The notes below the pieces were generated by a model, which was not told the DNA's origin, ran no database searches, and was given only the letters and a program-made list of their open reading frames with translations. A DNA stretch of 64,000 bases from an uncultured delta proteobacterium (lineage in GTDB: Bacteria; Desulfobacterota; Binatia; UBA9968): assembly GCA_963847445.1 (NCBI GenBank), contig CAWJZV010000023.1, positions 128,001 through 192,000 on the forward strand. The letters run 5' to 3'. Positions within the stretch are counted from its first letter, which is position 1. Every line of letters starts with the position of its first letter. Positions 1 through 64,000 of the stretch are shown here, piece after piece. The translations under genes and the position numbers were made by a program.

Positions 1-1053
1 CTGCTGTTTCGCCTCGGGCAGCGCTTTATCACCAACAAGGCGGCTTACGATCGCTTGGGCGCGGCGGCTGCCGACAAGCTGGCGCTCGGCACAGGGCCTT
101 ATAAGTTCAAGGAGTGGGTGCGCGGCCAGTGGTTCGTCGTGGAAAAGAACCCAGGCTACACCCATAGCGATCACAGGCCGACGGTTGATGAGATCGTTTT
201 TCGCAACATTCCCGAGTCGGAGGTGGCGATCACCTCGCTGTTAAACAAAGAAGTCGACATCATCTCCAACGTTCCGCCTGAGAGCGCGGCGCGAGTGACG
301 GGCCTGGCGCGGATCGAGAGCGCGCGCACGATCAACATCATGTTTCTCGGCATGCACAGCTCGGTGCCGCAGTTCCAAAACAAACTGGTGCGCCAGGCGG
401 TGAACTATGCCATCGATCGCAAGGCGCTGACGCAAAACGTGCTCAAGGGCTATGCCTATCCGATGGACGCGCCGGTGGGACCGGACCAGTACGGATACGG
501 TCGCGAGATCAGTCCCAAGTACACCCATGATCCGGCGAGGGCGAAGAAGTTACTGGCCCAAGCCGGCTTTCCCAACGGCTTTGAGGTCGATTTCCTAGTA
601 CCCGTTGGCCAATACAACAAGGTCAAGGATGTCGCCGAGGCGATCGGCGGCATGCTCAACAACGTGGGGATACGCGCCAAGCTGCGCACGCAAGATCAAG
701 ACAGCGGTTTTGCCGCCATCCAAAATGGCAAAGCCGGCATGTATATTTTCGGGCGCGGCGCGGTCGTCGACCCCAGTGAATACCTGCACCAGTACTTTCG
801 CACCGGAGTCACCAAGCGGCTGGAGTTCTCCAACCCGGCGGTGGACGCCGCGCTGGAAGCGGAACAGGCGAGCTTCGATCCGGCCCAGCGCGTGAAGCTC
901 CTGCAAAAGGCGATGTCGGTGCTGATGGACGAAGCGCCGGTGGCTTGGCTCTACCAGTATCAAGGCCTGCAAGGCGTGAGCAACAAGTTCGACTTCAAGG
1001 CGAATCCCGGCGAGGACGTCTACGGCTGGGATCTCAAACCGCGGGCACGCTAG
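1..1053 (+). CDS. ABC transporter substrate-binding protein, family 5 (DppA/OppA-like), 5' truncated by window edge
   Basis: Open frame from base 1; motifs GTGPYKF, VRQAVNYAIDR and DPARAKKLLAQAG typical of SBP_bac_5. Confidence 0.9.
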   Translation: MLFRLGQRFITNKAAYDRLGAAAADKLALGTGPYKFKEWVRGQWFVVEKNPGYTHSDHRPTVDEIVFRNIPESEVAITSLLNKEVDIISNVPPESAARVTGLARIESARTINIMFLGMHSSVPQFQNKLVRQAVNYAIDRKALTQNVLKGYAYPMDAPVGPDQYGYGREISPKYTHDPARAKKLLAQAGFPNGFEVDFLVPVGQYNKVKDVAEAIGGMLNNVGIRAKLRTQDQDSGFAAIQNGKAGMYIFGRGAVVDPSEYLHQYFRTGVTKRLEFSNPAVDAALEAEQASFDPAQRVKLLQKAMSVLMDEAPVAWLYQYQGLQGVSNKFDFKANPGEDVYGWDLKPRAR

Positions 1054-1112
1054 TGCAGATTCTAAGAAGTCTGAGAGGCCAATCGGGAGTATGCTTCAAA
1101 CGAAATTAATTT

Positions 1113-1266
1113 CCGTCATGCCGGTGCAAACCGGCATCCATCCCCATCGCCTTAACCTGGATACCGTTTTTCAACGGTATGACGGACGCTGTCCGTCACC
1201 TGGATTCCCGCGTGCGCGGGAATGACGGAAGGGAAGTCGACTTCGTGTCGGTAGATTAGAACCCCA
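1113..1266. repeat. CGTC-tagged palindromic repeat cluster (MITE-like), copy 1
   Basis: CCGTCATGCCGG..CCGGCATCCA, CTGGATACCG..CGGTATGACGG and CTGGATTCCCGCG..CGCGGGAATGACGG; related copies at 54519-54662 and 63395-63527. Confidence 0.75.
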
Positions 1267-1358
1267 GATCTGGAGCCGAAGGTTGTTCCGTTCTGAGAGC
1301 CGAATAGAGCCCAAACTATCATGACTTGCCTCTGGAGTGGGTAATCCGATTCTCGATG

Positions 1359-1413
1359 GGAGCGCGGACATTCTTGTCCGCCGATTCCCGCGGGCTAGAA
1401 AGCCCGCGCTCCT
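1359..1413. repeat. Paired GGAGCGCGG REP-like palindromes
   Basis: GGAGCGCGGACATTCTTGTCCGC...CGCGGGCTAGAAAGCCCGCGCTCC; near-identical reverse-complement copy at 63310-63366. Confidence 0.8.
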
Positions 1414-1415
1414 TT

Positions 1416-1456
1416 CATTCCCATCACTCCAACATTCCAATACTCCATCACTCCAT
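1416..1456. repeat. ACTCCA/TGGAGT short tandem repeat
   Basis: cactccaa-cattccaa-tactccat-cactccat; reverse-complement type at 63605-63638. Confidence 0.7.
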
Positions 1457-1462
1457 ATCTTC

Positions 1463-2529
1463 TCACGCCGCTTCTTCTCTGAACAAGCCCAAGCTTTCCA
1501 GCACCGGCCGGTCGGTGACGGAGAAAATAATCGCCGGTTCTTTCGACGATTTGTTTTCGAAGCGAGTGCCAGTTCCAGGACGGCACGAAGAAGCAGTCAT
1601 GGGCGCCCCAGGCGAGTTGTTTGCCGTCGCCCTTTTGTTTGGCCGACGGTGGTGACGCCGCTGCCTTGGACGACATGGTAGATGGTGCTGCTGGTGTGGC
1701 GGTGCGGTTTGGTCGATTCGCCCGGCGGAATCATTTGCACCCAGCAGCCGATGGTCGGCATGGTCGGGCCGCCGGTGATCGGGTGCGAGTATTCCAACAG
1801 CACGCCGTCGTGAGCGTCGCGCTGGCCGGAGGCGGCGATCTCGTTCAAGCGCGCGCTCAGTGTCGCGCCATTTGTAATTGTACGGCAGCGCGGCGTTGCT
1901 CGACGTTGGTCATGCGCGGGCGAATCGCGCCGTATTGTTGCTTGCCGTAGCCGTCGGGCTTGACGATCGGCTGGGCCGGCCCTTCGGCGAAGTTTTCGTG
2001 AAAGTGTGGCGTCGAGGTGGTTGGTCAGTTGGGCGTCGAGGACGTCGAGCCAGACGAGATTTTTCTTGCCGCAGTTAAAATGGTCATGCCAGGTCCAGTT
2101 GGGCGTGAGCACGAGATCGCCGGGTTCCATCAGCATCTGCTCGCCTTCGACGTTGGTGTAGCCGGTGCCGTCGCCTTCGACGACGAAGCGCAACGCCGCC
2201 GCGGTGTGGCGATGGCACTCGGCGCGCTCGCCGGGTTTGACCAGCTGGATCGACATTTGCAATCGTGCGCGTGGTGGCTTTCTTATTGGTCAACGCAGGA
2301 TTGACCAGCTGCACGGTGCGCCGTTTGGCGGCGTCGTCGATGCCGCCCAACTTGATCACTTCGCCGGACTCCATCAGGCAGGAGTGGATCACCGACCAGG
2401 GCCAGAGATGGGCACCAGGTCGGGATTCTTCTCGCGCGGCTGCCAGTGGCCGCCCAGGGAATATTCCGCCAAGCGATTGTGTAGGGCGATGACTTCAGGT
2501 GTTTCCGGGACGGCATGTGCGTCGGCCAT
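1463..2529 (-). CDS. Gentisate 1,2-dioxygenase-like bicupin, multiple frameshifts
   Basis: Pieces in several frames: RRTVQLVNP, CHRHTAAALRF, PNWTWHDH, PTMPTIGCWVQ, PHRHTSSTIYHV, PSWNWH; RBS AGGAG before ATG 2529. Confidence 0.85.
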
Positions 2530-2557
2530 AATTTTCTCCTCATGCGAATTTGTCGCT

Positions 2558-2587
2558 AATCTATCGTTAGATCGAGCGGAGTGTCAA
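2558..2587 (-). promoter_or_regulatory. Putative sigma70 promoter of the cupin gene
   Basis: TTGACA-N18-TAGATT on the minus strand. Confidence 0.5.
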
Positions 2588-2605
2588 CGCGCTGTATTTA
2601 CTTGT

Positions 2606-2629
2606 GTAGGGGCGGGTTTCAAACCCGCC
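2606..2629 (+). repeat. GTAG-type REP, single copy
   Basis: GTAGGGGCGGGTTTCAAACCCGCC. Confidence 0.7.
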
Positions 2630-2654
2630 TGTGGTTGTCACGGCGGTCGGTGGT

Positions 2655-2683
2655 TTGACACGGCTTGGGCCATCGGTTACGGT
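2655..2683 (+). promoter_or_regulatory. Putative sigma70 promoter of the AAA+/vWA genes
   Basis: TTGACA-N17-TACGGT, 36 nt upstream of ATG 2719. Confidence 0.5.
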
Positions 2684-2718
2684 TTTTGAAATCAAATTTT
2701 TGAGAGTGAAACTATCGA

Positions 2719-3615
2719 ATGTCGACCCAGCCATCAGCGCCGCAGTACCGGATTGAAGAGTATATCGTCAAGGAGCAGCCATTTTACGTGGCGAGCTCCG
2801 ATGAGGTGGAGATCTTCGAAGCGGCGTACCGCCAGCGCGTGCCGGTGCTACTCAAAGGCCCCACCGGCACCGGCAAGACACGCTTCGTCGAATACATGGC
2901 GTGGAAACTGGGCCAGCCGTTGAGCATCGTCAAAGACGGCGCCAAAGGCGCGAAGAATGGCGACGTCGCTGGCAACGGCGCGGTGCCTCTGGTCACCGTG
3001 GCCTGCCATGAGGACTTGACCGCCAGCGATCTGGTCGGGCGCTATTTGCTCGACGCCAAGGGCACGCGCTGGATCGACGGGCCGCTGACGCGGGCGGTTC
3101 GGGTCGGCGGCATTTGCTATCTCGACGAAATCGTCGAGGCGCGCAAAGACACCACCGTGATCATTCATCCGTTGACCGATCATCGCCGGCTGTTGACCAT
3201 CGATAAGTTGGGCGAAGTCATTGAAGCGGCGGATAATTTCTTGCTGGTGGTGTCGTACAACCCCGGCTATCAAAACGTGCTCAAGGATTTGAAACATAGC
3301 ACGCGCCAGCGCTTCGTCGCTCTCGACTTTCAGTTCCCGGATACCGAGCGCGAGGCGAAAATCATCGAGCATGAATCGGGCGTCGACGAGCAGAACGCCG
3401 TGCAGCTGGCCAAGCTCGGCCACAAGGTGCGCAATCTGCGCGAGCATGGTTTGAAAGAGGGCGCGAGCACGCGGGTATTGATCTACGCCGGCCGCTTGAT
3501 CAAGGAAGGCATCGCGCCGCGCCGCGCCTGCCAGGTCGCGGTCACCTGGGGCATCACCGACGACCCGCAAGTGCAGCGGAGCCTGGAAGAAGTCGTCACG
3601 GCAATCTTCCCGTGA
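2719..3615 (+). CDS. CbbQ/NirQ/NorQ family MoxR-type AAA+ ATPase
   Basis: Walker A GPTGTGKT, CHEDLTASDLVGR, WIDGPLT, Walker B YLDEIVEARKD, SYNPGYQ, STRQRF. Confidence 0.92.
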   Translation: MSTQPSAPQYRIEEYIVKEQPFYVASSDEVEIFEAAYRQRVPVLLKGPTGTGKTRFVEYMAWKLGQPLSIVKDGAKGAKNGDVAGNGAVPLVTVACHEDLTASDLVGRYLLDAKGTRWIDGPLTRAVRVGGICYLDEIVEARKDTTVIIHPLTDHRRLLTIDKLGEVIEAADNFLLVVSYNPGYQNVLKDLKHSTRQRFVALDFQFPDTEREAKIIEHESGVDEQNAVQLAKLGHKVRNLREHGLKEGASTRVLIYAGRLIKEGIAPRRACQVAVTWGITDDPQVQRSLEEVVTAIFP

Positions 3616-3631
3616 GAGATTCGGAATTTTG

Positions 3632-3820
3632 ACCGCAAAGAACGCAAAGGTACGCAAAAGAAGAACTCGTTCATGCAGCGCAAGACCAGGCCGTTTGCAA
3701 AGACTAGCTGAGACTTAGTACTTCAGTCATCGAAGGACACGAAGAGCACGAAGGAAGAGATTTAACGCGAAGGATTGGCAATCCGTTCCTACTTTGCGTT
3801 CTCTGCGTTCTTTGCGGTTA
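3632..3820. repeat. Inverted pair of CGCAAAG 9-mer tandem repeats
   Basis: CCGCAAAGAACGCAAAGGTACGCAAAAG ... CTTTGCGTTCTCTGCGTTCTTTGCGG. Confidence 0.75.
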
Positions 3821-3828
3821 ATCTTCCC

Positions 3829-6042
3829 ATGTCTCCCTCCTGATTCACCTGCCGTTGAGCTGGCGCCGATCCGTGAGATGTTGGGATTTTATTGCCATGC
3901 GTTGACCGAGCGGCGCGTCGAGCTGCAGGATTTGCAGCAGCTTATCGATAAGAACATCGGTTGGTCGAAGAGCGATGTCGCCACCAGCGATGGGGCGGCG
4001 ATTTTTCTGCCGGCTATCGTCGAGCGCTTCGACGCGCGGGCGGACAACTATGATTATCTCAAAGTCATGCTCACCCAGCAGGCCGGCCATCTCGAGTTCG
4101 GCAGCTTCGAGTTCGAGTTCGAGCGGCCGTCGACGCAGTTCACCGATCTGCGGCCGAAGTTCAACGCGCCGGCGGCATATCACGACCACGATCATGGCCA
4201 TGAAGGGCATCACGAGCAGGCCGCGGTCACCGAGCTGACGCGGTTTTTTCGCCTATTCCCCAACAAACGGCTGGCGCTGGACATTTTCTCCATCGTCGAG
4301 AGCGCGCGCGTCGAAGCGCGCATCATGCTGGAATACCGCGGCATCGCCGTCGCTTACAGCGCGATGCGCGGGCGCACGCTGGCGCTGCGCCAGGAATCGA
4401 TCTATCTGCCGGCCCGCGAAGCGCTGCTGGAATTTATGATTCGGCTCAGTCTCGGCCGCGCCGATGGCATCAAAGTCCCCAAGAAGCAGGCGGCCGTTGC
4501 CCGCGATATCCGAGCGATGATGCAGCTCGTCGGCGGCCAAACGCGCCACGGTCGAAGACGCCGCGGAAGCGACATTACGGATCTATGCGCGCTTGGCGCG
4601 GGTTAAGAATGACTATTTGGATGAAGATGCAGTTCATCTTTCTGGAGCTGGAAGAGAAGAGTTCAAGCAAGCGACTGGTTCAAAACGTTCCAAAGTTCCA
4701 GGTTCAAATCGTTGGGAGGATCAAGATGAGAATCGCGGTGCTGCCGGAACTGAATGGGCGTGAGCGGGAGTATCTGGCGCCGCAGGGGGTCGATTACCGC
4801 GGCGAGTTTCGCCCCGAGCTGGCGCAGTTGCTGACCAAGGCGCAGGCCAATTCGCGCGAGCAGCGCAAATCTCTGACGCCGGAAGAATTGGCGGATTTGC
4901 TGCGCAGCCAGCGCGCGCCCAAACCGCGCGACGGCGAAGATGACGGCGACGAGCAGGATCCGCAGACCAGCCAGATGGTGCAGAACCTCTTAAAGGAACT
5001 CGACCAGCGCGATCCGCGCATGCAGAGCGTGACGCGCCGGCCGTCGCCCAGTAACGACGACGACTCCGGGCCGTTGTCGGCGACGCAGCCGAATACTTTT
5101 ATCTACGACGAATGGGATGCCGCGGCGCGTAAATATCGCGAACGCTGGTGCAAGGTTTACGAGAAAAGCCTGGGCAGCGGCGATCTGACGTTTTACCGCG
5201 AGACGTTGTTGAGCCACGCCGGTTTGTTGCAGCAGATTCGCCGCGAGTTCGAGCAGGTGGTGCCGGAACTCTATCACAAGGAAAAACGCTTGCCGGAAGG
5301 TTCGGATCACGATCTCGACCTGGCCATCGAGGCGCTGACCGACTTCCGCATCGGCATCAGCCCGTCGGAAAAAATCTTTTGGCGCCATCACAAGATCGAG
5401 CGCGATGTCGCGGTGGCTTTCTTGATCGACATGAGCGGCTCGACGGGTGAGGCGATCAAGACTGCCAGCGATAAACCGCTGCCCGGCAACGCGCCAGGCG
5501 CGGAGCGCTCGCAGCGGCGCATCATCGACGTCGAGAAGGAGGCGATTGTTTTGATGATGGATTCCCTCGAAGCCATCGGCGACCGCTACGGGGTTTACGG
5601 TTTCTCCGGCCATGGCCGCGACAACGTCGAGTTCTACGTGATCAAGGATATGGAAGAGTCGTTTTCCATCGACATCGCCAAACGCTTCGGCCGCATCGGT
5701 CCGCTCCACGCCACGCGCATGGGTCCGGCGATCCGCCATACCACGGCGAAGCTGCGCAGACAGCAGAGCCATTCGAAATTTCTGTTCTTGATCAGCGACG
5801 GCCGGCCGCAGGATCGCGGCTATTCTCAAGAGGGCGCCGAGAAGGCCCACGCGGTGCAGGACACGCGCATGGCGATGATCGAGGCGCGGCGCGAGGGCAT
5901 TCATCCGTTTTGTCTGACCGTGGATAAGGACGGCAACGATTATTTGCGCACCATGATGGATGACTTTAGCTACGAAGTATTGGCCGATGTGAGTTTGTTG
6001 CCGCGGCGCTTGCCGCAGTTGTATAAGAAGCTGACGACTTAA
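3829..6042 (+). CDS. CbbO/NorD-like von Willebrand factor A protein with His-rich linker, frameshifted
   Basis: N-part TSDGAAIFLP and FSIVESARVE; HDHDHGHEGHH; C-part YDEWD, MIDAS DMSGST, TRMGPAIRH, LISDGRP; frame changes near 3840, 4545 and 4630-4750. Confidence 0.85.
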
Positions 6043-6052
6043 AATTTAACGC

Positions 6053-6093
6053 GTTCAAATCGTTCAAAACGTTCAAGCCGTTCCAAATCGTTT
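6053..6093. repeat. GTTCAA-core tandem repeat
   Basis: gttcaaatc-gttcaaaac-gttcaagcc-gttccaaatc. Confidence 0.75.
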
Positions 6094-6115
6094 CGGATTC
6101 GGAGGAGTGAAAGTA

Positions 6116-7258
6116 ATGGCGAGACAGTATAAGATTATTTCCGGCGATTCGCATTTGGATTTGCCGCCGGATCGCTGGACCCATCGGGTGCCGGCCAAGT
6201 GGAAAGATCGGGCGCCGCGGCGGGTGCAGCTGCCCAACGGCGAAGAAGCGATCGCCATGGAAGGGCGGCCGATCGCGCCCATCGGGCTGACGCGCAGCGT
6301 CGGCGTGCCGCACGATCAGTTGCATTTGCAGGTTCCCACCTTCGACAACAGCGCCGGGACGGGACAGCCGGAGCAGCGCGTACGCGAGCAGGATCAGGAT
6401 GGCATCGACGCCGAGATTCTGTTTTCGCGCATCTCGATCATTCGCGGCATCAAGGAAGACGAAGGTTATGTCGCGCTCAATCACGCTTACAATGAGTACT
6501 TGGCCGAGGAGTATGCCAAGGCGGCGCCGGAGCGGTTGTTTCCGATGGGAATCATTCCGACCACGGGCATCGACGATGCGGTGAAAGAGTTGGAATACTG
6601 CGCCAAGGCGGGGCTAAAGGGCGTGCAGCTCGATATGTTTCCCAACGGCAAACAGTTTCCGACGCCGGCCGACGATCGTTTCTGGGCGGCGGCGCTCGAT
6701 CACCACATCGCCATCGCATCGCATACCCGCGCCGGCACGACGCGCTTCGCCGACAAGGGGCCATTTTTTCAGTATCCCAAGGGCGGCTACAAGGGCGATC
6801 CCATCGAACAGATTTTTCGCTTCTGCGGCGACGCGGCGTTCGCGGTTTTGCAGATGGCGTTTGCCGGCGTTTACGAACGATTCCCGAAGTTGCAGCTCTA
6901 CTGGGCCGAGACGCAAATCGGCTGGCTGCCCTACGCGCTCTGGCAGGTCGACGATCACTACGAGCGCTATCGCCATTTGGCGAAAGGGATGTTCGGTCTC
7001 GACTTCCTCAAGCGCAAACCGAGCGAATACATTCGCGAGCACTCGCTCTGGGGTTTTCTTTACGACAAGATCGGCGTCGGCACGCGCCAGGCGATCGGTA
7101 GCGACAAAGTGATCTGGGGCAGCGACTTCGCCCACGCGGCGAGCGACTGGCCCAACTCGAAGAAGACCATCGCCGACAGCTTCGCCGGCGTGCCGGAGGA
7201 TGAGTGCTACGCGATGCTGGCTGGCAATGTGATAAGGTTTTTTCATTTGGACGGGTAG
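6116..7258 (+). CDS. Amidohydrolase_2 family protein
   Basis: ISGDSHL, EQDQDGIDAE, WAETQIGWLP, WGSDFAH; RBS GGAGGAG. Confidence 0.9.
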   Translation: MARQYKIISGDSHLDLPPDRWTHRVPAKWKDRAPRRVQLPNGEEAIAMEGRPIAPIGLTRSVGVPHDQLHLQVPTFDNSAGTGQPEQRVREQDQDGIDAEILFSRISIIRGIKEDEGYVALNHAYNEYLAEEYAKAAPERLFPMGIIPTTGIDDAVKELEYCAKAGLKGVQLDMFPNGKQFPTPADDRFWAAALDHHIAIASHTRAGTTRFADKGPFFQYPKGGYKGDPIEQIFRFCGDAAFAVLQMAFAGVYERFPKLQLYWAETQIGWLPYALWQVDDHYERYRHLAKGMFGLDFLKRKPSEYIREHSLWGFLYDKIGVGTRQAIGSDKVIWGSDFAHAASDWPNSKKTIADSFAGVPEDECYAMLAGNVIRFFHLDG

Positions 7259-7526
7259 GAGAACGTCCAGATTGGGAAGATTTCTCGCAAAGACGCCAAG
7301 GCGCCAAGGTCGGATAAGAGGAAGTGAATTTGTGTATGATTGTTCTGCCCTTCGCCGTGCTCCTTTTTGCCACCTTTCGGAGTATCTAAATACCGACGAT
7401 CGCTGACTTTCTGCCGGATATTAAATGGACCTTGCTTCACTACGAGCGGCTGTTTGATTACGGTCGGGTAATTCTTTGTCGAGGCATTGATCGTCGCATT
7501 GCAGGCCGCGACGAGGATTGCTCCGT

Positions 7527-7802
7527 TCAAGACTTCTGCGAAGCTCGCGCTTTGATCGCCATCCCGGCGATACCGAAGTCCAAGAGAGCGGTACCCAAGA
7601 AGCCGACAATCGTTTGAAGCGCGAGATATTTCTCGGTGTAGATGTAGATCGAAATGTTCGCGATGCCGAACAACATCCAGGTCGTCGGACTGATACCTTT
7701 AAGACTGTTACTTCGCAGAAGGGCGATGAGCTGGATCAACGTTGCGACAGGGAAGATGATCGCTGGGAGCCACCCTGCAACGTCGATAATGTGAGGATTC
7801 AT
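7527..7802 (-). CDS. Small three-helix membrane protein, PQ-loop/SemiSWEET-like
   Basis: 91 aa, three hydrophobic segments, IQL..LL...S.KGIS pattern. Confidence 0.55.
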   Translation of the reverse strand: MNPHIIDVAGWLPAIIFPVATLIQLIALLRSNSLKGISPTTWMLFGIANISIYIYTEKYLALQTIVGFLGTALLDFGIAGMAIKARASQKS

Positions 7803-7898
7803 TTTGCCCTTTCAGGTCTATGGGCGAGTCTTAGTTCGGTCAAAACGAGTTAGTGGTCGTCGAAATCGAGCCTCCGATTGGGAGCTAAACTTGGCAGG

Positions 7899-8291
7899 CT
7901 ATGTTTGAGCTATTGCGGCGACGTGGTTTTGTAACCAGGTTGCGAATTCCTCACGTTTCATTTTCCCTGATGCGACCATCAGAATAATCTGCTCTTGGTC
8001 ATCAACGGATGCGTCAATGTTATGCCCGTTAAGGACAAGAAACACTTCCATCGCCGCGTGGCCGATGCGTTTGTTGCCGTCGACGAAGGGATGATTCTGT
8101 ATGAGCGAGAATCCGAGAGCCGAAGCCTTTTCGGTAACTGTCGGATATAAGTCTGCGGCGCCGAACGTAACTCGGGGCTGGGCTAGCGCCGATTCCAGTG
8201 CATGGAGGTCGCGTATGCCGAAGCTGCCGCCGCTTTGAAGGATAACGTTGCGGTAGATTCCGAGCACTTCATCGAGAGTGAGGTAACGCAC
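7899..8291 (-). CDS. doc: Doc/Fic family type II toxin
   Basis: GIRD..ALESAL and HPFVDGNKR motifs; GTG start overlaps the antitoxin TAG stop. Confidence 0.9.
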   Translation of the reverse strand: MRYLTLDEVLGIYRNVILQSGGSFGIRDLHALESALAQPRVTFGAADLYPTVTEKASALGFSLIQNHPFVDGNKRIGHAAMEVFLVLNGHNIDASVDDQEQIILMVASGKMKREEFATWLQNHVAAIAQT

Positions 8292-8488
8292 TAGGCAAGC
8301 CGGCGATAGAGTTCAGAGTTCTTGTTCAAGACGTACTCGGCAGCTTTCTCGAAGGTCTCATCGGGCCGGGCCAGAAGTTCATCGATGCTGACTCGTACAA
8401 GGTCCTCGGGTGAGATGCTATAACGACCGGCAATCTCTTTGAGTTTTGCCAATCGGTCGTCGGAAACTGTGACGGTTATATTGCTCAT
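8291..8488 (-). CDS. Ribbon-helix-helix antitoxin
   Basis: 65 aa, N-terminal ITVTVSDD beta strand, C-terminal LNKNSELYRRLA; coupled to doc. Confidence 0.8.
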   Translation of the reverse strand: MSNITVTVSDDRLAKLKEIAGRYSISPEDLVRVSIDELLARPDETFEKAAEYVLNKNSELYRRLA

Positions 8489-8562
8489 TCCAACCTCCAG
8501 ATGGAATGCGAGTATAGCCCTTCGATGAAGAGATTCCTAGAAATCGCGTCAAAGGGAGCAGC

Positions 8563-9585
8563 CTAGCCGTTCTCCTCCCGATCCAACCCGGTCATCTCTA
8601 GCAGCGGCCGGTCGGTGAACGAGAACAGGATCGCCGGTTCGGTCTGGGACAGGTTTTTGTGCGCGTGCCAGCGCCAGGGGGGGACGGTGTAGCTGTCGTG
8701 ATCATCCCATTGAAGTTCCACGGAGTCTGTCTTGTCTACCAGGGTGACGCCGCGGCCTTGGACGGCGTGGTACATCGCCGTGCCGGTGTGGCGGTGGAAG
8801 CGGGTTTCTTGTCCGGGTTGGAGCAGCTGCAAGTAGCAGGTCATGGTGAGAAAGGTGTGGCCGCCGTCGATGGGATTTTTGTACTCGATGTACAAACCAT
8901 CGTAGGGGTCTTGGAGGCCTTGCTCGCCGAGTTCTTTCAATGCGTCCAACGCTTCCTGCCATTTGTAGTGATAGGGAACGCCGGCGGCACCCTCGTAGTC
9001 CACCTTCGGCTGGCGCGCCGGGCCGTAGAGGCGGCGCGCTGCGCCGTGGCCGCGGGTCAGCGGTTGTTGTTTGCCCTCGGCCCATTCTTCGCGAAAAACA
9101 TGGGCGTCGAGATAATTGACCAGGCCGGCGTCCAAGGCATCGATCCAGATGATCGGTTCCTTGGAAGTGTTCACATGATCGTGCCACACCCAGTTGGGCT
9201 GGATCAGCAAATCGCCGGGCTCCATCACCATCGGTTCGCCGTTCGACGTCGTATAGGCGCCGCCGCCGGAGACGACGAAGCGCAGCGCGGTGTTGGTGTG
9301 ACGATGCGCGGCGGCGGCTTCGCCCGGCAACACGATCTGAAAGCCCATGGCCAACGTCTTGCTGCCGGTTTGTAATCCAATGTTGCGGCGAAAGGCGTCG
9401 GGGCCGATCCTGATGACCTCGGTGGCCTCCATCAACGCAGGATGGATTTCTTTCCAACGCCACAGCCGCGGCTCCATGCGCTGCTGATTGCGCTCGTTCT
9501 GCCAGTAGCCGCGCAGCCCCAATTCGGCGAATCGTTTGTGCAGATGTTCGCGGTCCATCGGTTCTTTGATAGCGGGCTTGGACAT
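8563..9585 (-). CDS. Gentisate/1-hydroxy-2-naphthoate dioxygenase-like bicupin
   Basis: LWRWKE, AHRHTNTALRF, PNWVWHDH, FHRHT, PPWRWHAH, FSFTDRP. Confidence 0.9.
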   Translation of the reverse strand: MSKPAIKEPMDREHLHKRFAELGLRGYWQNERNQQRMEPRLWRWKEIHPALMEATEVIRIGPDAFRRNIGLQTGSKTLAMGFQIVLPGEAAAAHRHTNTALRFVVSGGGAYTTSNGEPMVMEPGDLLIQPNWVWHDHVNTSKEPIIWIDALDAGLVNYLDAHVFREEWAEGKQQPLTRGHGAARRLYGPARQPKVDYEGAAGVPYHYKWQEALDALKELGEQGLQDPYDGLYIEYKNPIDGGHTFLTMTCYLQLLQPGQETRFHRHTGTAMYHAVQGRGVTLVDKTDSVELQWDDHDSYTVPPWRWHAHKNLSQTEPAILFSFTDRPLLEMTGLDREENG

Positions 9586-9599
9586 TTTTATCCTCCGGG

Positions 9600-9638
9600 G
9601 TTCAAATCGTTCAAATCGTTCAAACCGTTCAAAACGTT
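9600..9638. repeat. GTTCAA-core tandem repeat
   Basis: gttcaaatc x2, gttcaaacc, gttcaaaac. Confidence 0.75.
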
Positions 9639-9753
9639 AGCTCGCTAAGGTTGTAGCAAATTCACGAATCCGGGCGCAACTCAGGACTTTACAACGGCGA
9701 CGGTTTCCAGCTATGACTTTAAGAAATATTCTCCAATTCCAAGGAGGTTCGTA

Positions 9754-10725
9754 ATGGTTAGCGCAAAAGATGTCCAAGGCGTGATGGCGATGATGCCGTC
9801 GTTTTCAACCAAGGATGCCGGTGAATTGACGGCGAAAAATACGATCGATGTCGACAATCTCAAAGCCGGCGTCGACAAGATGATCGGCGACGGCATCGAT
9901 GTCATTACCACCACGGGAAGTTTCGGCGAGTGTTACAACCTGAGCTGGGACGAGTACAAGACCCTGGCGGCGGCCGCCGTCGACGCGGTGAAGAAGCGCG
10001 TGCCTTTATTTGTCGGCGCCACCAGCCCGAACGTGCGCGAAGTGGTGGAGCGCCTGAAATTCGTCCAAGACATCGGCGCCGATGGATCGCTGCTCGGCGT
10101 GCCTTACTATGACGCCCAGTCACCGGAGTATATGGCGGACTTCTACAGCCAGATCGCCGAGATGTTTCCCAAGCTGGCGTTTCTGATCTATCACAACCCG
10201 GTCAACCACAAGGTCAAGATTCCCGTGTCGGTGTTTCCGCGCTTGGTGAAATGTTCGAACATCGTCGGCATGAAGGACAGCCATCGCGACACCCGCGAGT
10301 TCCTCCGGCTGATGGAGATCATCCGCGGTAAGATCAGCGTCATGACCAATCAGGCGCAGATGGTTCCCTACTATCGCATGGGCTCGGCGGGCTGCTGGTC
10401 GATCGACTCCTGGATGGGGCCATGGCCGGTGCTGCATTTGCGCAATCTGGTTCGCGCCGGCAAGGATCAGGAAGCGGTGGCGGTCACCAGCGACATCATG
10501 AACGCCGCCGGCGGCGAGCGCCCGGGCGGCAACGAAGGCGCCACGGCGAAGTTGCCCATTGAATTCGCCGGCTACGTCAATCCCGGCCCGGCACGCACGC
10601 CGATCGTGAAATTTTCCGACACCGCCATCGAACGGGCGAAGAAAAAGGCCGAGGGCTGGAAGGCGCTGTGTGCCAAGTATAAACCATTGGTTGAGGCGGA
10701 GCGGCGGCAAGCGAAAGTCGCATAA
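9754..10725 (+). CDS. DHDPS/NAL family hydratase-aldolase, NahE/PhdJ-like
   Basis: TTGSFGEC, IYHNP, Schiff-base GMKD, WSIDSWMGPWP, and GP.R.P at the C-terminus. Confidence 0.8.
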   Translation: MVSAKDVQGVMAMMPSFSTKDAGELTAKNTIDVDNLKAGVDKMIGDGIDVITTTGSFGECYNLSWDEYKTLAAAAVDAVKKRVPLFVGATSPNVREVVERLKFVQDIGADGSLLGVPYYDAQSPEYMADFYSQIAEMFPKLAFLIYHNPVNHKVKIPVSVFPRLVKCSNIVGMKDSHRDTREFLRLMEIIRGKISVMTNQAQMVPYYRMGSAGCWSIDSWMGPWPVLHLRNLVRAGKDQEAVAVTSDIMNAAGGERPGGNEGATAKLPIEFAGYVNPGPARTPIVKFSDTAIERAKKKAEGWKALCAKYKPLVEAERRQAKVA

Positions 10726-10730
10726 ATTCC

Positions 10731-10818
10731 GTTCAAAGGTTCAAGGTTCAAACGTTCAAGGTCGGATCCCAGTCCGAGGGATTAACGTTGAACGTTTGAA
10801 CCTTGAACATTTGAACGA
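10731..10818. repeat. Inverted pair of GTTCAA tandem arrays
   Basis: gttcaaaggttcaaggttcaaacgttcaagg ... cgttgaacgtttgaaccttgaacatttgaacg. Confidence 0.8.
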
Positions 10819-10838
10819 GTTTTTGAACGGAGAAACCT

Positions 10839-12026
10839 ATGAGCTCTGTTCCATTGATTCCCAAACAAGCGGCGATCGCCGTCGGCGACATGGTCGACAA
10901 CTGCGCCAAGGTGAAGCCGGGGATGAATGTGCTGTTGGTCGCGGGCAACGATGGCATGTATGGCGGCGTCAATATCGTCGACTCGGAAACCATCTCGTGG
11001 CTGCACTCGGCGATCGTCCAGCGCGGCGCCGATGCGACGGTGGTGTGGTGTGATATTCCTTATCGGCCGATGGTGCTTTGGGGCGAGGGCGCCGATCCCG
11101 GTAAAGCGTGGCGCGTGCCGAAGATCGTCGCCGCCGCTATGAAGGGCGCCGACTGCATCATCAGCAATGCCGTCGATCTGACTTTCGAAGAAGAGCTGCG
11201 CGAGACTGCGGATATTCTCGAAGAGCATAATATTCCGTACGCGCGCAACATGGCGACGACCGGCTCGCTGCTGACGAGCAATTGGGGCTTGACGCCTTAC
11301 GAATTGGTCTCTGAGATCCGCGTCCAGGCTTGCGCGCTGGCAGTGCCGGGCGCCAAGTGGGTGATGACTCATCCCAATGGCTCGCATATCGAAGGTTACG
11401 TCGTCAAGCCGGAAGATATGGACGACTACGCGCACTACCGCGACATCGGCGTCTACCGGCCATTCCCCGAAGGCGTCTGGTCTTCTATTAGAGCCAGAGA
11501 CGCAGAGGGGGTCGGCATCATCAACGAGATCGGCGTGATCTGGGCGCGCCATATCGGCGTGCCTTGTCCGTTCAAGCAGCCGGTAAAAGTGTTCATCGAA
11601 AAAGGCCAGATCAAAAAATTCGAAGGCGGCGCCGAAGCGGAGACGCTGACGCGCTTCTACCAATTCATTGCAAAATACTTAGGCGACGCGGCCTACGAAG
11701 TGCGCGGTTTCCACGGCGGCGTCCATCCGTCGGCGATCCTGGAGCCGCACCAGTGCCCCAACGCGCCGTACCGCCACTTCATCGAGCACCATCACTGGAG
11801 CAGCTTCCACTTCCACATGGGCAACAGCCGGCGCAGCAAGACGTTTCCTTACTTGATGCATATCTCCGCCGAATTGCGCGGCGGCAATCTCAAGGTCGGC
11901 GAGAACTACGTCTATAAAGATGGGAGAATCACTACTGCCGATCATCCGAAGGTGCGCGCCATCGCCGAGAAATATAAAGACCGGCCGGGATTGGAGCCGG
12001 AGAAATGGTTGCAGACGCCGCGCTGA
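10839..12026 (+). CDS. M29 peptidase/NicX-fold metalloprotein, function uncertain
   Basis: N-terminal CAKVKPGMNVLL, FPEG, PVKVFIEKGQI..FEGGAEA, FHGGVHP, FHFHMG, YKDGRI resemble the aminopeptidase T/2,5-dihydroxypyridine dioxygenase fold. Confidence 0.5.
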   Translation: MSSVPLIPKQAAIAVGDMVDNCAKVKPGMNVLLVAGNDGMYGGVNIVDSETISWLHSAIVQRGADATVVWCDIPYRPMVLWGEGADPGKAWRVPKIVAAAMKGADCIISNAVDLTFEEELRETADILEEHNIPYARNMATTGSLLTSNWGLTPYELVSEIRVQACALAVPGAKWVMTHPNGSHIEGYVVKPEDMDDYAHYRDIGVYRPFPEGVWSSIRARDAEGVGIINEIGVIWARHIGVPCPFKQPVKVFIEKGQIKKFEGGAEAETLTRFYQFIAKYLGDAAYEVRGFHGGVHPSAILEPHQCPNAPYRHFIEHHHWSSFHFHMGNSRRSKTFPYLMHISAELRGGNLKVGENYVYKDGRITTADHPKVRAIAEKYKDRPGLEPEKWLQTPR

Positions 12027-12029
12027 CTC

Positions 12030-12061
12030 GTTCAAGGTTCAAGGTTCAACGGTTCAAGGTT
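12030..12061. repeat. GTTCAAG heptamer tandem repeat
   Basis: gttcaag-gttcaag-gttcaacg-gttcaag. Confidence 0.75.
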
Positions 12062-12087
12062 CTCTCAGAGCCATAGGGAGATAGATC

Positions 12088-13234
12088 ATGCCCAGTAAGT
12101 ATCGCTTGTTCTCAGCCGACTCACATTTGGAAATTGCACCGTCGCGTTGGACGGATCGGGTACCGGAGAAGTATCGCGATCGCGCGCCCAGGCTGGTCAA
12201 ACTCGCCAACGGCGGGGATGGGATTATTATCGAAGGGCGGCCGCTTTACGTGGTCGGCTTGGCGATTGCCGGTAAGCCCTATGAGCGGCATGAGCTTAGG
12301 GGGGTTAGCTACGAAGGATCGGAAGGGGCTGGATCGCCGGAGCAACGTTTGAAAGAGCAGGACAAGGACGGCGTCGACGGCGAAATTCTCTACACCTCGG
12401 CGAGCAACCTGAGTTTTTGGCGCGGTATCAAGAATGACGACGCCTATCTGGCGACGGTGCACGCCTACAACACTTTTCTTGCCGAAGAGTATTGCACGGT
12501 CGAATCGCCACCGTTTGGTCGCCCTCGGGGCGATCCCGACTCATTCGGTCGACGCTGCGGTCAAAGAAATGGAGTACTGCGCCAAGGCCGGGTTGAAGGG
12601 CATGATGCTCAACACTTTTCCGAGCGGCCTGTCCTATCCCACGTTGGCAGATGACCGATTCTACGCCGCGGCGCTGGACTTGAACATGCCGCTGTCGGTG
12701 CACGTGGCGATGGGACTGCCGGATGGGCCGTTGTTCAAGTACGACAAAGACCCGGGCGAGGTTGCCTTCGGCGGCGACCCGATCCGGGTCCTGACGCGCT
12801 TCGGCGGCAATAGCGGTTTGAACGCTGTGCAGTTATTGCTATCCGGCGTCTTCGATCGCTTTCCCAGCCTGAGAATCTACTGGGCCGAAACGCAGATGGG
12901 CTGGCTGCCGTATTATTACGATCAGCTCGACGATGTTTACAAACGCAGCAAGCACTGGATGCAGCGTTACTTTGACCTGAAACCGTTGGCCAAAGAGCCG
13001 AGCGCCTATTTCCGCGAACAGTTTTATTGGGGATTTATCTATGACCGCATCGGTGTGCGCCTGCGCTATGACGTCGGCGTCGACAAAATTATGTGGGGCA
13101 ACGATTTCCCCCATTCGGCCGGCGACTGGCCGAACTCGAAGCGCGTGATTGCGGATCTCTTTTCTGCCGTGCCTGAAGACGAGAAACAGAAGATGTTGGT
13201 CGACAACGCGGTGAGTTTTTTCCACCTGAATTAA
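12088..13234 (+). CDS. Amidohydrolase_2 family protein, frameshift near 12500; paralog of 6116-7258
   Basis: FSADSHL, EQDKDGVDGE, WAETQMGWLP, WGNDFPH. Confidence 0.88.
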
Positions 13235-13302
13235 CTTTTGATTTCACCACGAAGTGAAACATGATCTTACGCACGCCTAAAGAAAATGAAAATCGCGAAA
13301 CC

Positions 13303-13385
13303 CGTAGGATGTGGTGAGTCCGCGAACCGCATCGAGCGAGCGCGACTTTCCAACGATGCGGTTCCCTTTGGTCACCACATCCTAC
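13303..13385. repeat. Inverted pair of GTAG-type REPs
   Basis: GTAGGATGTGGTGA..AACCGCATC ... GATGCGGTT..TCACCACATCCTAC. Confidence 0.75.
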
Positions 13386-13423
13386 AAACCGATACCCTGT
13401 ATTTTTAGTGTTGAAACATTCTG

Positions 13424-14476
13424 ATGCCATCGACTAAACCACCAGACTCGCAGCGGCTCCAGGAGCTTAATGCGAAAATCCAGCAGGGTTCGCTGCGCGG
13501 CGCATGGCAGCGCGATCGCGGCACGCCGAAGCAGGAAGAGATTCGCCCGTCGGTATGGCGCTGGAACGAGATGGCGCCGCTGTTGCTCGAAGCTGGCGAG
13601 CTGGCGCCGCTCGACGATGTCATGCGCATGCGCACGCTGCACATGACCAATTCCGGCGATACCATTCCGCTCGGGGTTTCGCGCACCTTCGCCGCGATGT
13701 TGCAGCATGTCAACGGCGGTGAAGTGACCGACTCGCACCGCCATACGGCGACTTCAGTTTACTTCGCGATTCAAGGCAGCGGCATTTATACGACGGCGGA
13801 AGGCGAGCAGCAGTTCATGGAGCCGGGGGATTTGCTGACGCAGCCGAGTTGGACTTGGCATGGCACGACCAATACTGGGAGCGAGCCGGCGATTTGGTTT
13901 ACCGCCATGGATACCGCGTTGATGCAGTATCTCGATAACTGGGAAAATCAGCGATACCCGGAGGTGTTTTCTCAGCCGATTACCAAGCCCGACGGTTTTC
14001 ACATGAAATGCTTAGGCCCGCTTCGGGCGCATCGCGCCCTCGATGGGCCTGGGCCGTTTCCGGTGAAATACCGCTGGGCGGAGACTTTTAGTGCGTTGAA
14101 AGATCTGGCGGCGTCGGGTGAGCGCGATCCATTCGATGGCGCCGTTGTAGAATTCCGCAATCCGCAAGACGGCGGTCCGACGACGGCGACGATGAGCTGT
14201 CGAATTCAACTGCTCGGTCCCGGCGAACAGACGCAGCCCCATCGTCACACCGGCAATACCGTCTACCATGTGGTGCGCGGCCAAGGCGTTGCCAGGATCG
14301 GCAAGAGCCGCGCCGCTACAAGCGACTTGGCGTGGAACGACCGGGACTGTTTCAATGTGCCGACCTGGCACTGGCATCGTTTTCTCAACACATCCAGTTC
14401 TGACGACGCGATTCTTTTCTCAGTCTCCGACCGGCCCTTGTTCGATGCGATCCATCTGTACCGCGAAGAATCCTAA
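13424..14476 (+). CDS. Gentisate 1,2-dioxygenase-like bicupin
   Basis: VWRWNE, SHRHTATSVYF, PSWTWH, PHRHTGNTVYH, PTWHWH, FSVSDRP. Confidence 0.9.
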   Translation: MPSTKPPDSQRLQELNAKIQQGSLRGAWQRDRGTPKQEEIRPSVWRWNEMAPLLLEAGELAPLDDVMRMRTLHMTNSGDTIPLGVSRTFAAMLQHVNGGEVTDSHRHTATSVYFAIQGSGIYTTAEGEQQFMEPGDLLTQPSWTWHGTTNTGSEPAIWFTAMDTALMQYLDNWENQRYPEVFSQPITKPDGFHMKCLGPLRAHRALDGPGPFPVKYRWAETFSALKDLAASGERDPFDGAVVEFRNPQDGGPTTATMSCRIQLLGPGEQTQPHRHTGNTVYHVVRGQGVARIGKSRAATSDLAWNDRDCFNVPTWHWHRFLNTSSSDDAILFSVSDRPLFDAIHLYREES

Positions 14477-14547
14477 ATTCGCGGCGAGTCTCTTAATACC
14501 GGCAAATCTCTTTGCGCCGTCGCTGGAATTGCGTTAAATACGCAAGC

Positions 14548-17500
14548 ATGGCGGATGAGCCAAGCACAATTTGCCGCGCCTGTCAGCATACCAACGCGGC
14601 GGACGCGCAGTTTTGCGACGAATGCGGCGCGTCGTTCAATGCCAACTGCGGGCGATGCGGCGAAAGCAACCGCACTGGCGCGAAATTTTGCAAAAAGTGC
14701 GGCGCCCGGCTTGGTGATGCCGCAAGCGCGGCGGCGCCGAGTCCTGCGGCTTCATCCGTTCCAGCCGATAACGTTGCGGATCGCATGCTCGCGTCGCGCC
14801 GCTTCATGGAAGGCGAACGTAAAAGAGTGACGGTCTTGTTCGCCGACATCCGCGGTTCGACCAGTTTCATCGAGAAACTCGATCCGGAAGAGGTGCGCAA
14901 GCATTTCGATCCGGTGCTGCGGGTCATGATGGCCGCGGTGCATCGGTACGACGGCACGGTCAATCAAGTTTTGGGCGATGGCATCATGGCGCTGTTCGGC
15001 GCACCCCTGGCGCATGAAGATCACGCCCTGCGGGCCTGCTATGCGGCGCTGGCGATGCAAGCGGAATTGCGCCGTGGCGGCGGCACGGACGGCGCGTTAC
15101 CCCAGTCGTCGCGGTTGCAGATCGGCATCGGTATCAACTCTGGCGAAGTGGTCGTCCGCTCTCTGACCAACGATCTCAACATCGACTACTCGGCGCTCGG
15201 GCAAACTACCCATCTCGCCGCGCGCATGGAATCGCTGGCGGGGCCGGGATCGATCGCGATCACCGCCGACACCTTGCGCGAAGTAGAAGGCTTCGTTGAG
15301 GTGCGGCCGTTGGGTGCGCTCCAAGTCAAGGGCTTCTCCACTGCCATCGATGCCTTTGAACTGACCGGGGCGACCGCGGCGCGCAATCGCTTGCAAGCGG
15401 CGGAGGCGCGCGGACTGTCGCCCTTCGTCGGGCGCCGGACGGAGATTGCGTTTGCCCGGCAAATGTTGGCGCAAACTGCCGCCGGCCATGGCCGGATCTT
15501 GGCGGTGGTCGGCGAAGCCGGCATGGGCAAATCTCGTTTGCTGCGCCAGTTTCTCGATCATCACGTCTCCTCCGAGTGGCGCGTGGTCGCAGCGCCGTCG
15601 GTGTCCTATGGCAAGGCGACGCCCTATTTCCCGGTGATCGAATTGCTGCGGGGATTTTTTAACTTGCACGAAAGCGACGACGCCGATGCCGTGCGCTCGC
15701 GGGTCGCTGAAGAGGTGCTGACTCTTGACCCAAGTTTGAGCGACGCCGTGGCGCCGATACTGGCGCTGCTCGAGGCGCTGCCGGATGGGTCAACCGAACC
15801 GACCCATTCGCTGTCGCGGTGGCTCGAGGCGTTCCCCGCTGTCGCGGTCGCAACGGCGAATTACCGTGCCATGGATTTGCCGGGACGGCGCGCATCGACT
15901 CTGGCGGTTTTAGTGCGTTTGCTCTTGCGAGCGAGCAGCTTGAAACCGCTGCTTCTAGTCTTCGAAGACCTGCACTGGATCGACAGCGAGACCCAAGCGT
16001 TTCTCGACGCTTTGGTCGATAGTCTGCCGGTCGGGCGGGTCTGCTTGTTGGTCAACTACCGGCCGGGCTACAGCCACGCATGGGCCAATAAAGAGCACTA
16101 CAGCCGCTTGCGACTCAACCCATTGACGGCGGCCGGCGCTGAAGAGTTGCTCGACGCGCTGATGGGCGATCATGGCGATCTGGCGACGGTCAAACAGCTG
16201 CTGATTAGCCGGGCGGATGGCAATCCGTTCTTCGTCGAAGAAAGTGTGCGCTCGCTGACCGCTTCGGGAGTTCTGGTTGGCTCCAAGGGAAACTATCGGC
16301 CGGGGGTGCAAGTCGAGAACATTCGCATTCCCAACACCGTGCAGACAGTTCTCGCGGAGCGCGTCGATCGCTTGCCGGCGCTGGAGAAACAGCTGCTGCA
16401 AACCGCCTCGGTCATCGGCATGATCGTTCCCGAGCGGCTGCTCCAGGGCGTCACGGGATTGCCGGAAGCAGAACTGCGCGGCGCCCTGAGCCATTTACAA
16501 ACCGGTGAGTTTCTTTACGAAAGCAACTTGTATCCCAAGTTGGAATATAAGTTCACCCATGCGTTGATCAACGAAGTGGTCTACGGCGCGTTGTTGCACG
16601 AGCGCAAGACCGCCTTGCATGCGCAGACGGTGGCGGCGATCGAGCGGCTAAGCGGCGGCAATCCGCTCGACGAGATCGAAGCGCTCGCGGACCACGCGTT
16701 TCGCGGCGAGTTGTGGGAAAAAGCCGCCGACTATATGAGCCAAGCGGGCGGCAAGGCGATGAGCCATTCGGCTTTCGGCGAGGCGTTGGACAGCTATACC
16801 CGCGCCTTCGAAGCGCTCGGCCATCTGCCGGAAACCGCGGCGCGGCTTGAGCAGCGCATCGATCTGCACCTGGACTGTCGCAACGTGCTGTTCTTGCGCG
16901 GCGATTTGCCGCGGGTCGGCGACCATCTGGCGCAAGCCGAGGCGCTCGCCGAACGGATCGGCGACAGCCGGCGCTTGGCGCGGGTGCTCAATTTTCAAAA
17001 TAGTTATTACGGCTTGGTCGGCGATCCCGAGCGGGCCATCGAAGCCGGCCAGCGCGCCTTGGCGATGCCGGCGACGCAGCAGGATACCGCGCTGCGGGCG
17101 GTGACCAGTTACTACACCGGCGTGGCGTATAACAAGATCGCCCAGTATGAGCGCGCGGCGACGGTGCTGCGCAGCGGCATGCAAAGCGTCGAGGGGGCTT
17201 TGCGCCACCAACGTTTCGGCACCACGGTGATTCTTTCGGTGATCTTTCGCAGCCACTTGTTGCAATCCCTGGCGATGACCGGGGATTTTGCCGAAGGGCT
17301 GGCGCGCGGCGCCGAGGGCGTGCAGATCGCCGATGAGGCGAATCATCCGGTTAGCCAGATTCACGTCAATGCCAGTCTCGGCTTTCTGTATATTTTCAAG
17401 GGTGACTTTCACGAAGCGATACCGGTCTTGGAGCGGGCTATGACTCTGTGCGAGGAGAAACTTATCGCGATTTATGTGCCCTTGGTTGCGCCGCGGCTGG

Positions 17501-18001
17501 GTTACGCTTATGTCCGTGCCGGCCGTCAGGCCGAAGGGTTGCGGCTACTCGAGCAAAGCATCGAAGATTCCGCCGCGGTGGGCCGGGCTGGGTTCTTGGC
17601 GCTTAATCTCGCTTGGCTGAGCGACGCCTACTTGAGCGCCAATCGCGTCGACGAAGCGATGGTCTTGGCGGATCGCGCCTGTGAGTTATCCAGACAACAC
17701 AAGGAGCCGGGTCATGGCGCTTTGGCGCTCAAGCTGCGCGGCGATATCGCCATGCGCCTAACCGTTAGACAAATCGAGCAGGCCGAGGGGCACTATCGCG
17801 AAGCGTTGAGTCTCGCCAGTGATATGGCGATGCGGCCGCTCCAGGCCCATTGTCATGCGGCGCTTGCCCAAGTCTATGGGGTGGCGGGAAACCTTGAGCA
17901 GGCGCGCCAAGAGTCGAGCGCCGCGCGGGAATCTTTTCGCCGCTCTGGCGATGAATGGCTTCCTGACGATGGTCGAAGGTGATTCAACTCGGTTTAGTTA
18001 G
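14548..18001 (+). CDS. Double zinc ribbon + class III nucleotidyl cyclase + AAA ATPase + TPR protein, probable frameshift near 17935
   Basis: Four CxxC, VLFADIRGST, LGDGIMALFG, FVGR, GEAGMGKS, LVFEDLHW, DGNPFF, YKFTHAL, TPR-like helices. Confidence 0.9.
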
Positions 18002-18045
18002 CCGTCGCCGCCGGAAAGAAATCCCGCAAGATTTTTTTAGCGATC

Positions 18046-19975
18046 ATGACTCGACGGCTGGCCAAATCACAACGCAAACGATCGTCTGAGAATCATTCAC
18101 TCTCTATCGATGGGGCGGCGCAATCGCTCACCGGCCGGTTCGAACAGCAGGTGGCGCTCCATGGCGCGCGCCTCGCCCTGAAAACCCTAAATCAGGCGTT
18201 GACCTACGATCAACTGAATCGCGCGGCGAACCGATTGGGCCGTGCCATCTTCAATGAATCGCCGGCAGGCGACGAACCGATTGCGTTGCTCTTCAAACAC
18301 GGAAGCGCGCTGATCACGGCGAACCTGGCGGTGCTCAAGACCGGCCGGCCGTTTGTCCAGATCGATGACAAACTACCGCCAGCGCGGGCCGCCCGGCTGA
18401 TTGCAGACGCCGGGGCGCGCGCGATCGTCACCGACAGCGAGCACTATCGCTGCGCCCGTGAGCTTGCCGGCAGCGATGTTATCGTGGTCAATCTCGACGC
18501 GCTCAAGGACGATCTCGCCGATAGCAATCTCGGGTTAGCGATCGCGCCCAGCGCCATCGCCTATATCAACTACACTTCCGGCTCCACCGGCGAGCCCAAA
18601 GGTGTCATGTCGGACCATGGCAGCGAGTTGCATAGCATTCTGGTCAAGGCCAAAGCGTTGGCAATTACCCCGTCGGATCGCATCAGCCTGCTGCGCTCGC
18701 ACAACGTCGGCGCCACTTCCGATGCGCTGCTGGGATTGCTCAATGGCGCGGCTCTGTGTCTTTTGGAACTCAAGGAAGCGGGACTGGCCGGTTTGGCCGA
18801 CTGGCTGATCGGTGAGCAGGTCACGGTCTTCACTTGTGTCGCCAGTGTGTTTCGCCACGCCCTACGCAGCCTCGACCAGAACGTCACATTCCCTGGTGTT
18901 CGTTTGGTGCATCTCGGCGGCGAGGCGCTGTTTCAATCCGACATCGCGCTGTTCAAGCAACATTTCATCGACGGTTGCCGATTGGTCAACCGGCTTGGCA
19001 TCAGCGAGACCAAGACCGTCAGCTATTTTTTCATCGACAGGAATAGCATCGTCGAAGAACCGGTGGTGCCGGTTGGCTTTGCTCTAGACGGTTACGAAAT
19101 CGCCGTGCTCGACGAAGCGGGAAAGCCGGTGGCGCCAAACACGGTCGGTGCGATCGCGGTGAAGAGCCGCTTTCTCGCCAGCGGCTATTGGCGTCGTCCG
19201 GAGTTGACCCAAGCCAAGTTCTTAACCGATCCTGCCGGCAGCGACGCGCGCATTTTTCATTCCGGCGACCGAGGTTATTTGCGGCCGGATGGTTGTCTCG
19301 TTCATGTCGGCAGAAATGATTTACAAACCAAAGTTAGAGGCCACCGGGTCGAGCTTGCCGAAGTTGAGATCGCCTTGCTCGAGATCGCCGGCGTCGAACA
19401 AGCGGCGGTGGCGGCACGGCCAGCAGCGCGATGGCAGCGCGCGGTTATTGGCCTACGTCGTCTTGCGGGCCGGGAGCGCTCTGAACGTGAGTCAAATCCG
19501 CGGCGCGTTGCAAGAAAAATTACCCGATTACATGATTCCCGCCGCGTTTGTTCAATTGGCACGGCTGCCGATGACCAGCAGCGGCAAGATCGACCGGCGT
19601 GGGTTGCCGGAGGCGCGCCATTCGCGCGACGCCCTCGATGTTCCCTATGCCGCGCCGCAGAACCAACTGGAGACCGTCCTGGGGCGGTTTTGGTGCGAGG
19701 TCTTGCAGTTGGAGAAACTGGGCAGCGCTGACGATTTCTTCGCCCTTGGCGGCGACTCGTTACTGGCCAACGCAATTGTCGCACGGGTGAACCAACTGTT
19801 TGCCTTGACCCAGCCATTGAAAACGCTATTTGCCACGCCGACCGTGGCGCAGCTCGCGGCATGGATCACGGCGCAAGAACGTTTTCCAGGCGCAGCGGCG
19901 GAAAGCGCACGACTCATGCTCGAGATCGATGGCATGGCGCCCGAGCAGATTTACCGAGCGCTGGGCGACGATTAA
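18046..19975 (+). CDS. NRPS loading protein (A-T), frameshift near 19420
   Basis: LTYDQLN, YTSGSTGEPKG, SGDRG, GRND.Q.KVRG.RVEL.EVE, LPDYMIP, SGKIDR, T domain FFALGGDSL. Confidence 0.88.
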
Positions 19976-19979
19976 TCGA

Positions 19980-22900
19980 ATGAACATGCCTCGCCACTCG
20001 AAGCCCCACTCTGGCGCCGCGCTGGCCGCTGCCAAGCTGCGTTTACTGGCGCAGCTGCGGGATAAAAATACTGATTCAGGCGCCGGTGGCGCGAGCGCAA
20101 TCACGCCGCGTCCCCGCGGCGCAGCCGTGCCGCTGTCATTCGCTCAGGAGCGCTTGTGGTTTTTGCAGCAGTGGGAGCCGGCCAGTGCGGTTTACAACGT
20201 CGCCCGTGCTTGGCGTCTCAAGGGGGCGCTCGACGTTGCGCTGCTTGACCGTTGCGTGCAGCGTATCGTACAGCGCCATGAAGTTCTGCGCACGGTGTTG
20301 ACCAACGAGAGCGATGGGCCGATGCAGCGGCTCTTGCCGTTGACCGCGCCAGCGCTGCAAATGATAGATTTACGCCACATCGCGCGTCATCGCCGTGACG
20401 AGGAAATCCGCCTGCGGGTTGGCGCCGAAGCCGGCCATTGTTTCAATCTTGCCGCCGAAGCGCTACTGCGCGTTACCCTGCTCCGACTCGATCGCCAAGA
20501 GCATGTTTTCGTTTTTGTCGCGCACCAGGCGGTGTGCGATGGCCGCTCGCTCGATCTGTTTTACCGTGAACTCGAAGCGCTTTACGCCAACGGCGGCGCA
20601 GCCGAAGCCGCGGCCCTCGCCGAGTTGCCGCTGCAGTATGGCGATTATGCGCTTTGGCAGCGCCGGGCGTTCGACGATGCAGCCATGGCGGCGCCACTGG
20701 CCTATTGGAAAAAACAGTTGGGCGGCGTGTTGCCGGTTCTCGATCTGCCGGCGGATAAGCCGCGGGCGGCAGCCGGGAGCTTAAAAGGCGCGCGGCAGAA
20801 AATCATACTCGACCAAGCGCTCACCGCCGGGCTCAAAAAACTTAGCGCCAGGGCATCGAATACGCTGTTCGTCACCTTGATGGCGGCGTTTAACGTCCTG
20901 CTCTGGCGCTATACGCGGCAGGACGATCTCGTTGTTGGTTTCCCGGTGGCCAATCGCGGCCATCCGGCGCTGGAGAATCTCATCGGCTCGTTCGTCAATA
21001 CCCTGGCGCTGCGCAGCGATCTCGCCGGCGATCCGACATTTACCCAACTGCTGGCAAGGCTGCGCGCTAACTTGCAAGAGGCGCTGGCGCATCAGGAGTT
21101 GCCGTTCGAGCGGCTGGTCGATGAGTTGAAGCAAACGCGCGATGCCAACCGCACGGCGATTTTTCAGGCGCTGTTCACGTTTCAAAACCAGTTGCCCGCC
21201 GAGTTGAGCTTGCCTGGCATTCGCAGCGAGGCCATCGACTGCGACAGCGGCGGGGCCAAATACGATCTCAGCCTGGCGTTGGGCGAACGCGACGGCCGGC
21301 TCAGCGGCTTTTTTGAATATCGCAGATCACTATTCGCCGACGACACCATCGCACGCATGCTGCAACATTTCCTCACGCTGCTGAAAGCGATCGTCGCCGA
21401 CCCGGACCGGCCGATCGCGCGTCTGCCGATGATGAATCAACGGCAGCGCCGCCTTTTGCTGGTAGAGTGGAACCAGACGCGCGCGGTTCTACCCAAGGCT
21501 TGTGTGCATCAACTGTTCGAACGCCAAGCGCGGCGCACGCCGAGCGCGCTGGCGCTTGAGTGCGGCCCGGAGCGTTTGACCTACGGCCGACTGAATCGGC
21601 GCGCCAACCGCGTGGCGCGCTATTTAACAAAACTTGGCGTCGGGCGAAACTGCGTCGTCGCCGTATGCCTGGAGCGCTCGGTCGATATGGTCGTTGCCCT
21701 GCTCGCCGTGCTCAAAGCCGGCGCGGCCTATTTACCCCTCGACCCGGAATATCCGAGAGAACGGCTGGATTTTATTTTAGACGACGCCCAGGTGTCGGTG
21801 CTGATTAGCCAGAAGAGTATCGCCGACGATCGAGGATGGAGCATGGATGATAGCGATCCTCGATCCTCAATCCTCCATCCTCGACCCCATCTCATATTAT
21901 TAGATCGTGAGCGACGAAAGATTGAAACCCATAGCAGCGAGAATATTAGGAGCGGGTCTTCACCGCGCGATCTCGCCTACGTAATTTACACTTCGGGATC
22001 GACCGGCCATCCTAAAGGCGTCGAGATCGAACAGCGCTCGTGGGTCAATTGCCTGCTGTCAATGCAGCGCCATCTGAAGATCGCCAAAGCCGATGTCTGG
22101 CTGGCGGTGACGACCGTTTCTTTTGACATCGCCGCGGCGGAAATCTTTCTGCCGTTGATCACCGGCGGGAAATTAGTGGTCGCCAGCCCTGACGAGGCGC
22201 GCGATGGCGAGCGTTTGGCGCAACGATTGAAGAGTTCCGGCGCGACGACGATGCAGGCGACGCCGTCGACTTGGCGTCTGCTGCTCGAAGCCGGCTGGCA
22301 TGGCGATGGCGAGTTCAAGATACTCTGCGGCGGCGAGGCGTTGCCGCGCGCTTTGGCTGATCGCTTGTTGGCTTGCGGCCGGCTGTGGAATCTCTATGGC
22401 CCCACCGAAACAACCATCTGGTCGGCGCTGCATCGCGTCGAGGCTGTCGGCGATACCGTTCCCATCGGCCGGCCCCTGGCGAATACCCAGCTCTATATTC
22501 TTGACGGCGTTAGGCAGCCGGTGCCGATCGGCGTGGTTGGCGAGCTTTACATCGGCGGCGCCGGCGTGGCGCGCGGCTATTTGAATCGGCCGGACTTGAC
22601 CGCGGAACGCTTTATCGCGAATCCCTTTAGCCGTGAACCCGGTGCACGGATTTATCGCACTGGAGACCTGGCTCGGTATCAGATCGACGGCACCGTGGAG
22701 TTCCTTGGCCGCACCGACAACCAGGTGAAGCTGCGCGGTTACCGCATCGAATTGGCCGAGATTGAGAGCGTTCTCCGACTCCATCCAGCGGTGCGGGATG
22801 CGGCAGTCGTCGCCGGGGCCACCGGCGGCGAGGGCGAGAGTGAGTTGGTCGCCTACTTGGTGCCCCGAGACGGCGTGACGTTGGCGGAAAATCAATTGCG

Positions 22901-25900
22901 TGGCTACCTGAGCGGTAAGTTGCCCAACTGCATGGTGCCGGCTGTTTTCATCTCTTTACCAGCCTTGCCGCTGACGCCCAACGGCAAAGTCGACCGCCGG
23001 GCATTGCCTGCTCCGGATGGACCGCGAACCAGCGCGGCACGTGAGATTATCGAGCCGCGCGACGAGATCGAAGAGCTGGTGGCGCAGGTGTGGCGCGAGG
23101 TGTTGAAACTCGACCGGCTCGGCGTGCAGGAAAACTTTTTCCAGCTCGGCGGCCACTCGCTGCTCGCGACCCGCGTGGTGGCGCGCTTGCGTGGCCACTT
23201 TAACGTCGATCTGGCGCTGCGGAAAATCTTTGAACGGCCCACCGTCGCCGGGCTCGCCGAGGAAATTGCCATATTGCGCCGTAATCAGAGCGGGACCGGC
23301 GTGATGCCGATGATGCGAATCGCGCGTGGCGGCAAATTGCCGCTGTCATTTTCCCAGCGCCGTTTGTGGTTCTTGCAAAAACTTGACGGCGATCTCGCTG
23401 CTTACCATATACCGGCGCTATTTCGCATCGACGGCGCTGCTCGATGGTGCGGCGTTGGCGCAGGCGTTGAATCTGGTCACTGCGCGCCACGAGGCGCTGC
23501 GCACCGCCATTAGAGAAGTTGGCGGCGAACCCTGCCAGGAAATTGTCGCGCAGTTAACGATTGCGCTGCCGATCACCGATTTGTCCGGTTTGCCGAATGA
23601 CCAAGCTGGAATCGGAATGGCGTCGGCTGGCAAACCTGGTTCACCTTACGCCCTATGATTTGGCGCGGGCGCCGCTGTGGCGCGCCCAGTTAGTCAAGTT
23701 GGCCGAGCAGGAGCATCTGCTGATCTTGAATTTCCATCACATCATCGCCGATGGCGCTTCGCTGGCGATCTTTTATCGCGAACTTGCATCAAGCTATGAG
23801 GCCTATCGCCGCAAGGAGGTCGCGTCTTTCGCGCCATTGCCGTTGTCCTATGCCGACTACGCCGGTTGGCAGCAGCAGTGGCTAGCCTCACCGGCCTGTG
23901 CTGCCGAGCTGGATTACTGGAAGCGTAATCTCGCCGGTTTGTCGGCGCCGGCATCGATGCCGACGGATTTTCCCCGTCCGGCGGCGCGCAGCTACCGCGG
24001 CGCCAGATCGGTACGGCGCCTGCCTGTGGAACTCAGTGCGGCGCTGAACCGTTTCACCCGCCAACAGGGCGTGACCTCGTTCATGACTTTGCTTGCGGCG
24101 TTCAGCGTTTTGCTTGCGCGGATCGGCGGCCAGACGGATGTTGTTATTGGCTCCACCGTCGCTGGCCGCAACCATGCGGCGATGGAAGGGGTGATCGGTT
24201 TCTTTATCAACGTCCTGCCGCTTCGGCTTCAACTTGGCGACAATCCGACTTTCATTGGCTTGCTGCGCCGAGTTCGCGAAGTTTGCTTGGACGCGTACAG
24301 CAATCAGGAGTTGCCCTTCGAGAAATTGGTCGAAGAGATCAATCCGGCGCGCGCTCCCAGCCGCAATCCGCTGTTCGATATTCTCTTCAATGTCGCCGAC
24401 CTGTCGGAGCGCAAGTTTTCGCTGGCTGGCTGCAAGATCGACAAGATCATGGCAAGCGCCCCCAGCGCCAAATTCGACTTGGTGCTGTCGGCGCCGGAAA
24501 TCGCCGGCAGCGTGGAACTCACGGTGGATTACAATGTCGAACTTTACCGCCCGGAGCGGATCGCTGCCGTGCTCGAACAATTCGAACTGATCCTCGCGCA
24601 AGCGCTGCGCTGTCCTGAGCTGGCGATTGAGGAACTTTCACTAGTTGGCGAAACGGCGCGAGGGTTGCTGCCCGATCCGACGGCGCTACTCGATGACCGC
24701 TGGGAGGGGGCGATCCATGAACTGGTCGCCGCGCAAGCGCGCCATGCGCCGGCAAAAACTGCGCTAGTTCAGGGCGGTGAGAGTTGGAGCTACGCCGAGC
24801 TTGATCAGGCCGCCGGACGGTTTAGCGGCGCGCTCAGGGCCGGCGGCGTGAATGCCGAAGGACGTGGTGGCGATCTACGCTGCGCGCGATGCGTCGTTGG
24901 TCGTGGCCCTGTTGGGAATCCTGCAAACCGGCGCAAGCTTTTTGATTCTCGATCCGGCGTACCCGGCGGCACGCACAATAGATTACCTGAAAATCGCTCG
25001 GCCTAGGGCTTGGATCAAACTCGGCGGTCGCGGGCGAACTCGCGGTGGAATTGGCCGACTGTCTCAAAGCGTTGGACGTCTAAGTTTCACATGACTCTTG
25101 CGCGCGGCAAAGCCGCGATTGCCGCAGCGCTGACGCATAGCGAGAACGGCCGTATCTCAGTGCCGGTAGCGGCGCAGGATCCAGCCTATATCGCCTTTAC
25201 ATCCGGCTCCAGCGGAGAACCCAAAGCCGTTCTCTGCGGTCATGGGCCGATGACGCATTTTTTGCCCTGGCAGCGGGACGCTTTCGAGTTGCGCGGGAGC
25301 GATCGCTTCGCCATGCTCTCCGGCCTGGCCTACAGTCATCTGCATCGCGACCTGTTTACCGCGCTGGCGCTCGGCGCGACGCTTTACATTCCTGACGATC
25401 GCACCGCCCGGGCGCCGGACTTACTGGCAAACTGGTTGGACGATAATCGCATCACGGTTCTGCATCTCACGCCGGCGTTAGGACAGTTGCTTTTAGCCGG
25501 CGGCCAGTGCTCGTTGCCGGCGGTGCGCCGGATTTTTTTCGGCGGCGATGTCTTGACCAGCGAAGAGGTGCGGCGCATGCATCGCTTGGCGCCAAAGGCG
25601 GTGATCGGCAGTTTTTACGGCGCCACCGAGAGCCAGCGCGCCGTCGGCTATTACGAGATTGGCGGCGAGTTGCTCGACGCCGCTGACCATTCATCGCGGC
25701 CGGTGCCGTTGGGGCGCGGTATCAAGGATGTGCAGCTACTGGTTCTGAACAAGCGCCGGCAGCTTTGCGGCATCGGCGAGTTGGGCGAACTTTATGTGCG
25801 CAGCCCGCATTTGGCGTTGGGCTATGTCAACGACGACCAGCGCAGCGCGGAAATGTTTATCGTCAATCCATTCACCGGAAACGGACGTGACCGGCTCTAT

Positions 25901-26626
25901 CGTACCGGCGAACTCGGCCGCTATCGGCCCGACGGCAACGTCGACTGGGCCGGCCGTTCCGACCGGCGCGTCAACATCCGTGGCTTCCGCGTCGAGCTGG
26001 CGGAAGTCGAAACGGCGCTCAAACAACATTCGACGGTGCTCGACGCAGTGGTGATCGCAAGAGACTTCCCAACTCCTGAATCCGACAATCCAAAACCAAA
26101 AAGCGGCCCCGCGGACCAAAATCCAAAATTCGATAAGCGGTTAGTCGCTTACGTCGTCGCCAGCGAAGCAGGGGAAAGCGAGATCGAGGTTTTACGTTCC
26201 TATCTTGCCGCCAAGCTGCCGGACTACATGGTGCCGGGTTATTTCGTCCTTCTCGACCGGCTGCCCCTGGGGCCCAATGGCAAGCTCGACCACGATGCGT
26301 TGCCGCCTGTGATGCAATCCTGCGCCGAGTCGAGCACTGCGGCGCTCGCGCCGCGTTCTGAGGTCGAAGCCAAGTTGTGCGAGATATTTTCCGAGGTATT
26401 GGGCCGGGAGCGGATTGGCGTCGACGATAATTTCTTTCGCCTCGGCGGCCATTCTTTGCTCGCCGCGCAAGTCGCGCTGCGGATTAAAAATGGCTTCGGC
26501 GTCGGCCTCGAGTTGCGCGCCTTTCTGGCGGCGCCGACGGTGGCGGCGTTGGCGCGCTCGCTAGGCAATTTGACTGTTAACCCGGTGCCGGCTGGCGGCG
26601 GCGAGCGCGAGGAGATCGAGCTATAG
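19980..26626 (+). CDS. NRPS, C-A-T-C-A-T, frameshifts near 23435, 23600, 24850 and 25030-25070
   Basis: LSFAQERLWF, HQAVCDG, FDIAAAE, YGPTE, GGHSL; LSFSQRRLWF, HHIIADG, FTSGSSGEPK, YGATESQRAV, GGHSL; C-terminal EREEIEL docking motif. Confidence 0.9.
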
Positions 26627-29600
26627 ATACCGGGAACTTTATCGCGCAGTTGCGTGCGCTCGATATCGCGATATGCGCCGATGGCGATAAGTTGCGCATC
26701 AACGCGCCCAAGGGCGCGCTGACCGGTGAGCTGCGCGCAGCCATCGCCGCCGGTAAAGCCGAACTGCTGGCGATGCTTCGCGCCGGCGCTGCGATCGCGG
26801 CGCGCTCCATTGCGCCTCGCGGGATCGGCGAGGGCGCGCCTTTGTCTTTGGCCCAAGAGCGCCTGTGGTTCTTGGCGCAACTGGCGCCGGAAAGTTCCGT
26901 TTACAACTTATGTCGCGGGTTCCGCCTACGCGGTCCGCTCCATCGCCAGGCTCTCGCCGCGAGTCTCGACGAGATAGTCCGGCGTCATGAAGTGCTGCGT
27001 TCGAAGTTTTGCACGATCGATGGCAGACCGATGCAAGTTCCGGTTGCCGGCGCCGGGAGGTTGCTGCGGGTAACAGATCTGCGCCGGCTGTCCGGCATCC
27101 GACGTGAGAATGATCTGCGCCGGCGCATTATGCTGGAAGCGGAAACTCCATTCGATCTGGCGGTGGGGCGACTGCTGCGCGCGCGCTTACTGCAAGTCGA
27201 CGACGCCGAGCATGTTTTGCTTCTAACCACCCATCACCTTGTCGCCGATGCTTGGTCCATGGGCATTCTCGTCGGCGAACTTTGGCAGCTTTACCGCGCC
27301 TTCGTCGCCGGACAAGCGTCACCCTTGGCCGAATTGCCGATTCAATATGGCGACTTTGCCATTTGGCAGCGCCGCCGTATGGAGACGGCGCCGCTTCAGG
27401 AACAGCTTCGGTACTGGCGTAAACAGTTGGATGGCGTGGCAGCCCTCGATCTGCCCACCGACCGGTCCCGGCCGGTGCGGCAAAGTTTTCGCGGCCGACG
27501 CTACCCGTTGAATTTTTCACCATCGTTAACGGCGTCGCTCAATCGCTTGGCTGCGCAGGAGAACGCGACGCCGTTCATGGTGCTGTTGGCGTCGTTTCAG
27601 CTCCTGCTGCATCGTTACTCGGGCCAGGACGATATCGTTGTCGGTTCGGCGGTTAGCGATCGGCCGTGCGCCGAATGCGAGGGGCTGATAGGTTTTTTCG
27701 TCAACACTTTGATTCTGCGCGGTGATCTGAGCGGCCAGCCGAGCTTTCGCGACTATTTGCGGCGGCTGCGCGAAGTATGTCTCGATGCTTACGCGCACCA
27801 GGATATCCCGTTTGAGAAACTGGTCGAAGAATTCAAGCCGCGCCGGGAGTTCCATCGCCAGCCGTTGTTTCAAGCTTTCTTTGTTTTGCAGAACACGCCG
27901 AATCGTTGGGTGGTGCCGGATGGAATCGATGTCGAGCCACTGGAAGTGGAGAACGCCACGGCGCAGTACGATCTGTCGCTTTACCTGCGCGAGCGCGGCG
28001 GCCGGCTGCTCGGTTATTTCGAGTACGCCAGCGATCTGTTCGACGCCGCGACCATCGAGCGCCTGGCTGGACATTTTGAAATTCTCTTGACCGACATCGC
28101 CGCCAATCCTGCTCAAACCATCGCTTCCTTGGCCATGCTCAGTGAAAACGAGCGGCGGCGGATGTTAGTCGAATGGAACGACAGTGCGGCGGCTTATCCG
28201 AGCCAAAGCTGCATTCACGAGCTGTTCGAGGCCCAAGTCGCGCGCACGCCGGACGGCGTTGCCATAGAGTTCCAATCGTCAACGTTGACCTTCGCCGAAC
28301 TCAATCGGCGTGCCAACAGGGTGGCGCATTTTTTACGCGGTCGTGGCGTTGGCGCCGACGGGCGCGTCGGGCTTGCTGGTTGCGCGTTCGCTCGAGATGA
28401 TTGTTGGCCTGCTCGGGATTCTCAAGGCCGGCGCTGCTTATGTGCCGCTCGACCCCAGTTATCCGGCGGCACGTTTGGATTTCATGGTCGTCGACGCTGA
28501 GATCGAACTTTTGCTCACCCAGCGAAAGCTCGCCGGCACAATTTCCCCGGCAGATATTTCGCTGGTTTGTCTCGACGATGCCGATCTATTCGCCGGCCAG
28601 AGTCACGAGAATCCCACGGGACTGTCCAGCGCGGCAAGCGCCGCTTATGTCATCTACACTTCAGGTTCCACTGGGTTTCCTAAAGGCGTGGTCGGGCTTC
28701 ATCGCGGCGCGGTGAATCGTTGCGCCTGGATGTGGCGGCGTTATCCGTTTCGCCGCGGCGAAGTTTGTTGCAGCAAGACTTCGTTGAGCTTTCGTCGATT
28801 CGGTGTGGGAAATCTTTGGACCACTGCTGCAAGGTTTTCCTCTGGCGATCGCCGACGATGACACGGCCCATGATCCGCATGCGCTGATCGAGTTTCTTGC
28901 CCATCGGCGGGTGAGCCGGATTGTCTTGGTGCCATCGCTGCTAAAGGCCTTTCTTGATGATGGCGCCGACCTGGCGGTTAAGTTGCCGCGGCTAAAACTA
29001 TGGACCAGCAGCGGCGAGACGCTGACCGTCGAACTTGCACAACGGTTTCGCAAAAATCTTCCTGGGGCGCTTTTGCTCAATCTCTACGGTTCCTCGGAAG
29101 TCGCCGCCGACGCAAGCTATTTTGAATATGACGGTGGGGCTTCAGGGAAGACGGTGGCGATTGGCCGGCCGATCTCGAACAGCATGGTTTATCTTCTGGA
29201 TGCGCAGCGCCGGCCCGTGCCGGTCGGCGTCATCGGCGAACTGTATGTCGGCGGTGACGGCTTGGCGCGGGGCTATTGGCGCCGGCCGGAACTGACCGCG
29301 GAAAAATTCGTCGTCAATCCCTTCAGCGCCGATCCGGGCTCCCGGCTGTTTCGCACCGGCGACTTGGCGCGTTACCGCGCCGATGGCAATCTCGAGTATC
29401 TTGGCCGCGCCGATAACCAAATCAAAATCGCCGGCCAGCGCGTTGAACTGAGCGAGATCGAAGCTGCGCTGCGCAGGCATCCAAGGATCGACGACTGCGT
29501 TGTGAACTTGGCGGACCATGACAACGGCGCGATCGGAAATGCGCCATTGGCGAATTCCTTGGTGGCGTACCTTGTATCACCAACGCCGCCGACCGACCGC

Positions 29601-31406
29601 GAGCTGCGCGAGTATCTCCAGCAAAAGCTGCCGGCTTGCATGCTACCGGCTGGGTTTGTTCGCTTGGAGCGCCTACCGCTTCTGCCCAACGGCAAATTGG
29701 ATCGATGCGCGCTGCCGGAGCTCGCAGGCGCGCCAGTGAAGGCTGAATCGAAGCTGGTGGGGCCGCGCAGCAAAACCGAAGAGAAAGTTGCCGCGATCTG
29801 GCGCGAGGCGCTGGGTTTAGACTGGATTGGCGTCGACGATGACTTCTTCGAACTCGGTGGCCATTCGATATTGGCGATGCAAATGGTCGCGCGGTTGCGC
29901 GCGGCATTCGGCGCCGAGTTCTCCGTGCGCGAGTTTTTCGCTGCGCCGACGGTCGCCGGCGTCGCTGCTCGGATAAAAAAAGGCGCGCGCGCGGCGCTAC
30001 CGCCAATCCTGCCCCCGATCCTGCCATTGCCTAATGCCGGTGCGTTACCGGTGTCATCGGCGCAGGATCTTTTCTGGCGCATGGACAACTTGTTGTCGGG
30101 AGCGGATTTTTTGAATCTCCCCTACGGCTACCGGCTCAGCGGGCGATTGAACCAGGCGGCGCTGGAGCGCGCCGTCGAGGCGATCACGGCGCGCCATGGA
30201 GTGTTGCGCACGGTCTTCAGAGCGCGCCGCGGCCAGCTTGTTCAAGTCGTCCGGCGCCAACTGCGGCTGCCGCTCAAACGATTCGATTTGGCCTCCAAGC
30301 CAGAACCCATGCGCCACGCCGAGCTTGAGCGACTCTCCCACGCCGACGCGACGGCAATCTTCGACCTGGAAAAGGGGCCACCGTTCCGGGTGACGTTAAT
30401 TCGATTGGCCGCGGCCGAACATGTCTTGCTCGTGACGATGCATCATATTATCGCCGATCAATGGTCGATGCGGTTGTTTCGCAGCGAGCTTGTGATGTTT
30501 TACAGAGCCTTTGCTCAAGGTAAGTCCGCGACGGTGGCGGCGTTGCCGTATCAATTTGCCGATTTTAGCCAATGGCAACGGCGACTGTTGGACACCGGCG
30601 GATTTGACGATCAACTCAACTTTTGGCAGAAGCAGTTGGCCGGTCCGTTGCCAAGGATCGATTTTTCGTCGGTCTGCAAACCGCGAAAAAAATTGACGCT
30701 GCGGTCCGGACGGCTGTCGATGGATATAAGCGCGGCGGTGAGCGCGGCAATTCACAAATTGGCGCGCCGGCAGAGAACCACACCGTTTGTGGTCCTGGTT
30801 GCGGCGTTAAACTTTTGGCTCCACCGCTTGACCGGCTGCCGCGATCTTCGCATCGGAACGTTGGTGGCAAATCGCCACCAGCCTCATACGGAGAGTCTGA
30901 TCGGCTACTTCGTCAATGCGGTGGTGTTGCGAACCCGGGTGGCGCCGCGGATGTCGTTCGTCGATCTTTTGCAACAGACCCGATCCGTGGCGCAGGAAGC
31001 CTTTGCCCATCAGGATCTGCCCATCGCGGAGCTGAGCCGTATCCTGCAGAGAGCAGGCGCTGAGCAAACAAACCTATACCCGGTTATGGTGAATTACCGG
31101 CGCTTGATCGATGAGCCTGAGGATGTCGCTGGTTTGACATTTGCTCACTGGTCCAAGGGTGGGGATCGGGCGGCGGCCCCGGAGGTGGCACTTACCTCGG
31201 CAGAGCTGAGTTTCGAGTTTCGCGAGCTGGCAACAAAGTTGACCGTGAGTGTCAACTATCGTTGCAGTTTGTTCGATGACCGTTACGCCCGGCAGTTGCT
31301 CGATGGATTCATGGCGGTGCTCGGTGCCGCCGTGGAGCGGCCTGAAGGCGATATAGCGAATTTTCAGATCGTGTCTGACGGCTTACAATCGAGGAGGTTG
31401 CAATGA
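26623..31406 (+). CDS. NRPS, TubC-type docking domain-C-A-T-C, no thioesterase, frameshifts near 28360 and 28795
   Basis: LRALDI..ADGDKLRINAPKGALT, HHLVADAWS, SFVDSVWE, YGSSEVAAD, GGHSIL, terminal C domain HHIIADQWS. Confidence 0.9.
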
Positions 31407-33202
31407 GGCAATGGATTGCCTTGAGTGTGATCGCGGTTTTACTTGTCACCGGTTCAACCTACGCCGGCGAGAGCGGCGAGAGTTACCATTGGACACCGGC
31501 GGAGATGAGTACCCGGCCCGCCAGCCGCAGCGGCCAACTGATGCGCAAAATCGCCGCTGTCCGGCTCTTGCCCGACGACATGGCGATGCCCAAGGACATC
31601 GATTGTCACGACGAACCTTGTAGGTTCGACTTGTATTATTTTTTCGGCAAGGGCTTTAACCTCGCCCGTCCCGAGCGCAAGAATATTTTATTCATTGCCG
31701 GCGGGCCCGGCCAACTCGTCGACAACGTTAACCAGATGGGTCGCATGCTCGGCCATCTAGAGGCTCGTCATAATGTGGTTTATTTCGACCTGCGCGGCGG
31801 TGGCCGCAGCGTGATCCCTGCGAGCAACAAGTTCGATCGTTTCCTGCGCGCTGAATACGTCGCCGACGACATCGAAAAAATCCGCAAAGCGGTGCTCAAC
31901 CACAGGCCCTGGGATGCGATCTACTCGCATAGTTGGGGCGCGCTGCCGGCGCAATTGTACGCGGCTCGATTCGGCTCCAATAAAGTGAAAACGCTGATCC
32001 TGTCCGCGCCGGTGGTGCGAGATCGCGACACCCACGGCGCCCGCGCACGCATGACCGCGGCAAACTTGAAATTGATCTTGACGACTTACCGTTCGCCGCC
32101 AGGGCAGCCTTGTGACTGCCGCGATCGAAAGCTCCCGTTACCGGTGCAAACGTTTTTGGGCACAGCCACGGAAAAGCTCGGCGAGGTGAGCGCCCTAGTG
32201 GACGCTCGCGCCAGCTATAATTTTTGTTTTATCGATGTCGAGCAAGCCCATTGGCTCGGCGATAGTTTGGAAAAGCTCCTGAGTGAGATCGAGGCGCGGT
32301 TCGGCTCGGTGGATTTCGTCACCGATCATTATGACCAGTTGCTCAAGTCGGGCGATGCCGGATCGCGTCCGCGCTTCCCGCGGGAATTTTATTCGGCGAT
32401 TAAAACGCTGCAGTTTACCGGCGCGCCGGAATCCGGCGTCAAGCCTTACGCCGGTGACTTCGCTAGGCAAATCGATGCGGCGTTGGTGATTGGCCATTAT
32501 CTAACTCTCGCGCTGGAAAGCGCTTCCGGCAGCGCAACAATAACGCGCCAGTGCGCGGCCAGTTCGCCATTCTTAAAAAACGCCCAATGCGCCACTGGAT
32601 ACTGCAAGATCATCGCGCCGGCAAAGCTCGCCGGCCAGCGCGACGGACCACTGGAGTCGATTCGCGCCAACCGGGTGCTGGGTCTGTATGATGGAGTCGC
32701 CCGTGCTTTAGTGCGGCCGGGCATGATCGAACGCGACAGTGGCGCTTGCTTCACCGGCCAAGATGTCACGGCGTTTGCCGCCGGCAGCGAGGGCAAAGAA
32801 CTGCTGCGCGGCGAAGCCAAGAAACTCGGTGCCATTGCAGCGGAAAAGATTTGCCCTTGGACGCCGAAGAATCATCCCCATGAGGTCCGTACGCTGATTC
32901 TCAAGGGCGCCCGGGACACCGTGATCGCCGGCTGCCAAGCCGAGGATTTTTATCGCGATGGTCTCAAAGGCGAGCGCGCGCTGCTCGAGTTTCGCGGTAC
33001 GGGCCATGCGATGTATGCCGCTTCATTCAATTTTATCGGTGACCGCACGGTTTACGCGGAGTCGTTGCGGGTGGTCTTGGAAAGGTTCATGGATCTGCCC
33101 GTGGCGCGGCTGCGGACCGACAAGCTGGTGACGGGGAACATCGATAAACTGCAGGCGATATTTCGCGAACCCGATGCCGGACGGGCGGATTGTCCGGTTT
33201 GA
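31403..33202 (+). CDS. Secreted alpha/beta-hydrolase, S33/TAP-like peptidase
   Basis: Signal peptide MRQWIALSVIAVLLVTGSTYA, GGPG, DLRGGGRS, SHSWG nucleophile, GARD, GTGH; ATGA overlap with the NRPS stop. Confidence 0.75.
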   Translation: MRQWIALSVIAVLLVTGSTYAGESGESYHWTPAEMSTRPASRSGQLMRKIAAVRLLPDDMAMPKDIDCHDEPCRFDLYYFFGKGFNLARPERKNILFIAGGPGQLVDNVNQMGRMLGHLEARHNVVYFDLRGGGRSVIPASNKFDRFLRAEYVADDIEKIRKAVLNHRPWDAIYSHSWGALPAQLYAARFGSNKVKTLILSAPVVRDRDTHGARARMTAANLKLILTTYRSPPGQPCDCRDRKLPLPVQTFLGTATEKLGEVSALVDARASYNFCFIDVEQAHWLGDSLEKLLSEIEARFGSVDFVTDHYDQLLKSGDAGSRPRFPREFYSAIKTLQFTGAPESGVKPYAGDFARQIDAALVIGHYLTLALESASGSATITRQCAASSPFLKNAQCATGYCKIIAPAKLAGQRDGPLESIRANRVLGLYDGVARALVRPGMIERDSGACFTGQDVTAFAAGSEGKELLRGEAKKLGAIAAEKICPWTPKNHPHEVRTLILKGARDTVIAGCQAEDFYRDGLKGERALLEFRGTGHAMYAASFNFIGDRTVYAESLRVVLERFMDLPVARLRTDKLVTGNIDKLQAIFREPDAGRADCPV

Positions 33203-33290
33203 AAGATTCAGCGCCGAAAAAAAATAATTTCCTTGGCGGCTAATCTGAAGTATTGTGCACGAGTAACGTCAACGGGAAAAGAGGTGCAAT

Positions 33291-33530
33291 GTGGGTAAAG
33301 GGGTAAAATTATCGGCAGCGGCGGCGGCGAAATTGCGCAAAGCCAATCGCAAATTGATTAGCTCCAACAAAGATTTGCATGCCGCGGTCCAAGCTCTGGT
33401 GAAAGCGTCGAAGGCTAAATCTGCGGCTGCGAAGACTGCGGCGGCGCGCAAAGCCTACTCAACTGTAGTCAAGCGAAATCCGCTGCTGCGGGCGGCGGTG
33501 AAGGAAAATCTCAAGAAGCTTGCCGGCTAA
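33291..33530 (+). CDS. Small Lys/Ala-rich basic protein
   Basis: 79 aa, RBS AAGAGGTG before GTG, followed by a hairpin; 15 K, 5 R, 21 A, 2 acidic residues. Confidence 0.65.
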   Translation: MGKGVKLSAAAAAKLRKANRKLISSNKDLHAAVQALVKASKAKSAAAKTAAARKAYSTVVKRNPLLRAAVKENLKKLAG

Positions 33531-33533
33531 GCG

Positions 33534-33556
33534 CGCGGGCGGTGCGCCCGCGGTTT
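33534..33556 (+). terminator. Putative intrinsic terminator hairpin
   Basis: CGCGGGCG-GTG-CGCCCGCG followed by GTTT; short U tract. Confidence 0.4.
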
Positions 33557-33648
33557 GACAGGGCGGCGCTTTCTCGCAGGATGACCTGAAGTGACGGCTA
33601 GCCAGATGCGCCGACTGCATCGGGTCTGCCGAAGCGAAATCATACCTG

Positions 33649-35197
33649 CTAGTCGATTTTTAGCCGCCGCAGTTTCTTTATCAGTCCCTGGCGGCTTACC
33701 CCGAGTTTCTGCGCGGCTTTGGCTTTGTTGCCATCGCAGCCATCGAGGGTTTGTTGAATCATCTTCCGTTCCAATGCATCGATAGCTTGGCTTAGCGTTT
33801 GCCAAGGCGACGGTTCGGCCGCCGCTCCGGCAGTCGCGTGGCTGCCACGGCTCTCCAGCACCAGATGCTCGGCATCGATGGCAGCGCTGCGCACCGATGC
33901 GACTAAGCGTTTAACTTCGTTTTCCAGTTGGCGCGTGTTCCCTGGCCAACCGTACGCCATCAAACTGGCGATGGCCGCGGACGTGAAGTGTTTGAGTTCC
34001 ACCTGGTTGGCGCTGCAATGTTTTTGCAAGAAATGATTGGCCAGGATGGGAATGTCCTCGGGGCTTTCGCGCAGGGACGGCGTCTGAATGCGCACGACGC
34101 TGAGCCGGTAGTAGAGGTCCTCGCGAAAGAGTTTTTCTCTCATGGCGGTCTCTAGATCGCGATTGGTGGCGGCGACGATCCTCACGTCCACCGGCACCGG
34201 CGCTCGGCTGCCGATGCGATCGATGGAACGTTCTTGCACCACCCGGAGAATTTTCGCCTGCGCGGACAGGCTCAAATCGCCAATTTCATCGAGGAACAGT
34301 GTGCCGCCATGGGCCGCTTCGAATTTTCCGATGCGCCGATCGACGCCGGTGGCGACGCCTTTTTCGATGCCAAAAAGTTCGGTCTCCACCAGGTTGTCCG
34401 GCAGTGCCGCGCAGTTGAGAGCGACGAAGGGATACTTGGCGCGCGGGCTGTTGAAGTGCAGCGCTTTGGCGATCAGTTCCTTGCCGGTGCCGCTTTCGCC
34501 TTGAATCAAGACGTCCACCGAACTTGGACGAATCTGGTCGATCAAGCGGATGATCGACCCTATGCGATGGCTCATGCCGACGATCTTCTGGGTGGCAAAG
34601 CCGCTGATGAACTCGGCGGCGGGGTAGCTCCGCGGTTCCTGCTTATGAGTCTTGAGCTCGCTGGCAATCGGCGAGTTCTCGATCACATCGGCAAGCTGGG
34701 CCGCCAAGCGTCGTCAGGATCTCGGCGTCGGCGTCGGTAAACACGCCGCCAATTTTATTGGTCGCTTCGCCGACACCGATGACGGCGCCATCGAGACTGT
34801 GAAGCGGCACGGCCAGCAGGTTGCGGGTGCGATAGCCGGTTTCAATATCGACTTCTTTGTAAAACAATGGATGCTCGTAGGCGTTTGCCGTGTTGATGGC
34901 TTGTCCGGTCATCGCCACCGCGCCGGCGATACCAAGGCGGGCGTCGAAGCGCATGATCTTGCCCTCTTCGGAGATCGCCGACCACAACTCACAGTTGTCG
35001 CGGTCGAAAAGAAACACGCTGACGCGATCGGCCTGCAACAGCTCCTTGGCTTCGCGAGTAATCAAGCTCTGCAACGAGGCCAGGTCGGTGATTGTACTCA
35101 TGCGCCGGCAAATATTGAGCACGACGCGCAACTTATCGACATGTTCGGGCGTGCCGCCCGCCACCGGAGCAAGTTTTTCGCTGTAACTAGAAGTCAT
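33649..35197 (-). CDS. GAF-domain sigma54 enhancer-binding protein with Fis HTH, frameshift near 34710
   Basis: GAF (ADRVSVFLFD, TGYRTRNLLAVP), GESGTGKE, ELFGIEKGVATG, FLDEIG, FREDLYYRL, WPGN.RQL, NKAKAAQKLGVSR. Confidence 0.9.
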
Positions 35198-35531
35198 CCA
35201 TTCCTGCCTAACATAGTTGGCAAAAATCTGCTACTGCTAGGCCCAGTGAACCCGAAAGTGTTAAACTGGCACCGAGACAATGGATTTGTCAGCAATAATT
35301 CGCCCAATTGTTAGGTATGGTGAAGCCAGATAGCGGATTGACCCCTTGCCTCGGCGGGGAGCGAGCCGCTATTGGCTGAATGTGCTTCGGTTCCGACGTG
35401 TCGCTTAGCCTGGCTAACGTCAGAGCAGAAGCGTTGCGGCACTGTGGCCCGATTCATCGATGCATTCCAATTGCTTCGCTCCGATGCCAGTATGTTGCAT
35501 GGGAAAACAAGTGTTTCTCGTAATTATCCGC

Positions 35532-35547
35532 TGGCACTAAGGTTGCT
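35532..35547 (+). promoter_or_regulatory. Sigma54 -24/-12 promoter
   Basis: TGGCAC-TAAGG-TTGCT, GG-N10-GC spacing, 45 nt upstream of ATG 35593 and divergent from a bEBP gene. Confidence 0.75.
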
Positions 35548-35592
35548 CGTCTGAATTGTTAGACAATAGTCCGTTAGCTCATGGAGGTCTCG

Positions 35593-36342
35593 ATGAATCG
35601 GGAAACCTTTCGCGAACAGCTTCTCGGTGTGATGGAACGTAAGGATCATTGGGCCTGGCCGGCTTTTACTTCAGGCCAAGTGCCCAGGGACCGGCTGCAT
35701 TTTCATTTCGAGCAAGAGTATGGCACCTACGTGCGCGACTTTCCGATACTCGTCGGGCGATCGTATATTCGTTGTCCGATCGCCGAGATTCGCCGCAGTT
35801 TGGCGGAGAATCTCTACGAAGAAGAAACCGGCGGCCTGGTCGCCGGCCGGCCTCACCCCGAACTTTTTCTCGAATATCCCCGCGGCCTCGGTATGGACCT
35901 GAGCCGATTTCAAAATATCCAGTTGTTGCCGGCGGCGCAGCGTTACCGTGATTTTCTCGACGCCGCGACTGAATCCTTCGGTTGGGATATCGCGTCGGCA
36001 ATCGTGACCATCTTTGTCGAAGGATCGAGCGCTGAAAGAGCCGCGCTCGATACCCGGAAAAATCACCCGCCACCGCCTCTGGAGGAACATCCGCTGGTGA
36101 AATATTACGGACTCTCGGTGGAGCATTTAGCGCTGACCAAAGCCCATCGGCAGGTGGAAGGACTCCACCGAGCCGCCGCTTGGGACGCGATCTTGGATCA
36201 TGTCGTGCCGCTACGCCGCGGCGCCGTGGTGCGGGTGATGGAGGATGCGCTCAGAATTTGGCAACTCTACCGTGACGAAGTTGCTTTAGTTTGCGGCATT
36301 CAGGAGGGCGGCATGTCATGCGCCAGCGCGGTTGCTGGCTGA
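35593..36342 (+). CDS. Heme-oxygenase-like diiron enzyme (PqqC/CADD/TenA superfamily)
   Basis: ENLYEEE..G....HPELF, IFVEG and AHRQVEGLH ligand pattern; RBS GGAGG. Confidence 0.75.
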   Translation: MNRETFREQLLGVMERKDHWAWPAFTSGQVPRDRLHFHFEQEYGTYVRDFPILVGRSYIRCPIAEIRRSLAENLYEEETGGLVAGRPHPELFLEYPRGLGMDLSRFQNIQLLPAAQRYRDFLDAATESFGWDIASAIVTIFVEGSSAERAALDTRKNHPPPPLEEHPLVKYYGLSVEHLALTKAHRQVEGLHRAAAWDAILDHVVPLRRGAVVRVMEDALRIWQLYRDEVALVCGIQEGGMSCASAVAG

Positions 36343-36381
36343 GCCGGAATATCGTCGTCGCCCCGTGAGCCTTGCGAGATT

Positions 36382-37683
36382 CTAAGCGATCGCTTCGCCG
36401 CGATAACTCATCGCCAAAATCTGCATCGGATTGAGCGGCCTTTTGCCGTTGGCCTGTTCGATTTGAATTGCCGCTAGCGGGCAGTCGGAACAGGTAACTT
36501 TGGGATCGCCCTCAGCCATTTCCTTAAACGCCCGGCCGCCATATTTAAGCGACATTTCAAAGTTCTCTTTCTTCATGGCCCAAGTGCCGTCATGACCGGA
36601 GCACTCTTCGACGACTTTTACCTGGGTATCGGGCAAGAGCGACAAGACATCGCGGGTTTTATAGCCGATATTTTGGGCGCGCAGGTGGCAGGGGATATGA
36701 TAGCTAATCGCTCCGGCGCTGGTTTTAAACTTCCTGTTGAGTTTGCCATCCGCCGCCAGTTTGGCGAGAAACTCCATCGGGTCCATGGTCACGGCCGCAA
36801 CTTTTTTGGCTGCCTCGCTGCCGAGCAGGCGCGGATACTCGACACGAATCATCTGCGAGCAGGTCGGATTGGTCGCGATCACTGTTCTGCCGTCATCGAC
36901 AAATCCTCGCAGATAGGCGACATTGCGCTCGGCCGCGGCGACGGCGCCGTCCATATCGCCGTTGTGCCATAGCGGCATGCCGCAACAGCTCTCGTAGGCC
37001 AGCGCGACATCGACATTGTTGCGCGCCATGACATCGAGAGTGTCGTTGCCGATCTCGGGTTGGTTATAATTCACGTAACAGGTTGAGAAAAAAGCGACGC
37101 GCGCCGCCGGCTCGCCGGTGGGAGTCTGGCGATTCTTGGCGAATTGCGCGGCGAAGGTTTGCGCTGCAAACGGCGGCAGCTTCTTGTCTTTGTGGATGCC
37201 GACGACGCTTTCCATCAACTGTCGATTGAGCGGGTTCTCATTGCCCCAGTTGGCCAGCGGCGCGGTCATGGTGCCCAATTTGCCAACCAGGTCTGGATTG
37301 CCAAGCAGTTTGTCGACCAGTGCTACACCGTTTTTCTTGACCCCTTGGGCCTTGGCTCGGGTCATTAAGCGGGGAAAGTCGATGGCCCATTCATGATCGC
37401 CGGGTGTGTAGGGGCATTTGATGTAGCACAGCTTGCACTGGAAGCACAGGTCGACGACTTTGTCGACGTCCGCGGTCTTGAGATTTTTCGTATTGACATC
37501 GGCGTATTTGCCCTCGACGCAGTAGTCATCGATGGCGTCGAACAGTTTCGGGAAACTGCCGCAATACTTCACGCACATGCGGCAGTCGGCGCAGAGGCTG
37601 AAGACCCGTTCAACTTCGGCTCGCAAATCGGTGATATCGAAGTATCGCGGATCGGTTGGGTCGTATGCCGGATTGTTCGCCAT
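36382..37683 (-). CDS. Fe-S oxidoreductase with CCG domains (GlpC/HdrD-like)
   Basis: CADCRMCVKYC, CFQCKLCYIKC, STCYVN, CCGMP, HIPCH, CSGHDG, SDCPLA. Confidence 0.88.
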   Translation of the reverse strand: MANNPAYDPTDPRYFDITDLRAEVERVFSLCADCRMCVKYCGSFPKLFDAIDDYCVEGKYADVNTKNLKTADVDKVVDLCFQCKLCYIKCPYTPGDHEWAIDFPRLMTRAKAQGVKKNGVALVDKLLGNPDLVGKLGTMTAPLANWGNENPLNRQLMESVVGIHKDKKLPPFAAQTFAAQFAKNRQTPTGEPAARVAFFSTCYVNYNQPEIGNDTLDVMARNNVDVALAYESCCGMPLWHNGDMDGAVAAAERNVAYLRGFVDDGRTVIATNPTCSQMIRVEYPRLLGSEAAKKVAAVTMDPMEFLAKLAADGKLNRKFKTSAGAISYHIPCHLRAQNIGYKTRDVLSLLPDTQVKVVEECSGHDGTWAMKKENFEMSLKYGGRAFKEMAEGDPKVTCSDCPLAAIQIEQANGKRPLNPMQILAMSYRGEAIA

Positions 37684-37924
37684 CGGGTCGCTCCATTGTT
37701 CGAAGTGGGGTTCCCTGTGACTCTACCCCAGAGCGGCGTCAAAAGGAATAATCAGTGTCATTTGTCGGTCCACTGTTTCATGTCTACCAAGCACCTGATG
37801 GGCGCGGCCGTTGTTGCGAAAGTGGCAAAACTTTGCCGGTGATCGTAATGGCAAAGGCTTTTCTATGGGGGATCGTTAACGTTAACGCGGCTGCGCCGTC
37901 TAATCGGCCAAGGAGGTTCTTACC

Positions 37925-38473
37925 ATGACCATAACTACAAAAGCACTATTTGCCGCCGGGATCGTGTCCCTGTTGGCTTTCGCGACGCCTGACTCAGCGA
38001 GCGCCGATGCGCGCAGCCGGCAAAGGGATTTAGACCGGAATGCGGCAAGAGCTCGCAACTCCAGAGCAACCGAGTTGCAGCGAGACCACGCTGAACTGCG
38101 CCGGAATCAAGCCGAGCTTGAGCGCGATCGCGCCGATTTGGAGCGGCTCTACCGCAGCGGCGCGAGCCGCCAGGAAATCGAGCGCAAGCGTGAGGAGATT
38201 CGTCGCGATCTCAGAGAACTGGCTCAAGATCATCGTGAAGTCAGCGATAATCTTGAGGCGTTGAGCGGCAATTCATACCGCGGCTCTGGCTGGGATCCCA
38301 CCGGACGGCAACGTGACCGCTTGAGCCGCTATGAGACCAATGATTGGGGTTGGGGCCGTCGAGACGATCGCGACCGCCGCGGCCGCAATGATACCTGGGG
38401 CTGGGGTCGATGGGACGATCGTAGCCGTGGGCGCGTTGCCGACCGGTGGGGTTGGGGCCGCGGGCGAGACTGA
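37925..38473 (+). CDS. Secreted coiled-coil protein with three WGWGR repeats
   Basis: Signal peptide ending ASA, R/E/D-rich heptads, C-terminal WGWGR x3; RBS AGGAGG. Confidence 0.75.
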   Translation: MTITTKALFAAGIVSLLAFATPDSASADARSRQRDLDRNAARARNSRATELQRDHAELRRNQAELERDRADLERLYRSGASRQEIERKREEIRRDLRELAQDHREVSDNLEALSGNSYRGSGWDPTGRQRDRLSRYETNDWGWGRRDDRDRRGRNDTWGWGRWDDRSRGRVADRWGWGRGRD

Positions 38474-38562
38474 CCGGATATCTCCAGACTTCGCGACAGC
38501 AAACGGTGACAGTAGCTTTTCATTAGAGGGCGGACCTGCCGGTCCGCCCTCGTCTTGCCCAA

Positions 38563-38592
38563 TTGACATAGTGCGCGGGAGAGCCTTATAAC
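38563..38592 (+). promoter_or_regulatory. Putative sigma70 promoter
   Basis: TTGACA-N18-TATAAC upstream of 38623. Confidence 0.55.
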
Positions 38593-38622
38593 CGAAGCAT
38601 AAGTATTCTTCGGAGGCTCTAA

Positions 38623-39804
38623 TTGATCATCGATTGCGATACCCACTTCATGCCGCGGGACGCCTTCAACGGCGTTGGCGGAGCTCTCGAAACCTTAAAA
38701 CCGACGCTTAAGTTCGACCAGCAAGAACTCTACTTTGACGTAGACTTTCCCGGCTATCCATCGGAAGTTACGGGCACTAGCCCGCTGCCGGCGCCGGGAT
38801 CGGGGGCGATGTTTCGGAGCCTGTGGGATCCGATCGCGCGGATGAAAGACTATGACGGCCGGCTGGGTATCGATCGGCAGATCGTACTGCCGCAGTTTTC
38901 CGGCTGGTGGTCTTACCTGATCGAGCCGGAACTCGCCTGCCGCATGGCGCGCTCGCACAACGAGTCATTACTGCGCTTGATGACCGAATATTCCGGCAAG
39001 ATTCTTGGTGTGGCGTTGGTGCCGCTGCAAGATGTGGCCGGCGCGATCGGCGAGATGGAATGGGCCAAGGAACGCGGCTTTTGCTCGGTGGTTCTCGATA
39101 AAGTTTATCCGGTAAAGGATCATCCCTACGGCGAGCCGCTCGGCAGCCACCGTGAGCTTTGGCCGTTTTTTCAACGCGCCGAAGAACTGTCGATGCCGAT
39201 TTACTTGCACAACGTGCAACATGGGCACCGCATCAGTAATCTGCCGATCTTCCAGCGCGACGGGCTGTATATCTTCGCGCCCCAAGAAGGGCAGATGAGT
39301 TTGGTGTCGCTGATCACCAGCGGCTTGCTCGATGAATTCCCCAAGTTGCAGTTTATTTTTACCGAAGCCGGCACTTCGTTCATCAAACCTTTGGTGCAAT
39401 GGCTCGACAAGGTTTTGGACAGCCCGCCGGTGGATTATGACGACCAGGAAGATCCGCTCAACACCCGAGGTCCGTTGACCAAGGTCGGCGAGCGGTTGCG
39501 GCGCGCGCGCGCGATCAATCCGGCGCAATTATTTCTCGAAAAGAATATCAAACCCGCGAGTTACTATTTCAAGAATAATTTCTCTTTCACCATCGAGACC
39601 GAAGAGCCGGAGCTATCGGAAGCGGTCGAATTTCTCGGCGCCGAGCGGTTTCTCTTCGCCACCGACTACCCCCATGACGATCCCGGCGGCAGGATGAAAT
39701 TCGAAGATGTCCGGCTCTTGCGCGACCACAAGCACATCTCCGAGGACGCCAAGGAGATGATTCGCTACAAGAACGCGCAGCGATTGTTTCATTTACCGGG
39801 TTAG
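38623..39804 (+). CDS. Amidohydrolase_2 family protein (ACMSD-like)
   Basis: IIDCDTH, GVALVPLQD, PIYLH, TEAG, FATDYPH. Confidence 0.88.
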   Translation: MIIDCDTHFMPRDAFNGVGGALETLKPTLKFDQQELYFDVDFPGYPSEVTGTSPLPAPGSGAMFRSLWDPIARMKDYDGRLGIDRQIVLPQFSGWWSYLIEPELACRMARSHNESLLRLMTEYSGKILGVALVPLQDVAGAIGEMEWAKERGFCSVVLDKVYPVKDHPYGEPLGSHRELWPFFQRAEELSMPIYLHNVQHGHRISNLPIFQRDGLYIFAPQEGQMSLVSLITSGLLDEFPKLQFIFTEAGTSFIKPLVQWLDKVLDSPPVDYDDQEDPLNTRGPLTKVGERLRRARAINPAQLFLEKNIKPASYYFKNNFSFTIETEEPELSEAVEFLGAERFLFATDYPHDDPGGRMKFEDVRLLRDHKHISEDAKEMIRYKNAQRLFHLPG

Positions 39805-39828
39805 CCCACCGTCGAAAGGCTTAATCTC

Positions 39829-40317
39829 GTGGCAATTCCTGAACGCTACAATACTGGCTACAACATCGGCGTCGGTGGCGCGGTGGTGCGCGATGATAAA
39901 CTACTGTTCGTGCGCCGGTCGTCGCGCCATGGGCGAGGTAATTGGCAACTGCCGGGCGGTTTTATCGAACCCGACGAGACCATTGAACAGGCCGTGGTCC
40001 GAGAGGTTCAAGAAGAAGCGGGGGTGACGGCTGAAGTCGAAGCTGTCCTGGGCTTGCGCAGCCGCTACGATCCCGACAGCGGCAATGGCGTTTACGTGAT
40101 CCTGCTTTTGCGCCCCATCGCCGGCGAGCCGTGCCCCGACGGCCATGAGACCGATCATGCAGAATTTTTCTCGCTGGAACAGATCGGCAAGCTTAGCCCA
40201 CTGCCGCCGGTGAATTGGGAGATCGCCCAACGGGTCCTCGCGCCGGACCGCCGCTTGCTGCATCCCAAACCGCTCAGCAATCTGAACGGCGCCAAGTTTA
40301 CTCTCTTTGTCGGTTGA
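39829..40317 (+). CDS. NUDIX hydrolase
   Basis: Nudix box PGGFIEPDETIEQAVVREVQEEAGV. Confidence 0.92.
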   Translation: MAIPERYNTGYNIGVGGAVVRDDKLLFVRRSSRHGRGNWQLPGGFIEPDETIEQAVVREVQEEAGVTAEVEAVLGLRSRYDPDSGNGVYVILLLRPIAGEPCPDGHETDHAEFFSLEQIGKLSPLPPVNWEIAQRVLAPDRRLLHPKPLSNLNGAKFTLFVG

Positions 40318-40397
40318 ACGCGTTGTCGGGATATCCCGATCTTAATAAAAAGTTAAGTGCAGTTTCGACTGGAAGTTCTCAGAAGATGGCTGGAATG

Positions 40398-41507
40398 TTA
40401 GCGGGTTGGCGTGGCCCGATCCACCGGTAAAATCGTTACTTTGACCAATAACTGGCGGTCGGCTTGTTTGGCGGCTTCGATTTCCTTGCCGCTGACCTTC
40501 GGTTCTGACTCTATGTTGGCTTCTGTGGCTAGCTCTTTTTTGAAAATTTCGAAGTGTTCGGGTGCGACGTCATAAAATCTTATTTCCGCGATAGATTCTA
40601 TCCTGGCTCTCCCTGTCGGTGGCATGGTTGATGGGCGGCGCGCCGTAGCCGGCGAGTCTTCTGCCTCTGTGCTGCTCAAATTTTCGATAGTATCGCGGCG
40701 CTGGGGCGAGCGCCGGCGTACGACGAACTCAAAGTCGGCAACTCGATCGCCGAGCGCAATCGGTCGCTCCAACACAATCGGCGCGGGTGGCGGCCCAATA
40801 AAACTTCGTCGATCGCCAAAAATAAAACCGGAATCCCGTGCCGTGGTCACTTCTTGGACCCGCAGCGGCGGTCGTCTAGGAGCTTCTTTCTTTTCTTCCG
40901 CGGCAATTTCTGTTTCGGCTCGTGACGGCGCTGGCGTTGCCGGTTGCAGCTGTGGCGACTCAGCCGGTGACGATGACGACGCACGCGGCGAAGTTTCTGC
41001 GATGCTGCGCTTGGCGAGATCCGCTGGAGCCCTTAGTGGAGCAACTGTTTTCTGGCCCGTCTCTGAAGCTTGGCGCGCGGCGGCTGGGGCAGCTCGTTCA
41101 TTTTCTTTAATCGGCGTTGGGCTGGCAGATTTTAACGCCAGATTGACATCAGGATTTTGTTTTAACGCTGGTTCATTTTGATAGATAACCACTGCGACGA
41201 TTGCGATCGCCGCCATGGCGGTTGCCCGGACTGCAACGCCACTTGTCAGCGGCACAATCAGCCGCTGCCACAGGCTCGCTTTCGGCTCGCTGTCGCGCAC
41301 ATGGGCCATGACCCGCTGCGCAAAGCCGAGCGGCGGTTCCATCAACGGCAAGGTTGCCACTTGCTGGATGCAGTCGGTTAACTCGTTGGATTCGGCGCGG
41401 CAATGAGCGCAGGAAATCACATGGGTCGCGACCCGCGTGGTCATTGCCATGTCGAGGTTTTTGTCGAGATATTCGGTCAGATGCTTTGCGACCTCTTCGC
41501 AGTTCAT
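40398..41507 (-). CDS. Zinc-binding anti-sigma factor (zf-HC2) with TM helix
   Basis: MNCEEV..HL.EYLD...HVISCAHC, TM segment, low-complexity extracytoplasmic tail; overlaps the sigma gene stop. Confidence 0.85.
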   Translation of the reverse strand: MNCEEVAKHLTEYLDKNLDMAMTTRVATHVISCAHCRAESNELTDCIQQVATLPLMEPPLGFAQRVMAHVRDSEPKASLWQRLIVPLTSGVAVRATAMAAIAIVAVVIYQNEPALKQNPDVNLALKSASPTPIKENERAAPAAARQASETGQKTVAPLRAPADLAKRSIAETSPRASSSSPAESPQLQPATPAPSRAETEIAAEEKKEAPRRPPLRVQEVTTARDSGFIFGDRRSFIGPPPAPIVLERPIALGDRVADFEFVVRRRSPQRRDTIENLSSTEAEDSPATARRPSTMPPTGRARIESIAEIRFYDVAPEHFEIFKKELATEANIESEPKVSGKEIEAAKQADRQLLVKVTILPVDRATPTR

Positions 41508-42082
41508 ACTGCCTTCCTTCCGGCGTAGAAGTAGGATGCTAATTCGGATTTGAGTGCTTGCCGGGCGCGATGCAAGCGTGACTTAACGGTTCCCACCGGC
41601 ACTTCGAGCACTCGGGCGACCTCGTCGTAGGACACATCTTGGAGATCGCGCAGCAGGATCACTGTGGCGTCATCGGCGGACAAGCTGTTTAGGGCTCTTT
41701 GCACGGTTTCACGAATTTCTTTTTTTTCCATGGATTCCGCTGGACCGGGTTGGGGATCACTCAGGGGTTCGGTGTTTTCGATGGGAACTTGGCGTTGATG
41801 GCGAGTATTCATGGTCTTGCGCCGCGTCGTCGCATGATTGAGCGCGATGCGATAGAGCCATGTGGAAAAATTGGCGTCGCCGCGAAATTGGCCGATGGCC
41901 CGGTAAGCCGAAAGGAACACCTCTTGGGCGGTTTCCGCGGCTTCATCATAATCGCCTAGCATGCGGTAGACGAGGTTGAAAATGGTTTTCTCATGGCGCC
42001 GGATCAATGCCTCAAAAGCGTCGGCCTGCCCGCGCTGTAGCTTTTGGACATACTCGGCGTCGCTGATCGAGTCTGACTGCAT
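41504..42082 (-). CDS. ECF RNA polymerase sigma factor (RpoE-like)
   Basis: AQEVFLSAY, FSTWLYRIA, SYDEVA..L.VPVGTVKSRLHRAR. Confidence 0.93.
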   Translation of the reverse strand: MQSDSISDAEYVQKLQRGQADAFEALIRRHEKTIFNLVYRMLGDYDEAAETAQEVFLSAYRAIGQFRGDANFSTWLYRIALNHATTRRKTMNTRHQRQVPIENTEPLSDPQPGPAESMEKKEIRETVQRALNSLSADDATVILLRDLQDVSYDEVARVLEVPVGTVKSRLHRARQALKSELASYFYAGRKAV

Positions 42083-42095
42083 TGTTTCAGAGGGG

Positions 42096-42123
42096 TTAGA
42101 CTTTGGATGCACCAAAAAGTTCC
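42096..42123 (-). promoter_or_regulatory. SigmaE/AlgU-type ECF promoter, probably autoregulatory
   Basis: GGAACTT-N16-TCTAA on the minus strand just upstream of ATG 42082. Confidence 0.7.
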
Positions 42124-42334
42124 GTTGGTTAAATATAAAAGGAACACTCTTGTGTGGCAGTCTATCGGTGTTTATGAGTGATGTAAAGCCTCTATATTTT
42201 AACTGTTTAGCACCTTAATATCATTTTGAGCGGAAGTTTTTGAGGGTGCCCGCGGTAGGATCGCGGAGCAGCCAATTTCGCAATCCGATTACGGTCAATC
42301 GGATCGCTAGGGTGGATTCATGAGCAGGCTCAGG

Positions 42335-43268
42335 CTACACGGGTTCGTGCCAAAGGCTGCTGTACTCGGTGGCGACCACCTGGTCATAGGCTGCCGGGCC
42401 CTTGAGCAGGCCGATGTCTTGAGCGAAGCGGTTCATGCTCTCGACCTTTTCCGGTGGAATCGTCGGGTCGTAAAAGGGCAGATCGCGGCGCACCAGTTCG
42501 GCGATGAGTGCTGCTTCGGAGGCTGGAAAGCGCTTTTGGCCCACCGCAGTAGCGCGCGCGGGATCTTGCTTTAAAGCCTTGTGGGCTTTCATCAGCGCGC
42601 GCACCGCGGCACGGGTCTGCTGCCGGGTTGTCCTTGATCGTCTTGTCCGTCGCCACCAGTGCAGAGAACGTGTAATGGCGTGCCGCCGTCGGGCCGTCGC
42701 CGCGTCGGACATCGAGGACCATGGTGCCGACGCCGCGCCGCACGGCCACTTCGCAACCCATGCCATTGGCCCAAAAACCGTCCAGTGTGCCTTCCTCGAG
42801 TGCTTTGGCTGCCGACAGGCCGAAGGAAACGTTTGGCCCTGCCGCGCCAGGAATGGGCATGATCTGAACATTATTTTTGTCGGGATCGATGCCGGCTTCG
42901 ACCAACAGGCGCTGCAAGCTCAAATTGACGCCCGGCGCCGCGCCGATGCGCAAGCCTTTAACGATGCTCAAATCGCCGCGCTGCGGTTTCAGATCGCTAC
43001 GGATGACCAGAAACCAGTAAGTATGTTGGCCGCAGGCCGCCAGCAGCTTGGCGCCTTGCCACTCGGGGAAGGCCAGTAGCGTCGCGTGCGCTGAGCCGAC
43101 GACGAAGTCGAGGGCGCCGTCGCGCAGTGCTTCGAAAGTTTTTGGAATCGGAAACAAGAGATCGACGGAAGCGTCGAAGCCTTCTTCCGTGAAAAATCCC
43201 ATCTCGACGGCCGCGATGATCGGAAAATAAGAATTCGATACTAAATCGGGTACGGCGATGCGCAGCAT
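42335..43268 (-). CDS. NitT/TauT family substrate-binding-like protein, frameshift near 42625
   Basis: AAVEMGFFTEEG, KGLRIG, EAGIDP, VRALMKA; no signal peptide visible. Confidence 0.75.
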
Positions 43269-43302
43269 ATTATCTCCAAGTTGATTCGACTTTTCTTACC
43301 GA

Positions 43303-43350
43303 CGTTGAACCTTGAACTGATTTGAACGGTTATCGTTGAAAGGTTCAACG
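43303..43350. repeat. TTGAAC/GTTCAA repeat cluster
   Basis: gttgaaccttgaactgatttgaac ... cgttgaaaggttcaacg. Confidence 0.65.
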
Positions 43351-43381
43351 TCGGATCATGAGCTCGCTGTCTTGCCATTAT

Positions 43382-43732
43382 TCAGTCCGCCAGCGGCACG
43401 GTCATGAACACATGGGGCTCGCTGCCGAGCACGCGCGAGGTGTGGCCTTCGCCGCTGGTGTCGTCGGCGAGCATGACGTCGCCGGTTGTAAATACCCGCT
43501 TGACGCCGTTGCTCGCTTCGATCTCCCAGGAGCCGGAGAGGGTGACGAGATATTGCCGTCGCGGCGCGGGATGGCGCTCCAAGAAAAGTCCTACGGGAGC
43601 GGAGCGAAACACCGCGCCGGTGGCGGCGCGCATGTCGGTGCTGAGCATCGGTTGGTTGCCGCCGAATTTCAGTTCGATTTCTTCAAAGTGCGATTTATCA
43701 TCGTTGCCGCTGTAGAGTCTGACGATTTTCAT
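43382..43732 (-). CDS. Small cupin domain protein
   Basis: SHFEE, HPAPRRQ, GDVMLADD..G.GH. Confidence 0.8.
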   Translation of the reverse strand: MKIVRLYSGNDDKSHFEEIELKFGGNQPMLSTDMRAATGAVFRSAPVGLFLERHPAPRRQYLVTLSGSWEIEASNGVKRVFTTGDVMLADDTSGEGHTSRVLGSEPHVFMTVPLAD

Positions 43733-43797
43733 AAGTCCTCCTAAATGATGTTGGCTTGTCCCGGCGTCGGTTTCGCAGCTCTGCCGGTTCTTTCATA

Positions 43798-44443
43798 TCA
43801 CAGAGGTATCTGTCTTTTGTCCATGGCGCGGCGCCATTTTTTCTCCGGTTCATTGCCGAAGACTAACGACTTGTCGGCGCCGATCGCGAACCAGGAGTTG
43901 GCCTTGAGTTCCATCTCCAACTGGCCGGCGGCCCAACCGGCGTAGCCCATGATTAGCAATGCTTGGCGTGGACCTTTGCCGACCGCGAGCGCTTGCACCA
44001 TCTTGGCGTCGGCGGTCATGGCGACGCCGTCTTTGACTTTGGTGCTGCTATCGAGAACCCATTCATCGCTATGCAGGACAAACCCTTGATGGCGGTTTAC
44101 CGGCCCGCCGTAATGCACAACGATTTCGCCCTTGGCGCCTTTGGCGTCGATGCCAAAGCCTTTCAGCAGTTCGTCGAAGGGCACCTTGGCAACCGGCTTG
44201 TTGACGACTAGACCAAGTGCGCCTGTGTCATCGTGTTTCACCAGGTAGATGATCGATTCGGCGAAACGCGGGTCCTTCATTTCGCTGCTGGCGACGAGCA
44301 ATTGGCCGGCTAAGAAACGGTTCGCCGGCGCTGCCAGACCCGAGAGCCCCGCGTTCGCCGACGTCAATGACGAGCAGTAACGCAGCCAGCCAAAGCAGTC
44401 TCAGGGACTTCACTCTTGTTAAGGTTCGGGCGCGACACTGCAT
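43798..44443 (-). CDS. YqgE/AlgH family protein (UPF0301), frameshift in the N-terminal region
   Basis: GQLLVA..MKDPRF, GALGLVVNKP, YGGPV, GYAGW..GQLE.E...NSW. Confidence 0.88.
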
Positions 44444-44459
44444 CGTTTGATACGCGCGG

Positions 44460-44891
44460 TTAGCCGCGCACTTTAGGGCCGACGCTTTCGATGGTGATGC
44501 GAATGATCACGCGCTGCTCGCGCGCCATGCGTTGGTGAAATTCCGGCCAGCTCTTGTGCTCGCCGTAGGCTTGGCGCTGCAAGTAGACCAGAGTGTCGAG
44601 GGCTTCGGGTAGCGAAACGATCTCGGCCTTGCCGCTGACTTGGACCCAGCCTTCGCCGTGAAACGTATTGCCGAACGTGCATAGGGCGGCGCGCGGATCG
44701 CGGCGCAGATTGTTGACCTTGTACGCGGTCTCGCGGCTGCTGATCACCGCTCGGCCTGCGCCATCGAGACCGCAGGTCACCGGCGACATCTGCAGGTCGC
44801 CGTTCTTGCGCCGGGTGGCGAGCACGCCGTGATGATTGTTCTTGAGAAATTCTTTAGCCCTGCCGGTTTCCACCGGAATGAATTCGGCCAT
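44460..44891 (-). CDS. PPOX-class (F420/FMN split-barrel) oxidoreductase
   Basis: GVLATRRKNG..QMSPV, KVNNLRRDPR, EQRVIIRI. Confidence 0.8.
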   Translation of the reverse strand: MAEFIPVETGRAKEFLKNNHHGVLATRRKNGDLQMSPVTCGLDGAGRAVISSRETAYKVNNLRRDPRAALCTFGNTFHGEGWVQVSGKAEIVSLPEALDTLVYLQRQAYGEHKSWPEFHQRMAREQRVIIRITIESVGPKVRG

Positions 44892-45070
44892 GGTGCGATT
44901 TCCTTATTGCGAAAATTAGTTCAAGCGGATGGACGACAAAGTAGAATACCGGCCGGATCGATTGCAAGCGCGCGCGCGTAGTATTCGCTTGTCAGGCGTG
45001 AACCATCGGCCCAACGACCCATGACCGATGGCACAATCGGGTTGCGCGGCTCGCTGACGCTGCCTTCGTC

Positions 45071-45099
45071 TTGACCGGTTTCACCGCATAACCTATAAC
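45071..45099 (+). promoter_or_regulatory. Putative sigma70 promoter
   Basis: TTGACC-N17-TATAAC upstream of 45125. Confidence 0.5.
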
Positions 45100-45124
45100 C
45101 AAGTCAGAGGGCGAGCTTGTGACC

Positions 45125-45808
45125 ATGACCATCCCACAAATGCAGTGTCCGGAGATTCTTCCGGTTTTTCCATTGACTGGCGTGATGCTGTTGCCGGGCA
45201 CGGTTTTGCCGCTGCATATCTTCGAGCCGCGCTACCGCGCCATGGTCGAAGATGCCCAGCAAGGCGACAAAATGTTCGGCATGATCCAGCCTTACGCGCC
45301 ACAGAACGACAATCGCGGACCTCAGCCTGAGGCCGAGAACAGCGCGCCGGATCTCTACAAAGTCGGCTGCGCCGGTTTCATGGAAAAGTGTGAAAAGTTG
45401 CCGGATGGACGGTTCTTCGTGCAGCTCAAGGGGGTTAGCCGTTTTCGCTTTGCCGAAGAGTTGCCGTTGCAGCGCGGTTACCGCAGGGTCAAAGCGGACT
45501 ATAGTGAATTCGCCGACGCGGAACTGGAGCAAGACTGGCACTGTGCGCGCGCGGCGATCATCGAAGCGCTATCGATCTATGGCATTGCCCATGGCATGCA
45601 GGTCAACGCCGATCAAGCGGCGAAGTTCTCGGACCTTGAGTTGGTCAATCTCCTCGGCGTGTCGTTGCCCTTTCATCCCGCTGAAAAGCAGGCGCTGCTC
45701 GAAGCCGCGACGCTCCAGGACCGCGAAAACATGCTCATCGATCTGCTCAAGCTCGGCGCCGGCCCGGCCACCAGCGACATCGAAATCGCGCCGCGAACCC
45801 TCAACTAA
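45125..45808 (+). CDS. LON peptidase substrate-binding domain protein
   Basis: LPVFPL...LLPG..LPLHIFEPRY, VGCAG, DGRF, EKQALLEA. Confidence 0.9.
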   Translation: MTIPQMQCPEILPVFPLTGVMLLPGTVLPLHIFEPRYRAMVEDAQQGDKMFGMIQPYAPQNDNRGPQPEAENSAPDLYKVGCAGFMEKCEKLPDGRFFVQLKGVSRFRFAEELPLQRGYRRVKADYSEFADAELEQDWHCARAAIIEALSIYGIAHGMQVNADQAAKFSDLELVNLLGVSLPFHPAEKQALLEAATLQDRENMLIDLLKLGAGPATSDIEIAPRTLN

Positions 45809-45871
45809 CTCAAGATCAATAGCGCTAGCGTCGGTTTCTCGAAGTGCGACGGCGGGCATGGGCAGCCATCG

Positions 45872-46663
45872 TCATCGCGATGCCATCCTGCCGCCCTCGA
45901 CGGGAATATCTGCGCCGGTGATGTAGTCCGCCCAAGCCGAGGCGAGAAAGAGCACCGGTCCGACGTAGTCTTCGATGTCGCCGTTTCTACCCAACGGCGG
46001 TACGGTTAGATTGACACCGGCGGGCAGAGTTTGGCTGCTGTCGTCCGGTTTGCCGGCGTATTGATTGACGCTGGTCAAACGGTTGGGCGTGAAGCCGGGA
46101 CTGATCGAATTGACATTGATATGATACTTGCCGAGCTCGACGCCCATCTGTCTGGTGAGATTGACGACGCCGCCTTTAGCGGCGCTGTAGGCCGAGCCGC
46201 CCGGCAGGCCGCGATGGCCGGCGATGGAAGCGATATTGACGATCTTGCCGCGGCCGGCTCTTTTCATCACCGGCACAACTTGCTTGGAACATAGGTAGAT
46301 TCCCTTGAGACCTATGCCCAAGACAAAGTCCCACTCGTTGGACTCGACTTCGGTAATTTCTTTTCCGGGGTAAATTTGCACGGCGGCGGCATTCACTAAA
46401 ATATCGATAGTGCCGAAGCGGCCGACCACGTCGGCGACCATCTTAGCCACCTGATCTTCCTTGGTCACGTCGGCGCCAACGCCGATGGCATCGGTGCCAC
46501 GCGATTTTAGATCGCTGGCGACTTTCGCCGCTTTATCGAGCACGAAGTCGCCGATAGCGACCTTTGCGCCGGAATCGGCGAAGCCGCGGGCAAACGCCGA
46601 GCCGAGCACGCCGCCACCACCGGTGATCAGAACGACTTTATCTGTAAGTCCGAGGTCGCGCAT
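45872..46663 (-). CDS. Short-chain dehydrogenase/reductase
   Basis: TGGGGVLG, VNIAS, YSAAK, NSISPG. Confidence 0.92.
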   Translation of the reverse strand: MRDLGLTDKVVLITGGGGVLGSAFARGFADSGAKVAIGDFVLDKAAKVASDLKSRGTDAIGVGADVTKEDQVAKMVADVVGRFGTIDILVNAAAVQIYPGKEITEVESNEWDFVLGIGLKGIYLCSKQVVPVMKRAGRGKIVNIASIAGHRGLPGGSAYSAAKGGVVNLTRQMGVELGKYHINVNSISPGFTPNRLTSVNQYAGKPDDSSQTLPAGVNLTVPPLGRNGDIEDYVGPVLFLASAWADYITGADIPVEGGRMASR

Positions 46664-46681
46664 GAATGCTCCTCACGGGGA

Positions 46682-46750
46682 AGTAAGGAGTAAAGAGTTA
46701 GGAGTAAGGGTGGTGAGCGGGACTTCTGACTCCTTACATTCACTCCTTAC
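46682..46750. repeat. Inverted pair of TAAGGAG heptamer arrays
   Basis: gtaaggagtaaagagttaggagtaag ... actccttacattcactccttac. Confidence 0.7.
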
Positions 46751-46762
46751 TGGGTTATTGGC

Positions 46763-47572
46763 TTATTCCGCCATATCGATCAACACACCATCGGGGTCGG
46801 CGACAAAATGCTGGCCCAGGCAGCAGCGGTGAAAGTCTTCCTCGTTCTTCTTGCCGTTGCCGCCGACAAATTTGCCACTCGCGGACGGCGGCGCGCTTTC
46901 AGCGAGCGCCGCCAGGTCGCTTTGGGTCTTGGCCAAGCTTTCCACTTTGAAGCCAAAGTGATCGAGCCCCTCGCGCAGGCCGCGGTACAGGCTGTTGTCG
47001 CGCGGGCGGAGCAGCAGCTTCACTTTGCCATCGGTCATGCAGATGGCGCCGTCGTCTTTGTAGGTTTCGGCTTCCTTCAGCTCGAATATTTTTTCGTAGA
47101 ACTCGGCGACCTGACTGGGGTCGTTGGCGCGGATCGAGATGTGATTGATCCAGCGCGGCTGCTCCCAACCGGATTCGTTGTAACCTTCGCGGACGTTGGC
47201 GACATGGGCTTGGGCGATGTCGAACTGGGTGCCTGCCGGATCGTAGCTGCGCAGGCCTGCGAAGGGCACGTAGTCCAGTCCCTTGGCGATCATCGATTTC
47301 GGATAATGCTGTTCCATGCGCCGGACAAACTCTTTGATATCCTCGACTTCAAAACCATAGTGGTCCATGCCGGACTGCATGCCGGCGTAGCGCGACAACA
47401 CCGCCAGGCCGATGACGCCGTCGCTGATATGGCCGCGGCTGGCATTCTGTTTGCCGGTCTCATCCAGCGTGTTGCTGGTCATGCGCCGCATGCCGAAGAC
47501 CTGCTGATAAAAATTATCCACCGCGGCGTGGTTATGGGTGTACATGGCGATATGGCGGATTTTGGCGAACAT
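46763..47572 (-). CDS. Two-domain VOC/glyoxalase family protein
   Basis: KIRHIA, DHYGFEV, DPAG, INHISI, DHFGFKV, DPDGVLID. Confidence 0.85.
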   Translation of the reverse strand: MFAKIRHIAMYTHNHAAVDNFYQQVFGMRRMTSNTLDETGKQNASRGHISDGVIGLAVLSRYAGMQSGMDHYGFEVEDIKEFVRRMEQHYPKSMIAKGLDYVPFAGLRSYDPAGTQFDIAQAHVANVREGYNESGWEQPRWINHISIRANDPSQVAEFYEKIFELKEAETYKDDGAICMTDGKVKLLLRPRDNSLYRGLREGLDHFGFKVESLAKTQSDLAALAESAPPSASGKFVGGNGKKNEEDFHRCCLGQHFVADPDGVLIDMAE

Positions 47573-47653
47573 AAAGTTCCTCCGAAAGTTTAGGGTCTGG
47601 AGTCTAGTGTTTGGCGACGCAGATTCTCAGTTACACTGAAGTGGGTCGCCACG

Positions 47654-48536
47654 TCAATGGAGGATTCGATGGCAGGGTGCGCTTTGCGCACCGATCCGAA
47701 CTCCTGTGCGGCGAGCGCACCCTACGGAATTCGCGGCGAGAAACTGTCTGATGATGCGGTGCGCCTGGTCCGGGTTGGTCATGAAATAGTTGTGAGCTTC
47801 ATTCGGGATGACGGCGTACTGGCCGTTGGGCAGCGCTTTGGCCATGGCTTCGGACGCCAGCCGATGCGACGCGCCGGTGGCCGAGCCGTGATCTTGGTCG
47901 CCGACGAGAACCAGCGTCGGCTGTTTAATCTCATGCAAGCCGGCCGCTAACATCGCAGGCTTGGCGAGCGACGACATGGCGCAGGTAGTCGTCCAGCGTC
48001 GGCAGGTTGTTCATGCGAATTTTCAGAAAGTGTTCGACGCGGTCGGGGTGTTGCTTAATATATTCCTGTGTCCAGCCGACTTCCAGGGTGTGCTCGCGGA
48101 CATATTTCTCGTAGCCCCACTCGACCATCTCTTTGCACATCTTGAATGGGATCGGCGGCGCATGGGCGACTCCGGCGCCGACCGACGCGGCAATTATCTT
48201 CTTGACTCTGTCCGGGTATTTCAGCGCCATCAGTAGCGCCACCCGCCCGCCCATCGAATGTCCGAGGAGAATGGCTGGACCGGCGTTCAAGTGATCGAGG
48301 ATGGCCACGGCATCGTCGACGAAATCGTCGCAGGAATATTGCTCGGTCGGCCGGCTCGATTTCCCGGTGCCGCGATAGTCGTGGGTGATGACCAAGTGAT
48401 CGCGGGAAAATTCCGGGACTTGGAAGGTGTGCCAGATGTCGCCGGCGCAGGCGGTTTCGCTGAAAAACAAAAAAGGGATTCCCCTGCCGTGGGTTTCGTG
48501 GAAAATATCGGTGTTGATGCGCGTTACGAAAGACAT
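47654..48536 (-). CDS. Alpha/beta hydrolase, frameshift near 47945
   Basis: DYRGTGKS, GHSMGG, PTLVLVGDQD, AH; the C-terminus reads through a GTAG-type REP pair at about 47672-47725. Confidence 0.85.
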
Positions 48537-48544
48537 AGGCTCGA

Positions 48545-48853
48545 CTAGCGGGAGCTTCTGGTGTGTTGTTTCCCCTTTGCTGGCACGAGGGCGATGATCG
48601 ACCGTAGGGCCTTGTTCACGGCTTCTGAGTTCGGAAAGTAGGCGCGCACATCGGGTTCGAGCATTACGGCGCCATCGGCCAACGTAAAGTGCTGCACGGT
48701 GACGGTGCCATCGGTTTCACGGATCGTCACCGAATGTCCCTGCCGGTAAGCTTTATAATATTTGCCGCGTACACCATTCTTACCGCGGAAATCATAGTGC
48801 GGGCGCATGTCGTCCTTTGCTGAAGTATTGCGGCTAACTTTTACCTTCTTCAT
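48545..48853 (-). CDS. BrnA-like antitoxin
   Basis: DDMRPHYDF...GVRGKY, LEPDV..YFP.SEAVN.ALR; overlaps brnT. Confidence 0.75.
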   Translation of the reverse strand: MKKVKVSRNTSAKDDMRPHYDFRGKNGVRGKYYKAYRQGHSVTIRETDGTVTVQHFTLADGAVMLEPDVRAYFPNSEAVNKALRSIIALVPAKGKQHTRSSR

Positions 48854-49133
48854 AAATTCTCCGTTCTGAAGCAGTCGCGTTGCGGCAACTTATTATGCGG
48901 ACGGACACTAGATCCGCCATAATTTCATGTTCCGTGTGAACAACGAGCAGAACTTTGTTGAAACCTGATAATCCAATACTGATGAATCGTTCTTCGTCGT
49001 CCGAATGATCATCGTCGCTAAACGTCACGAGGAGAGGATCGTTAAAAACCGTTTTTGCTTCGGCGAAACTGATTCCATGTCTTCTAAGGTTTAACCTGGC
49101 CTTATTTGCATCCCACTCAAATTCGAGTCGCAT
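48834..49133 (-). CDS. brnT: BrnT family toxin (DUF497)
   Basis: FEWD..KA..N...HGISF.EA..VF.DP, EER...IG, RIIS.R.AT..ER..Y. Confidence 0.9.
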   Translation of the reverse strand: MRLEFEWDANKARLNLRRHGISFAEAKTVFNDPLLVTFSDDDHSDDEERFISIGLSGFNKVLLVVHTEHEIMADLVSVRIISCRNATASERRIYEEGKS

Positions 49134-49211
49134 CGAGCAGAAGTATATGATTCCGCTCGTTCGAAGGCAAAGTGGCGGCGCACGACTGGGTCATATTTGA
49201 AGTTTGTCGAA

Positions 49212-51534
49212 CTAGGGTCGCTGCCCGTGCAGTCCCCGCAGCACCTTCTCCGCGGTGATTGGCAACTCACGGATGCGCACGCCGGTGGCGTCGTTGACGG
49301 CGTTGGCGATCGCCGCGGCTACGGGCACGAGCGGCGGTTCGCCGAGCGCCTTGGCGCCGTAGGGGCCGATGGGGTCGGGCTGTTCGATGAATATTGCTTC
49401 GATGGGCGGGATATCGATCAAGTTGGGGATCTTGAACGAGTCCAGGTTGAGGGTTAGCGGCGCGCCGGTGTCAGGGTCCATGGGGATCTCTTCCATCAGC
49501 GCGTAGCCGATGCCTTGGACGACGCCGCCGATGATCTGGCCGCGCGCCGCTTCGGGATGAATGATCCTGCCGGAGTCATGCACGGCGACGTAGTTGAGCA
49601 CGCGCACGTAGCCGGTGTCGGGGTCGACTTCGACCGCGGCGAAGTGGGCGGCGAAGGAATTGATGATGTGGGTCTTGCTGCCGGCGCGCAGCTTGGCCTC
49701 GCCGACGATGGTCTGTTCAGGCTGGCGCCGGATGACGTGACCGACGGGAATTTTTATTTCCGGCGTGTCGGCGATCACGACAAATTCATCGCGCCACAGC
49801 AATTTTGCCGGCTCCACTTCGAGCAATTTCGCGGCGCTTTCGAGTAGCTGGCGCTTGGCGTCTTCGGCGGCCTGTTGCGCGGCCAGTCCTGACGTGAACG
49901 TCGTCGTGCTGCCGGAAGTGCTGTGCGCGAACGGCGTGGTGTCGGTGTCGGCAAAGGTCGCGTGAACTTTTGCCATATCCAGGCCGAGAGTTTCGGCGAC
50001 GATCTGACTGAGGATCGTCCATGCGCCCTGGCCGATCTCGGTGATGCTCATCAAAAGTTCGGCGCTGCCGTCGGCTGATAGTTTGACCCTGGCCGACGAT
50101 TGGGATTGCCCGGTTTTGTAAATGCACGCGGCCAAACCCATGCCGCGGTACTTGCCGTTGACTAGCCGTTTGCGCGGACCGTTGGGGCGCGCCTGCCAAC
50201 CGATTCGCTTCGCGCCTTCTTTGAGACATTGCGCCAAGAGATTGCTGGAAAAGGGCACGCCGCCTTCGATCGGTTGTGATGGAACTAAACTGTCAAGTGC
50301 CGTCACGCGCTCTCCCGGTTGGCCTTCGGCGCCCACGCAATGGCGCAAGCGGAACTCCAGCGGGTCGATGCGTAAACTTTCCGCGACTTCGTCGGCGAAG
50401 GATTCCAGGGCGAAATGGGCCTGCGGCGCGCCGAGGCCGCGATAGGAGCCGGCCACGGGACTGTTGGTGTAGGCGACTTTGCCGACGAAGCGCGCGTTGG
50501 CGCAGCTGTAAAGATAAGTGAGCCCGTGGCCCAGCCGGGAAGCGACGCCGTAGCCCGGCGCGTAGGGGCCGGTGTTGAGCGCGCTGGTGGTGTCGATGAC
50601 GGCTGATCGTGCCGTCCGCTTTGATGCCCATGCGAATACGCGTCGTGGTGGCGTGGCGCCATTTGCCGTAACCGAGTTCTTCCTCGCGGCTGTAGCCCAT
50701 GCGCACGGGCTGGCCGGCCTGGCGCGCGAGCAGCGCGGTGATGAGTCCCAATCGGGTTTCATCTTTGCTGCCGAAGCCGCCGCCAAGATAGGTGGCGAGG
50801 ACACGGACGCGGTCCGGCGGCAGTGAGAATGTCTTGGCGAGCTTGTCGCGATCGCCGTAGACGTTGCGACTGGCCTTCCATACCGTGAGCCGATCGCCTT
50901 GCCAGGACGCCACGGCGTAGCGCGGCTCCAGCGCCAGGGGACTGGTGGATTGCGTGCGATAGGTTTGCTCGAAGATCTGCGCGGCTTCCCGCATGCCGAG
51001 GTCGATATCGCCGCGCGAGAATTCAATCGCTTCTTTGCCGGCCAGGTTAGCGCCGCCACGCACCGACGGCGCATCGGCTTCGAGGGCGCGCTCTTCATTC
51101 AAGACGAAGGGCAGGGGACGATAGTCGACTTGAATCAAACGCAGTGCTTCTTCGGCGATCTCTTCGCTGTCGGCGGCGATGGCCGCGACTTCGTCGCCGA
51201 CGTGACGCAAGGTTCGATTGAGTAAATAAACCGGCGCCACCGCTCCGTCAGACCCTGAATCATCACCGGCTTCGAACGGGATTGCCGGCACATCGCGATA
51301 AGTGATCACCGCGCGTACGCCGGGCAACGCCTGGGCTTTCGCGGTGTCGATGGCGACGATCTGCGCATGAGCATGGGGACTGCGCAGGGTTTTACCGTAC
51401 AGCAGATTCTCGACCGACAGGCGGTCGCCGGAAAACTCGGCGGCGCCGGTGATCTTGCTATGGGCGTCGACGCGAGTGACTGACTGGCCGACGACGCGGA
51501 GAGCGGCCTGTTGCGGAGCAGGGAATTGCGACAT
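49212..51534 (-). CDS. Xanthine dehydrogenase family molybdopterin-binding subunit, frameshift near 50600
   Basis: RSPHAHA, GGGFGSK, SYRGLGAPQ, EIGQG, GQIIGG..QGIG.AL.E, GAKALGEP. Confidence 0.9.
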
Positions 51535-51698
51535 GGGGTATCGGAGCGCGCGAAATTTGCTCTTTGGATAGCAGAGCGGCGGCGTAACGACAAGCACAAA
51601 CTCTCAGCTTCTATGACTGAACTATTATGATGTCAGATTTACGGCGGTGGGTTTGACTTTATTCCTGAGACCGTGACATTTAGCATTGATCGCGAGGT

Positions 51699-52350
51699 AT
51701 GGAGTCCATGAACCGCACGCAAATCATCATCGTCCGCCATGGCCAGACTGAGTGGAACATTCGCGGCATTCGCCAGGGATATCTCGACAGTCCGCTGACG
51801 GATCGGGGGCTCGCTCAGGCGAAGGCGTTGGGGCAGCGTTTGGCGCGGGAGAAGTTCACGGCGTTGTACAGCAGCGATCTCGGTACGGGCGGTGCAGACG
51901 GCGCAAGAGGTCTCAAAGGTCACGGGGCACGCGATCGTTACCGACGCGCGCTTGCGCGAGCGTCATCTCGGGATATTCCAAGGGCTTAACGGTGAGGAGA
52001 TCGTCGCCAAGCATCCGGAAGAGCGGCGACTGATGCGCAGCCAGGGGCCTGGCTATGTCATTCCCGGTGGCGAGAGCATGGTGCAGCAGGTCGAGCGCAA
52101 TATGGCTTGCCTCAACGACCTCGCGGCCAGACATGTCGGCGAGCAGATCGTGGTGGTCACCCATGGCGGCGTGGTGAGCGGTTTTTTTCGCCACACCTTG
52201 GAGATTGCTCTCGAAGCGCCGCGCCGTTTCGAGTTCGTTAACGCCGGCTTAAACGTTTTTGCCCATGAAGACGGCAATTGGCTGCTGCTGACCTGGGGCG
52301 ATGTCAGTCATTTGGCACCCGGGGCGGCCAGCGAGGGGGATGATCCATAG
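51699..52350 (+). CDS. Histidine phosphatase (phosphoglycerate mutase family), frameshift near 51890
   Basis: VRHGQTEWN, YSSDL, LRER.LG, PGGES, VTHGG. Confidence 0.9.
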
Positions 52351-52370
52351 CCGCCGCGTATGCGGCGGTG

Positions 52371-52414
52371 GTTCCAAACGTTCCAATCGTTCAAGTCGTT
52401 CAAATTGTTTGAAC
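52371..52414. repeat. GTTC(C/A)A tandem repeat
   Basis: gttccaaac-gttccaatc-gttcaagtc-gttcaaatt. Confidence 0.7.
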
Positions 52415-52446
52415 TCGAAACCCGAAACGTCAGAAGTTCTCCTAGC

Positions 52447-53911
52447 TTAAACCGTCGCGCGTTTTTCCATTCGCACCGTAAAACCTGGCTGCTTGATATA
52501 GACTTGATTCGAGTCTTTGCGCTGCGCTAGCTGCTCGATGATTTTCACCAGCGGTTGGGTGGCGTCGAGGTATTCCCTGGGCTTGCCGTGGTTGGGCAGC
52601 GCTTTGACGTACTCTTCGCCGGCGAAGTAGTGCAAAATCAAGTCTTCGTCGGAGAGCTGGGCGCCGTATTTTTGGCGAATCTCATGTAAAGTCGGCTCCG
52701 GCTGTTCCCAATGCGTCCACTCCTTGGCGCGCGGCCGGCTGAGTATCTTGTCGCGCACGCTTGGGATCCATCACTTCGACCGCTTCCTTGCCCCAGATGC
52801 CCAAGGCGTACTGGATATTCTGGTCGGGCACTTCTTTGTAGCGCTCGCCGACGATGACGTTGATCGCCGCCTGGGTGCCGACGAATTGCGACAAGGGCGT
52901 GACCATGATCGGATAGCCGAAGTCTTTGCGCACCTGGCCGGCTTCTTCCAGCGCGGCTTCCATCAAATGCTCTTTGCCGACGATCTTCAGTTGATGGCGC
53001 ATGTTGGAGATCATGCCGCCGGGCACTTGGTGCCGATACATGCCCTCGTCATATTCAACCGGCTTGCCGATGGGCAGGCCGTCGCGTTGGGCGACCGCGG
53101 TAAAATGTTTCACCACCGGCTCCAACGGCTTCAAGTCAATCTGCGGATCGTAGCCCAGCGCTTTCAGATTGCTGGCGATGTTAAAGATCGACGGCTGCGA
53201 TGAGCCGTTGGCCAGCGGCGGGATCGCGGTGTGCAGGATGCGCATGCCGAGCTTGACGCCTTCCAAGTAATTCAGCGGCGCCTGACCGCTGTTGCAGTGG
53301 GCGTGAAACTCCACCGGGATATCGCCGGCGGCTTTCAAGACGACCGGGATCAGTGTACGCGCGCGGTCGGGCGTGAGCAGGCCGCCGACGTCTTTGAAGC
53401 AGATGCGCCAGGGATGGGCCGCCGCGGCTTCCTTGGCTTTCCTGGCGTAGTACTCGTCGGTGTGGCGCGGCGACACTGAATAGATAAGATTGGCCACGGC
53501 GTCCATGCCATGTTTTTTCAAATCGGCGATCTCTTCGCCGAAGGCGTCATAGTCGTTCCAACAGTTCGACGTGCGCGTCAGGGTCAGGCCGTAGGAAACC
53601 AACCGTTCGACTAAAAGTTTGAGAATACAATGCGGCGTCTTCTCGAAGGCGCTATGCATGCCGCCATGGTAGCGCAGGCGGGTTTTCTTGATCAGCTTGG
53701 TGCCTTCCTTGAGCCAGTACCAGGGGTTTTCTTTGTGCTCGCGGACATATTTCTTGAAGATGACGCTCAAGAAAAACTCCATGGACTCGAAACCGGCTTC
53801 GTCCATATGCGGCAGCGCCGGCAGCATGGAGCCGATCTTCATGTTCAGCGCCCAGAGGCTTTGGTTGCCGTCGCGGACTGTGGTGTCGATGAAGCGAACT
53901 TGGTTATTCAT
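52447..53911 (-). CDS. Pyruvate carboxylase subunit B / oxaloacetate decarboxylase alpha-like carboxyltransferase without biotinyl domain, frameshift near 52760
   Basis: DTTVRDGNQSL, CFKDVGGLL, FHAHCNSG, HQVPGGMISN, GYPIMVTPLSQFVG. Confidence 0.85.
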
Positions 53912-53928
53912 TGATCCTCCGGAATAGC

Positions 53929-53998
53929 GTTCAAGAGTTCAAGGTTCAAAGTTCAAGGTCGGATGTTCCAATTGTTCCAATCGTCTAATCGGTTCCAA
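53929..53998. repeat. GTTCAA / GTTCCAAT tandem repeats
   Basis: gttcaaga-gttcaag-gttcaaa-gttcaag ... gttccaatt-gttccaatc. Confidence 0.75.
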
Positions 53999-54071
53999 TC
54001 TGGATGACTTTGACGTTTCTGTATCTGTATAAATTCTTGGGTAGAGATCAAACGACGGGGAGGACGAGTCG

Positions 54072-54491
54072 ATGAAAAGCTTTCGCAAAGAGCTGTGGTT
54101 CAATACGCCGACGCGGGTGGCGTTCGTCAATATCACGGCGCAGGTTGACGCGTGTCTGCGCGAGAGTGGGGTGAAAGAGGGGATGGTGCTGGTCAATGCC
54201 ATGCACATCACCGCCTCGGTGTTCATCAACGACGACGAGGCGGGTTTGCATCACGATTACACCGTCTGGCTGGAAAAGCTCGCGCCGCACGAGCCGATCA
54301 AGCAATACCGCCACAACGACACCGGCGAGGACAATGCCGATGCGCATATCAAGCGCCAGGTGATGGGCCGTGAAGTGGTGGTGGCGATCACCGATGGCAA
54401 GCTCGACTTCGGTCCGTGGGAGCAGATTTTTTACGGCGAGTTCGATGGCCGGCGCAGAAAGCGCGTGTTGGTGAAGATTATCGGCGAATAG
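54072..54491 (+). CDS. yjbQ: YjbQ/UPF0047 family protein
   Basis: [29 protein letters not shown]. Confidence 0.9.
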
Positions 54492-54518
54492 ACGAATGCT
54501 CTTCGGCGCTAAGCCGAT

Positions 54519-54662
54519 GGGGTCTGAATTCGTCGACTGGAAGTCGACTCTTCCGTCCGTCATTCCGGCGGAGGCCGGAATCCAGTATTTTGTACTGGAA
54601 CTGAAATCGAACCTGGATGCCGGCTTTCACCGGCATGACAAATCCACTATCCGCTTGAAGGC
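54519..54662. repeat. CGTC-tagged palindromic repeat (MITE-like), copy 2
   Basis: CGTCATTCCGGCGGAGGCCGGAATCCA ... CTGGATGCCGGCTTTCACCGGCATGAC. Confidence 0.75.
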
Positions 54663-54751
54663 GAGGGAATTCGACCGTCTCCGAGAGAGACCTTAGGTGA
54701 TTACGCTTGGCGTAATTGATCGGTGGCCGGCTTGACCGATAGAGTGCGCGG

Positions 54752-55987
54752 ATGGAAAAGCGATTTTTTAAGCCGCGACCGCAGAATGCTCGCCACGGTC
54801 GGGTCGAGCCGTCGGATGGGGCGGACCGCGGCCCCTACCAGGCGCCATGCCGCCATTATCCCAACTGTATCGGCTGTCCGTTTATCGATCTGCCCTATCC
54901 TGAACAGCTGGTGCGTAAACGCGCGCTGGTTGGCGAGGCGTTTGGCAAGTTCGCCGCGCTGAAGGATATTCAGATTCCCGAAGTCGTGCCGTCGCCGCGC
55001 CGTCTGGGTTATCGCGCGCGGGTCAAGCTGGTGGTGCGCAAGAGCGGCGGAACCATTGCGACCGGACTCTACGTGCCGCAGACGCACCGGGTGATGGATA
55101 TCTCGTCGTGCCCGGTGCACCCGCGCCGGGTCAATCAAGTGCTGGAGTATCTGAAGTTTCGCGCGCTGGAGTTGGGGATCGTTCCCTACGACGAGCGCGA
55201 CGACAGCGGCGATCTGCGCTACGTCGACTTTCGCTATAGCTTTGCCCGGCAGGAAGTCAGTGTGACGTTGGTCAGCCGCCATCCGGTATTGCCCGAGGGT
55301 GAAATGCTGGCGCGGGCATTGCAGCGTAAATTCTCATTTGTCACCGGCGTGATCCTCAATATCAATGAAAACCGCGGCAACGTGATCTGGGGCGCGGTCA
55401 ACCGCATGCTCTCCGGCCGTGAAACCCTGTTAGAACAAATTGGCGGCCTCAAGTTGGTCTATCCCGCCGGGGTGTTTTCCCAGTCCAATCCCAACACTGC
55501 GCAAAAACTCTACGACCATGTGATCGAGTTGGCGCAACTGACTGGTAAAGAGTCGGTGCTCGATCTTTACTGCGGCGTCGGGCCGATCTCGCTCAATCTC
55601 GCGCCTGGAGCGCGCCAGGTCTGGGGCATCGACGACAACGAAGCCGGCATCACCACGGCGAAGCAAAACGCCCGGCGCAACGGCGTCGGCAACAGCCGTT
55701 TCTTCGCCGGCGACGCCGCGGCGATGGTGCAGCAGCTGCGCGGGCAATTGATTGCGCTCGATCTGATCGTCGCCAATCCCCCGCGCAAAGGTTTCCAGGC
55801 CGCTGCTCTTGCTGCCGTGCTGGAATTGCGCGCGCCGAAGCTCATTTATGTCTCCTGCGAACCGACCAGCTTGGCGCGCGATTTGGAAAAACTCGTGCAG
55901 GCCGGTTACCGCATTCAATCGGTGCAGCCTTTCGATATGTTTCCGCAGACCGCGGAGGTGGAGACGGTGGTGGCGCTGCAGCTTTGA
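54752..55987 (+). CDS. rlmD: 23S rRNA (uracil-5)-methyltransferase, RlmD/TrmA family
   Basis: CRHYPNCIGC Fe-S motif, FSQSN, DLYCGVG, NPPRKG, YVSCEP, DMFPQT.EVE. Confidence 0.85.
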   Translation: MEKRFFKPRPQNARHGRVEPSDGADRGPYQAPCRHYPNCIGCPFIDLPYPEQLVRKRALVGEAFGKFAALKDIQIPEVVPSPRRLGYRARVKLVVRKSGGTIATGLYVPQTHRVMDISSCPVHPRRVNQVLEYLKFRALELGIVPYDERDDSGDLRYVDFRYSFARQEVSVTLVSRHPVLPEGEMLARALQRKFSFVTGVILNINENRGNVIWGAVNRMLSGRETLLEQIGGLKLVYPAGVFSQSNPNTAQKLYDHVIELAQLTGKESVLDLYCGVGPISLNLAPGARQVWGIDDNEAGITTAKQNARRNGVGNSRFFAGDAAAMVQQLRGQLIALDLIVANPPRKGFQAAALAAVLELRAPKLIYVSCEPTSLARDLEKLVQAGYRIQSVQPFDMFPQTAEVETVVALQL

Positions 55988-56004
55988 TCGAGGCTATCGA
56001 ACAT

Positions 56005-56090
56005 CCCCCTTTGAAAAAGGGGAACTGCGGGGGATTTGAAGGTAGTGCGTATCAGAAAATCCATCTTCCCCCTTTTTTCAACGGTGGGGT
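56005..56090. repeat. CCCCCTTT..AAAGGGG / GGGGGATTT palindromic repeat pair
   Basis: ccccctttgaaaaaggggaactgcgggggattt ... aaatccatcttccccctttttt. Confidence 0.6.
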
Positions 56091-56206
56091 ATCTAACTCA
56101 ATATCGGGATTTGTTGGTTCAAGTACTGATTCACCACGCTCGGTTGCGTTTTTCCTCGGTCGTATGGTTTGATGGCTCAAAATCTAATCTATTGTGGAGG
56201 TTCTCC

Positions 56207-56647
56207 ATGGCTGATTTGCAAGTTCAAGGCGTGGTTCACTGGTCGATCCCGGTGAATAATTTGGAGGAATCGGAAAAGTTTTACGGCGAGATTCTCGGTC
56301 TGGAGTCCAAGGGACGTTTGGGTGGCTCGAAAATGTCCTGCTTCAAAGCCGGCAGCCACGATATTCTGCTGTGCGAGCGCAAGGAGTCATTGACCCGCAC
56401 GCCGCAGCAGGACAACCGCCTGCATCATGCGTTTATGGTCAGCCCGGACATGTGGGAGCGCGGCGCCAAGCTGTTGCACGAGAAGGGCGTCAAGATCGCC
56501 GAAGCGATCGTCTATCGCGAGAAGGGCCACTTCACCGGGCGTGAATTGTACTTTCTCGATCCGAGCGGCAACATGCTCGAACTTTGCGATCCGACCTGGA
56601 AGCCGGGCATGCCGACACCGACCTACGAAGAGATCGTCGGAAAATAA
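56207..56647 (+). CDS. VOC/glyoxalase family protein
   Basis: VHWSIPV.NLEES..FY..ILG, HHAF, YFLDPSGNMLE; RBS GGAGG. Confidence 0.88.
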   Translation: MADLQVQGVVHWSIPVNNLEESEKFYGEILGLESKGRLGGSKMSCFKAGSHDILLCERKESLTRTPQQDNRLHHAFMVSPDMWERGAKLLHEKGVKIAEAIVYREKGHFTGRELYFLDPSGNMLELCDPTWKPGMPTPTYEEIVGK

Positions 56648-56664
56648 GTGATTCGGATATTCCT

Positions 56665-56815
56665 CTCGCAAAGGCGCAAGGTACGCGCAAGTTCGTGAAT
56701 CGCCGTATTGTCATTTCGACCAAAGGGAGAAATCTTTCTTAGATCCCTCGTGCCTTCGCTCGGGATGACGGGCATTCGTCCGTCACCTTTGCGGCCTTGG
56801 CGTCTTTGCGGGAGA
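56665..56815. repeat. CGCAAAG inverted pair enclosing a GTCAT..ATGAC palindrome
   Basis: ctcgcaaaggcgcaag ... gtcatttcga..agaaatct..agatccctcg..tcgggatgac ... cttggcgtctttgcgggag. Confidence 0.7.
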
Positions 56816-56845
56816 TACTCCGATTCTCTAAACCCGAAACGATCT

Positions 56846-58100
56846 TCACTCCGACCGATAGTGCCACAGCTGGGGGATCGCCCAGCAAGTGCCGACGACG
56901 GTAAGGGCGCAGAGCACGCAGCCGACCAGCGCGGCGTTGGGGGCGCCGATGAGGGCGGCGCCGGCGCCGGCGATGACCGCGCCGGTGGCGTTGGTGGTCT
57001 GGGCGAAGACGGTGAGAAAGCTGGTGGCGCGGCCGCGCATGTCGTCGGGCGCCAGGATCTGCACGACGGTGCGGCGCATGGCGACGCTGATGGCGTCGCT
57101 GATGCCGAGCAGCCCGACGGCGATCAGTCCCATCCAAAACCATTGGGACAATCCCAACAGACCCAAGCTCAAGGCGAACAGCAGTGTGACGATGACCGAC
57201 AGCGCGCCCTTGCGCTTGACGTCGCCGAAGGCGAGCAGGATACCCGAGCCGATCAGCGCGCCGATGGCCGGGCGAGGCGTAGAGCATGCCGAGTCCGCGC
57301 GCGCCGACATGATAGATTTCATCGGCGAAGATCGGCAGGATCGGCCGGTAGAAGCCGAACAGCACGGCAAAAAAATCAAGCACGAAGAGCGAGAGAATGA
57401 TCCGCGTGTGCCAGATAAACTCGACGCCTTCGATCAGGCTGTGCCAGCCGATCTTGCGCCGCTGGCCCTGCGGCATGCCCGAAGCGCGAATCATTAACGC
57501 GGCGAGCACCGACGGCAGCGGCAAGCAGGCGTCGACAAAGTAGGACGCCTGGACGCCGAAGAAGTCGATCATGAAGCCGGCGATCACCGGCGCGGTGAGC
57601 TGGGTTCCCTGCATCATCAAGGTCGACAAGGTCACGGCGTTGAGCAGATGGGACTGCGGGATCAGACTCGGAATGATCGCCTGGCGCGCCGGGCCGCCGA
57701 GGACTTGGAGGGCGCCGGCGAAGACCATCAGAACATTGATGTGCCAGACTTGAATCGAGCCGCTGACGGTTAGCAGCGCGAGCAGCAGATCCGGGCACGA
57801 TGTTGAGGCTATGGGTGATGGCGATCAGTTTCTTGCGATTGAGCGTGTCGGCGAGCACGCCGCCGAACAGGCCGAAAAAGATAAACGGCGCGGCTTGAAA
57901 GAAGCCGGTGAAGCCGAGCTGCACCGATGAGCCGGACAGTTGGTAGACGTGGTACAAGCGTCGCCACGTTGCGCATGTGGTTCGAGGTGTTGCCGCACAG
58001 GATCGCCGTGAAGATCAAGCGGTAGTCGCGGATCAGCAGCGACGACCAGGGGCGGATTACGGTGTCAGCGGGATTGGGTATGATCTGAAGGTTCGCTCAC
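56846..58100 (-). CDS. MFS transporter (EntS/MFS_3-like), several frameshifts
   Basis: IRDYRLIF, GGVLADTLNRK, PARQAIIP, LPIFADEI, APDDMRGR; start approximate. Confidence 0.85.
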
Positions 58101-58228
58101 TCGGTGGTTATGCTCCGGAAGGTTTCTGCGTCCCGCCAATGTATCGGTTCGACTAAAGTGGGTCAAACGTTATTGATCTCTTGGCGCGGCGCGCCATAGA
58201 ATCGCGACCAACGAATATCGGATTATCT

Positions 58229-58345
58229 CCCGCAAAGACGCAGCGCTAAGTTCGCAAAGCTCGGATAATCCGCAGTGAAATGCATTCGAAGAGATTTTAC
58301 ATCTTTCGCCGATGCGAACTTAGCGACTTTGCGCCTTTGCGGGAG
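58229..58345. repeat. CGCAAAG inverted pair
   Basis: cccgcaaagacgcagcgctaagttcgc ... gcgaacttagcgactttgcgcctttgcgggag. Confidence 0.7.
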
Positions 58346-58381
58346 TAATTTCCGACTCCGATTAAACTACGACGAGGTGTA

Positions 58382-59483
58382 ATGATGTACATTGACGGCG
58401 ATACTCACTACTGGCCGGTGCGATTTATCGACAAGGTCGATCATCCGGGGCGCGGCCATATCGAATTCCAAAAAGGCACCGGCGCGGTGATCCGCTTCGG
58501 CGTCGACTTTCCCGGCGATGCCGCGACTTACTTTCGCGACGGCAAGAAGATTCACTCGTTCAGCGAGACCCGGTGGAATCTCGACATGCACCACGATGTC
58601 ATGGTGCGCGAAGGTTTCGACTATCAGGTCGTCATCGCCGACAACCGGCCGCTGATCTACGAAGTGGAGCGCGATCTCGGCGTCGCCATGGCGCGCGCTT
58701 ACAACGACACGGTGGCCGAAGATATCGCCGGCCGCGAGCGCTTTCTCGGCATCGCCTGGGTTTACTTGCCCGACGTCGACGAGTCGATCCGCGAGCTGCG
58801 CCGCTGCGGTCAAAGAGCTCGGCTTCAAAGGCGTCAAGCTGATGGGCGGCCACGCCAACTGCGATCTCGATGCCGAGGTGCTCTGGCCGTTTTACGAAGA
58901 AGTCTGCAAGCTCGATGTGCCGATCCTGGTCCATCCCGGCACGCGGGTCTTCGAAGCGCAGGATTGCCATCCCTGGCTGGTCGGCAGCGACCGTTACGAC
59001 GGCTTCAAGATGCTCGCGACGGCGCTCGGATTTCCGTTGACCTACATGGTCAGCGCGGCGCGTTTGATCATGAGCGGCGTGCTCGACCGCTTTCCCGATC
59101 TGCGCATTTCGTTTTTCGAAGGCGGCATCGGCTGGGTGCCCTGGCTGATGAAGACGCTCAACCACCACACGCTGTCGGCGTCGCCAGGCACGACTTCGGT
59201 CAACGACTTTTTCCGCAAGCGCGACAAACTCAAACGCGCGCCGAGCGACTATTTCGATCAGCTCTACATCGCCGCCATCGCCTGGGAGGACTACCTGCCG
59301 CAGATCGTCGAAGTCTGGCCCAACCACAACATCATCATCGGCAGCGACTTCGACCACGGCGACGCGATCTCGACCTGGCCCAATACCATCGCGCCGATCA
59401 AGGCGATGAAGGGGATTTCGGAGGCAGATAAGGAAAAGATTTTAGGCGGCAACGCGATGCGGTTGTTCGGGATGAAAGGATAG
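58382..59483 (+). CDS. Amidohydrolase_2 family protein, frameshift near 58808
   Basis: IDGDTH, PILVHPG, SGVLDRFP, EGGIGW, GSDFDH. Confidence 0.87.
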
Positions 59484-59489
59484 TCGGAA

Positions 59490-60178
59490 GGGCGTATGCA
59501 ATACGCCCCTACGAAGCCATCGGAGATTGCCATGGCCGACGACAACGTTGATCGTCAACGCCGTTCCATTCGATTGGCGCATTACGACTATAGCCAGGAC
59601 GGAGCGTATTTCTTGACGCTCTGTGTGCATGATCGACTCTCTATATTTGGCCAGATCGTAGATGGTGTCATGCAACTTAACGAGTGCGGCTCGCTTGTAG
59701 CGTCCGAATGGTGTCGAACATCTGCAATTCGTCCCCATGTGGCATTGGACGAGTTCGTAGTGATGCCAAACCACTTTCACGCCATAATCGCGATCGAGGA
59801 CTCCCGTAGGGGCGTATTGCCATACGCCCATCCGAGATTTCAATCACCGTCGCAGAGTCTTGGCTCGATAGTGCGCGGGTTTAAATCAGCGACAACGACG
59901 TTGATTAACTCTATGCGAAATTCTCGCGGCGCTCCCGTATGGCAAAGAAACTATTACGAGCATGTGATTCGGAATGAAAGCGAGCTAACTCGCATTCGCG
60001 AGTACATCGTTAACAATCCGCATCAGTGGACCTTGGATCGAGAAAATCCGCAGAAGGGCGTATATCAATACGCCCCTACGGACGGAATCGAAGACATCTT
60101 CGGTGGCATTCGACCGTGACAGCTCTTTTGCAACGAGGTGTTTTACCCGAAAATCTCTTGTAGCGTATTGCATACGCC
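59490..60178 (+). mobile_element. REPtron: RAYT gene with four cognate GTAG REPs
   Basis: REP consensus GTAGGGGCGTATTGCATACGCCC at 59490-59512, 59806-59829, 60056-60079 and, degenerate, 60160-60178. Confidence 0.85.
59532..60119 (+). CDS. REP-associated tyrosine (Y1/HUH) transposase
   Basis: RRSIRL..YDYSQ.GAYFLT, HUH motif MPNHFH, WQRNYYEHVIR, catalytic Tyr in REYI.NNP. Confidence 0.9.
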   Translation: MADDNVDRQRRSIRLAHYDYSQDGAYFLTLCVHDRLSIFGQIVDGVMQLNECGSLVASEWCRTSAIRPHVALDEFVVMPNHFHAIIAIEDSRRGVLPYAHPRFQSPSQSLGSIVRGFKSATTTLINSMRNSRGAPVWQRNYYEHVIRNESELTRIREYIVNNPHQWTLDRENPQKGVYQYAPTDGIEDIFGGIRP

Positions 60179-60372
60179 TTCTTAGCTTCAAGCAGACCGC
60201 TGTCTTTCGATCCTTCGGATGATTTCTTCTTTAACAGGCGTTGGCTCATGCCGATCTTGACCGCTTTTCTAATGAAGTCGTGGCTTGTAAAGCCAGAGCC
60301 GTGTGAGTAGAGTAACTGGGTGACGGTGTGATGGGTCGACAGGAAGGTAGATCGTGAGAGTTTTTTGCGGCG

Positions 60373-61593
60373 ATGGGAAAACGGAGAAGAGAGAGGGAAT
60401 TGGTGGCGGTGAGCGAGCTACCGAAGTCAGTGAGCACCCGTTTACGAGAAACTCATGGCTTTGGTCGAGCACGGTTCGACGAGTTTGTCGAGGCCAGTGC
60501 GGCGTTCTATGCGAGAAGGGGCGCGAGTTGGCGCGGGGCAGATATTTTCGTTTCATGTTGCTTGGGTATTTCGAATGCCTGGACTCGGAACGTGCCATGG
60601 CGTGGCGCGCGGCGGATTCGTTGGGAGTGCGCTGGGTTGCTCGGTCTGGGGCTGACAGAGGCGATGCGCCGAATCGTTCGACGATATCGCGGACGCGACG
60701 ATTGATCGATCTGGAAACCATCGGAGGTGTTCACGTGAGTGCTTCAGTGTCTGGGGATGGCCGGACTAATCAAATGCAAAACGCTCGGCGATCGACGCCA
60801 CGGCGCTCGAAGCGAACGCGGCCATGCGCAGCATCGAGCTGCGCGACTCCGGGGAGACGTATAACGAGTTTTTGACCAAGCTGGCCAGGCCTCCGGCATT
60901 GAAACCCCGACGCGAGCTGATCTGGCAAAGCTGGATCGCAAGCGTAAGAAGAAAGGATCTAACCAGGACTGGGAACATCCGTACGACCCCGACGCACGGA
61001 TCGCCAAGATGAAGGACGGGCGCACGCATTTAGCGCACAAAGCCGAGCATGCGGTGGATCTCGAGACCGGCGCCATCGTGGCCGTCACGCTGCAAGAAGC
61101 CGATCACGGCGACACCACGACGATCCAGACTACGCTGCCCGAAGCAATCGAGCAGTTAGAAGCGGTGGCGGCGATCATCGACGACAAGGTCAAGACGGGC
61201 GAAGAACTGGTCACCGACAAGGGCTACCACAGCAAACAAACCGTGCTCGATGTGCAGTCCCTAGGACTACGCAGCTACATCAGTGAACCGGATCGCGGTC
61301 GGCAGCACTGGATCGATCAGCACGCGAGCGTGACGCGGTGTATGCCAATCGGCGGCGCATTCGAGGCGAGCGTGGGCAGCAAGTTGATGCGGCGACGCGG
61401 CGAGTTGTTAGAGCGACCCAATGCTCATCTCTACGAGACCGGCGGCATGCGTCGGACTCATCTGCGCGGGCACGGCAATATTCTCAAACGGCTGCTCGTG
61501 CATGTGGCGGCGTGCAATCTCGGCCTGTGGATGCGCACGTTGACGGGCATTGGGACGCCACGCGGCCTGCAGGGCCGTGTCGCCGCCGTATAG
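60373..61593 (+). pseudogene. Decayed IS1182-like DDE transposase
   Basis: Fragments in several frames: YFR.ML.GYFE.LDSER..AWRAADSL, STISRTRRLIDLET, DAT.LEANAAMRSI, DPDARIAKMKDGRTHLAHKAEHAVD, TDKGYH, HLYETGGMRR.HLRG..NILKR. Confidence 0.8.
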
Positions 61594-61703
61594 GCTGGAA
61601 GCGACGGAAAACACTTCAGAGACACAAGGTGTTCGACGCGCCTTATTTAATAACCCAAACAAAGACGCGATGAGCGCTGAGTTGTGAGTTAAGTTGTCAA
61701 CGA

Positions 61704-63060
61704 CTACGCCACAAAATACCCGCCCACCACCGCTTCCTTCCAGCTCTTAATCACCGACGGCACGATGCCCGCCGGCAGATCCTTTTCCGGTTTCCAGAAG
61801 CTATGCACGCCGGCGCCGAAGCGGGTGATGCCGGTTTTGGGCGCGGGCGACATGGCGCGGAAGCCGGGGATGATGACTTCGTTGTAGACTTCCGGGCTGT
61901 GGTCGCGGCTGTCTTTCGAAATCTCGAACAGGAACGGCGGTAGCGGTTTGACGTTTGGACCTGACAGTTCGCGCGTGTAGCCGATGAACCGTTGCACTAG
62001 TGCTTCGGTTTCGTCCTTGTTCATTTTCATTCTCGCCGCGCTGACTCTCGCGCCTTCGGCTAACGAGCCGGTGATGGCGTGGGTGACGAGATATTCCGCC
62101 TTGAACTGCGGGCGGTTTTTCGCGCGTTCCCAGGCTTCGAGCACGTCCTCCATGATCGCCGGCAGGCGCATCAACGCGCTCGGTCCTTCCTGGCCGAGCG
62201 CTTCCGGTCCTTGATAGCGGGCGAGGTCGCGCCAGGTGCGGATGTAGAGTTCGTCGAATGGGTCGCTGCGCGGCTTGCCTTGCTTCTCCGGTTTTTCGTA
62301 GCCGGTGATCTTGCCCAGCTCGCCGCCCCAGACATCGCGGCCGGAGCACAGATAGCCGAACGGGCGAATGTTCCGTCGCGCAGACGCCGGCCATATTCTC
62401 GACGCGCTGCGACAGCATGCAGATGAACGGGCCGCCGGTGGAGTGGCCCTGGCCGTAGATGGAAAATTCGCCGACGGGAAAATGGCGCTTGCAGGCTTCG
62501 ATCATGCCTGCTTCAAACGCCGCCGGCCAGGCGGCCATGCGATACCAGAAAATCGACTCCGGTTTGGCCTTCGCCAGCGTGCGCGTGCCGTAGCGGTTGC
62601 GCTTGGTTCCGTCTTTGACGACTTCGTATTGATCCGGCCCGATCAGCTCGCCCTGCTTCCAGATCGGCGTGCGCACGGTGCCGTCGGCGTGAATCGTGTC
62701 GTCGGGCCAGTCGCGGCTCGGATCGGGAAAGTAAAAGCGCCCGGGAAATGTCCCGGCGACGACGCGGCAGCCGTACTTGCTGGCGAGCAGCTTGGCGTGG
62801 CGCTCGATGCCTTTAAAATCACTGGACCCGCCGTGCAAGAGAAAAAAGCCGATCTTCTTGCCGTCGGCGCCGGTGGGGATTTTGCCCGGGTCCGCCGGTT
62901 GGTGCACGACCATGCCCATGTCCCAATCCATGCCGAGCACGTTGATGCGGAAAATATCTTCGCTGCTGGTGATCGGAATGTCGGGCAGGCCCAAGACCTC
63001 TTCGGTGTCTTTGATGCACTGTTCGCGGGCGATGAATTCAGGTGGTTGCCATTGGCTCAT
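61704..63060 (-). CDS. Uncharacterised alpha/beta-hydrolase-like protein, frameshift near 62365
   Basis: LLHGG, GHSTGG nucleophile elbow, SKDSRDH, GAGVH; RBS AGGAG. Confidence 0.65.
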
Positions 63061-63106
63061 GTGGGTTTCTCCTATTATGTGTCACGTTCAGAAAGATTCG
63101 GACGAT

Positions 63107-63183
63107 TCACCGCGGAGCCGCCGAGTACGCCGAGGGGGAAGAGTTGAAATTAATCTCTGCGAACTCTGTGCCTCTGCGGTGAA
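63107..63183. repeat. CGC(G/A)GAG 9-mer inverted pair
   Basis: tcaccgcggagccgccgagtacgccgag ... ctctgcgaactctgtgcctctgcggtgaa. Confidence 0.7.
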
Positions 63184-63309
63184 TTCTGTCTATGGACATC
63201 TGCTCCATCGATTAACTCGCGCAGGCAGCCCAAGTCAACCGCTCGGGCTGTTTAGAGTCCAGAGCTGGAGTCTTGTTACCGAACTTAGCTACCTTTATTT
63301 CCCCTAAAA

Positions 63310-63366
63310 GGAGCGCGGGTTTTCTAACCCGCGATTGAATGCTGCGGACAAGAATGTCCGCGCTCC
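63310..63366. repeat. Paired GGAGCGCGG REP-like palindromes
   Basis: Reverse complement of 1359-1413 apart from the spacer and two positions. Confidence 0.8.
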
Positions 63367-63394
63367 TTTAGAAGATCCAAAGGCGCGAAGCGAG

Positions 63395-63527
63395 GGTGTC
63401 TGAATTTGCTGACCGATAGTCGATTCTCCATACCGTCATTCCGGCGCGGAGCCTGCCCCGGACTTGATGCGAAGCTGGAATCCAGTCCCGCCAGCCACCT
63501 GGATACCGTTCTTCAACGGTATGACGG
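63395..63527. repeat. CGTC-tagged palindromic repeat (MITE-like), copy 3
   Basis: CCGTCATTCCGGCG ... GCTGGAATCCA ... CCTGGATACCGTTCTTCAACGGTATGACGGA; the last part differs by one base from 1156-1186. Confidence 0.75.
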
Positions 63528-63639
63528 ATGGTGCAACGCGGAACTCTAGACGCTAGAAGCCTTTTGCGGCTGGACAATGAAATGGAAAACCGGATAGAAA
63601 CGGGGGAGTGGATCAATGGAGTATTGGAGTGCTGGAGTT

Positions 63640-64000
63640 ATGGCTATTCGGATCAGAATCGGATCGGTCGCATGCTCGTTAGCGATTGCATTGCTGACGA
63701 GTCTTTCCGGCCACGCGGCGGATAAGCTGCTCGTTGCCACCGGTGGATTTTCGCCGAGCGTGCCGCCGTTTGTCAGCTTCGCCAAGGGGCAGATGCTCAA
63801 ACAGGACATCGAGATCGACGATATTTTAATGAACGGCGGCTCTTTGTCGGCGCAGACATTGGCCGCGGGGCAGGTAAAGATCATCGTTACGACCAGCGCG
63901 GTGGTGCCGCAGTTCAATCTGAGCGGCGGCGATATGGTGATCGTCGCCGGCACGATCAATAAGCTGCCCTATCAGATCGTTGCCCGCGGCGAGTTCAAGA
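63640..64000 (+). CDS. NitT/TauT family ABC substrate-binding protein, 3' truncated by window edge
   Basis: Signal peptide MAIRIRIGSVACSLAIALLTSLSGHA, then GGSLSAQTLAAGQV. Confidence 0.7.
   Translation, partial: MAIRIRIGSVACSLAIALLTSLSGHAADKLLVATGGFSPSVPPFVSFAKGQMLKQDIEIDDILMNGGSLSAQTLAAGQVKIIVTTSAVVPQFNLSGGDMVIVAGTINKLPYQIVARGEFK

Follow-up and report, generated by a model that had tools for sequence, protein, structure and literature searches.

An uncharacterised four-module NRPS cluster ending in a condensation domain in an uncultured Binatia bacterium

The window we analysed, a 64-kb stretch of DNA, contains a real, uncharacterised peptide-assembly cluster of an uncultured soil bacterium, Candidatus Binatia. 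Its three NRPS genes lie on the forward strand, and Pfam matches give the domain order A-T / C-A-T-C-A-T / TubC-dock-C-A-T-C over positions 18046-31406. Gene 1 (18046..19975) is a loading module with A1 at ~18139-19191 and T1 at ~19688-19867; its AMP-binding match (E = 1.6e-52) is followed in the next frame by AMP-binding_C and PP-binding. Gene 2 (19980..26626), delimited by Pfam and by reading of the frames, holds two modules, C2 (20127-21461), A2 (21516-22988) and T2 (23076-23264), then C3 (~23334-24658), A3 (~24728-26284) and T3 (26372-26557). Here C2 and C3 match Condensation at 7.1e-108 and 1.6e-82 and A2 matches AMP-binding at 2.3e-88, with PP-binding after A2 and both AMP-binding and PP-binding after C3. 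Gene 3 (26650..31406) opens with a TubC_N docking domain (26653-26781; residues 2-44; PF18563, E = 4.3e-12, 46.4 bits against a gathering cut-off of 26) and continues with C4 (26836-28164), A4 (~28225-29696), T4 (29781-29975) and the terminal C5 (30039-31382). The two Condensation matches of this gene, C4 at 7e-107 and C5 at 2.4e-78, flank its AMP-binding and PP-binding matches.

Only 4 nt separate the stop of gene 1 from the ATG of gene 2, and 23 nt the stop of gene 2 from the TTG of gene 3. Gene spacing and Pfam matches together bear out the tightly coupled NRPS architecture described in the original prediction, as does the presence, 3' of the NRPS, of the overlapping secreted alpha/beta hydrolase and the 79-aa basic protein that it had listed. 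The core motifs are in place: TSGS(T/S)G and the GK lysine (Lys517 equivalent) can be read in all four AMP-binding matches, and the four PP-binding matches carry GG(H/D)S(L/I) serine motifs (GGDSL in T1, then GGHSL, GGHSL and GGHSI).

Continuous reading of the three NRPS genes requires eight single-base +1 frame changes. One extra base lies in gene 1 (~19420, where the frame shifts between the A1 part and AMP-binding_C/T1); reading of the frames places the others at ~23439, 23607, 24857, 25028 and 25081-25084 in gene 2 and at 28373 and 28789 in gene 3. A TAG at 25004-25006 was considered as an in-frame stop and rejected, as it lies in a wrong frame and is no stop in the true one. We then compared the cluster with L001, a Binatia-type MAG locus with an identity of 91.2% across 20,163 aligned columns. 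None of the eight extra bases occurs in L001, whose NRPS genes show at least 24 other frame-changing events; the two loci have no event in common. Across the 4413 NRPS codons aligned, both sequences are free of nonsense substitutions. The genes are under purifying selection, with dN/dS against L001 of 0.27, 0.28 and 0.26 for genes 1, 2 and 3 and 0.28 for the hydrolase gene, compared with 1.48 and 1.58 in two wrong-frame controls. An uninterrupted 889-aa protein, P0164, aligns over 27436-30095 in three successive frames and so crosses both 28373 and 28789, and the latter site is also crossed unbroken by P0083, P0091 and P0089. Frame breaks also divide at least six further genes of the window (an amidohydrolase, a sigma-54 activator, a xanthine-dehydrogenase-like gene, a histidine phosphatase, an MFS gene and a second amidohydrolase). 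Breaks number 8 in the 13.4 kb of the NRPS, compared with at least 6 detected in the remaining 50.6 kb; for L001 the counts are 24 or more for the NRPS, 4 for the hydrolase gene and 1 for 9.4 kb upstream.

A profile scan of 57 ORFs and 209 stop-to-stop segments (at least 60 aa, GC3 at least 0.60) agreed with the earlier claim that TE, R, E, MbtH and PPTase are absent from the 64-kb window. Neither a Thioesterase nor an NAD_binding_4 (reductase) match was found in the 57 ORFs and 209 further segments, and the 64-kb window has no A or T domain beyond those of the NRPS. The accompanying claim that the window has no exporter did not hold, as a frameshifted MFS gene lies at ~56742-57824 on the reverse strand. 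This exporter-type gene sits roughly 23 kb from the cluster, and no exporter is near the NRPS; nor is there an amine-forming gene nearby. Directly upstream, ending 63 nt before gene 1, is a gene for a 1156-aa zinc-ribbon / adenylate-guanylate cyclase / AAA_16 / TPR protein (14512..17982, +; Pfam Guanylate_cyc 3.4e-19, AAA_16 1.2e-25, TPR_MalT). This protein scores 291.8 bits against NCBIfam TIGR03903, below the cut-off of 705.75, and has a dN/dS of 0.17 against L001. It is a possible regulator and at most a candidate member of the cluster.

All four adenylation pocket codes that had earlier been read by eye were reproduced. The Gly class of A2 is read directly from its code; for the other three domains we infer the substrate from pocket residues. 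In A1 (VGSTHGRTVK), Val replaces Asp235. Asp235 contacts the alpha-amino group, and a hydrophobic residue takes its place in 2-oxo-acid domains, as described in PMC13643306 and PMC8788816. The A1 starter would thus not be a standard alpha-amino acid, a 2-oxo or other carboxylic acid being one option. The A2 code, DIAQLGLIWK, is of Gly type as had been predicted, equalling that of PDB chain 5u89_A at nine of ten positions. The best PDB matches of the A2 pocket region are 4zxh_A (6.7e-43) and 5u89_A (6.1e-39), the pocket of the latter reads DILQLGLIW in the alignment, and the nearest relatives in other loci have DILQLG(L/M/V)(I/V)W.

The A3 code, SHRHFGFRA-K, combines Ser at 235 with Arg239, His278 and Arg330, and its nearest relatives in other loci have DPR(H/N)xGxRA. 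The predicted likeness to Lys2 stands, in that TIGR03443 is the top NCBIfam model (378.7 bits versus 277.3 for the generic A-domain model), but A3 is not a member of the Lys2 / alpha-aminoadipate reductase family, since it scores well short of the 1030.1-bit cut-off and lacks a reductase domain. From the pocket we infer that the substrate may be an amino-dicarboxylic acid whose distal carboxyl is activated. The A4 code, VDWVTSLADK, has Val235 and an Asp moved to position 236, which is kept in orthologues: of the seven in which the code is fully readable, four have VDWVTSLADK, two VDWVSSLADK and one VDWVFSLGDK. The substrate would be a beta-amino acid, probably beta-alanine. A3 and A4 were compared with Lys2-type and beta-Ala reference codes; literature searches for such codes and related strings yielded only one related Gly code.

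Among the condensation domains, C2 has the motif HQAVCDG, in which Gln stands for the second His of HHxxxDG. The Gln is conserved in L001, and the first condensation may therefore be unusual or impaired. The motifs of C3, C4 and C5 are HHIIADG, HHLVADA and HHIIADQ. As originally proposed, C5 is the last domain of the line, after T4, and its catalytic HHxxxD is intact. Across an alignment of 26 sequences its HH and D never vary, and the family-specific HHxxxDQ variant is nearly invariant. C5 resembles standard elongation-module C domains, with Txo1 (2.2e-58) and Txo2 (2.5e-51) as its best PDB matches.

The hydrolase (31403..33202, +; 599 aa) has an ATG at 31403 that overlaps the gene 3 stop at 31406 (ATGA). 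It matches Abhydrolase_1 (4e-13) and Hydrolase_4 (6e-9) in Pfam, and a PDB profile search relates it to S33 prolyl aminopeptidases through the proline iminopeptidases 5yhp, 1azw and 1qtr (1e-12 to 1e-9). It falls short of the NCBIfam models for such enzymes, scoring 31.8 bits against a cut-off of 259.75 for TIGR01249 and 44.9 against 167.65 for TIGR01250. A signal peptide was read by eye, with a hydrophobic stretch after MRQ (mean Kyte-Doolittle 2.63 over residues 4-16). Ser177, Asp505 and His535, a candidate triad, are invariant in 33 sequences, in which 12 Cys are conserved. The family comprises 36 clusters of 593-600 aa.

The small gene (33291..33530, +), with a GTG start, encodes a Lys/Ala-rich protein of 79 aa with 15 Lys, 5 Arg and 21 Ala and a pI of 11.6. 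It is 96% identical to its L001 counterpart (dN/dS 0.10) and has 39 homologous clusters of 79-81 aa, with a mean column identity of 80% over 22 sequences. The family matches no Pfam (E up to 0.001) or NCBIfam model. We considered an MbtH-like protein and rejected it, as there is no family profile match and no Trp. A promoter-like site at 33199-33228 (10/12 positions) precedes the gene, which may thus be a separate unit; a GC-rich hairpin 3' of it is no more stable than its shuffled versions (z 0.56).

In five other Binatia assemblies, the NCBI accessions of the hydrolase and the C-domain protein directly follow one another on the same contig. In more distant relatives, the longest contigs are of equal size for hydrolase and small protein (14125, 26056 and 3842), for hydrolase and terminal C (26973 and 3986) and for small protein and terminal C (15102); there we infer linkage from these sizes rather than from the DNA itself.

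Our reading is that this is probably a functional, uncharacterised NRPS operon with eight single-base consensus errors, whose four-unit chain would be released by C5 and whose hydrolase would act outside. A1-T1, with Val for Asp235, would load a starter other than a standard alpha-amino acid, and C2-A2-T2 would add glycine. C3-A3-T3 would then add a unit picked by its Lys2-like, Arg/His-rich pocket without Asp235. Gene 2 would hand the chain to gene 3 via the TubC-type dock, with which the gene 2 C-terminal tail (...EREEIEL) may pair, and C4-A4-T4 would add a beta-amino acid, probably beta-alanine. C5, with its intact HHxxxD, would replace a thioesterase by condensing the four-unit chain with a free nucleophile, for which a cellular amine is the likeliest candidate. 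The product would most likely be a capped Gly/beta-amino tetra-unit that C5 sets free. Of the acyl-Gly-diacid-beta-Ala oligoamide first predicted, the Gly class is supported, and the acyl starter, the diacid, beta-Ala and the amine acceptor are candidates. Once the product is outside the cytoplasm, the exported S33-like hydrolase would trim, activate or recycle it.

This reading depends on the frame breaks being artefacts. If the eight frameshifts were real mutations, the cluster would be a decaying pseudogene making no product in the organism. Breaks in the NRPS are about five times as dense as in the rest of the window, those of L001 are far denser in the NRPS and hydrolase genes than in the genes upstream, and C2 lacks its second His, all of which would fit decay. 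Yet two genomes 91% identical have no break in common, all eight breaks are +1 insertions, nonsense substitutions are absent from the 4413 codons, dN/dS is 0.26-0.28, the core motifs are all intact, other assemblies have uninterrupted orthologues, and unrelated genes in the window are split too. For these reasons we judge the breaks more likely to be assembly errors than marks of a dead locus, and decay quite improbable, although the sequence may be compatible with a very recent inactivation. The original prediction had raised a dead locus as what confirmed frameshifts might reveal; the breaks are real in the assembly, and the evidence points to consensus errors.

The release step and the accessory genes allow other readings as well. 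C5 could be an ordinary elongation domain working in trans with an A-T(-TE) protein encoded elsewhere, which would give a longer product and conventional release. Its likeness to standard elongation-module C domains, with Txo1 and Txo2 as best PDB matches, its intact HHxxxD and the lack of a release domain in the window would all suit such a module, but we think it rather unlikely, given the coupled hydrolase directly after C5, an order that recurs in five assemblies by consecutive accessions and, judging by equal contig sizes, in more distant relatives; the 64-kb window also has no further A or T domain, the HHxxxDQ variant is nearly invariant, and terminal-C release has precedent (PMC10587159). 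It is unlikely too, if not to be dismissed, that one or both of the accessory genes, for the hydrolase and the small protein, simply adjoin the cluster and play no part in the pathway. An exported hydrolase has no access to intermediates on the carriers, the small gene is of no known family and is preceded by a promoter-like site of its own, and among 79 related NRPS loci either gene occurs only in L001. Against this stand the ATGA overlap with gene 3, the small and similar sizes of the two families (36 and 39 clusters), the consecutive accessions in five assemblies, and contig sizes equal to each other's and to those of terminal-C homologues down to 44-57% identity. Finally, C5 might transfer the chain to a Lys side chain of the 79-aa protein, a non-ribosomal peptidylation of a dedicated protein with the hydrolase in the same Binatia-specific cassette. 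We give this very little credence, and keep it in view because the protein is as narrowly distributed as the hydrolase and more strongly conserved than the enzymes, and because no amine-making gene is present.

Binatia are widespread and uncultured, and our literature search found no report of any characterised natural product from them. The cassette recurs in several Binatia assemblies and brings together traits with which prediction tools struggle: three of the four pockets lack the usual Asp235, a Lys2-like A domain sits within an elongation module, the second His is missing from the first C domain, and release is predicted to occur through a terminal C domain. Its product may be an oligoamide, short and polar, that contains iso-peptide and beta-amino links, and the cluster would be a sensible choice for synthesis and heterologous expression. 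Frame breaks in a long-read MAG should not be taken for gene death without a comparison such as that of the window with L001.

Several parts of the cluster resemble known systems. Gene 3 begins with a TubC-type N-terminal docking domain (PF18563), and a short acidic tail closes gene 2. A2 shares nine of ten pocket positions with 5u89_A and seven of ten with 4zxh_A, but differs from Gly-activating A domains in having Ala rather than Leu at position 239, which enlarges the pocket and could admit a substrate slightly larger than Gly; DILQLGMIWK is reported as Gly-activating in PMC12283262. TIGR03443, the Lys2 / L-aminoadipate-semialdehyde dehydrogenase model, scores best for A3 with T3, whose pocket has Arg239, His278 and Arg330; unlike Lys2, A3 follows a C domain in an elongation module, has Ser at position 235 and is not part of an A-T-R architecture. 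The hydrolase aligns its GGPG, RGxGxS and SWG motifs with proline iminopeptidases (5yhp, 1azw), but only residues 87-201 align with S33 prolyl aminopeptidases, and its ~600 aa include a large insertion, rich in Cys, that belongs to no known family. Like TAP/Hip1-like exported serine hydrolases, it has a signal peptide, and its Atlas look-alikes are S33 or Abhydrolase_4 clusters. For release, PMC10587159 describes addition of putrescine by a C domain as demonstrated for glidonins, and C-domain amine release as proposed for malleobactins and bicornutin A. Glidonin module 13 and the malleobactin and bicornutin A lines likewise have no working thioesterase step, and they share with the present line a C domain with catalytic His after the last carrier, where a free amine is expected to receive the chain. 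The architecture of glidonin module 13 is C-A*-T-TE, whereas the present line simply ends in C.

The plus strand from 18046 to 33530 carries three NRPS genes followed by a hydrolase gene and a gene for a small protein, as judged by Pfam matches to long ORFs plus pieces in neighbouring frames. Gene 1 (18046-19975, +) encodes A1-T1, gene 2 (19980-26626, +) encodes C2-A2-T2-C3-A3-T3, and gene 3 (26650-31406, +) encodes a TubC_N dock followed by C4-A4-T4-C5. The large domains matched with E-values of 1e-52 to 1e-108, and the dock scored 46.4 bits (gathering score 26). Following the matches across frames thus reproduced the order A-T / C-A-T-C-A-T / dock-C-A-T-C of the original prediction. The gene 1 stop lies 4 nt from the gene 2 start, the gene 2 stop lies 23 nt from the gene 3 start, and the ATG of the hydrolase gene (31403-33202) overlaps the gene 3 stop as ATGA. 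The gene for the 79-aa Lys/Ala-rich protein (33291-33530) begins 88 nt downstream of the hydrolase gene with a GTG, directly preceded by a purine-rich stretch.

A candidate intrinsic terminator 3' of the small gene was rejected, as its hairpin matched those of shuffled sequences and was absent from the list of the terminator scan. Rfam and tRNA scans gave no match, and no sigma-54 promoter was found upstream of gene 1. The sole perfect match to TGGCAC-N5-TTGC in the window is at 35532-35546 (+), 35 nt upstream of a Haem_oxygenas_2-like gene (35581-36342, +), and is adjoined on the opposite strand by a gene for a GAF / sigma-54 AAA / HTH activator (33652-35230, -; frameshift near 34680). Because the only perfect sigma-54 site sits upstream of the Haem_oxygenas_2-like gene, the activator probably serves that gene rather than the NRPS. 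Repeated bicupin and Amidohydro_2 paralogues, one DHDPS-family gene and a CbbQ/VWA pair occupy 1597-14476, 38623-39804 and 58382-59480; these look like a catabolic neighbourhood, which could possibly supply unusual NRPS substrates. Near the far end of the window are transposase-like ORFs at 59496-60119 and 60865-61590 (a Y1_Tnp IS200-like fragment and DDE_Tnp_1).

As assembled, the NRPS genes are not open. By reading three frames and tracking Pfam profile coordinates, we located eight +1 frame moves on the plus strand, near 19420, 23439, 23607, 24857, 25028, 25081-25084, 28373 and 28789. An in-frame TAG at 25004 falls where the true frame has already moved, and the right frames give an ordinary A-domain N-terminus. 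After the eight shifts, all domains are complete and all core motifs are present. At least six genes elsewhere in the window are split alike, with Pfam coordinates running on across adjacent frames: an amidohydrolase (about 12500), the GAF/sigma-54 activator (about 34680, -), a xanthine-dehydrogenase-like gene (50296-51098), a histidine phosphatase (51690-52347), an MFS transporter gene (56742-57824) and a second amidohydrolase (58382-59480). These split genes outside the NRPS point to an error-prone assembly. The density of frame breaks in the cluster is about five times that in the rest of the window, with detection less sensitive outside the NRPS.

Relatives were collected by scanning one genome per species, which gave 517 encoding stretches, and the best 80 were kept, forming 79 loci. 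One of these, the MAG locus L001, is collinear with 8561-33572 of the window, in two blocks of 91.2% and 91.8% identity; every other kept locus is at most 48% identical to the query protein. L001 lacks the extra base at all eight window sites and has frame-changing events of its own, at least 24 in the NRPS and four in the hydrolase gene, none of them common to the window. A shared frameshift near 23600 was considered and rejected, since the window insertion at 23607 and the L001 insertion opposite 23596 are distinct, lying 11 nt from each other. One group of indels in the Pro/Leu-rich linker between T4 and C5 (30019-30037, 8 bases net) is assignable to neither sequence. We then compared codons in the window's corrected frames, ignoring the extra bases of L001, and found no nonsense substitution in either sequence across 4413 aligned NRPS codons. 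The apparent TAA at 25081 arises from gap placement in the alignment, and an L001 stop six codons ahead of the window's gene 3 stop is probably the natural end of that gene in L001. Against L001, dN/dS was 0.27, 0.28 and 0.26 for genes 1, 2 and 3 and 0.28 for the hydrolase gene; the small gene gave 0.10, and the upstream gene for a cyclase/AAA_16/TPR protein, a putative regulator (14512-17982), gave 0.17. Two wrong frames used as controls gave 1.48 and 1.58.

Uninterrupted proteins from other assemblies cover some of the same breaks. One of them, P0164 (889 aa, from a different Binatota MAG), covers 27436-30095 by alignment and passes through three frames in turn, with changes at about 28372 and 28790; three further proteins (P0083, P0091 and P0089) span the second of these sites. 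The original prediction named confirmed frameshifts showing a dead locus as grounds for refutation; a dead locus is the less likely reading here, as the breaks are private to each assembly, come without nonsense substitutions and accompany dN/dS values of 0.26-0.28 in the NRPS and hydrolase genes. Taken together, the L001 comparison, the uninterrupted orthologues and the split genes elsewhere make consensus errors in an error-prone assembly a more likely source of the breaks than gene decay. In both assemblies the breaks, almost all of them single extra bases, are nevertheless more frequent within the NRPS and hydrolase genes than in the flanks; in L001, the NRPS and hydrolase genes (9900-25080) hold at least 28 frame-changing indels, versus one in the 9.4 kb upstream. 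Possible causes of such an enrichment are a lower read depth, a mixture of strains and mis-mapping between repeated modules. A very recent inactivation of the cluster is a less likely alternative.

Ten pocket positions were read from motif anchors in each A domain and checked by a four-domain alignment anchored on A2, since HMMER could align this domain with solved structures. Pocket residues in L001 are identical wherever readable, save for Ala in place of Val at A1 position 331. The A2 pocket is DIAQLGLIWK. Its pocket region best matches chains 5u89_A and 4zxh_A, for which the A2 alignments give the codes DILQLGLIW and DILQLGVVW, and the nearest A domains from other loci read DILQLG(L/M/V)(I/V)W. 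DILQLGMIWK is given as a Gly code in PMC12283262. By these codes, A2 is a Gly-type domain with Ala replacing Leu at 239, in line with the Gly-like reading made originally. The call of a Lys2-like A3 also held up, as A3 alone of the four scores higher on TIGR03443 (Lys2; 378.7 bits) than on the generic A-domain model (277.3 bits).

The A3 pocket, SHRHFGFRA-K, lacks Asp235. Its nearest relatives, at 41-47% identity, are in Acidobacteriota and actinomycete NRPS loci and have DPR(H/N)xGxRA-type pockets (L053 9781-10854, L002 12011-13126, L050 9275-10546, L038 and L072). A3 has Arg239, His278, Arg330 and Ala331 in common with them but differs in having Ser-His at 235-236. Since domains with Arg239 and His278 in the pocket activate acidic amino acids at the distal carboxyl, A3 may take a substrate of this kind. 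In A4, VDWVTSLADK, the Asp has moved to 236; the match to 1amu_A pairs query residue 3 with chain residue 236 at its start, which fits this placement. A Val235/Asp236 shift is a mark of beta-amino acid A domains. Seven orthologues with 43-83% identity to the window in their T-C parts give a fully readable code: VDWVTSLADK (4/7), VDWVSSLADK (2/7) and VDWVFSLGDK (1/7). A pocket of the same type, VDWVVSLAD, occurs in an internal NRPS module of Pyxidicoccus caerfyrddinensis (L013 8792-9688), a cultured myxobacterium whose module could stand in experimentally for the A4 type. Our literature search found no reference beta-amino acid code for the Val235/Asp236 shift in print, and in the passages it retrieved the sole related code was the Gly code of PMC12283262.

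A1, VGSTHGRTVK, also lacks Asp235, the residue that binds the alpha-amino group (PMC8788816, PMC11355689). As described in PMC13643306, 2-oxo-acid A domains have a hydrophobic residue in place of Asp235. Those domains form a separate clade with a ketoreductase, whereas the A1 line has none, so a 2-oxo acid would be only one option for the A1 substrate.

In PDB searches, all four C domains resembled ordinary elongation-module C domains. The active-site motif is HHIIADG in C3, HHLVADA in C4 and HHIIADQ in C5. In C2 the second His is replaced by Gln (HQAVCDG), and the same holds for L001. We aligned 26 terminal T-C sequences, comprising the query and 25 of the 120 hits listed, and found both His and the Asp of the C5 motif invariant and the Gln nearly so. 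By this invariance, C5 is conserved as a catalyst.

The hydrolase has a signal-peptide-like N-terminus and belongs to a family of 36 clusters, mostly of 593-600 aa. When the query was aligned with 32 of its 36 hits (four short fragments omitted), Ser177 (in HSWG), Asp505 and His535 proved invariant. Twelve Cys are conserved as well, and this Cys content fits an exported protein. The alignment profile matches proline iminopeptidases over residues 87-201, with the GGPG, RGxGxS and SWG motifs aligned, and matches Hip1-like proteases more weakly. NCBIfam scores fell under the cut-offs, and the ESM Atlas returned only generic alpha/beta hydrolase or S33 clusters.

The small protein has 39 homologous clusters of 79-81 aa, with a mean column identity of 80% over the query and 21 of the 39 hits. 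Searched with the family profile, a set of 1.84 billion representatives yielded only 19 matches, 18 of them 59-85 aa long. Pfam gave no family above its gathering score in the related region of the 14 representatives scanned, one of which, at 868 aa, has cNMP-binding domains. The small protein matched no known family in Pfam, NCBIfam or the Pfam scan of its homologues and had no usable match in the ESM Atlas.

Among the 79 loci, only L001 has the hydrolase or small gene. Five other Binatia assemblies encode the hydrolase and a C-domain protein on one contig under consecutive accession numbers, and both the hydrolase and the terminal C domain have matches at 96-97% identity from sources labelled Candidatus Binatia. 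For more distant relatives, linkage was inferred from hits sharing a longest-contig size: 14125, 26056 and 3842 for hydrolase and small protein, 26973 and 3986 for hydrolase and terminal C domain, and 15102 for small protein and terminal C domain. These shared sizes suggest one conserved cassette. P0247, a 551-aa condensation-domain protein beside the hydrolase in another Binatia assembly, is not marked partial despite its 8183-bp contig, so that gene 3 is either also split in that assembly or was called from a late start.

Beyond the domain and pocket facts, we infer a pathway in which T1 would be loaded with a non-alpha-amino starter that is then joined to Gly, and the Lys2-like pocket would select the next unit added. 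Gene 2 would dock to gene 3, where a beta-amino acid would be added. With TE and R domains both absent, release of the chain onto a nucleophile would fall to the conserved terminal C domain. Since an exported enzyme has no access to carrier-bound intermediates, the hydrolase would work on the exported product, trimming, activating or recycling it.

The cluster encodes a modular NRPS of an already known general type, for which we propose terminal-C release. Putrescine addition by a C domain is the demonstrated release step of glidonins and the proposed one of malleobactins and bicornutin A (PMC10587159). By the NCBIfam cut-offs, A3 falls outside the Lys2 family and the hydrolase outside the curated S33 families. 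We conclude that the cluster is an orphan from an uncultured lineage and is unusual in several details.
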